A stretch of DNA of 64,000 nt. Source: Chrysemys picta bellii (lineage: Eukaryota). Shown one piece after another: positions 1-64,000 of the stretch. Location of the stretch: assembly GCF_011386835.1 (NCBI RefSeq), contig NC_088801.1, positions 11,656,001 to 11,720,000 on the forward strand. Reading direction: 5' to 3'. The stretch's first letter is position 1. Each line of letters starts with the position of its first letter. The notes beneath the pieces are model-generated. The model did no database searches and was not told where the DNA came from. It was given only the letters and a program-made list of their open reading frames with translations. Position numbers and translations under genes: made by a program.

Positions 1-1212
1 TTAAGTCAAAGCAAAAGTGGATCTATTAATACAAGACTGACAAATCAACTACTCCTCTGGGAGTTTTACTCAGTAGATTAAGAGGATATACTGGAATGAC
101 AATGCAAAATCATTTCCACATACATATGCAAGATCACAGCTGTAAAGAAAAGAATCTTTTGGAAGTAAAAACAATTTTTACTCATGGACTAATACAAAGA
201 TAGGGCACCCTGCTTTTTTGCTTGCCTTTCATGCTTTGCATTAGGCTCTGGTTTTGCAAGTGAAACCTCACACCCAGCTGCGTGCATAAGGCCACCATGA
301 GGAACTGAAATCCATTAACAGAAAGTGAAGAAGTGCAAAGAACAGGAAGGATCAGGTTTTTCACAATTCTCCCCGTTAGGCAATGAAACAGAGGAGGAAT
401 TAAGGATTTTGCCCACATGCTGGAAATAGGACTCTGACAAGGCAGGAAGTATGCTGAGGAGGAACCTCAGGTGGCCAGGTTTAAAAGCCAACAATTCCCA
501 GTGCTGGCAGAGAAATGTTGCATCAACATGACTGGAACTTTGTAACAAAACCTCAAATCACATAAAAGAATGGGCTTGGGAAAAAACCATAACTTAGGCC
601 AGTGTTTGCTAAGATGTTCCGGAATCTTTCAAGCAAACTTGATATTCAAGGGTTTCAAGCTCAAAAATGGTGCCAGATAAAACTCTCAGGTTTTGTTCCA
701 TGTAGTTCTTATTCCACACCCTTCCTTATTACCTACTGTACTACACAAGAGTGTTATGAGAATCAGTTAGCATTTGGAAAGCATTTCAGAAATGCAAAGC
801 ACTATATAAGTGTTAAGCAACTTCCAAGAGAGTCCCATGCAGAAGGTGCAGACTGCTTTGGGCAGGGTCTCTGCCCTCCTCTTCATTCATATTACACACA
901 GCCATCGCAGCTCCAACCAAGATCAGGACCCCGCACGTGTCAGGCATCCTACCAACACAGTGAGGAACAGCCACTGCCCTGAAGAGCTTACAAGAGAGAA
1001 GACAAAGGGTGAAGTGGTGAGGAAGGGAGACAGAGATATAAAGGGACTTTCACAAGATCACACACCAGACTGGTGGTAGAGCAGAGCTGGGAATTAAAAA
1101 GTCTATATATGAATTAATGTTAATAGGAATTTTGCAGCCAAATCTCTCAGCAGCTTTGAAAATCCCATCCTTAGTTCTTAAAGTGCGCGTTGGCTCACCC
1201 CAACTTACTTAC

Positions 1213-1416
1213 TTTTTACACTTAACACCCAGCTGGTGGACGTTCGACCCCTGGGGTTGAAGGCTGTACAGCTATAGGATCCACTGTCTCCCAAGTGGGT
1301 TTTCATCAAGCACAAGCAATGAATTCCATCCTCTTCATATATTTGGATGCCATCTTTTCCTTTTACAGGGGCTCCCTCTTTGAACCATTCCACATCTGGT
1401 TTTGGTTTCCCTGAAA
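1213..1416 (-). CDS. MYLK: MYLK coding exon 8 (204 nt), Ig3; equivalent of human exon 11
   Basis: (V)SGKPKPDVEWFKEGAPVKGKDGIQIYEEDGIHCLCLMKTHLGDSGSYSCTAFNPRGRTSTSWVLSVK. Acceptor catctag|TT, donor A|GTAAGT, phase 1 to 1. The gene continues beyond the left edge of the window. Confidence 0.95.
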
Positions 1417-2615
1417 CTAGATGATGCAAAGGTGGAGCATGGGGGCGAGGGCCATTAAAGATATTTCCCCATTATGATAAACCTTCACTTTGCCTATTAC
1501 ATTTTTTTTACCAGACATTGTAAAATATTCTGATACACAGTTACTGCTTATCTTTCCCCACTCATCCCAACCCTTAAAAAGACACTGACAACTTGAAAAA
1601 AGTCACACATACTTCTGTCTGAAAATTGTTCCTCTAGTGTTGTTACAAGTCACGCCTAAAATTGCTGTAATCCAGCTAGATTGGGGATAGGAGGTAGGGA
1701 GGAAGAAACATGTTACACTGTCTTCCCCTACCCTCAAGTTTGAATGATTTGTGCATTTAGCAGCACTTCGTGAATTGTCAATTTCTACTGTAAAATTGGT
1801 TACAGTCGTTGCTCAGTTTCTGCTGTTTGGCTAGGTCTTTCACACGGCAACAGGGAACAGAACAGTAAAAAAATTTAGAAAAAATGCCATTCCTTTAATT
1901 GTGCGTTTGCAAGGCCGGATACTTAATTTGACTCGGCACAGCAAGGGATGAGGCATGGGGGAGAATGGTGGTTACAAGAGTGAAAGATCACGAGATGTGC
2001 CTAACATCATAGACACATCTTGTTGGTACCTCTCTGGTTTTTGAGGGATGCGAACAGGAGGAGCAGAAACGAAGGGAGAAAATAAATTGGAAGAGCATCT
2101 ACTGTGTGTACAAGTGTGAAGTACAGAGAGGATAGACTGACTGAGGCAGAGGAGATATCAAGAAGGAGAAGAGTTGACACTGCACAAAGTCACTTGACTC
2201 TTAAGGCCCGATCGGAAGCGCTCTGAAGTCAACAGAAAGACACCCATTTACTTCAGTAGGCAGTGAATGAGGGAGGCCCTTAGGCCCAGATCCCCAATGT
2301 TATTTAAGCTCCTAACCTCTACGGAAGACAGTGGAAGTTAGGAGCCTAAATTCCTTTGAGAATCTGGGCCTTAGTGCCTCTGTAAAACAGAGAATATTTC
2401 CCTCCCTCACAGGAGTAGTGCGAGGCTTCACTAGTTCATGCTTGTAAAGTCCTTTGAGAAGGTGATAAAGAAGTGCTTAGCTTAATATACTATGAAAATA
2501 AACTACCCATATATACTCGTTCATTAGCCTGTTTGTTTATACGCTGACCCCCCAAGATGGATAAGCTAAAAATGGCAAAAACTGTATGACCCTTTCATAA
2601 GCCAACCCTATATTT

Positions 2616-2845
2616 CAGGGGTTAGCAAACTTTGGCTCGTGGCCCGTTAGGGTAAGTCACTGGCAGGCTGGGACATTTTGTTTACCTGGAGGGTCCACAG
2701 ACACGGAGCTCCTCAGGTCACAGTGGCCACGGTTTGCCATTCCCAGCAAACGGGGGCTGCGGGAAGTGACGCGGGCCGAGGGATGTGCTGGCTGCCACTT
2801 CCTGCAGCTCCTATTGGCTGGAAACGGCAAACTGAACAAGTATAT
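2616..2845. mobile_element. hAT-type element end fragment
   Basis: CAGGGGTTAGCAAACTTTGG start. The internal motif CTTCCTGCAGCTCC(T/C)ATTGGC recurs at about 61480-61650, next to a reverse terminal GTTGCCCACCACTG. Confidence 0.6.
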
Positions 2846-3847
2846 ACAGTATTCAGAGAGTCCTCTGGAACCTTCTCCACTCCTGACTCACTGGGAGGGT
2901 AATAGAAAATATATTCTTTATAGAGTGAGGAAGACACATCAAGAAAGGAAATCAATGACTAGATTTTTTCCTGCCTAAAATGTAAAGCCATCTCTCTCTT
3001 TTTTTGAGAGAGCTATTTGATGTGCAAAGACTACATTAAAATACCAGAAAATGCTTCAAAATTATTTTCTACTAAATTGCAATAAAAATGGAAATTCCTC
3101 ATATTTTCGTCAGGGAATGGATTAAAATGGATCATGCATACCATGATATGCAGCCAAAAAGCCCTCCACGGCTCCTTTCTCTTCTGAGAGGTTAAAATCT
3201 GATCCATTTCTGAAGAAGAGGAAACATTGAGCCAGGGCCTTTTAATTATGACCTTCTGTAGTTAAATCATTAGAAACACTTGCCTAAACACCAGGGGCTA
3301 GACTGAGCCCTAAGCAGGAGGTGATGTGCAAGCAGTGTGACTCCACTACAATTCCTGCTCTACTCCGTCCCTTGCTCCAGGGGACAGTAACTTCAGCTTA
3401 CTTATCCTCTTTTACCAATTCAGCACCAGAGGTCAGCATGCTGGAGAAGGGGACAGAAGCAAGAATCTGCTGGTGGGGCAGGATAAGGAGGGAGTGAGCG
3501 CTGGGCACACAGTCCATGGTCAGCCATTCTGCACCTGAGCCTTGATGCAGGGAGCCCTACAACAGCCAGGCAGGAGAATGGCCTTGGGCTCCTATTCCTT
3601 CTTATTCCCCTGAACAGCCATATTAAGGTCTGGCCCTGTATAGAAATCACAGAGACAGAACACCACAATGGTGTGCAGTGGAATAATGATTTTGCTGATG
3701 CAAGTGTGGAGTGCCACAGAAGAGCTGTTTTAAGAATGGTTTAGGAAGGAGGAGAAACCTGCACTGAAGAGTGAAGTATTTCCCCATTATTCCATCTACG
3801 GGAACAGAGCCCTAAATACTGGGTTCTTTGAGCTTTCATCCCTTTAC

Positions 3848-4425
3848 CTTTGCTTTTGAATTTGACCTCCTGGCCTTCTAATACTTCCTGGCTTTGTGGA
3901 CGGCTCTCAAACTGCGGAGGGACTCCCTGAGGCTCCCTCTTCTGCTCTGTTGTGCTCTTCCTTGTTCCAACTCTGTTTTCTGCTTCCCTACTCCTTGGAC
4001 CAGCTTGTCTGATGAGAGACGCAGTTTGTCGAGTTGTCATCAGGGGCTGTGTGGCCCCTTTCCTGTCCTCATCCTGTCCAGTAGAAATGGCCGTGGATTC
4101 TGCCTTTGGTTCTGGTTGCACTTTAATGGCTTGCAGTGTTATGGTACTGGAAGTTTTCTGTAGGCCCTGAGATCCCCTCGCTTCTCCTTTAGATTCCTGA
4201 GCAGGTTCTGTGTTAGTTTCTCTGAGCTGTCGTTGTCTATTGTCCTTGGCTTCTTTGGAGGAGATAGAAGAGGCCTCTTTCTTAACTGCTGTCCTCTCTT
4301 TGGTTTCAGCTGTGAGGCCAGTGCTGCTGGATTTCAGTTCCTTAGCAATCCCATTGCTAGTTGCCAGTTTGAATTCTGAATTTTCAATAGCTTTGGTTGC
4401 AGTGGAAGTTGATTTTGTTGGAGTG
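3848..4425 (-). CDS. MYLK: MYLK coding exon 7 (578 nt), low-complexity linker plus start of Ig3
   Basis: Open frame checked by hand: TPTKSTSTATKAIENSEFKLATSNGIAKELKS...LQKTSSTITLQAIKVQPEPK...PPQFESRPQSQEVLEGQEVKFKSK. Acceptor cccttcag|C, donor G|GTAAAG, phase 2 to 1. Confidence 0.94.
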
Positions 4426-6319
4426 CTGAAGGGAAATTATTTATTTAGCGATATAATCAATGGCTTGTAATAATTAGTACTTATACAGCACTTTAGCTTC
4501 AGAGAACTTTGCAAACAGTCATAGTTTATAAGACCAGCAGGGATCATTGTGATCATTTAGTCTGACCTCCCGTATAACACAGGCCACAGGACATCCCTGA
4601 ATTAATTCCTGTTAACTAATTAACCCCCACAAAATCCCTGTGAGATAGAGGTTAATATTATTTACCTCTATCTTGTAAAGGGGAATAAATGGCTTGTGCC
4701 ACAGAGTGACTCAATGCAGAACCTGGATTACAAAACAGGAGTTGCTGGATCCCATTCCTCTGCTTAGGCCCTCTTTTACATGACATGGGTCAGCTTCTGA
4801 TCTTACATACACTGTCTGAGACTTACAGTTCATTCCATTTACATCTAGGGAGTGACAGTGGTGTAAAATCGGTGTAAGTGTGAATGGATTCAGGCCACAT
4901 ATATAAATGACTCAAAACACTGTATAAGTTAACTTCCTGTAGATAATTCTAGTTGACTATTTTCACTGTATTATGCTGCTTATTAAACATACAGTAAAAG
5001 TCTCAAAATGCCTAAGTGATTTGGGAACCTAATTTATATTAACTTTCAATGAGACTTAGGCTCTTAAGTCCTCAAGTCTCTTGAAAATAGGACTAAGGCT
5101 TGCAAGTCACTTAAACACTTTTGAAAATTTTACCCATAGTGCCTAGGGGCCTCAACAAGGTTAGGCTGGATAAATAACTGCATCAGGCTTGCACTTGTGA
5201 TTGTACAATGTTATGGTTTACAAAACATACCAGTTCTCCTATTAATAAGATACAAAGGAGGAGGAGCTCTACTTCTTGAGACCTCAGGACATTGCAAGCT
5301 CTGGTGAGTAGCTCAATTTTACTGTTAAAAAGCATGTTACCAGGAGAAGCCTAGGTCTTAGCATTGTGGTAGGATGAAATTTTGAAAAGCACTCAGTTTT
5401 GGCCTAGTTCTGCTTCCAGCAGAGCTGAGCACTTTTGAAAATCCCACTCCAGATGTGTTGGGACAGAAATCCAACATCCTGAATGGTCTAAAACTCAGAG
5501 TTGGGGATACGTTCAATAAACTAATACGGGCCTTGATGACTCCATGAAGCAATCTTGTACATCCTGGTTAGCACTGGTTAAAACTTTTCATTCATACATT
5601 TTTTTCCTATTAAAATGCTTTTTCTTCTATTAAAAATGCTTTTTCTTCTAACTGAAAATGTTTCTTTCATTTTTCAACTTAAAAAAATTAAAAATTTTCC
5701 TCAAAACTTTCAGAAAAAAATTGAGAGAACATTTTTCATTTCTTATACCTTTTTTTCCACAGGAATATTTATCATTCTGACCAGATCTAATCCTGGACTT
5801 TCTATGTGGAGGACTCAGAAGCACAGTATATACTTGTATATGGAAGGGGCACAGGTATTCCATAGTCATTGTTTACACTGGTTACCTGGAAGATGTGTAT
5901 AAATCCTCTAGACTACTTTGAAAATCTCAGCAATCATTTCTAGAACTCCAACCTTCCTTTACACTTCAGCAGACACAATAATTTAAACATAAAGCTAGTC
6001 CTGCAGAAGTATAAAATTGTTCCGTTCCCAAAATTTGTTTTCCAGAAGGACTAAAAAAGTAACCTTTTCTAAACGTATGAAAATAGAAATCATAATCACT
6101 AGACCCATTTCTTACTTCTCTAGTTTCAGTTTTTAATTAAGATTCATGCAGTACTGTGCTTTTAAGAAAGATCTGCTCCATACTGACATGATGTATACAA
6201 GTGTTCTCAGCATGAATTAGGGGAGTGTTCAGAGCAGGCAACCTCTTGTTTCATACCGTTCACGTCGATACTGTAGCCAGTCCACATTTGGAACTCCTCC
6301 TTGAAGACAATGTACATAG

Positions 6320-6859
6320 TGTGGCAGACCTTCGTCTCGCCAGACCTGGCACTTCCCCATCTGCTTGCATTGGGCTTGGGGTAAATCAGCCCCACTCTGA
6401 GCAGTGTTTGTCTTCCCCGCTCTGTGCTACTCTGGCCATATGTTCAGGGTAGGCTTAAGGGGCGAGCCTCCACCAAACAAAAAGGAAACAGTCTCACAAA
6501 CACAAAAACAAAGGGGGATACCTTTTCCTGCCCCCTCGCTAGGGCAGAGAGTTGTCCTGTTTGCTCCGGGGTGTCAGTTCTTCTCCTAGCAGACACTCAT
6601 GTTCAGCTGTTTCCTCTATGGGAAGGAGCACAGCCTCTCACCCTGGGGAAGCTTATTTCCCTATTGCCACTAGCCTGACAGCTGCAGAGGAGGGGCTTTA
6701 AAAGGTCTCAGGCAGTCCCTTAATTGGATGCAGGTGCCCCTAATTGACCTGAGGTAACCCCTTCTCAGCTTGTAGGAAAGAGGGCCTTTAACATTCTAAG
6801 GCTAACATATTGGCCCTCCACCAGCCTCCCGCCAGGCTGCCCGGCCTGACTTTGTTACA
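6320..6859. mobile_element. Probable solo LTR
   Basis: TGTGGCA...TGTTACA termini, about 540 bp. TSD not convincing (ATAG / CGAG). Confidence 0.45.
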
Positions 6860-7174
6860 CGAGAAACATCAGAATTTTCCCTTACAGGTCAGATCAGTGG
6901 TCTGTCTCAAACAGAATGCTGCCACCAACAGCGACCAATACTAACTGCTTCACAGGAGGTACAAGGTATCCATTATGAGATAATCTGTCCCTGAGTAAAG
7001 TTTCCTTCTAACCCCCAATAGTTAGAGTTGACTTACACTATGAAGAAGGAGGGTTTGTTTCTCTTTCAGTGGAGTTTCATGCTGCAGTTTCAAGACCACA
7101 GTATATTGCATTTTAAAAGATCGGAAAAGGGAAAATGTATTGAATGAAAAACATACCATAATGGGTGAACATAC

Positions 7175-7193
7175 AGGTCTGTCTTATCTGAAC
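7175..7193 (-). CDS. MYLK: MYLK 19-nt micro-exon (coding exon 6; not in ORF track)
   Basis: tttttatttcag|GTTCAGATAAGACAGACCT|gtatgt gives (G)SDKTD(L). Phase 1 to 2 is exactly what is needed to join 11012 to 4425 in frame. It resembles chicken GPDKTD as recalled. Confidence 0.88.
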
Positions 7194-8248
7194 CTGAAAT
7201 AAAAATAAAGGAAACATATTATACTAAATACAAACCTTGGAAATGTCAAAATAAAGCTTTAGGCAAAGTTCATATTTTGGAGAGTCAATTTTTTTGTATG
7301 GGAGCCAAATTATGGCTTGCCACCCGAGGAAAGTTGATATGGATCTAAATCATACCCACTTTTTGCTGAGTCACTGGACCACAACAGATTCATTGACAGA
7401 TCTTGACTCCCAACCACAAGTGCTGACTGCTTAACTGAAATGGCAAGAGGTCTTGGCTCAGTTTAAGATATTTCTGGATCTAGCAACTGCAAGGCCCACT
7501 GAAAACTAAAGGGTTTTGTCAGACTGAAGTGTTCTGGGTTAGAAAAGGCAGGCAAATATGATATTCCAGCTGGAGTCAGCTCATTAATTCTTAATGGAAC
7601 TTCAGAGAGGATGTGGACCTGGGCAGGCCACTCATCCTCTGTATTTGACCTAAAAAGTGTAATTACAAAGATGCTGAATCAGGTGTTCTGGTTGTAAACT
7701 GTGTCCAGCCACAAATTCCTGACTAAGCGTTAGCTGGCGGGTAGAGATTAACATGTTCAACACAAAGACAAACAATGGCATAAAAATGTAACCAACATAT
7801 TGAATCTTTCACTTTTGGAAGAAATGTTCTGGCATGGAAGCTCACACAGGGCTTACAATGAATCCAGGGATTCAAATTGCTCAGTGTAGTTTACAGCCCA
7901 AAACAGAGATTTAGTTTTCTTCTTATTCTAAAAGACCCTAATTATTCTAGGTCTTTTAGTCCCAGTTACATCTGTCCCTGCGTGGGTATGCCAGGAGGGA
8001 AAGATCCTTCTCCCACACTTATGCACATCGAAGTGGTAGCCATAAAGGGGCTGCCAACTCTGCAGAGTGCAAAGACAGGATGCCAGTTAGTGCAGTCTGC
8101 TGCGCTCTAAGTCTGCAAGCACAGGAAAGCACTGGTTGCAGTACATGGTGACCAGATTTTTAAAGTGAACAACCAGGACAGCAGTTCAGGGAAGGAGGGC
8201 AGCATAAGGACCAGTTTTAGATCCCAATACAAGAAAGCACTTTAAGCA

Positions 8249-8420
8249 CAGTGGTTTGAGCATTGGTCTGCTAAACTCAGGGTTGTGAGTTCAGTCCTTG
8301 AGGGGGCCCACTTAGGGATCTGGGGCAAAATCAGTACTTGGTCCTGCTAGTGAAGGCAGGGGGCTGGACTCAATGACCTTTCAGGGTCCCTTCCAGCTCT
8401 ATGAGATAGGTATATCTCCA
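8249..8420 (+). mobile_element. Second copy of the tRNA/CR1-tail SINE family
   Basis: Shares GGTTTGAGCATTGG-CTGCTAAAC-CAGGGTTGTGAG and GGTCCCTTCCA-CTCT with 11599-11775. Confidence 0.82.
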
Positions 8421-8439
8421 TATATTATATTATTATTAT

Positions 8440-8800
8440 TTTTACTCTCACTGTTAAAAAATATGCATCTTATTTCCAGTCTGAATTTGTCTAGCTTCAA
8501 CTTCCAGCCACAGGATCATGTTATACCTTTCTCTGCTAGACTGAAGAGCCCATTATTAAATATTTGTTGCCCATTTAGGTACTTATAGATTGCAACCAAA
8601 TCACCCCTTAATTTTCTCTTTGTTAAGCTAAATATAGTGATAGTGATAGACTCAAAGAGCTCAATCTATGGCATGTTTTCTAATCCTGTAGTTGTTCTTG
8701 TGGCTCTTCTCTGAACCCTCTCCCATTTCTCAACTTCCTTCTTGAACCATGGACACCAGAACTGGACAGTATTCCAAAGAAGTGTTTTCATTCAGTTTTC
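8440..8800 (-). mobile_element. CR1 LINE ORF2 fragment
   Basis: The minus strand contains GAATACTGTCCAGTTCTGGTGTCCA, a decayed EYCVQFWCP-type motif of CR1 ORF2. Confidence 0.7.
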
Positions 8801-11011
8801 CAAGTTCATTGTAGTGTACTTCACTCTCAGGAGGCTCAGACTAGCATTTTGGCAAAGTGCACAACCACTTGTTGTGGGAGATCCAGATTCAGATATTGGG
8901 CAGGTAGTGTTTAGAAGCATCAGAGAGGCAATACTCAGCCTCTAAAAGGCAATGTTTCCCATCCTCTGTGCATCAGCGGCAGGTTTCAAGTTGAACTACT
9001 GTGCTATAGGCCAGCTGTGAGACTGGGACTGCAGCACAAAGGAATTTAATGGCTGAGACGAAGGAAGAGGTGAGGAAATACTGAATGAACCATGCTCAAG
9101 GTGAGCCATACATTTGAATCCTTGTCTCAGGGTAGAGATGAGAGATGTGGTGCAATCAGAGCACTCCACAAAGAGTGAACAAAAGACTCTAAAGGTACAT
9201 AGGACAAAAATAACCCATCACAACCTTGCAATTAGTCTGGCCATAAACAAACAGTTACCAAAATTTTTCACTGAAGAAGTAAGCTGAATCCCAGTTGAAA
9301 GATGACCAGTTAAAGATCCATAAAAAGCTTAACAAACCTCAGCTGGCTAAAGACAAAACAGTGCTACATGACCCTATCAATTAAGAGAACATTCTTTCCA
9401 TCCTCCACCCGACTGTGGAAACTTGGAAGAAATAAAGCTCTTGGAACAAGATTATCTATACAAGAGATCTACATAGCTTTGCTTAAAAATAATGCAATAA
9501 TTTCAATTGTATGACTGCCTGATAATGCTTTACAGAACTTCCTACTAGCTGATTTAATTGATACTTAAAGAATTAGATATGGGAGGTTAGAATGGTAAAG
9601 GCAGCTGATAAGATAAATACACTACCATGTAACCTCCTTTTTACTAAATGCCTGGGGCCCATAGTCCTCTCCTGTTCTGAACGTACTGATCCAGGAAAGA
9701 CTGTGCCCCATAATTAGGGATGCAGTTAGCATTTGAAATGTATACACAATGTGGCTGAACTGTTGGTTCTCAGCCCTCATCCTGTCCCAAGACAGATGTG
9801 TTCATTATACACAGTAGGATCATTAACCTGGCGGGAGCAGTCAGAGATTCAGTCACATATTTAATAAAAGGCTCAATGAACAAAAAACGGTCTGAGTAAT
9901 ACATGGGCAAATGGGGTCTCTCTAGTGGCTGACCACAGTGGTTACACAGATTGATACTTGCTCACAGCACTCCTTTTAGGTTAAGTAGCACATGCTTGAG
10001 TTCAATTCCCATTGTCATTTGTACACATATAACCTTGTTGCTCCTCAAAATGACTCCCCAGATGGGACACAGACTCCCGTGGACCTCAGATGATTGCAAC
10101 AAGCTGGTGTAATAGGGGCATATGTAATGTATTTGCTTTGTGCACATAGCTGGCCCCAGTAGTTGCAACAGCCTACTTCTTCCTTAGAGATAAAAAGACT
10201 TCTACTGTAGCTCAAGTGATAGAGGCCTATGCTTTTGGTGTTGATGTACAAGCATGAGCATCAACCCAGAAAATTAACTATATATGTCATGACAGATGTA
10301 GCACACATGTTTATACAAATCTATTTTTTCCTTTTAATTACAGATAGAAGAGGACAGGGCTGGGAGCTAGGAACACCTGAGTTTTAAACTCAGCTTTTTA
10401 TCTCTTCTTGTGCGGGTTTGGGCAAGCTTCTTAACTTCCCCATGTCTCTGTTCGCCCCTCCACACGCATCTATAAATATAGGTATACTAATAATAATAAT
10501 GCTTTACTACTCAAAGGGGAATTGTGAAGATTAATATTCATACAGTGCATTGAAAGAATAAAGAACTATGACAGTGCTAAACACAATTACTTAACAATCA
10601 TGGTAAAAGGATTTGCCCCTCCCCATCCCAAATGAGGCACTCTCTGAAGGTATGATTACTGTATTTAATTACATATGTAGAATTTCCACTTGCTGAAATT
10701 AAAAAATATCAAGCTCCAAAGTAACAAAAGTAAAGTGAAATGCTAGGTCCTATGGGAAGTGATAAGAGAACATTTTGACAGTTGCATTCGGACAGTGTTT
10801 CTAGTTGTAGCACTGTGCTGCAGGTTTTGATACATCAAAATGTCATTCCACAGAAGGGGAGGGGGCACGGGAGGAGAGAGAGCGCAAGAGAGAGCGCGTG
10901 CTTAGGGGGGAAAAAAATCAACACTTGTATTCAGACATTGCTGAAAGCAATGATTTAAGAACACTTTGTAATGTACTTGTGTTATTCCCAATTAATCTCT
11001 TTTTGTTGTAC

Positions 11012-11177
11012 CTTGAACCATGAGTTCTGCAGACACGGATGCCTTCCCAGCGCTATTCATCACGGTACAAGTATAAGTTCCAGCATCAGTCAGACGAACA
11101 TTTTGGATTTCCAAGAACTGGATGCCTGATTTCTCAAACATGTTGAAACGATCTTTTTGCTGCAACTGAATATCACC
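11012..11177 (-). CDS. MYLK: MYLK coding exon 5 (166 nt), Ig2 C-terminal half
   Basis: GDIQLQQKDRFNMFEKSGIQFLEIQNVRLTDAGTYTCTVMNSAGKASVSAELMVQ-G. Acceptor ctttgcag|GGT, donor G|GTACAA, phase 0 to 1. Confidence 0.96.
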
Positions 11178-11598
11178 CTGCAAAGATCACAAAACAACCC
11201 CATTAGAGAGACAGTCATGGAAATAAGCAGCTTGTGGTAAAAGACCACTCCATTGTCCCATGTTGTTCTTTCCACTTATCTCTCAGCCAAATACCTTCTG
11301 TGGCTAGTACCCAGCCAGTATAAACAAACATTTTGGGTTCAAAGCTTTATAATTCAAATCTGCAGGAGACTGCTTCTCCTGGATTTTGCCACCCCTTATT
11401 TCCAATCTAGTCTGAATTTTCATCATTCACATTAGTATCCTTAGAAAATTAAATTTACTTTTACTGTATAGGCAACTGAAGCAGTAATACATTTTATTTC
11501 CTTTCCTGAGAGATGGGCATCACATTTTAGAATTATAGTTACAGAGACTTTGGGGCCAATTCTCCATTGTGCTATGGCCCTTTTATGCTGCTCTTTAT

Positions 11599-11775
11599 GC
11601 TAGCTCAGAGGTTTGAGCATTGGCCTGCTAAACCCAGGGTTGTGAGCTCAATCCTTGAGGGGGCCATTTAGGAATCTGGGGCAAAAATCTGTCTGGGGAT
11701 TGGTCCTGCTTTGAGCAGGGGGTTGGACTAGATGACCTCCTGAGGTCCCTTCCAACTCTGATATTCTATGATTCT
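11599..11775 (+). mobile_element. Turtle tRNA-derived SINE with CR1-type 3' tail
   Basis: TAGCTCAGAGG (A box)...GAGCTCAATCC (B-box-like)...GGTTGGACTAGATGACCTCCTGAGGTCCCTTCC...ATTCTATGATTCTA tail. Confidence 0.85.
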
Positions 11776-12261
11776 AAGGAAATACCCACTGCCTAAGAGA
11801 GGTTCCTGAGGCAGCACAGAGCTGCCAGAGAGACCCAGTACAGTCCCTCTCTGGCATAGGGAGCATCTCAGAGGTAGACTGTAGGGAGCAAAAGGTCTTG
11901 GGCTACTGTAGTACAGCTATTCTCTGCTTTCCTTAGGTCATTGGAGGCCACAGGAAGCAGAGTGCAAGTTAGAACAAACCGTTGCAGGGCCTAGAATATA
12001 GTGTGTGTAAAGGTGGATAAAAGCCATATTTGGCCCCCACCCTTTCCATTCCTGTGCCAACAATTGAGCCTCTTATGTTTGTAAATAATATTAAGATTGG
12101 GGCACAAATAAATGCAAGACCTATCAGAACTGTAAGTTCTGGTTGACACTTCACCCTCAAAAATAGTCAAAGTTGCCGGACTAAAGACATCTACCTATCT
12201 TAACAGTTGTTCCTAATACTTAATCTATTTTATCTAATCTTAATATCTTTATTTTAATTTA

Positions 12262-12675
12262 TCCAAGGGAAGGTTAAAATGTGACTTGATCATGGTCTGG
12301 AAGTATCAATATGGAAAGAAAATTTCTGATAATGAAGGATTCTTTGATCTAGCGGACAAAGAGATAATCTCCAATGGCTGGAAGCTGTAGCTAGTTAAAT
12401 TCAGACTAGAAATAAAGCCCCCCCCCACCTTTTTTTTTTTTTTAAAGAGGATAATTAAACACTGAAGCAACTTACCATGAAATGTGATGGGCTCTCCATC
12501 AATTGAAATCTTTAAAACAATATTAGGTGACTTCCTAAAAGATAGGCTCTTGTTCAGTCACAAGCCATGGGCTTGATATTTCACTCATTAATTCCTATTC
12601 TATGGCCTGTGTTACACAGGAGATCAGTCTTGATGAGCATAATGGACCCTTTTGGCATTACATTCTATGTATCTG
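12262..12675 (+). mobile_element. CR1 LINE 3' fragment
   Basis: Degenerate ORF2 C-terminus (AATGGCTGGAAGCTG...TTCAGACTAGAAATAA), 3' UTR and ATTCTATG tail. Further CR1 pieces lie on the minus strand at about 4515-4620 and 60020-60330. Confidence 0.75.
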
Positions 12676-13619
12676 AGACTAAGCAAGCCATTGTAAGCAA
12701 ACCAGTGCATGTGCTTCAGTAGTCTTTGCTAACAGATGCCACAAATTTTCCTATTCTAAATACAGGCGGAAATTGTACTCTCCCCAGCAGCATTGTATGG
12801 TACTTGTTGGTAGATGTTGAATTTTTAACACCTCTGATGACTCAATAACTTCCTCGTGTCTGAATATTATAAATCCTAGCTGAAAGAAAATTCGGTTAAA
12901 CCAATTGACACCATTGTCCTGGGGATCCAACAAGAACTACTGATCTTTATGAATTAGCAGGTAAGCAAAGTAAAAGGAAAGAATAAGGCATCCCCAAATG
13001 GATCTGATTCATTCATTCTAAAAAAGTGTACGTTAGTTTTACAATGCCTCACGATAACACTCTGCTGTTAGATCTTTGCTAAGAAAGGGGAAGAGACTGC
13101 CACTTGGCAGAGCAAGTTATAAAACACGGATTAATGAAATGCAGATTAGCTAAAGATCCTTGGGACTGGGACTTTCTTTTATTATATTTTTGCATGGTAG
13201 AGTGGAGCCCTGAGCACTGGCTGATGCCCCTGGGCATTTCTGTACCTCAAGACAGACAGAAAGACAGATTTATGATAGTGGCCAGTAACTGGAAACGTGT
13301 TCTTTCAATTATGAAACATTCCCACACCTTTAAGCATTCCCCCTCCTTTGCTGATTCATGGGATTGTTCAATTTTTGGCAGAGAACCTGTATGAGCAGAA
13401 GAAATGAAAACCAGTGAGAAAATTCCCTACATTTTCTACCGCCTGGTCAATAGTCCTTGCTGTGATGTAGAAGACAGGGGAAGAGAGGAAGACAAAAGAA
13501 TTAATGTTCAATTCTCTAATTTTGTCTGGGTTGCAAGCGAGGGGAAGAATTTGCCCCCTCGGTGTTGTGCACAGGTTTCTTGACATGCAGTATAGTTTAT
13601 ACTATCACAGTCACTGGAG

Positions 13620-15170
13620 CTTACTTACTGTAACTGAAGTTTCTTCGAGATGTGTTGTCCCTATCTGTGTCTACATGTGGGTGTGCATGCCCACCATGCA
13701 CCTGAATACAGAAATTCTTAATAGCAGTGTCCGTGGACCTGCAGGTAAGTGAGTCGATTGATTGATATAGAACTCAGAAACAATCTTGAAGAGCAATTTG
13801 GGGTGTAAATTAAGGGAGACCACCTCTTTGTGAAATACTGTATAAAGAGTCTGCCATCACGGCTCCTAGCTCTTTGACCCTTCTGGCCAAAGTGATGGCC
13901 ACTAAGAACACCACCTTCATGGACAGGTGGGTCATGGTATGTGTTGCCATATGTTCGAAGGGTGCACCTGAGAGTGTTGACAGGACAAGGTTACGGTCCC
14001 ATTGAGGCATAGATTTAATGACCGGTGGGAAGGTACCGATCAAGCCCTTCATAAATTGCACAGTAGCCAGGTGTGTAAACACAGAACACAGGAGGAAGGC
14101 ACTAATTGCTGCTAGGCATACCCGCAGCAAACTAAGGGCCAGACCTGAAGTCTCTAAGGAGGGGAACTAGTCCAGGAAAAACCAAAATGACCACCTACCA
14201 AGGGAATGTTGGTGGCGTTGTGCCCAGGTTGAAAAGTGCCACCATTTAGCCTGTTAGCAGGCTCTAGTAGAATCCTTTCTACCTTGTATAAGGATTTCCT
14301 GAGCAGGGGTGGCGTATGAGTATTCTATTTCAGATGCCCATCTGAAGGTGGAGTGAGCCTGGGTTGGGGTGCTTGATTTTCCCTCCATCCTGGGTTAAGA
14401 GATCCTGAAATGGGCGGCTTCTGATAAATGGCATGCGGTCATTGTCTTGAAGCCCATGAGAGCTCCCCTTACACTCATGGGGAGCCCTGGAGGAGGACTC
14501 TTTGGGCTTCTGTGGTAAAGGCTCCGTTCCAAGACTCGTGCCTGGAGGGGCACTGCTGGTCATTTGAGGCAAGTATATGGTGGGTCTCCTGGGAACAAGG
14601 TCAGAGTGGGGCCTCAGAGCCTCCTCCATCAGGAACTTTTTTAGTCAGTGCTCTTGGACCTCTCTAGTTCTGGGTGGGAAGAATCAATAGCTACTGCACT
14701 TTGCAGAAATGTGCACCTCACCCAGGCAGAACAGGCACCTTTGATGCTTGTCATTGACAGAGAAGGAGCAAGGGCAGGAGATGCAATTTTTGAATCCCAA
14801 GATTCTGGGTGTAGTCTTGGGACCAGGGAAGATTTTCGGCGAATGGGGGCAGGGGAGAGAAATTATCCTATACTAACTATAACTACCAAGTTAAGATATA
14901 AAAATGCTTTACAGCAAGTCTCCATTACAGGTTATGCATGGAGAGAAGGAGGACATGATTCTGACCCTGGCCATGCAGTGGTAAGAAGGACCTGGAAAGG
15001 TGTTGACCCACACTGCCTCTTATACTCTCAGTCGGGAGCATGAGGGACACTATTGTGCGTGTGCTGGTCAATGGACACTGCTTTGAAGCATTTCTGGACT
15101 CAGGTGTATGGCATGCACACATACCCTCGTTTGGAAAAGACATAGCAGGACCAACACTTGAAGAAGAACC
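13620..15170 (-). mobile_element. DIRS (tyrosine-recombinase retrotransposon), internally deleted
   Basis: Inverted terminal repeats (about 13638-13742 versus 15062-15168). On the minus strand: Gag Zn-finger GFKNCISC...HQRCLFCLGEVHISAKC, then LMEEALRP, then DLLTQDGGKIKHPNPGSLHL, then the YR fragment QFMKGL...WDRNLVL...PFE...KVVFLVAITLARRVKEL (13810-14130). Confidence 0.88.
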
Positions 15171-15244
15171 AACAGACTTCATCCTCCTATAATAATAGAA
15201 GCTTTGAGGCAGAACAAGGACATTAGCCCCTCAGGAAACCATAC

Positions 15245-15410
15245 CTTAAACCAAGTTATTTGAGGCTGTGGTCGTCCTGTTATTTTACAGGAGAATTTGC
15301 CTGTCTGGCCTTCACGCACGATGACTCTGTTGGGTTTCGTAGCAAACTTTGGTGGACTTTCTCCCCAGATGCTTGGCCTGTTCTCCACTGACGGAACAGA
15401 AAATCTGCCC
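15245..15410 (-). CDS. MYLK: MYLK coding exon 4 (166 nt), start of Ig2
   Basis: GRFSVPSVENRPSIWGESPPKFATKPNRVIVREGQTGKFSCKITGRPQPQITWFK. Acceptor ctttccag|G, donor AAG|GTATGG, phase 2 to 0. Confidence 0.96.
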
Positions 15411-16849
15411 CTGGAAAGGCAATGAACATTTTAGCTTAGCAGAGGAGTTGTAACCTTTTTTTCTGGTTAGGCACACTTCAGAAAGTATATTAGAACAGTG
15501 GTCTGCCAACTGTGAAATAGTGTAGGTGGTAACCAACATTGAGTGACAAAGATACCAGCATAAGATAACAATTTTTGGCCAGAAGGACAAAATTTCAGAA
15601 ATCAGAAGCTGGCAATGTGTGGCCAATGTAAGGAACAAAATGCTGACTTGTGATAAGGAGACACCCAGCACAGGCCCACATGTTGGAGACCACTGCTCTC
15701 AACTACTCATGCAACTGGACACTGTTCTTCTATGTGCCCTCATCCAACAAACACACAACAAGCACTCACACCTTTTTTTTGACAATTCTGGTTGCTTATA
15801 ACCAGAGCTGGGCAAACTAGTCACAATGTACAAAATATACATTTAAATATACATTTTTTTCCAATCTATGAATTGTCTGCCAACAAATATAGATTTACCC
15901 ATATTTGTTAGCTGTTCAGAATTATTCTCCAATTATTTCACCGTCGATGAGTGTGATAATCACAATCACTGACATTCACTTTTCACCACTGTTCTAACGT
16001 GTGTACTTAAAATTCACTATTTTAGTAAATGTTTCTGCCAGGAAATTCATTCACTGGAATGTTCACAAAGTGAACATGAAAATGGCACAAACAAAACAAA
16101 GCAAATGAGTTTAGAAATTCAAATTAATGATAATTAATAACTTTTAGCAGGATTGGCCCAGCTTTGCTTATAAAAATGACACAGCTGTGGAACAAAGTGC
16201 TTTTCTACGGAAGTGACACTTCAACACTGAGTGAGGTCAGTCACATAACCTTGAAATGCAAAACAGCATTGTAAGCAAGACAAAATAAGTGCCATTTATG
16301 CCGGTTAATGTCAAAAGGAGCTATCTGAATACAGCCACGGTATAATCAAGCCACACGTTAGCAGAAGATAGTAGATGGTGATTATTTTTAGCCTTGAATT
16401 TCCGGCAAACCAAACCACTTTTGGGGCCTTGATTTTCCACACAGCATCTTACCCACGTGCAAATGAGATGTGTAAATACCTCCCTTTTTCTATAAGGTAT
16501 CGGAACACTAATACAGACCTCACAGCCTCAGTTCAAGGAGCTGCCAAGATATGATGGTGGCCATATGGGCTACTTGAGGATTCTGAGTAAGACAAGACCA
16601 TGATGGAGAGGATTTAAACAGAGAACAGGAATACTGAAATTTTTTGGGCAAAAGTGGTGCCTTACCCCTAAAGAGGAAGGCGGGTGCTTTGTAAAGAGGG
16701 TCACTCAGATAGTTCAGTCCCAAAATTTAGAGGGCATGCATGTGTGTGTGCGCATGTGTGTATATGTATACATAAATGTACACACAGGTGTATGTATATA
16801 TACACTGATACATCAAAAGAGAATATTAATTACCACTAGATTACTAGAA

Positions 16850-16851
<2 letters not shown>

Positions 16852-16889
<38 letters not shown>
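16852..16889. repeat. (AC)19 microsatellite
   Basis: Uninterrupted AC run. Confidence 0.97.
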
Positions 16890-16891
<2 letters not shown>

Positions 16892-17205
16892 CCTAGGTTT
16901 TACAAAACCAAATACAAATAGCTATTTTAATATTATTTTCTTTTTTAAAATAAATCAAGAGTATTTTGGATTTAAATCTTTCCATAACTGCAAATTCTGA
17001 AAGCTCTAAACAGGAGTAAAACACAGGAGCAAAAAAACCAGGAGGATGAACCTTTTAATAACTCTATTAAAATCCACTGGATTAGGTGAGCTCTTTAGAA
17101 AGACAGAGCTAAATAGCAACATGACTATCCTTCCTTAGTAGGACTATTTGGCATGTGCATATTCCCCTAGCATGTTTGCAATACACATAACAGCATAAAA
17201 GAACC

Positions 17206-18530
17206 TAAAAACCGGTTACCTACCTTTTTGTAAATGATGTTCTTCGAGATGTGTTGCTCATGTCCATTTCATTCTAGGTGTACACATGCCCAATAGCACG
17301 GTCATGGGAAATTTTTGCCTTAGCGGTATCCATAGGGCTGGCTGTGGCACCCCCTTGAGTGCCACGCTCATGTGTCAGTATATCAAGCGCTGCCGGCCCT
17401 ACGCCCTCTCAAATCTTTCTTGCAACTCCGACAGAGGGGCAGGAGGGCGTGTAATGGAATGGACATGAGCAACTCATCTTGAAGAACAACTGTTACAAAA
17501 GGGTTTTTTCTTCTTCGAATGCTTGCTCATGTCGATTCTATTCTAGGTCACTTACAAGCAATGTCCATGGAGGTGGACTCAGAGTTCACAGACTTGCAGC
17601 TTGCAGCACTGCTCTGCCCAAGCCAGTGTCGTCTCGAGCTTGTAGGGTAAGCGCATAATGTGACGTGAGCATGTGGGGGTGGGGGCGGTCGGAGCTGCTT
17701 CCATGCAGACTGCAGCATATGCATACCCAGCGAGCAAAGGGTGGCCCGAGTGTCCTTCAATCCATGCAGCCTTGCACCAGTCTGCTCCAAAAAGAGTCCA
17801 TTCCCATCGAATGGGAGGTCCTGGATAGAGGTCTGCATCTCTTGGGACAGGCTGGTGGTCTGAAGCCAGGAGCTGCACCTCATGACCACCGCCAATGCGA
17901 CCACCCTAGGTGCTGAGTCCGCCACGTCCCACGCCACCTGGAGAGAGCACCTAGCTGCCATGATGCCCTCCTCCACCAGGGTTCCGAATTTCTGGGCCAA
18001 ACCCTGAGGGAGGGACTCGTTTAACTTACAGAGAGAATCCGATAAGTTAAAATTGTACCTGCAGAAGAGGGACTGATAGTTCGCCACCCGGAATTGCAGG
18101 CTGGCTGTTAAATACATTTAAACTATACTTAACACTAACTACTATAAGCAACTATTTGCAAGGCCCTAAGGCTTGAAGTCAGAAAAGACGAAACCGCTAG
18201 CCCTTGCTATGAATGGAAAGGCGCTCTTGACTAACCATCACGGGTGGTAAGAAGGAACTGAGAGGGTGTAGGGCTGGCAGCACCTGATATACCAACATAT
18301 GAGAGGGGCACCACAGCCAGCCATACAGATAACTAGCTGCCGTGATGCCCTCCTCCACCAGGGTTCTGAATTCCTGGGCCAAACCCTGAAGGAGGGACTC
18401 GTTTAACTTACAGAGGGAGTCCGATAAGTTAAAATTGTACCCGCAGAAGAGGGACTGATAATTTGCCACCCGGAATTGCAGGCTGGCGTGCACACCTAGA
18501 ATGGAATCAACATGAGCAAGAACTTGAAGA
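17206..18530 (-). mobile_element. DIRS non-autonomous derivative with Gag (ORF1) fragment
   Basis: ORF 17548-18117 is DIRS ORF1-like (LQFRVANYQSL...IQDLPFDGNGLF...LHGLKDTRATL). Terminal and ICR-type repeats GTTCTTCGAGATGTGTTGCTCATGTC occur in both orientations at 17230-17550 and about 18490-18530. Confidence 0.87.
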
Positions 18531-19214
18531 ACTAGTCACTTTCACTTGCTTGGCTAGTCTATTTTCATCACTGTAATCTGAGCGAAATCCGAAAGGTAAA
18601 TAAATAGGATTCATAGCAAAAAGGGAAATTAAAATACTCAGTACTAATAATCTGTGTTCTGATCACTAACATTGGCAAGGGAAATTATTTTTGTTTGAAC
18701 CTATTGGGGCCCATTTCCCCACTCAATCACAGTGGTGTGAATCAGGAATAAGCCAATTAAAGTCAATCGGGTTATAAAAGTGTAAAACCGCAAGTAATTG
18801 CAAGAAGAATCAGGCTCAGAATTTTGAACCCCAAAACAACCATTTAATTATAAATGTTTGGTAAAGAGCACAGCTCATGCAGCAGAGAAATTGTCCTCTG
18901 TGCCAGCCTCAGCCCTGAAGTTATGTCTGGATACGTTAGTCCATTATTGCTAGTGATAGTAATATGGGGCAAATCTTGAACAAACACACAGTTGTGCTGG
19001 GTACTGGGGGTGGGGGGGGGAGGAGGAAGGGGATCACCTTAAATATGGGAGAACACTCTTTTACAGTAGATTCCCTTCTAAAATCTCAATTTTAATCAAT
19101 ATCTACCATTGCTTTAAGGATAAATAGGCAGGTAATGCATGTAGGAGTTTAGAATGCTAATGGTCAGGGATGGCAGGTGGGATGGTATTGCACTAAGGAC
19201 ACCATCAGTGACAA

Positions 19215-19609
19215 TAGGGTTGCCAGGTGTCCCCACACCCTGAACCCCTTCCCACATCCCAACCCCCTGCCCGGAGTCCCCTCCCACACCTCAAACCCCT
19301 CATCTCCGGCCCCACACCAAGCCTTCACCCCCAGTTGAGTCCTCACTCCCCTCGCACTCCAGCCCCCTGCCCCAGCCCAGAGCCCTCTCCCACACCCTGT
19401 ACCCCTCATTTCTGGCCCCAGCCAGAGCCTGCACCCCAGCTCAGAGCCCATACCCCCCCTGCACCCTAACCCAGCCCGGTGAAAGTGAGTGAGGGTGGGG
19501 AAGAGAAAGCAACAGAGGGAGGGGGGATGGAGCGAGCGGGGGTGGGGCCTCGGAGAAGGGACAGGGCAGGGGTGTTCGGTTTTGTGCGATTAGAAAGTTG
19601 GCAACCCTA
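19215..19609. mobile_element. GC-rich hAT-type MITE
   Basis: TIRs TAGGGTTGCCA / TGGCAACCCTA, interior of C-rich CCCCA/GCCC units. No matching TSD seen. Confidence 0.75.
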
Positions 19610-20519
19610 TTTAAAAGCACCCACACCTAATCCTCAAGCTACCAAAATCCTTCCAGCTTGAGAAAAGCGCTCATCAACCAAGGTCTTTGGTTGTGGCCAT
19701 GGGTAATATTACAGAAACACCATTTGGCCCATTAAACTGCTTAATCTCAATGATCCCAACTCAAGACAGTTTCATGAGTGCCAACTGCAAAAGGGCTAGC
19801 AAGACGCATCTTTCCAGCCCTCCTAAAATAAATGGGAAAGAGTTCACATCCATGGTGAACCCGGAGTAAGCTGCGCTTGTCTACACATTGATTCCTATGG
19901 GTGTATTCTCCCGACTGGCATGGGACAGGACTAGCTGAAGCAGGTTACTGCCATTCCTTCTCAGACAAACATCAATCGTCTGCATATATTATTCTCATGG
20001 ATTTACAGACAGAACAGCTCTCAATGTAGCACATTGATTTGGGCTTATTCTGGTTACTTGTTTACAGGCATTACGTGGGCACTCATCGCCACAGAATCCG
20101 AGCATTTCACAATCACTAATGTGGTCAGCCTTCTAGCACCTTCGGGAATTAGGCTAGTAGTGCTACCCCATTTTACAAACAGGAAAACTATGGCACTGCA
20201 GGGTTTTCCACAAGGCCACATGGGAATAGAACCCAGATCTCCGTCTTGTGCCTTAACAAGACCACCCCTTCCTCCATTATTCAAGCCTTTGCTGTTGGAA
20301 GAGAATGCTGCCAAGGTCACTATATGCTTTTTTAATCTGGTCAGGCTTTATTAGGGGCTAAGCGGAAATCAAACTCGTTTTAATTGGCCCTCAAAGTAAA
20401 ACTGAGCAGTAATGTTAGACAGCAAAGTCACTTGAGGAAAAAAAATTCTCTAGTCTCTCCACAACCTTCACCACCAGACCTTGTGTTTTAAAGAACTCCA
20501 TGGAGCCTAGAATTCTTAC

Positions 20520-20568
20520 CCAGGGGTTTTGGCACTGGATGGCAGGCTGTATTTCTTCAAGGAGTTTC
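20520..20568 (-). CDS. MYLK: MYLK coding exon 3 (49 nt linker; not in ORF track)
   Basis: (G)NSLKKYSLPSSAKTP(G). Acceptor catacag|GAAAC, donor GG|GTAAGA. Phase 1 to 2 joins exactly to the neighbouring exons. Confidence 0.93.
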
Positions 20569-23500
20569 CTGTATGTTATAGAAAGACAACAAATTAGATG
20601 ACTTATCATGGTTATTAGGTACAACAGATACCAAAATCTGTGTAAGTACTGTATTTCTTTCTCCTGCTTTCAAACAAGGATCATGAAAATTAGAGGCGGA
20701 AGATACCTATGGTACAAGTTATTTTACCCACAATCTAACCAATGCAGTTGTATGCCCTTCAGTATAGGACTGTGTTTGGTTCAGACCTGTGTTAAATACT
20801 TAAACTATTAATTAGATTTGGGTTCCAGCCAGAACTCCAATCTAACCATCCCTGAATATTCGGAATTTACAAATCCACTATCCACACTTTGTGACTCAGG
20901 CCACAAAGACCCCCGTCTACTTATAACTAATATTGATTAATGATTAGAGAACGTGACTTTCACCCACATTGTATTCCAGTGGAGAAGGCATCAAACTACA
21001 TGTCCAACATTCAAAGACACTGGCTTCCTGTGTAATTTTGGGAAAATTACTTAAGAGGCCAGTTTTCACAACTTAGGAACTGCTAAATTCTTGGTTCAGT
21101 TTCCTCATCCATAAAATAGGGATAATTTCTTATTCACCTTTGCAAAACCATTTGAGATCACTGGATGAAACACTCTATTATAAAATCCAAGTATTATTAA
21201 TAATCATTTTTCAGAGTGGCAGGATTAGAGAGACACATGAACAGGCTATTCTTTTATTCGTGTATTTGTCCATGTCACCTTTCTTTTCAGTGTGCTTCTT
21301 TTCAAGGTAATATAACCCACCCTACACTACTGACAAAATATACACTGTGCACAAAATGCACTGATTACTTAGCACCATCTACTGGACAGACTAACAAAAT
21401 AAACATTACTAGCTTTTTAACAGACAAAAATGGTCAATGAAACAGGGCAGATCAAGGGCGACAGTGAGAAATAAACAACTTTGGCAGCTGTCAAAAATGG
21501 AAGCTTCTTGAGATTTATAAGTATCTGCCATAGATTTAATTTAAAACGAGTATACCAGATGGAGTGGTACCAGTCAAAACCTCTGGTCAGAAAAGCTACA
21601 TAGTGATTCAGTAATATTTCTTTCAGACAACAACCAGTCCCGTACGCTTATCTTCACTGGAAATAAATAGTTCTCTATTTTACATCAGTGGCACAAGGAG
21701 GATTATTAGAACAAAGACTTCTGTAGTTCCCAAACCCTAATGAGCTTAATCCTTGGGTGCTTTACTGCATGGAATTTAAAACAATAATGAATTCAGGACT
21801 GAACAGCCAATTTCAGGAAACTGATTTCAAATTCTGCCCCTGCGCAACCTGTTGATTGCAACAAGTTAGAATCAGAAAAGGAAAGAATTTGCATAACAGA
21901 AAATAATAATGTTCATGCCAGATACATGCATATTTCAGTTTGCACTCTGAGGATTTCCATAAGAGGTCTTTGACCATGAATAGACAAACATTTTTTTTTT
22001 CCAGGAAAGGATGAAGTTGGGCAAGATATGCCTTGGGAATTCAACAGGAAGCCAACAACCTGAAGGGCTTTGGTATTCACCAGAACCCTGAAAAGAGGCA
22101 CATTGGCCAGCTTGCAAACAGAGAGTAGCACTGATGTCGATTTCTAACACTTTTCTCCGGCTCTGTGTTACTGGGAGTTTTAAATTTAGCAGTGTAAAGC
22201 TTTGTCTACACTGCCAATTGAAGGACAAAACTTTTGTTGTTCACAGGTGCTTAAAAAGTCCTTCTCACTCGGAAAGACAAAAGTTTTGCTGCAGCGGGTG
22301 GCAGTGTAAACGGCTCGTTGTCAACAGAGGCGCTCTCCTGTCAACAACGCGAACCCCGCTCGTAGGGGGTGGAAGTATTTTGTTGGCAAAAGTGCCGACA
22401 AACAGCGTTTACACTGCCCCACTTTTAGCGACAAGTGTAAACAAAGCCTTAGATTATCTAATATGCAGATGTGCCTTTCCAAATTCCCAGTTTGATCGTA
22501 GCTACTTCCCATGTGACACAGACATATTATGTGCAAACTGAACCATATATTGAGCACAGCTGGGAGATCCTCAAGAAATGAAGACTTTCACTTATGATGC
22601 TACTGTGTTATAAAAGCACCTGTAATTGGTGTTATCACTGTATCTGACAGTCAGTTGCTATTTCCCTCAGAAATCTGTGGTTTCCATGGCTATTGGCCTA
22701 ATCCTGAGAAGTGGCTTCCATGGAAGTTAAAGGTGCTTTAGCAGCCCCCAAGATCAGGCCCTTTGTTACCCAACCATTTTAAGGCATATGAAGCTAAAAC
22801 ACCTACTTTAGCACCTCACAAGCGCGCGCACACACACACACACACACGTAGAACTCCCCTGCTTCTGGGGAAAGAAGGTGACAGGCAAAAGGTTACTGTT
22901 TCTATCGAGTAGGCTCCTTCAAGGTTCCAAAACAGTGGACAAGAGGGTGGCCAGACTTCCAGAAAAACTTGGTATCTACAGCCAGAAGACTGAAGATTCC
23001 TGTGGTAGATTTCCCTAAAGGGACATTCTTCTATCAAACCCTTGCCCATGGAATTACAACATTCATGAGGTCTTGCTTATATTTTTATTGGTATCAATTC
23101 AACATCTTTACAATGACAAGAGGAAACTTATGGGTCTGATCCAACTCCCACTGAAGTCACTGGTTTAAGCCTTTAATACTTAACACTAACTTATTTCATA
23201 CAGGATACTGATTAAGGGAGTTTTTTCTTGATCTGGATTTCCATTAAAAAAAAATCTAGAAAAATTCAAAATACAAGGTGCCATCTGTGATAAGTACATG
23301 TCAAACTGTCTTGTACATACCATCTCATTAAATGCTACCATACATTGCTGTAATAAAGCCATGCAATGGAGTTCAAAGTTTCCATTGTTTTAAATTAAAA
23401 CCTCCCCTTACATTTTCAAAATGTCGTACCAGGTTTTAGCAGCAAAACTCCTATTAATTGCACTGGTATCCTTGTGGCTCATTTCCCATTCTGTACTTAT

Positions 23501-23834
23501 TCAGCCCCCAAATATGGAGGCACCCAAGGTAAGTGGAAACACTTCTGAAGATTTGGGGCTATGTGACTTGCTCCTAGCATCAGAAAGAATGAGTGTCAGG
23601 TGGGATTAGAACTAAAACTCCTGGCCCCTAACCCTGTGCTCAGACCACTCTTCTCAATGAGTATGGTGATGAGGCTAATGAGTTCTACTTCTACATCAGT
23701 GATCAACATTGTACATACAGGTTGGATCTTCACCTGTCAGTTTGATAATCTCATCTATCTTGCCCCCTTTAGAGGGTGTGTTTTATCATACCCATGATTA
23801 TATTTAAGGAACAGCATAGTAATAGTCCTCTTAC

Positions 23835-24042
23835 CTTCCACAGTTAGCTCCACTGTCACCTGGCGAACTCCACCATCATTTGCAGCCTCACAAGTGTATT
23901 TACCACCATCTTCCTCTTGCACATTTTTGATCACTAAGCTGAAAATCCCTCGAATGCTGCGGTCCACTACGTAATACTCTCCCTCTGTGATGGGAAGTCC
24001 ATTTCTGTACCATGTGATCTTAGGTTCTGGATAGCCCCTGAC
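23835..24042 (-). CDS. MYLK: MYLK coding exon 2 (208 nt), Ig1 I-set domain
   Basis: VRGYPEPKITWYRNGLPITEGEYYVVDRSIRGIFSLVIKNVQEEDGGKYTCEAANDGGVRQVTVELTVE-G. Acceptor ctttctag|GTC, donor G|GTAAGA, phase 0 to 1. Confidence 0.97.
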
Positions 24043-25850
24043 CTAGAAAGATGGGTTGGGAAGAGGAGGGGAAGAAGAAAAACATAACAAGTGATTTTAT
24101 CAATAAGAAATGCAGGATATTGAGCAACATTGTGGAAAGTTCTTGAAGCAGTAACTGTTAAACACATAAAAAACTTTGCAAGCCAAATGGCAGAACCTAT
24201 TGAAACAGAGAAACGACAGGACAAATCAAAATGTTAAACTCATACTACTACTCAGGCAGATACTTATGCAGTGAAAGTTTTCCATTAGAATGATTTGCCT
24301 GCAGCAACATATTAAACTCACCAATGAGGAATTCTGAGGCCCAGGTTCCAAATATATAGAAATTCAAAGGCAGAGCAACTACTGTACATTTAAGTATGCA
24401 GGGCCTTTAGGCCAAATTTTTCTAACGTGGTTGCCTGCAGTTTGGCTGCTACTGGAAATGGTATTTATGCCACATGTCCCATAGGAAAGGGACTTGATTT
24501 TCCAATGTGCTGAGCACCTATAGCTCCTATTGACATCAGCGGAAGCCCCTCTGTCAACTAACCCACTTTTAAAAGAAAAATGAAGGGTCCACATTTGAAA
24601 ACATGCCTTAACAGCCACTCAGATGCCTTGGTGGTGGGCACAGCACAGGACCCTAGAAAGATTAGATACCTCTCCCCCATATTATACTAAATGGATTCAG
24701 TCTATTGGTGAGCGAGCACAGACATGCATAATCGACTATAAAATGACAGTAGCCATAAGTTCATTGCAGAAGAGAACCACGTTAATTTTTTGCAAAGAAA
24801 GGAGAGGAGGTGGGTAGCTCATCGTCTGCTGCAGGTATTACTGATAGCTTCACATTTTGAGCCAGCTCTTCAGCTGGCATAAATGGTCATAGCATCATCG
24901 ACTTCAATTGAACCATTCACGTCAGCTGAGGTTGTGGCGTTTTCACTCACAGAAGCAGGGAAAAAAAACAAAAACCCAGACATGCCCCTGATTTCCTCAC
25001 AGAATTAACTGTTCAGGCAACGGTTCTTCCCACACTTCATGAGAAGCGCCACAACTTTGGGGATGCCTTTGTATGTGTCAAGTCACCCTAATGCAGCCAG
25101 CAAAGTAATATTTTCACCCTCCTTCCCTAATCCCTAACTGATAATTTAGCTCCCATTTCCTTGATCAAACATATTGTCTTTGCCTGAAACTCTTAAAATA
25201 ACTGAACGGATCAAGAAGAAATGCCTCCTGCTGGCCTCCATCTCCTACTAAGGAGAAGGAATGCTGCAATCTGCTCTATTTTATGGAAGTTGGGCTTCCT
25301 AGCAAGTTGCCAATTTAGCTGCCCAGCAAAATTTAGATGCTCTGTCTTCAGTTGCATATAACTTAGTTTATCCAGATTCCTCCAACATTTCCTCCCTGCC
25401 TTGATTCAGCTGTCCATTTCCTTTTCCCGTACCACTCGCTCTCCTACTTACAATTTTCAGCAGCACCACCCATACTCATTCCTTTGTTCTCTTCTTTCAA
25501 AACCAACCCTTTCATTTCTAATCCAATCCCACTTCACACCAGCTGGGTTTCTCTTCTGCTGGAGCCTAACATTCCGATCTGCAAGGCTTTTTTAGAACCA
25601 CAGCACTTACAGTAGTCAGAAGCCCTTTCCCTTCCATTAACTCCTAGTTACTTTTGTTAGTGACATGGCAATCCACACTCCGTCACATTAATTACCCAAT
25701 ATACAGTCCGTCATTACAGGAAATATTATGTTTCCCACTGTAGACAACATAATGAATGTGCTGGAGGAGCTTTCTATTTCCAATCTAAACATCTAAAACT
25801 TTTCCCAAGCCCAGCTTTACTTAAACAACATCAAGGTCCTTTGGTGAAAG

Positions 25851-26029
25851 TGTAACCCACACACCTCCTGGGTGTGGTACTCTGTCCCATCTAGTGGCAC
25901 TGAGACCACTTAGAGAGAGATTAATGAGTCTGCTCTACACCCTTAGCTAAGAGCCATGTGGCTTTTAGCTCATGCATTTAGCACCAGAGATTCCAGGTTC
26001 GATCCCGCCCGGGGTCTGTCGGTGTTACA
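25851..26029. mobile_element. Short solo LTR (179 bp) with tRNA-like B box
   Basis: TGTAAC...GTTACA termini, perfect 4-bp TSD AAAG, GGTTCGATCCC at 25996-26006. Confidence 0.72.
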
Positions 26030-26536
26030 AAAGCTCTTTGGAATTCTTCAGCAATGGGAGACACTATTATAAATAAAAAGAGCCACCAAATCTCTTAATA
26101 ACTTCATGGAGTTATCCTCACAAACCCCCTGTAAGGTAGGGAAATGTTGTTATCCTCATTTATGGATTTGGAACAGAGGCACAGAAGCTAAGTGATGTGC
26201 CCGGAGACACACAGGATGTTTGTGGTGGAACAGGAATCGAACCCAGGTCTCTCACAGCCCAGACTAATACTATAAGCACTGGACCGTCCATCCTCTCTCC
26301 ATATTATGTGGCCATGCATTTCATAGAGCACAAGGTCCAACAACACACAGACTGTGCATCCATTATACCGTTTATCTTTCATGGTCAAAAAGATCACCAC
26401 AGGGTCCTCAAGCTACAGGAACATTGTTTAAAAATAAACAAAAACACACCAAACAAATCTCTATCATAATTTAAAAACTAAATAGAAAAGCTCATCAAGA
26501 GATGTTCATGTAGCAGAAGGGAAACATCTTCTACAC

Positions 26537-26856
26537 CACTGGTCCCCAAGCTGTGGGGCACTCCCCACTATGGGGACACAGAGGTATGTTTGGGGGGCTG
26601 CAGCAGGGCCTGGGCCAGCCCCCATGGGGGGCAGGGAGAGAGCACCACCCACCCCACTCTGCCCCCCAACTCCACACTGGCCCCAGCTGCAGCTTTGGCT
26701 CCTGGCCAGCACCACAGCCCCGGCCCTGCTCCCAGGCCCAATCCCGGCCCCCTGCTGCAGCTCCCAACTGACTCCCGGGGAGGCGTGGACAGATTCCATT
26801 ACTGGTAAGGGGGGGGGGGGGGGGAGAATGCGACAGAAAAAGTTTGGGGACCACTG
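26537..26856. mobile_element. hAT (Charlie-type) MITE
   Basis: Ends CACTGGTCCCCAA / TTGGGGACCACTG, perfect 8-bp TSD TTCTACAC. Confidence 0.88.
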
Positions 26857-28233
26857 TTCTACACAATGTTTGACACCTAAAACATCTGGATTCTGTAACC
26901 ATGGCATTAGGACTGGTCAAAAATTTTCTGTCAAAAAATGTTTTCAATGAAAAACCTGGATTTTCTACAAAACACTTTTCTTAAAAAGTGTCTGCTTTCA
27001 TTGAAAGACCAAATGCACAGGAACTGAACGGTTCTCAGCCAAAACCAAAAGTCTGGCTGAAAAAAAAAAACTATACTTAGATTTGGAAATGCCACCAAAG
27101 TGGCTTGTGGTTATTGTATTTCAGATGACTCATGCTCCCATTCTCCTCCATGGACTGGATTTCCAACTTGGATTATATCTCCCATGATGCATCCCATCAT
27201 CTCTGAGATGAGGCTGTGGTGCATCATGGGAGATTAAGTTAAACCGGGGAGCCTTGTTTATGACAGGGTAAAGGGAGCAGGTGGCACCCAAACTATAACT
27301 ACCATGGCATTTCCAAATCTAAATATTTTCGGTTTCGGCCAAAATATTTGGTTTTCAATTTTCCCCCTTCAACAATTTTAAATATTCTGGTGTGTGTGGG
27401 GGGGTGGGGGGCAAGGTAGAAGAACCTTTTCCATCTCATTTGCAGGAACTGGCAGCTGAGGGCTTGGCTACACCAGAGATTTTTGCACCAATGCAGCTAT
27501 ACTCTAGCATAGATGATTCTGCATTGGTATAAAAGTGGCTTGAGCCACTGCAATTTATCCCAATCGGAACCTTTGAACACTAGTGCAATGCATCTGCCCC
27601 AAGGGTTTGTACCAGGGCTGCTACATCTGTGCAAAAATCCCAGTGTAGACAGGCCCTAAATTCTCCACTGACTATGAAATTAAAGTGAATGGCCTTTCTC
27701 CCAATTTTTAATACATAATAAGATGTGGAATTTAGGAAGACTCTTTATCTTCAAAATGTGTTATGATCGACTTAACTCTTTAGTCTTTATTGCCTTCCTG
27801 GGAAGAAGGTCTGATCTCCCCTGTGTGGATTAAGAAACTGAGCCACATAGGGGTTGAAGGACATGAGCAAAGCCAGAGGTAATTAGGGACAAAGTGTTAA
27901 TTAGAATTGAATTTCGATGTTAGGCCATACACAGTAGGAGATATTAGGTTTCAGGAATTTTAGATGAAATAGAATTTAAAATTATTGTTTTAGACACACA
28001 CGTTTAGGACCAAGACGACCGTCGTAAATATTCAGAAAGTAGCTGTTTGAGTGGTATGCAGAAAGGAGGTTCTTTAATAGCGACTTCATTATTTGGCCAG
28101 AATGGGCCAGATTCTAAGCTGGTGCAAATCAGCACAGATCTACTGAAGTTACTCTAGCTATGTCAATTTGCACCTGCTGAGAATCCAGTCCATAAGCGTA
28201 ATTCATCTGCCTCACCTCGCCCAAGAGGCATGC

Positions 28234-28236
<3 letters not shown>

Positions 28237-28292
<56 letters not shown>
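28237..28292. repeat. (AC)28 microsatellite
   Basis: Uninterrupted AC run. Confidence 0.97.
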
Positions 28293-28297
<5 letters not shown>

Positions 28298-28504
28298 GAA
28301 CATATAGAATTGTAGATTGTAAAGATATAGGAAAAATATCACTCCATTTCCCTGCCAGTGCAAAATGGTTCCCTACAATATTTCTTCTAGTGTATAGTCC
28401 AGTTCAGCTTCAAATGACTCGTGCAATGGGCTTCCATTACTTCTTTTGGGGGCAACAATTACACCATTTAACAGATCTCTAATGAAGAATTTTCCTGAGA
28501 TTTA

Positions 28505-28738
28505 GGCCATGTCTATATTTCCCAGCTTACAGCAGCACAGATGTGAGAGCATTCCTGTAGCCACGTTATGCCAATGGGAGAGAGCTCTCCTGTTGACATA
28601 ATAAAACCAGCTGAACGAGCGTCGCTGTGCACATGAGCGCTTATGCCAGCAACACTTACGTTGCTCAGGGTGTGTGTTTCTTTCACACCCCTGAGCTACA
28701 GAAGTTTTGCCAACATAAGTGCTAGTGTAGGCATGGCC
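28505..28738. mobile_element. PIF/Harbinger-type MITE
   Basis: GGCCATGTCTA...TAGGCATGGCC termini, TTA on both flanks. Related copies at 22198-22448 and 27460-27656 have GGCT(T)NGTCTACAC-type TIRs. Confidence 0.72.
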
Positions 28739-28811
28739 TTAGTCTACATTTTTGCCTTTATTTGTCATAGTATTCCCAACTCCAACTTGGACCACAGTAG
28801 ATCATTCCTAC

Positions 28812-29326
28812 TGTCAGGTAAGAGTTAAAATTTAGCTAACAGCTAAGACAAAGACTGCAGAACAACAGGAATGCTTCAGTAGCATTCAGTAGCAAGGACA
28901 CTGACAACTGTAAACAATTGATAAGCTTATATGGTCAATGCCTGCCCAGTAATTCAGTTCTTAGAACAGAACAAACCCTCCTTTCACAGCCCATCAGATA
29001 TCTGTAAGCACTCATCCCTACCCCCCACCCCACCTCCTTCCCCCATAAGGTAGGCATAGACGTTTGATGCAATTAGGATGACCTCTATATGTATGTACTG
29101 TTCTTATTTTAATCTTTGCTCACGGTTCTCTCTTGACTTGTAACAATGTCTGTCTCTGTATGTACAGATAAATGCAAATGAATTGATAAGAGAATGTATA
29201 TAACTGGCCACTATGGCACCATATTTTTGAAGCTGCTTGTCAGTCTTCCCGGTACCGTGAATAAACCCCGTTCAGTATTTTCTGTGCTTGCCTGATTCAT
29301 GGGGAAAATAATCTTTTTGCCTAACA
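28812..29326 (+). repeat. Proviral 5' LTR (515 bp)
   Basis: TGTCAGG...CCTAACA. Contains a TATATAA box, AATAAA near 29260 and a 10-nt internal duplication (TTCAGTAGCA). Aligns end to end with 33070-33573. Confidence 0.95.
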
Positions 29327-29330
29327 GTTT

Positions 29331-29348
29331 TGGCGCAGCGAGCAGGGT
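29331..29348 (+). promoter_or_regulatory. Primer-binding site, tRNA-Ser(UGA)
   Basis: TGGCGCAGCGAGCAGGGT, 4 nt after the 5' LTR. It is the reverse complement of ...ACCCTGCTCGCTGCG-CCA, the 3' end of vertebrate tRNA-Ser-TGA as recalled. Confidence 0.85.
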
Positions 29349-29812
29349 GTGATCGGGAATCCTCGGAGAGTTTCTCACAACCAGGGATAGAGGTGAGTAG
29401 TCTTTTACTTACCACCTCTAGTGCACACCTTGGTTTGGGACTCCCCGAGACATCCCTTCGCACTCCTTTTTTAATACAAACCACATATAGGACGCACAGA
29501 CCAGAGGACTGAACGGGACTGTGTTTGTGGCCAAGTTTTTGGAGTGCAGGGATCGCTGGAGGCGAAGGCTGCACTACCAAGTTTTTGGGGTGCAGGGATC
29601 GCAGGAGACGAAGGCTGCATCGCCAGTTACTGAGCACCAGAGTCTGTGCTGCAGTAAACGGAGTACAAGGGTGTGCTCAGTCGAGCACTGCTTAAGCGCT
29701 GCTTAAGTGGATTTTAGGAAGCTGGGATACAAAGTCGTATGAGTTGCCCCAGAATTCGTCAATGATGCCCTCTACGGGAGGGAGACTCTGATTTGATAAA
29801 AGGGAAACATGA

Positions 29813-31027
29813 GAAGGTTCAAAAGACGATCGCAAAAATGGATGGAATGAGGGTATGAGTACGATGGACCGCGTGTTGTGGTGGTCTGGTCAGACTAAAG
29901 GAAGATTAGAGAAGGGGATTGTAATAATGTATTGCGAATATGAAAGGAAACTACAAGAGTTGGAAACACTCCAAAAGGCTCTTACATTAGAGCTAAATCA
30001 AAAGGCAGATTGCAACTGCAAGCTGAGTAAGCTTGAAGCAGAAAACAAGGCTCTAAAAGCAAAACTAAAAAAAAAAAAAGCCCAACTCCTCTGCACATCG
30101 TATTGTTGCTAGCATACAACAGAAGGGTAATTTTACCGACCCTGACTCAAGCAGCGATATTGATAAAGACCAAAATGAAATTAGTTGGAAACACCTTGAG
30201 AATCAAATTCAAAAACACATGGGGGAAGCTCAAGATATTTGGCCCCCTCCTCCTCCCCCACCTTTTAACCCAGAATTAAGTGCCAGTGCTCCCTGGGCCC
30301 CTCTCCAAGTGACCATTCGGTGGTCAGGAACAGGTGAAAACAATTCCTCTCAGCACAGAGGAAATAAGGGGCTTACTGAAAGATCTCCCTGATCTAAAGC
30401 CCAAATTTGATATTCTGGAAAAGAATAAGTCAGATTGTTACCACCTACACGTTACATCCCAGGGATCTTTATATCTTAACAAAAGCTAAATGCCCTGATC
30501 TATCATGGGCCAAGATCCCTACAGAAGGGCACCGAAACGGCATTTGGGACTCTCTTAAATTTTAATCTGAAAATGATATGACCCTTGCCTGCACTGAGTT
30601 TAAGGAAGCCGTCCAAGAAGCCTTGGGGAACGGAGCCGGTAATTGGGGACTGATTGTGGGCTGCGTACAAGGCAAGACCAAGCCTGCGGCTCAATATTGA
30701 GAGAGAAAGTGGGAGATGTATTCCAGCAATGCACGCCTTGCAGACCCAAAGAAAATAGATCAGGTGTTTCTAAAAATGTTAAAGGAAGGTTTTAACTCCC
30801 AACTGCAAACAGCCCTTAATTTGGGAGTGAACCCAGGCTCTTATTATGAATCCATCTGTATGTGGGCCTCTGAATGCGCAGCCAGACAAGCTAAAAAAAT
30901 AAGGAGCAAGGCTACTTGCGTTGCCGTGGTAACAGCAGAAGACCAGGTAGCCTGTTATAATTGTGGGTGTCTCGGGCATACCCAAAAGAACTGCAGGCGC
31001 AAGGCCCAAAAGCCTAGTCAGGGACAC
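29813..31027 (+). pseudogene. Decayed retroviral gag
   Basis: N-terminal coiled coil (ERKLQELETLQKALTLELNQK...LEAENKALKAKL), proline-rich PPPPPPPFNPELSASAP, capsid-like STEEIRGLLKDLPDLKPKF, and zinc knuckle CYNCGCLGHTQKNC (CX2CX4HX4C) at 30953-30994. Several stops and frameshifts; the start boundary is approximate. Confidence 0.85.
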
Positions 31028-31029
31028 AT

Positions 31030-31421
31030 GTTTGGGCAGAAAATAAACTGTCTTGCAGTTCGATGCCTGCTCATCTTTGCCCACCCATCCAGATTACCAG
31101 TCAACTCCCTCCACCTACCAAGCAATACCCTCTCAAACCTGAGGCTGTGGATGCAGTAGGTAACATTATTCACTCTTTACTTCAGCAAAGCATACTGGTT
31201 CCTTGTGGAAGTACACCCTCTTAAGCCCAGGACCCTCCAGAAACCCCCTCGTGGATGGACGTACAGGAGGGAGATCAAGTCATGGTAAGAACATACAACC
31301 CCGGGATATTTCAGTCAAAATACTATGGCCCGCACATGGTATTGGCCCATACAGATACCTCTGTGAAAGTGCAAGGAATTCCAACATGGGTTCATAAAAC
31401 CAGAATTAAAATGTATAAATA
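31030..31421 (+). pseudogene. pol remnant: RT N-terminus joined to integrase C-terminus
   Basis: 31030-31206 reads VWAENKLSC...PPPTKQYPLKPEAVDAVGNIIHSLLQQSILVPC (RT N-terminal QYPL motif). In the same frame, 31246-31421 reads PSWMDVQEGDQVMVRTYNPGIFQSKYYGPHMVLAHTDTSVKVQGIPTWVHKTRIKMYK* (integrase GPY/F-type C-terminal domain). No protease, YxDD, RNase H or DDE core. Confidence 0.85.
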
Positions 31422-32991
31422 AATTCATTGTGTTTATATTGTATCCTGTTAGGTAACAAATGTTAACTCCCCACATTAATCCTCCTGGAAAACACACCTG
31501 ATGCAGCATCCTGGAACCTGCCCTTAATACATGTTACACAAGATGTCTGTTTCAAAGCTGGCCAGTATGTGCAACTCCCTACAGGAGGCAGCGGTGAATG
31601 GGTTTAAAAAAAGACACTTTGCTTGCCCCCAGACCGACCACCTGGGACCTATCATGGTTACAGCTCGCCTCCAAAAACATCCAGGCACCAAGGTCTCAAT
31701 CTGACTACCACAGCCCAGGAGCAGTCTTCGGCTCCCTCCCTGCATTTCACTGGATCTGGACTGTAACTGGGTATTTAGCTCCAGGGGATGTGGGCGCACA
31801 CATATAGGACCCCCAATTTTGGGATGCAATGTCATACAGTTCTTGGGTCAAAGGCCAAACCACCCAAGCCCTTAAGCATACTAACACCAGGTTATCTTAT
31901 GCTCTAACTGCAATTGATGTAGCCATAGAGGATTTTTACAAAATCATTGAGAAAACCTCACATGCTATAGTCAACCTGGCCAAGTCACAAGCTAAAGGTT
32001 GTGCTTGTGATATGCTGCCTCGTGATCTGTTTAACATTGCAAAAGAAAACATGTTAGATGTATGCCTGGGTTTTCCCCCATCCCATACCCTTTCCTCCCC
32101 CACCCTTGCCCACATTGCAGGCATTTCTACTCAACTGATAGTAGCCTCTTTAATTCCTCCAAACTCACCCTTCTCCTTTAATTTCTTTCTTGTTTACCCT
32201 TCTGTTATCCCTATCCATGTGTTTCCTCCTTCTTTCCATTTTAAGTCTATTGGATATGTAACTAACGATATGGTGTACAAAGTAGGGTTGTCCGGATACC
32301 TGGCACCATCCCCTGGTAATGCTACACTGATGACAGCCTCGGACTGTTGTAGAAAAACAAACAGTTACATTGTGTGTTCCTGTTCTACCCTTCGTCCTTT
32401 AACCTTGTCCTCTTCTGTTGTTGTGGATGTCCTTCCTTTTGCAGACGGTGAAGTTGCTGTATAAGTATCCACTACTCAGTGATGTGCATTTTATTACATG
32501 TACGGACCATTACGGTGCCAGGCAAACGCTTCCATGTGCCTGCAGATTACGGACTCATTTACCCCAGGTGATGTGCACCTCCCTGGCCGTGCGTTCACTA
32601 AAATGACAGCGGCTCGTCGGTGGTATAACAACCTATACCTGGACAATACACCGGTTTAACTGGCCAAGAAGGTACCACTAAAAGTGGTCCGGGCTGCTGC
32701 ATCTGCGTTTACCACTGTTCATAACCATGTCACCAAAGGTCACATTCCAACCAAACTATCACCCGACTGGAAGATCCTGTTCATAATGCATCCTGCAGCC
32801 CCATCTCCTGGTGGACTATTGTCCAAACAATAGCTGCTGCTGCTTCTGTATTTGTGTTGCTAACCTCTCTGGTCATGTGTGGGTACTTTAGACACAGGCT
32901 TAAAAATCTTACTTTGTTTCCTACCTTTACCCCCTTCCCCCAATTCCCCTCTGCCCCCCCTCCCCCTCCTACCTCCCTTGGGCAACCCTAA
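31410..32991 (+). pseudogene. Decayed env (about 525 codons), class I fusion-protein layout
   Basis: ORFs 31598-31807 and 31829-32464 share a frame and are separated by one TAG. Features: heptad-like helix, Cys-rich DCCRKTNSYIVCSC, hydrophobic anchor WWTIVQTIAAAASVFVLLTSLVMCGYF followed by RHRLK, and a Pro-rich tail ending at TAA 32989-32991. Confidence 0.82.
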
Positions 32992-33069
32992 AACAGATCA
33001 TGTATATCAAAGCATTTAAAGTATTGACTTTATCTCTTCTAAAAGTTTGATATGTCAACAAGAGGGCAT

Positions 33070-33573
33070 TGTCGGGCAAGAGTTAAAATTTAGCTAACAG
33101 CTAAGACAAAAACAGCAGAACAAGCAGGAATGCTTCAGTAGCAAGGACACTGACAACTGTAAACAATTGATAAGCTTATATGGTCAATGCCTGCCCAGTA
33201 ATTCAGTTCTTAGAACAGAACAAACCCTCCCTTCACAGCCCACCGGATATCTGTAAGCACTCATCCCTCCCCCCACCCCGTCTCCTTCCCCCATAAGGTA
33301 GTCATAGACGTTTGATGCAATTAGGATGGCCTCTATATGTACACACTGTTTTTATTTTAATCTTTGCTCACGGTTCTCTCTTGACTTGTAACAATGTCTG
33401 TCTCTGTATGTACAGATAAATGCAAATGAATTGATAAGACAATGTATATAACTGGCCACTATGGCACCATATTTTTGAAGCCACTTGTCAGTCTTCCCTG
33501 TACAGTGAGTAAACCCCCTTCAGTATTGTCTGTGCTTACCTGATTCTTGGGGAAAAGCATCTTTTCCCTAACA
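33070..33573 (+). repeat. Proviral 3' LTR (504 bp)
   Basis: TGTCGGG...CCTAACA. About 28 substitutions and 4 indels versus the 5' LTR (hand count). The poly(A) signal reads AGTAAA. Confidence 0.95.
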
Positions 33574-35793
33574 TTACCCAACGCTTCAGTTATGGATAGG
33601 CAGCTACAGATACCTCTTCAGTATCATTTGGCTGAGTTATACATAAATATTTTTTCAATTTCTTCCATGTGTGTTTATTTTGTACAGGATATCTGTATGT
33701 TTTTAGACATATGCATGTCTAAGAAGCTGCGGAAATTCCATACCAAAAATTAAAATACAGGCTGATCGACATGCGATTTCCCTTTGATGGGTTAAGTCAT
33801 TCCCTTCACTAGCTCTATTTTTTTGTTCTTTAATATAAGGCTTGAAAATGAAATGAAGAGAGGAAATGTTTGCAGCACTGCTCTACTGAAAGGATTTATT
33901 TCAGGTTTGGGTTTGGAATGTGTTTCAAACCGAGCCAGACCCACTCTGAAAGACATAGTCTTGCCATAAAAGTGTCAGGGATCCTTAAATGAATCACTGG
34001 TTACTGGGTTTTATGCTGATGGACCAATTCCAGAACTGCAGCAGGTTTTATATTCCTCTCCTAACCTTTCCAGAGCTCAGTAAAAACATCTGCCTTGAAT
34101 AATGCATCCAAAGCAAGGAGGAATCTATCTGCTTATCTAATGCCCTGCAGCATAGGGCTATAACCTTTATTTACTGCCTTGTCCTTTCTTTGTATGAATA
34201 TCTCCAATTCTGATGAGACCCTGGCCTTTCACTCCAGCCTCTCCCGCAAACATTAAAAAATGCTGACAACAACAAAAATTAGTGAAGATTTTTTGTATGG
34301 TACTATACAGGGTTAGAGTTTTGGGCTGTGAACGTCAACTGCTGAATCTTCCTGAAAAGTCCTGTTAATATAAACATATACTGTGTGTCAAAGCACCACG
34401 ATGAAGATCTGAGAAAGAACTCTATGCCCATGAAACTGTCACAGTTGTGTGTCTAGCTCTATGGGCACATCGCCCCTAGGAAAAACAGAACACCACTGAA
34501 GCTATGCAGTCAAGGGACAGTGTCATGTAAAATGGCTGCAACCAGGATTCTTATATGCACCCAAAGACACCTTAAGACAGCAATGTACTCTCAGTGGCTC
34601 AGCGCTCATGTCGCACTCCCACATCAGTGCGGGCTGGGCAGGCTAATGATCCAACCAGCAGACCAAATTCAGTGATGAATCCTGGTCACATGCCACCTGA
34701 GGCACGTTGCGCATATGCGAAGAAGCAGCGGCTCTTTGCTTGACTGCTCCAAATTAGGGGCATGATTTTCTAAAACATGAGAGGTGGTTTACACTCAAAA
34801 ACCAGCAGTTTGCTCTCTAAGTTATGCCACAGTCTCAATGGCAGGTCATGGTGGGCTGAAGAACCAGTGTAGGTTGTGCTTTGATGTTCAGAGTCAAATC
34901 CTGCTCTGAGATAGGCATCAGTGGCTCCAATGAGGTTAATGGTATATGCAAGAGCTGAGCACAGTCCCCTAAGAACAGCTACAACCCCAAATTCAATACA
35001 CTGCAATACATATCAGTGAGGCGTGCTGTGCTGCTGAGTTGCATGCACTTGGTGTGTAGTCACAAAGAAGATACTTGAAACAATGTCAAATATTGTAATA
35101 TCTTGCTCATTCCAATGCTGGCTGAAGTGTCTGAGGCTTGCCGTTTCAGTTAAAGTTCAAGTGTGTCACATAATGCTAATCTCGGTCACAGCAACATACA
35201 GCATGATAAGGCCAGGAAAGAGATGACTGCTAAGACGTCTGTCTTGGATTGCGAAGACCAAAGTACAGGGTACACACACACACACACAAAAACCACATCA
35301 AAATTCACATTCAGGCACATGCTGGACTCTCACCACATGTAACAGCCGCAATAAACCAAACAGACCCCCAAAAGACTGGCCTTAAGGAACTACAGGAATG
35401 TACAGTACTAGCCATTTAAAATTACTTCTGTCCTGCAGCGGATTTCATACACTGCAGCGTGAATTCCATTGAATGACACTGAGCTCCTGTAAAAAGACAA
35501 TCCTTTCCCTGCAGAACTGGAGGAATTTTAAAGGTCCAAGGTTGGAGCAATATATGGTGTTAAGTCGTGCTGTGGTAAATGCACACCACTTTTGCTCCTC
35601 ACCATTTCTTTTTGCGCACCTAAAGTAGGTGTCAAGCCCAGAGTGTATAAACTGCTCAGCTAAAGGAAGAGTCTCGATCGCTCAACCTATGTAAAATAAG
35701 AGATGCTTTGTGATTTATCTTTGCAATACTAAGAGGCATAAAAATGTTATGTACCCTACTCAGCTCTTCCTACTTCATGCTCTATTTAAACTA

Positions 35794-36195
35794 CAGTAGA
35801 ACGTCAGAGTTATGAACACCAGAGTTACCAACTGACTTGTCAACCACACACCTTCTTTGGAACCAGAAGTAAACAATCAGGCAGCAGCAGAGACAAAAAA
35901 AAAAGACATACAATACAGTACTGTGTTAAATGTACACTACTAAAAATATAAAGGGAAATTAAAAAAAAAAAAAGATTTGACAAGGTAGGGCAACTGTTTC
36001 CATGCTTGTTTCATTTATATTAAGATGGCTAAAAGCAGCATTTTTCCTCTGCATAGTAAAGTTTCAAAGCTGTATTAAGTCAATGTTCAGTTGTAAACTT
36101 TTGAAAGAACAACCATAACGTTTTGTTCAGAGTTAGGAACATTTCAGAGTTATAAACAACCTCCATTCCCGTCTTGTAACTCTGACGTTCTACTG
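35794..36195. mobile_element. Tc1/mariner (Tigger/pogo-like) MITE
   Basis: Perfect 19-bp TIR CAGTAGAACGTCAGAGTTA, flanks TA / CA (TA TSD with one change). Confidence 0.82.
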
Positions 36196-37811
36196 CATAG
36201 TTTTCTACTCCTCTATATTTATTTTTGCCTCTTTTTGGGAGGGCTGTCATTGCAACACAGTGTTAAAGCATAACAGAATATGCTGGGTGGCATTAAATCC
36301 TTTGACGCCTACGGGTTTGTTGCTCCTGCTGTTAAATACTATTCCCTCTTACTCCAGGTTCTCCATGTGGGAAATCTTTATTTTAGAAGCCAAAGGGGTT
36401 AAATGGAATAAATATGGACACACTTCAAAGAGAAAGCTCTCAGCTCGGCAGGGACTAAGAACACATGAAGTGAAACAGGGATACAGAACAAAGGTTTTCA
36501 ACATGCCCTGATGTTTTTAGGCATATGCTCACCTAGACATTACACAATCCCCTAGGGTTACCACTGCTGTTGCCTAGAATCAGCACCTCATTCTCCAGTG
36601 TACACAGTGACTTTTTAATCATTTTAAAAAAAGACTGAAGCTTGATATTGCAGCTGGTTCATCTATTATTAGTAGACAGTAGCAGTTGTAGCTATACCCT
36701 CGACTGGCTTTCAGTTTGGAGCATCACAATAGCCTGATCAAGGATACTGAATTCATAGGAGAACCATGATAAACTGCTGCTGTATACGGATACTGGGGCA
36801 AACTTAACATCTGGAATGTACACAGCAGACTGCTTATTTCTTGCCATAGTCCATGCTTTATCATCCTTCCTCTCCTTCCCTCAGAGCACTTGTTACCCTG
36901 TTCTAGATCCCGTCATATCTAATTTCTTGTCCTTTACTCCTACAAGAAAGATGCCTTAGCTAAGGAAAAAGATCCAAGAGCAACTGACCAGCCAGCGCTG
37001 CTGAGAACCCCTGTAAGCTTTCTGATCTTTCACAACAAGGCTGGTAGGTTTCTAGATTGTTTGAATATATGCCTGCATAGCTGTTAACAGAGTGTCACAC
37101 AGTGAGCAAGCCCTGTGAAAAAGGGTCATGGTCCAGCTTCTGTCCTCTGTGTAGTTTCCACTGAGAACCAATGACTTCTGGGAGTTGTGGTTCCCAAAAG
37201 GGCAGTGGGAGTTAGAGACTACAGCAAGGGATGCTGGATAAGGGGGCAAAGATATAAATAAGCTCCCTTCCCTCACAAGGAAGAGGAATCAGCCGCAGCT
37301 GCAGGGTTTCTCCCGTGAGGAGGTGGCCAAGTTCTAAAACAGAGCTACTGAGGTTCGCTCAGGAGGAGATCTAAGAGGCAGGCAGCATGGAGTCAGGAAT
37401 CCCAGTGAGGGGTGATTTGTTCACATGATAGAAGACTGCTTGGGATACCTGCCTCCAAGCATAAACAGCTGTTATACTTTGTTTTCTTGGATTCTTAAGT
37501 TACCACAAAAGGGATGGGGTTGGGCCAGAGGAATTACTAAAATTAGTAACAAGATAATATTAGTGCATTCTCTAAAATGTATTCAATAAATACATAATCC
37601 AATGCAACCCTACCCTCCCAGAGAAAAGTATGACTGTAATTAAATAGCACCGTAAAGCCTGCACATTTAATCCTTTCAATAGCAGAGTTATAGCATAAGA
37701 AAGCTAGGCAAGGCAAGCTGTAGCTCAATTAGGTAGAAACCACACGTAACAGTGATGGGCACCGTACAGATTCTAGATAGAACTAAATAGATTCTTTACT
37801 AGGTAATCTGG

Positions 37812-37966
37812 AAAAAGAAGAACAGGAGTATTGTGGCACCTTAGAGACTAACAAATTTATTAGAGCATAAGCTTATGCTCTAATAAATTTGTTAGTCTCT
37901 AAGATGCCACAATACTCCTGTTCTTCTTTTTGCGGATACAGACTAACACGGCTGTTACTCTGAAAC
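37812..37966. mobile_element. Penelope terminal-repeat fragment with inverted duplication (120-bp palindrome)
   Basis: 37812-37931 is self-complementary about AAG|CTT (37871/37872) with one mismatch. It continues into GCGGATACAGACTAACACGGCTG. The 13-bp direct repeat CTAGGTAATCTGG at 37799-37811 and 37967-37979 overlaps no arm sequence. Confidence 0.9.
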
Positions 37967-38754
37967 CTAGGTAATCTGGGCAGACAGAAGGCAGTATCTG
38001 TTCATTTTCACTTCCTATCAGTTCTGACCACTGCTTTATTTCAGCTTTCATGCCACCTGTCCATACTGATGGCAGGTCTCTTTCTTTTATCCAAGCTTCA
38101 TGTTAATTTGACCAGTTTTGCTATCTTTGGCAGTAAACAGAAGTAACACCAGAAGATTCGTCTCACACAGGACATTATTTAATGCATTATGACACTCCAC
38201 AAAATGCAAAGCAACAGTTCAGCAATCTAAAGCAGCTTGTTCAAACCAGCTGCTTTTACACTGTCCATGCCCTCCAAATCTAGGTTCTGCCCTTCAAACA
38301 GCAGGCAAACTGGCTGAAATCCATGCACACCAGTTTCCTCAGACGAGGGCAAGTCTCAAAGAGCAAACCAGGGATGTCCATCCTACTAGTTCTCTCCCTG
38401 CTTGCCTACGTCCCATTCTGAAATTAATGCTGGAGAGGGGATTTAGTATTTGGAAGAAACATAGCATTCCTCATTACAAACTGGCACAGAGAACTCATGA
38501 AGTTCACTCCAGATAAAAGACTGAACTGACGGGGACTGATATCCTAAATCAGACACACTAATAATTCTAATAAGCCAGAACTCAAAACCGCTAGTTCTCT
38601 TGGCCTTTATCATTAGTTTGCTTGAAAACCTACCATGCTGTTATAAAAATGCATCAAACCTTCATATGCCATGGCACTGACTGTAACAAAGACACCTGAT
38701 AGACATATTATTCACTGATACAGTACCTCATTTAGTCTGTTATGTACTTATAAT

Positions 38755-38986
38755 TAAGGCTACGATTTAGTCACAGAGGTCACGGATTCCATGACTTTAC
38801 CGGACCTCCATGACTTCTTCAGCTTCAGCTGTCTGCAGCTGAAGCCAGGCTTGGAGCCGTGGCTGGGGCTGGACCCGGGGCTTTAGTAAGAGTCACGGAC
38901 AGGTCTTGGGCTCCATGAATTTGTATTTGTCGCCCGTGACCTGTCCATGACTTTTACTAAAAATAACAGACATAATCTTACCCTTA
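38755..38986. mobile_element. Probable hAT MITE
   Basis: TAAGGCTACGATT...AATCTTACCCTTA ends, 8-bp flanks CTTATAAT / TTTATAAT (7/8). Confidence 0.7.
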
Positions 38987-39102
38987 TTTATAATGCACTT
39001 CTCACTGCAGTATCTATATGTGACAGATATGTCAATTCCTGCAATATCTTTGGGACATTTTATTGTATTAAATGTACATATCATTGTGGGCCAGGGATTG
39101 TA

Positions 39103-39806
39103 TGTAACTCCATGGGGAAGGGTGACCACAGGCCTCCAGGAGCTACGAACAGTAAAGAGCGATTAGGCAAATTCACACCGGTTGTGTGGTACCTCCAGAG
39201 AGGTACCACCACCTGGAAAGGCTTGCATATACTGGTTCAAACTGGATTCTCTAGAGACCCACAAACAAGAAAGGACCTTTGGATAAAAAGCCTGAGTTTA
39301 AATGTCTCCGAGTCTTCTTTTTGATCCAGCAAAGTGATAGAACCTTCTGATCAAAGGGAGGGCAGGGGGCAGTTCATTCCGGGAAACTCTGGAAGGATTT
39401 TGGCCTATGGAGGCTGCATAAGACTTTGGGTGACCTCTGGTAAGCTTTTACCACGTGTATAGGAATATCTATTGTTTTAATAGGTTTTCTCTGTAATACT
39501 TTCACCTCAAGAGTAAGTGTGCTTGCACAGAAAGAGCTGTTTGGTAACAACTGGAGGTAATTATGCTGCTTACAGCCTCTGAGGAGAAAGCAACTGAAGA
39601 TACGGGCCTGTTTAGGCAGGCTGGCTTGCTGAGAATAACACAATATAGGCAGGGCACTGTGTACCTGAAAAAAAACTCACTCAGGAGGGAGAGAAATGCA
39701 GGTCACTGCCAAAGACAGGCGATAGCTGAGAAGCTGGGAGCCTAGAGTGGGTGCCTTTGCTGGACCGTGGAGGGGAATACAGGTGCAGTTGCCCTGGACT
39801 GTCACA
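39103..39806. mobile_element. Probable LTR relic
   Basis: TGTAAC start and GTTGCCCTGGACTGTCACA end, typical of LTR termini. No TSD found. Confidence 0.4.
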
Positions 39807-40099
39807 CTAGCTACCAGCAATAACAGTTAGAAAGGAAATCATTCTTGCCTGAGGATGGAGCAGTTTCAGCACTTCTCACTCACACTATTACTATGAGATA
39901 CTGAGGGGATAAATAATAACCAAGAGTATAGAAGACCTCAGTTGCCATTCAGGGAAGGCCTTTGCAAAGAGGCATGCAGTGTATTTTGTTCTGAGCGACA
40001 TGATACATGGATTCATATGGAACTCAAAAAGTGGAGGGCACTCTGCCGAGCGCCCCCTTTACACCAGCTCCTGAGAGATTCATATCAATTGCACTACTG

Positions 40100-40430
40100 A
40101 TATGGATCATGGTATTCTTGGTGGGTTGTGCAAAAAAAAGGAGGTGACCCCGTAGGCAGCTAGGTCCTAGTCACTGAATACCTCCATGAAGACTACTAGA
40201 TCTGTGATGTAGATCTGGTACTGGACAGGAGATTTAGTACAGGGCACTGAGCAGTAGCATGTTCCTGACAGGAAAAAAGTCACTGAGTGTTGGACCACCT
40301 GAAATGTGTGTGACCTCCCACTATGAGCCCTAGGTAGAAAGCATTGCAAAGCTCTAGTCTAGAGGTAACAAGGTCAACACCCTGGAGAGGATCCAGGGAA
40401 GGAGTCCAATTTTCTTGCTAAGTGGGAGAA
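40100..40430 (-). mobile_element. Old L2/CR1-group LINE fragment
   Basis: The minus strand gives LVTSRLELCNA, resembling the FVTSRLDYCNA motif of L2-clade ORF2. Boundaries approximate. Confidence 0.55.
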
Positions 40431-42114
40431 TGTGGTTCTGGCCACTGCTGCTATTTGCAAGAATGGTTGTACAGATCAGTCAAGTAGGGCTTATACTGTG
40501 GTCCCACTTTGACAAACAAAGAGCAGATGTTCTTGATAGAGGGGGTGGATATGATAAATTGTTATGGCTCCTTCTGAAACTTTAATGCTAAAAGCATAAG
40601 TCAAGAATACTTGATCCAGTTTTTTTAGAAATTTGCTTCTGGATTTGGAATCTGACAAGCCAAGATTAAATCTGAAAAAAGTTAAGAGATGTTTGGTATC
40701 TTAGCTATGACCTTGCAATCAGAGGAATGCTATTTTTTTTTCCAAATAAGAGGCACTATACCCCTTCTAAGAAATGGTCAAGAACCCTTTGTAGCCTAGT
40801 TTAAAGCTATCATTTAATGCAAAAGCTAGGATCAAATGTAGCTCACTTGAAAGCACTAGCTATAGTGCATATGTTTCAAGGAGTGTGTCTTGGTCTTTGT
40901 GTAAACCTAGGTTTCCGTTGAAGTGCCAAATTCTGGTATTTTACATCTGGTGATGTTTAGATTTTATATTCCAAACACATGGAGCCCTCATAAATCAGTT
41001 CTCTGGGCATTACCTGTATTGAAATGCTACTCTGTGAAGACATACATCTTCACAATTGGAGAGTGCAATTATCTAGTTCTCCTCTCAAATGATCTGGAGC
41101 AGTGAGAGAAAAACACCACATCTTCAACCAGGTCTTCTAAAAAACAAAAACAAAAAAACAAAAATACACCTTTGTGGATTAAGTATCTGTGAGGCAACTC
41201 TGAACTCTACAACTCACTTTCATTCCTGGCGTTAGTGTATGGCATGTGATGGCATTGCTTTCAAAAACAACATCAGTCCACAAAACTAACTGTGTCAAAT
41301 TCCTCTCACAAGTTTAACAAACTTCAGACCAGATGTATTTTTCCTGGATTCCACTTGGTGGCAATGAAGAAAAAACCTCTAACAAACTCACCTCCTCGCT
41401 ATCTCCTGATAACTACCAGCAGGGAAGGGAAAATGTCATAAATTCTCTTTCAACTTTTAAGGCTATATGCATTTTGATCACTTCCCTCACCACACCAGCA
41501 GATGGGAAACAACCAGTCTCATGAAAATGCAACTCATAAAATTCAATGCAAGAGTAGCAAGAGCCAGTAGGAATGAGAGTCTGCATTAGACTTGGCACTG
41601 AGCTCCTATTTCCTCATTACTAATGCACACTCTGAAAACCCTTCCGGAAGTGCAAATACTGATATGCCATTTGGCGATTCTCTCTTCCTAACCCTATGTA
41701 GAAACATATAGCCTGACTTCCAGAGGTGAAGAGATATCTGCAGCTCCCACTGGCTTCAAATGAAGTTGTGGATGTTCAGCACTTCTGGCCCCTTGTGATT
41801 GCCATGTCAAGCAGGGGCACTACAGTAGAACAATATACTTTGGTAAAAGGTGGGGTCTGTATAAAAAAAACACATGACAAACCTGAATGCACAAGTCTCA
41901 GATTACTGAACCCTGGGTCTATTTCCCTGCCAGTAAACTCAAACAGAGGATTCATTTTCATGATTCTGGTTAGATGAGGAAAAATAGGAGGCTCGCCCCT
42001 ACGTATTCATGTGTGTCTGGAGTGGGTGATTCTCTCGATTTCCACTCTCCCGGTTGTAGCGTGCATCGAAGATTTCCATAGTCCTTTGGTAAAAAGAGTC
42101 CTAATATTCTAGAG

Positions 42115-42228
42115 CAGTGGTTTTCAACCTGAGGGTCTGCAGACTGTGTCTAAGATTTCTAAAGGGGTCCACACCTCCATTTGAAATTTTTTAGGGATAC
42201 ACAAATGAAAAAAAGTTGAAAATCGCTG
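42115..42228. mobile_element. hAT Charlie-type MITE
   Basis: CAGTGGTTTTCAAC...GTTGAAAATCGCTG, TSD TTCTAGAG on both sides. Confidence 0.88.
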
Positions 42229-42322
42229 TTCTAGAGGGCAGAAATGACAACCACATGGAAAAATGACTTCATCATGCTACTGTGTTTATTCCATCTTTAA
42301 CACCAGTACAGATGATCTAGAA

Positions 42323-42703
42323 CAGTCGTTCTCAACCAAGAGTACGTATACCCAGAAGTCTTCCAGGAGGTACATCAACTCATCTAGATATTTGCCTAGT
42401 TTTACAACAGGCTACATAAAAAGCACTAGCAAAGTCAGTACAGACAATGACTTGTTAATACTGCTCTATATACTATACACAGAAATACAAGTACAATATT
42501 TATATTCCAATTGATTTATTTTTTATTGTATGGTAAAAATGAGAAAGTCAGCAATTTTTCAATAACAGTGTGCTGTGACACTTGTATTTTTAGGTCTGAC
42601 TTTGTAAGCAAGTAGTTTTTAAGTGAGATGAAACTTGGGGGTATGCAAGACAAATCAGACTCCTACAAGGGGTACAGCAGTCTGGAAAGGTTGAGAGCCA
42701 CTG
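42323..42703. mobile_element. hAT Charlie-type MITE
   Basis: CAGTCGTTCTCAACC...GGTTGAGAGCCACTG, TSD ATCTAGAA on both sides. Confidence 0.88.
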
Positions 42704-43435
42704 ATCTAGAATTCTCTCTCTAAAAGGACCCCCCCCCAAAAAAAGAGAGTTTATCTTATAGAAAATTCTTTCCCAGTGATAAGAATTCTTCAGGTCCTGC
42801 TTCGTTACCTCTGCAGTGCTCCATTTGGAGGTGCTATAGAGGCTGGAGTCACACTTTGGATTCAATGATCTGATAAAGAAATGCTGGCATTATGGTACAT
42901 GTGTAATTTACAGAACATATAAGAGATCTACATATAGCAAACTAAACAGGAGACTGGGAACCAGCACCTCCCAAGTTCTCATCAGTTAGGTAAGAATGTA
43001 ACGTACACAATGGCAAAATACTCCATCTTGAAGTGCACAAATTGCTTTGGCCATGGATAAGGGGCACAAGCGAGGGAGTGGGAGACTGGAAGCCCAAAGC
43101 AGCAATAAGATGGAGAGCTCTCCGGAACTACTGAGTCTCTTTGTAGTTCTTGCGGTTTCCTTGCTCCTGGCTGGGCAAGGACTCAGGTGCTTCACAGATC
43201 GTTAGTCTGGCATTTTCTCCAAAGTCCTGACAGGCAATATGTTGGGTCTTAGGTCCTTTGTGTCGGCAGCAGGGGCTAGTGCTTGTAGAAGATAAATAGG
43301 GAGCTGTGGCTGAATCTGCACTGTCCCCACATGAGTTTTCTAACTTCACTGCCACATCTCACTCAGCCTTTTACTCCCTGCCCCAAAGAGCTTACAAATT
43401 TGGATTGTAACAAGATGGAAAAACAGACAAGTGGG

Positions 43436-43559
43436 TAGGGTGACCAGATGTCCCGATTTTATAGGGACAGTCCCGATATTTTAGGCTTTTTCTTATATAG
43501 AAGCCTATTACCCCGCACCCCCCGTCCCGATTTTTCACACTTGCTGTCTGGTCACCCTA
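43436..43559. mobile_element. hAT MITE (124 bp), same TIR family as 46648-47773
   Basis: TIR TAGGGTGACCAGA, perfect 8-bp TSD CAAGTGGG. Confidence 0.92.
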
Positions 43560-44292
43560 CAAGTGGGTGTTGGTGAGAAGTAACCATAAAACAGGGACAT
43601 TTGTAACCACGGCAGTCAAATTAGTCACAACAATAAAGCATTGCTATAGGTTGCAGAGTTTCAAAAATACTATCAGGACAAATGGTAAAAGTGCCAACTC
43701 ATCCAGCATTTATGGTATTTCCAACAGGGAAGCATTTATGATCATCTACTAAAGACATGGTCTGTTAACAGTAAAACAGACAGCAGCTGCAGATCATTTC
43801 GTCTCAATCCTACATTTTTTCCACAATTCTTTAATGGAAATGAAGTAGAGTTTCCCCAGAGGTGCCGAACGTACTGACTTTGGTATTTAGTCACCAGCTA
43901 TTTGGATAAGGCAACACTTTCCCAGGTATCATAATGTCACTGGGTCCACATGCCCTGAATCATTTCCAATGGTCCAAAGTGGAGTTCCAGAGCTAAACTG
44001 ATTGTGGATATTGTTTTGAGGTATCATAGTGCATTAAGGCTCTGATTTAGGAAAAACAGCTCTATTCAGCAAAGCACTTAAGCATGACTTCAATGGGACT
44101 TAAATACAGACCTGTATGTTTTCCTGAATCATGGCCTACATTTTTATTGAAGCTTTTGGATGTCAAAATAGACCATATAATCTTCAGGCAACACTAAAGT
44201 ATCTTCAGTGTTCACTGCTGGTGCAGGAGACGACACTATAAAGGAACACTCCAACAGTGATCACCTTTCTAGTACACTGGACATATGCACAC

Positions 44293-44294
<2 letters not shown>

Positions 44295-44374
<80 letters not shown>
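44295..44374. repeat. (AC)40 microsatellite
   Basis: Uninterrupted AC run. Confidence 0.97.
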
Positions 44375-44378
<4 letters not shown>

Positions 44379-46647
44379 GTATTTCTCTAACACTGTTCAG
44401 TTAATGGATCTTTTACCAGCACGGGTGCTTTGCTACAACTGCGGATGTTGTTTTCACAGACTGAATCAGGTGCTGCAATCCCAAGGTGGTGGGTGGCAAG
44501 AATGCTTTCTGATGGAAAGCATTAATAAATCATTCCACTGGAAGCAACATCTGTCCTTCTACTTTCCTAGCTGACCTCTATCAATAAGTATGTGAGGAGA
44601 GTTTTATATAAGCCACTCAAATAGCTCACTTGGATGATTTTATTTTAATTTTTCTCTTTTAGCATTAAGGGGTCCTGGACTTTATTCGTCTGTAAAATAT
44701 TGTGAACAGGCTGAATCCCTACCCTGTCCTCAGACCGACCTTTGGTCAACCTCCAAACTCCCCCCCTTCCTGAAGTTTGGCTTTGTTGACAACCCAAAAG
44801 CAATTACACACTATAAAGCTCAGCCAAAGCTTTCTCCCAGACTTTTGGCTGTCTCCCTCTGCTGTCTTAACTCCCTCTCCCTAGACAGGGGCGCTCACCT
44901 CCCTTATATGCCCTGTGCAGTTAATGAGCTGCACCTGCCACAATGAGACAGCAGAACCCTGCCGAGAGCTGCTGAAGTTCCAACGCCTGCAGCTAAGGTG
45001 GTTTGACAGAAGAGCTCTGCCACGCACATTGTTAGTACTTGTGACAGGGGGCACTGTCCAAGACAGTCCCTGCTCCAGAATGGTTAGTGTCTTCTGGGGT
45101 ATAAAACACATCTGATCACAGGTGCACTTCACCAAGGCGGGTAAGTGTTACTTCCATGTTATATGTGGGGGAACAGAGACCTTCAGTGACCTCCCAGGTT
45201 CACACAAAAGGTCAGCAACAGAGCTGGGGATAGAACCTAGACTCCCGTTCTCCGCATACTCAGCTCTAATCACTGAACTGTATTTCTTCGTAACCAACAG
45301 ATTTTACATGGCAATGTTCTACGTTATAGCGGAATTGCACAGTGCAGTACATGAGACAGGTGCGCTCCCTCTCCTTGTCTACTGATGGAAACAATTCAGT
45401 CCCACATCTATCTGCATTACATCAAGTTGCTGGTCCTTTCTACACTGATATATAGGCCCTGCACTTTAGTATTCACAGAAGTATCAATGTGCATGGAGCT
45501 GTACAACAGATGAGTACTGCCTAACAAATAACAGGTCCCTGCCCCAGAGCCCTTGCAGTAAAACTAAAGTGGGCTCAGAACAGGCAAACAAAAAACCCAA
45601 CACAGAATGGTCTGAACACATTAGAGCCAGACCAGCGAGATACTACACTGGAGGACATAATTAGTTTTAGTACTTTAACACAGATTCAGGGAACAGGAGG
45701 GTATTTAGAAGAACAGACCTAAAAAGTTTTCAGGGTAAGCATTGCTGCTTCAGAACAAAACCCTGTAGGACTTACTGAAGCCAAACTCCCATTGACGTCA
45801 ATGAAAGATTTTCCAGAGTCTGAAGTCTTTAAAAACCAATGTAGATATATTTTGTCAATGTAAGGCAGCTTACCTCCCATGGACCAACTGGTACTGTTAA
45901 GGTCTTTTAAACACATTGGATTTCATTAGGTGCTGAATAGTTTGAATAGTTTAAACGTCATAGGTAAAACTATGGCTGAGCTGTGTGCGCTGTTATGGCT
46001 CATTTAGGATTATACAATAAAAACATAAATTAGTTGAAAGGGAAACACTAGTGGCTGCTGAATGGATAGATATGCCCACGTAGCCTCTATTAATTGCTTC
46101 ACATACCCTATTTAACTTCTAAAATGATGCCAACTGATACTGCGCCATTTCAAGTATTCATTTCAGAGCAGCAGAAACCTGTGCCCCAGGAAGAGAGTTT
46201 TCTGAAAAGCAAGGACAGACTTTCACTGTGTTGTGAAAGCCATCAGAAAAACAGGAACAGCTCATTCATTTCCAATTCTTCAGGAGGGGCTGATTTGCTG
46301 CATTTTCCATTGCTTTTGTTCATAAATTTTTTGCAGACAGCCCCAGAAGAAAGGCCAAGACATGAGAGTAAGACACTTAATACAAGAAAAATGAAATTTG
46401 GGGAAGTTGCGATTTCTTCCTTATCTACTTTGACTTCAAAAAACAACGAAGCAGATTTTGTCATGGGCCTTCATTAAAAAAAGAACTGAGGAAGCTGAAC
46501 AAAGATTGATTTTGAGTCACTTTCTGCCCCATTTACACTTCTTGCAAGCCCATTGGACTACACATAGTGCAATTAAGAGCAAGATTGGCCTTTTATCTAT
46601 AGCAAAAGGAGAAACAGATGTACTCTATCCTTTGGGGGGGGAGGGGG

Positions 46648-47773
46648 TAGGGTGACCAGACGTCCCGATTTTATCGGGACTGTCCCGATATTTCCTTGTT
46701 TGTCCCGCGTCCCGACCGACGTGCGGTCGGGACACTGGACAAACAAGGAAATGCGCCGGAGCCTGGAGCCCGGAAGTGCTCGCGCCCCCCCTCCCCCGCC
46801 CCTCCTCCCCCGATTGGCTCCCTCCACAAATCCCCGCCTCTTCCCCGGGCTCACCATTCCTCCTCCCTCCACAAGCGCTGGAGGGAGGCCCGGGAGACTC
46901 AGAGGAAGCGCGGGGCCGGGGCGAGTAAGAGTCCGGCCGGGCCCCGAGCATGCAGGACTCAGTCGGGCGGTAGGGAGAGGAAGGGGGCGGCCCGCGGGGC
47001 CAGGCGGCGGCTGTTCTCCCCCCCAGGCAGCGGGACTCGGGAGCAGCCGCTGCTGCAGCTCCCACTGCCGCGGGGGAGGAAGCGGCCATGGCGCTCGGCG
47101 GCTGCGGCTCTGGCACCCCCGAACCTCCCGGGCCTGCTGCGGGGACCCAGCAGCGCGCACGCTGGGCCCAGCCCCTGGCCAGTCGCGTCTGGGCTGCTGC
47201 CCAGCTGGTGCTATCGCGCGGCGGCCCCGGGGTGGAGGCATCGGCAGCCCAGCCCCGTTCGTTCCCCAGCGGGACCAAGCGGGACGGGGGGGCTGGGGCC
47301 TGCTGCCCCCACTCCGGGGCCGCCGCGCGATGGCAGCAGCCCAGACGCGACTGGCCAGGGGCTGGGCCCAGCGTGCGCACTGCTGGGTCCCCGCAGCAGG
47401 CCCGGGGGGTTCGGGGGCGCCAGAGCCGCAGCCGCCGAGCGCCATGGCCGCTTCCTCCCCCGCGGCAGTGGGAGCTGCAGCAGCGGCTGCTCCCGAGTCC
47501 CGCTGCCCTGGGGGGAGAACAGCCGCCGCCTGGCACCGCGGGCCGCCCCCCTCCTCTCCCTACCACCCAACTGAGTCCTGCCTGCAAGGGACCAGGCTGG
47601 ACTCTTACTCACCCCGGCCCCCCGCTTCCCCTGAGTCTCCCGGGCCTCCCTCCAGCGCTTGCGGAGGAAGGGTTTTTTTTTCTTTTTTTTTGGCCCCGCC
47701 CCCCGCGTCACCCTCCCCCCCCCCCCCCCCCGCGCGCGTCCCGATATTTGACTTGGGTGATCTGGTCACCCTA
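46648..47773. mobile_element. Non-autonomous hAT transposon, GC/CpG-rich, with long internal inverted repeat
   Basis: TIRs TAGGGTGACCAGA / TCTGGTCACCCTA, perfect 8-bp TSD GGAGGGGG (46640-46647, 47774-47781), internal arms about 46866-47235 and 47309-47667. Confidence 0.93.
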
Positions 47774-50309
47774 GGAGGGGGAGAGTTTTAGATATTTAAA
47801 CTGAATGATCACCCAAAACAGACCCCAGATCTCAGAAAGCCTCCGAGCCATTGTTTGAGACGGAGAAATAAGCTGATGCTATATAAAAGCCATTCTAAAA
47901 TGACAAGGATTACTTGAAGAAAGCGACGATCACTTCATAATAAGAATGTCTGTTTTCCAACACAAGTGATCTTTTTAAAAAGAGTGCTCTCTCCCTAGCT
48001 CACCACAAAGAAAAAGACAATCAGTAATTGTAATATATGCAGAGCATAACCATTTTTCTATTGTATATTATTTGAGACAGGTTTAAAAGATTATGCAATT
48101 TTTTGTCAATATGAAGATTTCATCCAAATGGAATGTGGGTTAGCTACAAGTCTCAAATTACTAGAGGCCCAATCCTACTTTGCGAGTAGTGCCATTTACG
48201 TCAATGGGAGCGGGTTCAACCTGTTTATGTTTTACAGCTTCTTGATGCTGAAATAAAAAGGCCATTGCCTTGGATTAACAGTTTCATGATGTTCACGGAT
48301 TCTTCTTCTATCCAGCACATGGTGCCAATACAGATGTTATCAACAATGCCACCCATCTGTTTGGAACATACACGGCAATGAAGATATATTTGTGAATTTA
48401 CACATTTCTGTATCTTGTCCCCACTCACAATTTTCATCTGTATGGCCTTGATCTTGAGAGATGCTAAATTCACACAGCTCCAATTTTCTGTAGTGTGCAT
48501 CTACGGTAGAGATCTACATACACCACACATGAATCTCACTGTGCACTGCAAACAAAGAGCCAACAGCTGACGCACCCTAGAAGCAGTTACTAGCATTATG
48601 GATAACATTTCTGGTGGGCTTTCCTCTAGCTGGAAAACAGTCACTAAACACGAGTTAGGCGGTTTTGTCAAAGCAATACCTTTTTATCAGCATCAAGAAC
48701 CTGTAAGATGTCTATGGTAACCTAGGAAGTGAGTTATTGCCTTAATACAGGAACTAACGGATCCCTTTTGGATTACTGATTGTGACATATAGTAGTTAAA
48801 ACAAAAATTGGGAGAATAAATATATACTCTCTGCCTACTAACAGCCTGCACATCTATACACCGGTCTAGCAATGCTGGGATGTCATTTCCAAAGAAAGCA
48901 ATGCACATACATGCTAGTCCCAATTGCACTTAAGTGTGGAAGTTTTGATATCAATTCACAACATGCCCATACACATAATGCAAGATCTCTCTATGAATAA
49001 GTGGAAAATAGAGTTCTCTGCTTTCTTTGGGTACCAGATACTCACTTCTACCTGAAAAGAGATTTGTAGATACTAAACCCATAACTAAGGGCAGCAATCC
49101 AGTCTGCACTGTGAGATGGTAACAAACAGCCTTCATTCTGAATGAACACGGTACGGTCTTACCAAGTTTTCAACCAGACAAAATGTTTTTTTACTATAAT
49201 TTAGCAAGCTGTCAGTGGCCATGGGAAATGCTAAATGTTTTTCCTCGATGATTTAATTGCACAGTTCTATCTTCACTTAAGACTGTCTGTTGGCAAATGG
49301 TGCTAACAGAGGAAGTGTGCTAAGTTAGTAATGAAAGTGCTGTTTCTCATTATCTGTACAGTTCCACTGCTAATGCCACTTGCCAGTGCTGGCAAATTCC
49401 ATATTATGTATAAAATGCAATTATGTATTTTGTAAGTTTGTTGATTTAAAAAAAAGGAAATTAATCATTAAAATGTGAGGATTTGAATGAACTAGACTTA
49501 AGGAATCCCAAATGTTAAGGGCCCCACAACGTTTACTCTGACATATTGCATTCACTGTATACATTATGTGCATTTACAAGAGAGTAAATGGTTCTGAGAG
49601 AGCCTTAACAGCTGAGTTGTATTTTATTCATACAATTCTCAATCTGACTAGTGCATTAATACAGATTTAAGACTCAGCAGCTGGGACTGTATGCAGTACA
49701 AGTTCAAAGCAATACAACAGTGCCAGACAACAACTGTTTAAAAGAAAAAAAAGTCAAAGAATTAATTGAAATACTAAAATATAAACTGATGCGGCTTGAT
49801 TTTCTAGTTAAACAGTTCAGAATAAATATTTATAGACATATAGAGTTCAAGACAAATTTTATGGTCTTGCAACCCCTCTTTAATGCTTTCTTTCAAAATC
49901 AAGATTTCTGTGATCTTGGTAAGAGCAACACGCACACTCGTATGTCAGCTCAGAAATAACTATGTTGGTTTGAGTTGTGGAGAAAAGTGCTCGCTCAGCA
50001 TGTGTTTTCAATAAAGCCCCACTTACACTGAGGTCACTAGCATACCAACTGAGAGATTCGAGCAAAACCAACAAAATGTTTTCCAACAAACCTATAATTA
50101 TGTAATAATCTCCTAACTTGTGTCATGGACGTATCTTTGTGTTCTTTTGTCCATTACCAGGTCCAGCAGGCAAGGGGAACTAGAATAGCTTTTTATAATA
50201 AGATATTAAGGGCCTCATTCACATTGGAGAGTTGATTTCAGGGATATTCACCTCTGCTTGGAAGGGTCACTCCTTTCAAACAACAGAGTAGCAGCAATCT
50301 AATTGAGTG

Positions 50310-51430
50310 GAATGATTGGTTTATGGTTAAGCTAGTGGATTGGGAGTCAGAAGATAGAGCCAGACGTGTACCCAGAAGCCTCCTGCTGCAAGACAAGAGC
50401 AAGAAAGAAACCAACAGAACTCCACTGGCCATCACCTACAGTCCTCAGCTAAAACCTCTCCAACGCATCATCAGTGATCTACAACCCATCCTGGACAACG
50501 ATCCCTCGCTTTCACAGGCCTTGGGAGGCAGGCCAGTCCTCGCCCACAGACAAACCGCCAAGCTTAAGTATATTCTCACCAGCAATCACACACCGCACCA
50601 TAGTAACTAACTCAGGAACCAACCCATGCAACAAACCTCGATGCCAACTCTGCCCACATATTTACACCAGCGACACCATCACAGGACCTAACCAGATCAG
50701 CCACAACATCACCGGTTCATTCACCTGCACGTCCTCTAATGTAATATACGCCATCATGTGCCAGCAATGCCCCTCTGCTATGTAAATCAGCTAAACTGGA
50801 CAATCCCTACGTAAAAGGATAAATGGACACAAGTCAGATATTAGGAATGGCAATATACAAAAACCTGTAGGAGAACACTTCAACCTCCCTGGACACACAA
50901 TAGCAGATTTAAAGGTAGCAATCCTGCAGCAAAAAAACTTCAGGACCAGACTTCAAAGAGAAACTGCTGAACTTCAGTTCATTTGCAAATTTGACACCAT
51001 CAGCTCAGGATTAAACAAAGACTGTGAATAGCTAGCCAACTACAAAAGCAGTTTCTCCCCCTTGGTGTTCACACCTCAACTGCTAAAGGAGGGTCTCATC
51101 CTCCCTGATTGAACTAACCTCGTTATCTCTAGACTGATTCTTGCCTGCATATTTATACCTGCCTCTGGAAATTTCCACTACATGTGTCTGACAAAGTGGG
51201 TATTCACCCATGAAAACTTACGCTCCAATATGTCTGTTAGTCTATAAGGTGCCACAGGACTCTGTCGCTTTTTACAGATCCAGACTAACATGGCTACCCC
51301 TCTGATAGAAGATAGATCGGTTCCCAGCTCAGCCACACACTTCCTATATGACCTTTGGCAATACATTGAATCTTTCTGTACCTCAGTTCCTCATCTGTCA
51401 AATGGGGGTAATGAGAATACCCTTCTCCCT
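50310..51430 (+). mobile_element. tRNA-headed CORE/MIR-like SINE split by the Penelope insertion
   Basis: Head GGTTTATGGTTAAG...TGGGAGTCAGAAGA before the insertion and GGTTCCCAGCTC...CTGTACCTCAGTTCCTCATCTGTCAAATGGGG after it. Similar CORE-SINE relics at about 26100-26290, 52300-52520, 53440-53640 and 63770-64000. Confidence 0.7.
50359..51306 (+). mobile_element. 5'-truncated Penelope-like element (GIY-YIG endonuclease plus terminal repeat)
   Basis: RTPLAITYSPQLKPLQRII...CNKPRCQLC...CTSSNVIYAIMCQQCPSAM*IS*TGQSLRKRINGHKSDIR...PVGEHFNLPGH...RETAELQFICKFDTISSGLNKD, with 3 in-frame stops and a frameshift. Terminal repeat ...GTTAGTCTATAAGGTGCCACAGG...CAGACTAACATGGCTACCCCTCTGAT. Flanked by AGAAGATAGA on both sides. 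Confidence 0.9.
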
Positions 51431-54400
51431 CCCATCGTCTGTCCTATCTATTTAGGCTGCAAGATCACTGGAGCAGGGACTGCCTCTTACTATGTGTGCA
51501 TACAGTTCCTTGCAAAATGGGACCCAAATGCAACTGGGCACTTTAAATCTACCATAAAATAAATAAAAATCAAAGACATTCACCACAGTTCTTTGATCTC
51601 TACTTTTAAGATCTTTCTTCTTCTAGTTTGTTCTGTTTGAATGTACACACACTTCTTGAGCAATCTATATTTGCCTTCTTGTATAAACTGCTAAGATATT
51701 CTTTTGTGATTAAACAACAGAATTCTACAAAGACAAGAACCTGGTTTCACTAAATTGAACCCTTATATAGTAAGTCTCAACAAACGTTCAGTTTTCCCTG
51801 ATCTAAAGAAAGTTTGATCTCTGGATACATTCTAGAAATATAATTTAATTAGTGGAGCTTCTTGTCTGAGGAACAGGGAAATACTATGTAAATGAGTCAG
51901 AAATGAATGAAGTATTCAAATGCTATGATGATGGGAAGGTATAGAAGCTTAGACTGACAGATTATTCCATTGCTGTCATGCCTACAAAAACTTGATAACA
52001 GTTAGGCTGTTAGCATACAAAGACCACTGTCCATCAGGCTGACCAATATTGTGTCACTGTTTCTTTATACTCCCCAATCTGTCTGTAACCCCCGTTATCT
52101 CTTATCTTATTCTTAGATTGTAAATTCTCTGGGGCAGGAACCATCTTTTTATTCTTTGTTTGTATAGCATAATACAGTCCTGGTCCTGGTCCTGGACTAG
52201 GACTCCTAGGTGCTGGGGCAATACAAAAGAGAGAGAGAGAATGAATAGAGTTTACTTCGAAAGTTAATAAAACTCTAGCAAATGGAGGACAGCATGAGCT
52301 CACAGATAGGACATTGGCTGAACCAGGAATAAAACCCAGATCTGAATTCGTCCACTGACCTGTTGTGTGATCTTGAGCGAGTCACTATTCTTCCCTGTGG
52401 TTATTTCCCCTTCCACTCTTTGGCTGTCTTGTCTATTTAGATTGTAAAACAGGGAGGGACTCTAATTATGTGTTTATAACAGTGCATAGCACAATGGGGC
52501 CCTTAGCTCAGTTAAGGCCCCTAGATGTGAATTAATACAAATAATAAATAAGTGCACCAAATTATATGTTTGCCTGTGTGTTACCAACCCAGAAAGATTG
52601 CTGATGTCTTATGACTGAGGTTTTTGGTCAAATTTAAGACCCTGCTGCAAACCTAGGGGGAAATTTCCTTTTTAGTGGCAGGGATTAGCTTGGTCCAACC
52701 GTAACAGCACAGGACTGTGTGAAAGGAGTCCTGCGTCTGTTCCCCTCTTTATCATGGAGTAGCTACGCGACCTGTTTTAATTAGGCTTAATGTTTGTAAA
52801 CTACTCTGATGTTCAGATAAAAGGTATTATATGTATATTAAGTTTTAGCATATGACATGACCTTTAACTAGTATTCTAATAGTTCAGCTCCAATTATTCC
52901 TCAATCTGAATTGCCATGAAATAGAAAGTGTTATAAAAAGGCACACAGAATTTAAAAAAACCCTCAAATAAAAGCAAGGAAGCCAAAGGAAATACTGGCA
53001 GAAGCATACTAGTCCATCTTCACCTCACCTCCTTCGGTCTAGGTCTCACAAAAGTCTGCACAGGTGATAGAGTCACGCAAAGCTGGCATTAGTTGGAATT
53101 CGCACTAGATTAAGGTTTCCTCATTCCTCTTGGACATCAACGTATTTCCAAAAGACAAAGATTGTTTTGTCCGGTCTGGCTGCAGGTTCATAGCAGTGCA
53201 CTGACTTACAGAGAATGAAGACTGTCTTCCCCACTGCAAAGACTAGAAACCGATGGATTTTTAAAATGAACCATTTCTAGGCACGCGCTCTCTCACGCAG
53301 ATGGTGAATTTTCCTATTTTCACTTTAAAAAAAGAAAAACATAAAAACCTACATCTTAATAATTCCCCTCAGAACAAATCCATATCACCCCCTCAGTGTC
53401 CTCACCACAGTACATCTCCAGATCTAGGAAGAATGGCCCAGTAGTTAGCGTACTAGCCTGAGACTTGGGAGCCATAGGTTCAATTTCTTGTTCTGCAACA
53501 GACTTCCTCTCTGAACTTGGGTAAGTCACTTAGCATCCCCGGGGCCTCAGTTCCCCTATCTGTAAAATAGGTATAATATTTCCCTACAAGTGTTGGGAGG
53601 ATAAAGACAATGAGGTGCTCAGGTATTACAGTAAGGAGGGACATAAGTACTACAGTCAGACACTCCTCCATCAAGACTCTCCACTGGCTTCATGTCTCTT
53701 TTCACGGCAGTACATTCATACCCAGTCTAGGGTCAAAGTACCAGAATAAGTGATCCTTTGCATCTGCTGGAAATAGAGCTGATAGGTTCACATTATTCGG
53801 AGCTCCTAAATTATCCATTTGATAACCTTCACAAGCCAAGCAGTGTATAAAGTCTTACTAATTTTCACGTTTTAATCAAACTGCACTCTTAAATCAAACT
53901 GTCATAAAGTAAATAGAAGCAGGCATCTCCTGTAGTATCCATTGGGGTACAGGAAATCTAGGTATACAGCATAGCAGGCCTCCATATGCAATAGCTGCTC
54001 CAGTGAAATACAGCTGTAGACTCATTTCTCTCACCATAGATTACGTAACTCAAAATGGTTGAGTTTCAGGTGTCTGGCACATCTGTAGTATTTTTCTTCT
54101 CTTAAATAAACAACAGGTTTTCATTTCTCTTCCCTCTCTGAAATGGTCCTATGCTTCGTTTTTTGCAACACTATAAACACTGCTTTCACAATGCAAATTC
54201 CAAGCAGCATAGCTCTTCTCCACAAGCCTCTCCATGGAAATAGAGGGCAACTGAGCTTTCACTGTTTTCCATCCCAAGATTCCTCTTAGTCTATGTGGGG
54301 AGCAGGGCCTTCTCCATTCAGGTGCCCCATTTATGAAACACACCTTGAGGAGGGTGTCTATGACAGTTTCTCTCTGGCTCAGAGTAAGGGCCTTTCTAGT

Positions 54401-54685
54401 CAGGTCCTTGTACTGCTGCTGATTGCCCAACTGCTTTGATGCTGGTCCCTCCAGCTACGGGCCCAGTTTGGTTTGTCTTTGTTTCATCACATACAGCCTC
54501 TCACATATACTACTGTGAGAGAAGAGCTTTAAACTAGTTAAAAGGGAGGCAAAGAAAAGGGTTTCCCCCCCCCATCTCCTCCGCCATCCCCTCGTCTCCT
54601 TCAGCAACAATGGTCTGCATCTTACATTGCATGACACTCCCAAATAATAAGGAGGAAGGTAGATTATGTATAGCAGATTGTAACT

Positions 54686-54788
54686 CATCCAGCAAAGCCA
54701 ACAATTATATTGAGTCACAGAGGATTTCTGCAACACATCCAGCAAAGCCAACAATTATATTGAGTCACAGAGGATTTCTGCAACACAT
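54686..54788. repeat. Perfect 50-bp tandem duplication
   Basis: CATCCAGCAAAGCCAACAATTATATTGAGTCACAGAGGATTTCTGCAACA x2, plus CAT. Confidence 0.97.
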
Positions 54789-55276
54789 GTTACATCAGTG
54801 TTTTTACTTTATGGCTTCAACACCTTAACACAGGAATCTGTTCATAGAGAGAAACAGGAAGTACTGAAGCTGAGCTAGTGAACTTTAGCCAGTGGGTCTA
54901 GCAGCCTCACTCAGAACACTCACAGCAGCAGAACCATCCACCCCAATTATCTAGAAAGCTGTTGCCTCTCACAGAATGAGCATAATGGTGGACAGGCAAC
55001 CTGTCTTCCTTTGTTGAAGGGCTGAGTTCTGTATTATTCACATATTTAATGTATGCATATTACATACTAAGGTGTCCAGATGTCCCAAGTCAAAAAGTAA
55101 GATGCTTGGTTTCTCACCGCAGGTTTTCAAAATTCGTGCTACATCCATGCTCAACCAAAGCCAAATAACATGTCAAGAGCAGAAACTGTCAGTTTTGGAG
55201 GGTCTCTGGTGCCAAAGTGAGCAGGGGCTGAACAAAATGATAATGAGTAATGATGTCTTGTGATCATAAACATTCT

Positions 55277-55286
55277 CCATATATGG
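55277..55286. promoter_or_regulatory. Consensus CArG box (possible SRF site)
   Basis: CCATATATGG. Other CC(A/T)6GG matches at 6718, 12024, 23508, 34749 and 58080. Motif match only; function not shown. Confidence 0.3.
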
Positions 55287-56660
55287 CATTCTGCAGAGAT
55301 TCACAATGCTGCACATTACTGCCTTTGTAATGGCTACTTTATTTTCCTAACTGGGAAAAGCAGAATGGTATTATCAAGAAGTGCGATAATTTGGTCTAAT
55401 TTAAGAAAGGTAAAATCTCTTATAACTCTACTTTACAGCAAGCCAAGCTTACTGAAAGACAGATGCATATACTTCTACTGGATATGCTATCTTGTACAGG
55501 ACTGAAAATCCATGAGTTTACCCCCCCGCAACACACACCAAACTCGCCTCACATCACTGTCACTGCACCTGCTCCGAGGGCCCCTCTCAGGTCCAGGAAG
55601 CCCCCTCGCCTGCCCTGTGGTGTGTGCACCTCCCTCCCCTGCTGCTGCCCCACACTGTAGCTTCACTGGGGGTGGGGAATGGGGCCGCCCCTTACCTAGC
55701 ATGGAGCAGGAGCGGTGACTGCAGGCGCTGTGGGCCCAGTGCTGGTGGAGGGTCCCGCCGGAAAAGGGAAGGGTCTGAGGTGGAAGGGCAGGGTCAAGGC
55801 AGCCTGCCCTGCCACTAGTGGATGGGGGGCACTAGGAACCTGCAGTGTCAGTTGATGCTGGGAACCAGCAGAGCAGAGGCAGCGGAGCTTCAGGGCCACT
55901 CTGGGGCTCAGGGATGGCAGGCGGGCCGGGAAAGAGACCTGGCCCCAAACATTGGTGGAGCCGAGCCTCCGGGCCCTGAATATTGCTCGAGCCCAGGCAC
56001 CACGGGCCCATACAATTCTCCACCCCTGCTAAGGGGCAAACCCAAAGCTACATGACGAGTTTTTCTCATGGAATCCATCACAACAAAGACATACACACTA
56101 GAACAGAGCTTGGAGGGAGGCCGTGCTGGAAAGGATGATATTTTTCAAATTAAATACAGGATTGAAGACTTTAATAAGACCTGGTCAGTATTTTAGAGAT
56201 TTGTGATCAGTCATTTTGGGACAAGTAAAACAATCATTAACTGAGCACTGGTGTCATGACTTCTATATCTACCAATTTTTGCACTTCTTCGTTATTCCTT
56301 TTGCTCATATATCTGAGTTAGATTTACTTTTTACAGCAGCTAAGACAGACGCAAGGTGGTGGAAGGGGTAGAACACACAAGCAGAGTGAACAATTTGATG
56401 GTAGCAAATGTCATGTTAGTTCCATGTTGGGTTTTGTTGTTTGTGGGTTTAATTAGGAGGGGATCATCTAAATGGAAAGAAAAGTGAAGGGAGAGGGGAC
56501 AATGAAGGGAAGGAGGGGCGGGGAGGGAGACAGGGTAGGAGAGAAGAAGTTCGGAGAGGCTCTTGCTTGCCTTGCTCACTTGGCAGCCTCTGCTCAATCA
56601 CTCTGGAACCAATGCTGCTTCCAGAAATGCTGATTCAGCACAAAGGCACAGTTGGGACTG

Positions 56661-57551
56661 CCAGGGCCGGCCCTAGCCCAAATGGCACCCCAGGCGAGGA
56701 GCATCTTTGGCGCCCCTCCTCCCTCCCTTTGTTAAACTTCTGAATATCTTACTTTTATTGCATTTGCAGCCCATTTCACAACTTTGATGCATGATTTGCA
56801 TGCATGATAAATTTTCACCCTAGGAGCTGTAAATCTGTATTTATTCATGCCATATATAAGCAAATAAAAATTGTTTCCTCTAAGCCTATAGAAACTTTTT
56901 AATTTTAATAACCGAAATGTACTAACATCAAGAAATAGAACTGTGCACCAACACTGGGTGTTCTAGTATTCAATAGTCTTACAGTAAGTGACAGCCCTTA
57001 GAATGTTAACCCTATTTCTTTAGTTTGAAAGGTCGCTTTTCTCGCCTTTGCCCTTACAAACCGAAGCACAGCGTCAGAGAGATTCAAACACTGGCCAATA
57101 GCATTTTCAAGTGATAAAATGGCAAGCAATGGGGTCATATTGGTGTCTTGCTTGTGGTTCTAGTCCAACGCTGTTGGAGCACTGCAGCTGTGTGCTGAGC
57201 ACCCACCAGCAACCCCATCAGCTCCCCTCTTCCACTCACCAGCGTCTCCCATCCGCTGGCAGTCACCGCCAATCAGCGCTTCCCCTCCCTCCCCAGGTCT
57301 CCTGCCCACCGCAATCAGCTGTTTTGTGGTGTGCAGAAGGCTGCGGGCAGAAGGGGAGAGGAGCGAGGGCGCGGTACGCTGGGAGGAGGGGGCAGAACAG
57401 GGCAGGATGAGGCGAGGTGGGGGCAGGGGCTTGGGCCAGGAAGAGGCGGGGCAGGGACGGGGCCTTGGGGGAAGGAGTGGAGTAGGAGCAGGACCTGGGA
57501 CAGAGTCTGGGGTTGAGCACACCCCAGCACATTAGAAAGTCAACACCTGTG
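56661..57551. mobile_element. Composite of GC-rich non-autonomous DNA-transposon (hAT-like) fragments
   Basis: CAGGGCCGGC start, G-rich GGGGCAG/GGGGC units, end resembling AAAGTC(G/A)(G/A)CACCT(A/G)TG. A similar GC-rich block occurs at about 55520-56045. Boundaries approximate. Confidence 0.5.
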
Positions 57552-57554
57552 TAT

Positions 57555-57919
57555 TGTTGCATAGATAGGGGTTTGATAGATATCTCTGGCATCTCATAAA
57601 TGTCGTCTTTTATTAGTCGCTACTTACACTCTTCAAGTCTTAAAACACAGTACACTTTCACAATTACACAATAAAACAAGGTTTACAATATTGCAGCCTG
57701 GGCTCTCATTTCACTTCACATTATTCTTATATCTCACTGACTGACTGGCAACGCTCCACCCCTTATATACCTGTGAGGGCATGGCTGACAACAACAGAGG
57801 TTAAAGGAAAACTTAGTTCTCAGAAAGTCTGGAAGGTTCCACAAAGGTCCAGAACATTCTAGAAGGTTAGTGAAAAATGAATCCACATACAGAATACCTG
57901 AAATATTTTACTTCAAACA
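57555..57919 (-). mobile_element. Probable Gypsy-type solo LTR, sense to MYLK
   Basis: On the minus strand: TG start, TTCTAGAA/GGAACCTTCCAGA repeats, TATATAA (57769-57763), AATAAA (57614-57609), CA end. No TSD recognised. Confidence 0.55.
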
Positions 57920-60345
57920 TTCTCTTTTCTCTTTTGTCACCAAGAACAAAGACAGCATCCCAAGGCCATTGTCCCACAAGCCCGACAACCCAGGGGGTTG
58001 CCTGGGTCACCTGCCTCTAAATCCCGCCCTAGGGACTGCAGCAGAGGTTGGATAGAGAGAGGTCCTAAAAAACATATTACCAATATAGGTTGGATTTTAC
58101 ATTAATCTGGCAACTGGCCTGGATTAAAATAAACCACCAAACCCTATCTGGGCAATGCTTTATCCAAGGGGAAAAAAATCCTTCCTGACCCCCAATGCAA
58201 TTACTTCATGCTTTGTAGCACATTTGGCTATACCTCCCAGGCAGAGCTATGGTACAATATTATTGAGGATCATAAAAATTAATGATCGTTGATATTACTT
58301 TTAAAAAATACATAGATATAGCCAAAGCATTGCTCAGTTAACTGTCCACAGCAGTGAAATGCAAAGTTTAATATTACCCTGAATTTAGGGAGGTTTCTTT
58401 TTTCTTGGTTGTAAACTGACAGTTCTTCAATTTCATTGAGAAATTAATTGCTTCATTTCATATTATGACACCCACTGAAATTTCTTTCAGTAAAGAAGGA
58501 GAAATATTCATCAGAAATTTTTGGTGTACTCCATCTGTTATTCAAATTGAGCAAAATTATGAGTGGGCAGGAAGCTTTGTAAATCATAGAGTTATCAACA
58601 GAGTTTGTATGTTGTGGGTTACCCTGGTTTAAAAAAAAAAAAAAAACCCCTGCAGTTCTCTACCCTAATGGTCCAAAACCCTGCCGCTTAAAATAGGGAG
58701 GGAAGGAACAAGAGAATGTGGTTTAGTGGTTAGAATCTAGTCAACATTCATGGGTTCTATTCTTGGCTCTGCCATTACGTTGGTGTATGAGCTTTGTCAA
58801 GTAACGTAACCTCTCTGTGCCTTAGAATATGTCTTCACTGTTGAGTTAACTAAGGTTATCAGGACCCGGGGTTTACCTAGTTGGGGCGTGAGCAGCCACT
58901 CAACAAAGCCCTGCTCAAGTTACTGTGTCTCACAGGTGCTGCACTCCCGCATCTGTGTTACTAGGACTTCTGGGGGCCATATCCCATGGTTCTTTGTGAT
59001 GCACTAAAGTTGAGCTGCTCTGTGGTTCTTTCCCAGTGAATTGTGGGAGAACTTGTCTGTCCTTCAAGCTCTCAGTGGGAATTGTGAGAAGGCATTAGTG
59101 GACTATGGGCCCTTGAGTGACTTTGCCTATGTCCTCACTGCAGAGAGGTTGGGTTACCAGCCCAAGTGAAAGCAGCACCTGAGACTTAGCCTATACCCCA
59201 GGACAGGCCAGCTAGGCAGGTAGAAAACACCATTAAACTCAGGTGAAGACATACATACTCTTCCAATTACTGCAATTCCATTTCTCAGAGGATTTGGATA
59301 TTTCAAAATTGGTTTTGTTCCAATTATTCATAATGAAAAAAAATTAAAATTCTCCTAAGGAAAAAAAAACAACAAAAAACTGGGGCGGTCTGCCTCGTAA
59401 ATCTGTAGAGCCCAGGAAAATCCTGTGTTTCCCAGCAGCCCCTCACGTGGGCTGCCAAGGAGGAAGTCAGGTGAGTTGGCAGGCATTCAGGCCTGGGTTC
59501 CAACAGGTTCTCTCTGAAATGGTTCAATTTTGACAAATTGCCAAATTCTGAAGAAAAATGAGCAGCTCTAATAGTGATACACACTTAGTGATCTCCTGGG
59601 ACTGTAGCATGAGTTAATACATTAATATTTCTCTACAGATGAATTCTGTTAGGGATATATTACACTACAGTGTTCTGAACCATTACAATGGAATATCTCA
59701 GTTTGGTTTTTTTACCCCACTATAAAGGAATGTTCTCAATTAGGAATAGGACAAAAGATAATTTACTTTTGGGTGATGTGTCAACATTGCTAGCCTACTA
59801 AAATGTTTAGCTCTCAGTTTTATAATGAAAATAGTCTGCACAGCTGCATAAAGTGAAATATAGGGTCATTTGCTTCATGTCAAGTAGTGGAAGGGGTTGC
59901 TATGTTCTGAAAGAAACTGCTATGGGTTCCTATTTGGACCCTGAATTTACCAGATTTTAATCAGCAACACCTAGATACCACCGATTGGCAGTTTATAGAT
60001 TCTTATTTCAATTTTAAGAACAGAAGGGACTTTTACGGTAACCTTATCAAATCTCCTGCGTAACACAGCCCGCAGGAATCCACCTAGTAATTTCTACAGT
60101 GAAGAGAATAATTCGGCACTGCTATGCAAGTGAACACTATCAAACCCAATAACACTTAACTGAACTATACCATATATTTTAGAAAGAATTGTGATCTTGA
60201 TTTAACAACGTGAAGTGGTAATGGATTTTCTACTTCCCTTGGTAAACTGTTCCAATGATTAACAGAATAAATATGCTTATCGATAAAATCAGATCCTTGC
60301 AACATTTTGACCTAGGACTTTTTAAAAATAAGTAGGCCAAAACTC

Positions 60346-60399
60346 TGTGTGTGTGTGTGTGTGTGTGCGCGTGTGCGTGTGCGCGCGCGCGTGTGTGTG
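60346..60399. repeat. Compound (TG)n/(CG)n alternating purine-pyrimidine tract
   Basis: 54 nt strictly alternating, with a GCGCGCGCGCG core. Confidence 0.95.
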
Positions 60400-63300
60400 A
60401 GCCCGGAGAAAAGTTCAATAGAAAAGTACTATTCATATGCTACCTAATGCATGCATTTCCCATGTGGAAAACTGATGAATATTCAGATACATGTGAATTT
60501 TCCACAGTTGTCACAAAAATTCAAAGGGAAAATACCCAAACAAACAAACCCAGCTTTCTTTTAAGGACAACAACATCTGTTCCTTTCTAACTTCTTGTTT
60601 CCTAGACTTATGAGCTACTTTCTTCTTTCAACTTTTGGACTTTCATTTTGTGTAACTTACTTTACATACTGTCACACCTGAAAACATGTGAAAAAGCAAA
60701 ACAATGGGTTTGATTTTGGGGATTTCTCATAAATTCTCTTAATGAGTATATAAGATAATCACAATATGAAACTGATATCCTGTCTTGGAGTCTCAAAATG
60801 TTTGTTCTTTTCTGATCAGATAAATTCCATTGCAGAAGAACTCTTTAAAGAAAATCTCCTGTCTAGCCATTTTTAATTTTTTTTTAAATGTATGTCTAGT
60901 TTAATATTTATATTGTGTCATGAAGCACAGTATCAGTAATGATTCATCATAACATCTATAGTCTATTTTTCCTAGGGTAGAAAAACTGAAGTATGTTCAG
61001 CAGTTTGACTGTCTAGTAGCAAATACTGTCCTTCTGAGCCCCTGGAATGTCAGAGTAACAGAAAGAGCAACATTGCACTAACCAACTAAAGATGTATACA
61101 TATGGTATGAAGTATGCAGATTGCTATCTCAAAGACTATGGCTATTAAGCGGCAGTCTAACAGCACTGCACACAGCTGCAGTACTCCAACAGCATTGGAC
61201 TGGAACCACAAGCAAGACACCAATATGACCCCATTGGTTTATAAACAATAATACAATTGAATCAAATGTAAAGGTCACTGACCAGATTAGGTTATAAACA
61301 ATGGATCGGGCAGACAGGAACATGTTGACTTAAAGCAATGATTTAATTGACTAAAAATTAAATGGAGCCCAGCTTCTTTGCACAAGTTAATAAAGAGAAC
61401 ATGTGCTCTATTATTTCCCACTCTGGACTATTATATAGAGATCAAAAAAAGTTCGTATCTCAACTTCTGGTGTCCCACTGCTTCCTGCAGCTCCCATTGG
61501 CCAGGAACGGCGAACCAACGGTCTCTGGGAGCCACAGGGGGCCATGCCTACAGACGGTCAACATCAGCAAAATGACTTGCAGCCCGCAATCAGATTACCC
61601 TGATGGGCCACATGCGGCCTGCGGGCCACAGGTTGCCCACCACTGTCCCTCATTAAGGATGTGAGTCCTATTGTTATTGATTGGAATGTTTTATTCAAGA
61701 TATAAGAAAAGGAATCTTTAGATTTGATCCTGTTGGCATTTAATCCTGAAATGCAGTGGTGCATTCTGGGTAGTGATGTGGTCCTTTTGGTCTAAAATAC
61801 AGATATACCAGCTTTTTTATTTAAAAAATTAGGACCGCAGCCTGCAAATAAAAACAGTCACTGATCTCTAATGTATGTATCTCAGCAGTCAAACAGAATG
61901 ATCTGTAACCATCAAGGCTTGCAGGGGAAAATTGACACAAATTGCCAATTGCCAAATGAATATTTAAAATACAAAAGGAAATACAATTTGCCAAATATTG
62001 TGCTCCAACTCTGATGTCAGTGTATTGTTAGTTTCTATTACAGTCCAGCATAAAAGACCCAGTCAGGATTGGGACCCCATCATGCTTGGTGCTGTGCAAA
62101 CTCAGAGTAAAGAAACAGTCCTGGCTCCACAGAGTTTGCATCTGAAACAAGATGCCAAAACAATAGGAAGTAAAAGGGGTGGGAGTACAAAGGAAGCAAT
62201 AAGAAGAACAAGCCTTTGCATAAGTCAGCTCCTCATAGGCCAGGGGGGTCAAACGGGTTTTTATTAGTTTTGAATTAAGGTATAAACTAGGGCTGACTGA
62301 AAAATTTCCACGTAAACTGTTTTTGGATGGAAAATAAGTTTTTGATTAAACAAAAATCCAAAAACTAATTTCTGGTTTTCAGTTTTGCAGCAAAAAGTCA
62401 ACGTTTTCCAAAAACAATTTGTTTTTGTCAAAAAGTTTTCTTCAGGAAAAAAATCTTTTCCCAACCAGCTCTCATTTAAACAACAAATAAGATAAATATC
62501 AGGCAGCCCCTACTGGTCCCCTACTTAAAGTTAAATTTTTAATAGCAATGAATATCTAAAACCTTCCAACTACTGTTTTTGTTGTTTCTGTCCTGCTTCT
62601 CCGCTATACTCTGCTCCTTGCGCTAACGTCCACTTCAAAGATTAGGATTCTAGTTAATTTCAGCTGACAGCACGCAACCAAAGGAGGACAAAACCAGGCA
62701 GGGTAGAAGAGGGGATTGAAAAGGGTGACAGCTTCAGAAGTGAGATTTGGAGTGATGGAAAAGAAAAGGAGGTAACTGGGATATGAGAGTGAGAGGAGAG
62801 AGAGAGAGAGAGATTATTTGTGACGGAGTAAGAAGATAATACAGATTCAAGTACAGACAATACAGAAAGTCCCAAGGAAAATGGTTTTTTTGTACAAATC
62901 TTGGAGGCTTTCCCCCCCCCTTTTAGCTCTCCAGATCTCTGTTCTTTTGGGATAAACAAATTATATATTAATTGTGCTTTATTTGAAAATATTGCTTTGC
63001 TTTCATATTAATACATAGTTATGGCAGGTGGCAATGTTACACGTAGGTTTTCAAGTTCTTTTTCTTAGAGAATATGAGCAGCTTTTGACTCTTGGGAAGA
63101 CTTGCTGTGTTAGTTTTGAGTTAAAAGTAGGGTTTTGTGCAGAAGTAGTTTTGGGAGAGAAGGAACTGTGCCAGCAATGGGAGAGCATGTTTTCTGCCTT
63201 GGGCTCTAATTAGAGACAATTATGGAGGCAGAGATGACAATTACGGAGGCAGGAGTCTTAGCCCATGCTGGGCTAAGACTCCTGGAAAATGGGACTGCCC

Positions 63301-63536
63301 AAAGTTTACACTTAGTACATAGTAAGATCGCAACAATGTTTTATCCTCCACTGACATGGTAAGGTCTCTGATACCAGCTATCACTTGGCAAGCGGTGACT
63401 TCATGTCAGAATGAGGGTCAACAAGATATTTAACCAGATTCTTATGTTTTTCAACCCAACAGAAACCTTCAGTGAAATGACAGGTGAGAGCAGTGAAATG
63501 AAAAGCCCCTCTACTGCCCTACTATGTATTTCTTAC

Positions 63537-63701
63537 CTTCCCCTCAAATCTGGCCGTGCCTCCCAGCAGCACCCGGATATTCCTAGGAGGAAGAATGAAT
63601 GCTGGTGCTTCTGTTGGGACAGAGGGGCTGAGAGATGAGTGCTCCAGCGTCACAGAGGTTTTGGAAATACGAGTCGATGACACCAGTTTCACATCCCCCA
63701 T
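63537..63701 (-). CDS. MYLK: MYLK first coding exon (165 nt, Met1-Lys55), start of Ig1
   Basis: Translates MGDVKLVSSTRISKTSVTLEHSSLSPSVPTEAPAFILPPRNIRVLLGGTARFEGK, matching the N-terminus of long MLCK as recalled for human and chicken. ATG at 63701, donor AAG|GTAAGA at 63537/63536. A polypyrimidine tract and AG lie about 9 nt upstream of the ATG. Confidence 0.97.
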
Positions 63702-64000
63702 GGTTAAAGCTTTCAAAGAGAAAGAGAAACAAGAAGTAAAATGTTGACTTGTTACTATTATTTATACAACAGTAGCAACTAGGGGCCACTAAGATCACGG
63801 CTTGGTTGTGCCACATGTACACATAGTAAGAGACAATCCCTGCCCCAAAGAGCCTTCAGTCTTAAGTGACAAGTATTATTCCCATCTTACAGATGGGGAA
63901 CTGAGGCCCTAAGAGTTTAAGCGAGTTGCCTAAGATCACACAGTAAATCAGTGAGAGCTTTGAACTTCATGCAAATCTCCCAAGTCCCAATCCAGTACCT

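Follow-up and report, generated by a model that had tools for sequence, protein, structure and literature searches.

A defective multi-copy endogenous retrovirus of turtles with a predicted F-type envelope and a polymerase probably from the base of class I

Results

The provirus and its host intron

The window, i.e., the whole 64,000-nucleotide stretch of the Chrysemys picta bellii genome analyzed here, contains a broken provirus at positions 28812-33573, with the order LTR, tRNA-Ser primer site, gag, pol stubs, broken env, and LTR (Table 1). While the target-site duplication of the window copy carries a mismatch, exact 4-bp duplications were found in both of the two sister proviruses with both ends readable. 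Exons of a MYLK-like gene, located by a motif scan, flank the provirus on both sides on the minus strand, with the ATG exon near 63701 and the next Ig exon near 24040, so the provirus lies antisense within the intron. Thus, the LTR pair and the exons on either side bear out the intronic provirus proposed in an earlier, sequence-only reading of this DNA. The junction between the 3' LTR and the flank was spanned by single contigs in three of four runs, which carry three organism labels and of which one is about 1% divergent; in the fourth run, of which just about 60% was read, the junction was uncovered.

The LTR pair differs by a K2P distance of 0.058 over 503 aligned bases. With assumed rates of 2.2, 1.0, and 0.5 × 10−9 per site per year this corresponds to 13, 29, or 58 million years, respectively. 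The window copy would accordingly have integrated some 13-58 million years ago, depending on the rate, and it most likely has no function.

Three further features of the window were recorded. A GC-rich (67%) repeated element with several long spurious open frames lies in the same intron at 46577-47791, and positions 37806-37937 form a 132-bp near-perfect palindrome, 95% complementary and without spacer. The fragments at 17548-18535 and 50236-50785 are presumably of DIRS-type and Penelope/GIY-YIG-type retroelements.

Table 1. Features of the provirus and of the surrounding MYLK-like gene (window coordinates).
Feature	Position	Strand	Remarks
Target-site duplication, left copy	28808..28811	+	CTAC, 4 bp
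5' LTR (TG...CA)	28812..29326	+	direct repeat of 33070-33573
Primer binding site, tRNA-Ser(TGA)	29331..29348	+	complement is the 3' end of a genomic tRNA-Ser(tga) gene
Broken gag	29840..31026	+	coiled-coil start, capsid region, one CCHC zinc knuckle (30953-30994)
RT start, about 35 residues, and preceding linker	31057..31224	+	best match P0016, E 1e-14, rank 1 of 110 scored
Integrase C-terminal (GPY/F-type) domain	31225..31422	+	Pfam MLVIN_C, E 6e-8, 32.6 bits, cut-off 29.2
Env surface subunit, N-terminal part	31440..31819	+	frameshifted; includes the cleavage site supposed in the sequence-only reading
Env internal deletion junction	31819..31825	+	end of surface subunit, basic cleavage site and fusion peptide absent
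F1-like transmembrane subunit remnant	31825..32990	+	long helix, beta-rich Cys domains, second helix, anchor; stops, frameshifts
Membrane anchor of env	32818-32874	+	hydropathy 2.14
Decayed polypurine tract	33059..33069	+	abuts 3' LTR start; sisters purine-richer
3' LTR (TG...CA)	33070..33573	+	paired with 5' LTR
Target-site duplication, right copy	33574-33577		TTAC, one mismatch to left copy CTAC
Host intron of MYLK (myosin light chain kinase)-like gene	24046..63540	-	about 39.5 kb, boundaries approximate
MYLK-like Ig-domain exons	near 63701-63540, 24040-23870, 15277, 11087, 1411	-	motif scan
23ISL linker exon, PF16620 (MYLK-specific)	3744-4436	-	E 4e-31

Remnants of gag and pol

At its start gag encodes only a short coiled coil, the one feature noted with regard to the optional smc-like gene of lokiretroviruses. 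The zinc knuckle matched zf-CCHC with an E-value of 0.014, below the Pfam cut-off, and no Gag_p30 match was obtained with Pfam in the family. The window gag resembles the Gag of another turtle element, L080 (29% identity over 216 amino acids, E 4e-25). L080 (positions 1-9820; also L095, L096, and further places) represents another ERV family, of very young age. The gag, pol, and env frames are open, gag and pol being separated by an in-frame stop; the LTRs are 99.9% alike, and the primer site is presumably of the Pro type.

The sister copies hold about 740 extra bases at 31026/31029, which encode a second knuckle and the protease. The RT core, RNase H, and integrase core are deleted from the window copy; the protease is kept in sisters, and in some of them small parts of RNase H or integrase survive as well. 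In the window and in the 19 loci checked, no RT core is linked to the element. Likewise, no RT-bearing member of the window family was found when the genome was searched with the RT core of the related pol P0016, which found the L080 family first (56%), nor was there one among four further RT matches and two LTR-flank regions.

The envelope and its internal deletion

All the envelope peptides quoted in the sequence-only reading are present on the plus strand, in the order given there, and they spread over three frames. The N-terminal segment and SRHQG-LNLTTTA share one frame (about 31476-31718), while GAVFGSL, the long helix, DVCLGFPP, FNFFLVYP, FHFKSIGYV, and the Cys cluster lie in a second frame (31718-32656) with three stops, and the transmembrane helix is in the third.

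Comparison with nine sister copies revealed an internal deletion at 31819/31825. Three sisters, the longest, exceed the window copy by 663-683 nt net, two retain part of the stretch, and four share the junction of the window. In seven sisters (L027, L031, L083, L084, L086, L091, and L094), a basic site of the R-Q-K type precedes a hydrophobic peptide rich in Gly, with point changes in this region in some of them. The true basic site and fusion peptide are thus located in the stretch that is missing here and kept in the longer sisters, and SRHQG/GAVFGSL, taken earlier for their decayed remains, belongs to the surface subunit upstream of them. The distance of about 370 codons that had been measured from it to the membrane anchor is near the right value, which is about 355-370 in the sisters and in a fish homologue, but only by coincidence. 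The Env ectodomain is about 360 amino acids long, in contrast to the short TM ectodomain of gamma-type Envs, which also carry an immunosuppressive domain and a CX6CC motif. The surface subunit of the longer sisters (L027:9091-9468) looks Ig-domain-like by eye, and Pfam gave no support for this. P0002, a gene model of the loggerhead turtle, seems to cross the same deletion junction as the window copy. If it truly does, the deleted sub-lineage would be old; alternatively, the model may reflect a splicing artefact.

Predicted host proteins of sea turtles contain pieces of env, and the insertion is common to related turtles, as would be expected of a gene co-opted by the host. On the other hand, env is broken by stops and frameshifts, has lost its fusion peptide, and nowhere exceeds 218 codons without a stop, whereas the database proteins are unnamed gene models, one of which seems to begin in leader sequence. 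Co-option is therefore hardly credible, and we regard the locus as a dead fossil with no sign of function.

The env DNA matched at least 24 distinct places in the genome, including the window, at 79-92% identity (from 40 matches), and the LTR search gave 112 candidates, of which 40 were scored.

Envelope homologues

The window env frame alone matched no Pfam family, no fusion protein of the PDB, and not the wider Env profile described below. Nine database Envs match the frame directly at E-values of at most 2e-12, the best being P0178 (3e-32) and P0159 (1e-30), and the named homologues come from cyprinids, a catshark, and a toad. Matches with named database proteins indicate a turtle as host, and one protein from Chrysemys picta bellii has 99% identity with another ERV Env of this genome. 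With P0159, an Env of a fish ERV, the window env shares 28% identity over 292 amino acids (E 7e-30). When a profile built from eight turtle Env sequences was searched against 1.84 billion proteins, it found 194 proteins, of which 150 are listed. An eight-sequence profile found no F protein.

None of the viral envelope families in Pfam was hit by any of the 65 longer homologues scanned or by the 11 close homologues. The close Env subfamily was linked to a wider set of ERV Envs with a probability of 97.9% and an E-value of 5e-13 over 374 columns. A joint profile of 84 rows found the F protein of hPIV3 with an E-value of 8e-6, F proteins occupying its first six rows; the wider set alone found it at E 0.002, and the profile of the close subfamily alone found no F protein.

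Predicted fold of the envelope

The structure of P0159 was modeled from an alignment with 84 relatives, which is dominated by the distant group. The model has a mean pLDDT of 62.9 and a pTM of 0.48, with pLDDT mostly between 70 and 90 over residues 131-560; folding a related Env from its sequence alone gave no usable model (pLDDT 35.5). In a Foldseek search against the PDB, all of the 40 best rows were paramyxo- or pneumovirus F proteins, with a top E-value of 5e-8 and low TM-scores of 0.14-0.27. With VIA, the first eight rows had Z-scores of 8.1-9.0, modestly higher than its stated background of 7-8 (e.g., 1G5G with Z 8.8, rmsd 6.4 Å, and 286 aligned residues), and foamy Env had a Z-score of 6.7. 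In the predicted model, residues 138-495 align to F.

In BFVD the best match of the model was the glycoprotein of a fish filovirus (Wenling thamnaconus) with an E-value of 3e-10, and the matches also included the Envs of WEHV1 (E 2e-9) and WDSV (E 8e-7), baculovirus F, and lispivirus glycoproteins. By the same modeling, the glycoprotein of the Wenling thamnaconus filovirus and the Env of the walleye epsilonretroviruses would be F-type and not gamma-type.

The Env of the window family is thus predicted to be a class Ib (paramyxovirus F-type) fusogen, and its homologue P0159 is predicted to have the core beta-sheet and helical bundle common to F. The proposal of an F-protein-like Env made from the sequence is supported by the profiles and predicted fold of close homologues, although PF00523, one of the Pfam families that it named for a profile check, gave no direct hit. 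The absence of a gamma-type Env was also supported, as neither TLV_coat nor any other gamma-type family was hit by the window pieces or the homologues.

At least four more turtle ERV families (L101, L103-L107), placed on different RT branches, have Envs of the same layout, with long ectodomains and no Pfam annotation. L101 is epsilon-like, L103, L105, and L107 are class III-like, and the LTRs of L104 are identical. Canonical-type RT motifs are carried by several of the further turtle families with F-like Env.

Relatives of the polymerase

P0016, a pol whose 90% cluster holds an eel protein, ranked first for the protease-RT frame of a sister copy (E 5e-45, 45% identity), for the RT stub and integrase end of the window, and for an RNase H remnant that two sisters retain (E 1e-17). 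This remnant has 62 residues and its best matches are class I-side pols (E 1e-17), while the loki-like rows, which are cut short, gave no score. The surviving C-terminal part of the integrase matches MLVIN_C, and the loki-like proteins compared have no such part. In lokiretroviruses, RNase H groups with foamy viruses and the integrase is closest to CGIN1. In a tree of the protease and RT start (22 rows, a further nine selected rows being skipped for want of anchors) P0016 is sister to the window family with a support of 94/93. No relative was found when viral and metagenome contigs were scanned with the related pols.

As the RT core of the family itself was not found, its RT placement rests on P0016 as a proxy of about 45% identity. 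Sufficient RT was present in 122 sequences; after removal of 29 near-identical bird rows, the trees were computed with 47 or 45 rows. The loki-like rows are three database proteins, two recognized by motif against a published alignment and one by tree position. The class I rows were recognized by Gag_p30 and host labels, with no named gamma or epsilon reference in the tree. The RTs of P0016 and L080 fell inside the canonical retroviruses with supports of 100/98 in the first tree and 100/99 in the tree that included snakehead retrovirus (SnRV). The proxy adjoins, from outside, a 96/95 branch of gamma- and epsilon-like rows, and shares with class I-like rows a branch of 90/95, a support short of the strict threshold. 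Judged from these sequence comparisons, the pol is likely canonical, branching off at the base of class I on the gamma/epsilon side, and not lokiretroviral.

A degraded family (L079, L098, L102, and L111) was also observed. Its pol is 46-52% identical to the proxy over the RT, and its decayed env weakly resembles that of L080. L080 itself groups with P0016 by its RT, and its Env belongs to the same F-type set.

Discussion

Lokiretroviruses

Lokiretroviruses are defined by the position of their RT, and an F-like Env and highly degraded turtle copies, including some in the painted turtle, are reported (Wang and Han 2021, PMC7947760). The sequence-only reading took the window element for a lokiretrovirus-like one on account of its Env, and the Env layout does resemble the published loki Env by eye and is F-like by predicted fold. 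The same reading named the RT placement of fuller relatives as its refuting test, and these relatives fall inside the canonical retroviruses, on the class I side; both RT trees reject a grouping of the proxy with the loki-like RTs (p-AU 0.0003 and 0.004). In the short protease/RT-start alignment such a grouping of the family is not rejected (p-AU 0.09). Still, the loki-like proteins rank 40th or lower against the protease-RT frame and the RT stub of the family, and the RNase H remnant matches class I-side pols, not the truncated loki-like rows. In addition, all nine loki RT starts visible in the published supplement read QYKIP or KYRIP with PFG in the core, while the window stub reads QYP and the proxy carries the canonical PQG. 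That the element is a lokiretrovirus (lokiortervirus) is therefore very improbable, and the assignment is already largely refuted.

Moreover, an F-like Env is also found in foamy viruses, in walleye epsilonretrovirus, and in several turtle ERV families, so it is not diagnostic of lokiretroviruses; its occurrence in a class I-stem lineage and in at least four further turtle ERV families weakens its use as a marker for them. An element with dual RNase H beside L029 was separately tried as a loki-like candidate and rejected, as its intact relatives have PQG and fall in the canonical retroviruses.

Snakehead retrovirus

The window family could instead belong to the SnRV-like clade (clade Huo), with the same kind of Env. 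Reports of SnRV-clade ERVs from reptiles (PMC12193657) would agree with this, as would a 13-residue RT motif common to the proxy and SnRV, whose genome was the only match to it in the viral contigs. The SnRV sequence used is a 10,688-base viral contig from that motif scan, with an RT that matches snakehead retrovirus. By eye its Env shows the same layout, and in a pairwise comparison it weakly matches the surface-subunit end of a sister copy (E 8e-6), but the Env profile of the family did not match it. The family gag found no match in the pol-frame and env proteins of SnRV, the sole two searched. In the RT tree the 90/95 branch comprising the proxy and class I excludes SnRV, whose RT is 43-44% identical to the proxy and L080 compared with 47-49% to other rows. 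A clade of the proxy with SnRV was not recovered, nor was it rejected (p-AU 0.07). On the whole, we find membership in this clade improbable. An SnRV-like reading, from the identity of L080 by eye over the RT start (70/131 to SnRV and about 58 to Loki-Sri), had been considered as well and failed once SnRV was in the tree.

Recombination

Exchanges of Env are common among retroviruses. The Env of walleye epsilonretrovirus has been argued to be a later acquisition (PMC9967133), and F-type glycoproteins occur in many unrelated viruses. Such a swap could have joined a class I-type gag-pol to an F-type env from a loki-like or another lineage, in which case the envelope would be uninformative on ancestry. 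The neighbors of Env and pol are concordant, however, as no other turtle family is as close as L080 in either gag-pol or env, and a weak env match (L098, E 5e-5) also comes from the second related pol family. F-type Envs are also found on several separate RT branches of the same genome, and any swap must have been ancient. A recombinant origin thus seems unlikely, and at the level of this locus it is compatible with the explanation that we prefer.

Origin and significance

Taken together, it is quite probable that the window contains a copy of a defective, multi-copy turtle ERV with a predicted class Ib Env and a pol that likely stems from the base of class I and not from lokiretroviruses. The family, of class I stem and with a class Ib (F-type) Env, apparently is undescribed and has spread as deleted copies, although it may already carry a repeat name. 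We found no description of an F-type Env in class I-stem or turtle ERVs in a literature search that was thin on subscription journals.

In a possible history of the family, a virus related to retroviruses of fish, sharks, and amphibians would have entered the germ line of turtles. Reverse transcription would have been primed by tRNA-Ser, and integration would have produced the 4-bp duplications. The ancestral Env would have been cleaved at a basic site of the furin type. F2 would have had its counterpart in the final strand and helix of the surface subunit, and F1 in the long transmembrane subunit, with fusion peptide, long helix, beta-rich Cys domains, second helix, and anchor. The protein presumably refolded to a six-helix bundle, as in paramyxoviruses and foamy viruses. 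Copies without the RT core, and a sub-lineage that is also without the fusion peptide, were probably copied in trans by helper enzymes, as suggested by the deletion junctions that they share.

These results suggest that the F-type entry protein is more widespread in retroviruses than described. Since the turtle genome carries it on several RT branches, and loki-, foamy, SnRV, and walleye viruses have it as well, we tentatively consider, at somewhat less than even odds, that the F-type (class Ib) Env is ancestral to retroviruses and that gamma- and beta-type Envs are later replacements. If so, the F-type Env would persist on the loki, foamy, SnRV, class III-like, epsilon-like, and class I-stem branches, and the 194 unannotated proteins would be a large family without a Pfam entry that documents it. 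The origin of retroviral Env thereby becomes testable by comparing env and pol trees. In earlier publications, foamy Env is described as F-like and class Ib is named (PMC11468914), no similarity between loki and canonical retroviral Env is found and independent origins are preferred (PMC7947760, PMC9040795), and epsilonretrovirus Env is treated as unclassified (PMC9967133, bioRxiv 10.1101/2021.11.05.467493). Invertebrate F-type env is covered and vertebrate ERVs are deferred in another study (bioRxiv 10.1101/2023.10.26.564294).

Comparison with known retroviruses

The family was compared with known systems using, besides the above, PMC6001957, PMC4977317, PMC12583693, PMC13709493, bioRxiv 10.1101/2023.10.17.562709, and bioRxiv 10.1101/2024.03.25.586437. 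With lokiretroviruses (PMC7947760) it shares gag, pol, and env between LTRs, aquatic vertebrate hosts, and an Env whose long F-like ectodomain comes with a basic cleavage site, a fusion peptide, and a coiled coil. It differs from them in the RT, with QYKIP/PFG there as against the canonical QYP/PQG here and a proxy inside the canonical retroviruses, and apparently in its RNase H remnant, which does not match the truncated loki-like rows.

With SnRV and clade Huo the family has in common the RT motif, the Env layout by eye, and fish-associated relatives, whereas the RT tree separates the two and the similarity of the Envs is weak. SnRV is also set apart as a complex virus, having accessory frames and an Env with a long tail (PMC12193657).

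Foamy Env and the F proteins of paramyxo- and pneumoviruses (class Ib) share with the Env of the family the predicted core fold and a receptor-binding part placed before the F2-like strand and helix (PMC11468914), but sequence identity is just 7-14%. The related RT of L080 scored higher with MLV (258 bits) than with foamy RT (204 bits), in comparisons made outside the trees, which were built without foamy RT.

ERV4 of crocodilians and turtles is, like the present family, a non-mammalian ERV with env that occurs in the painted turtle, but according to the table in PMC4299795 it has no zinc fingers, no GPY/F motif, and 5-bp target-site duplications, while the window family has both motifs and 4-bp duplications. 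These duplications, the CCHC knuckles, and the GPY/F-type end of the integrase exclude ERV4 and fit class I ERVs (ERV1), with which the same table lists them. Class I is also adjoined by the proxy RT, and the Env models of WEHV1 and WDSV match the fold. The family differs from class I ERVs in that it has no TLV_coat-type Env, no Gag_p30 match, and a tRNA-Ser primer, and in that the proxy lies outside the 96/95 branch of gamma- and epsilon-like rows.
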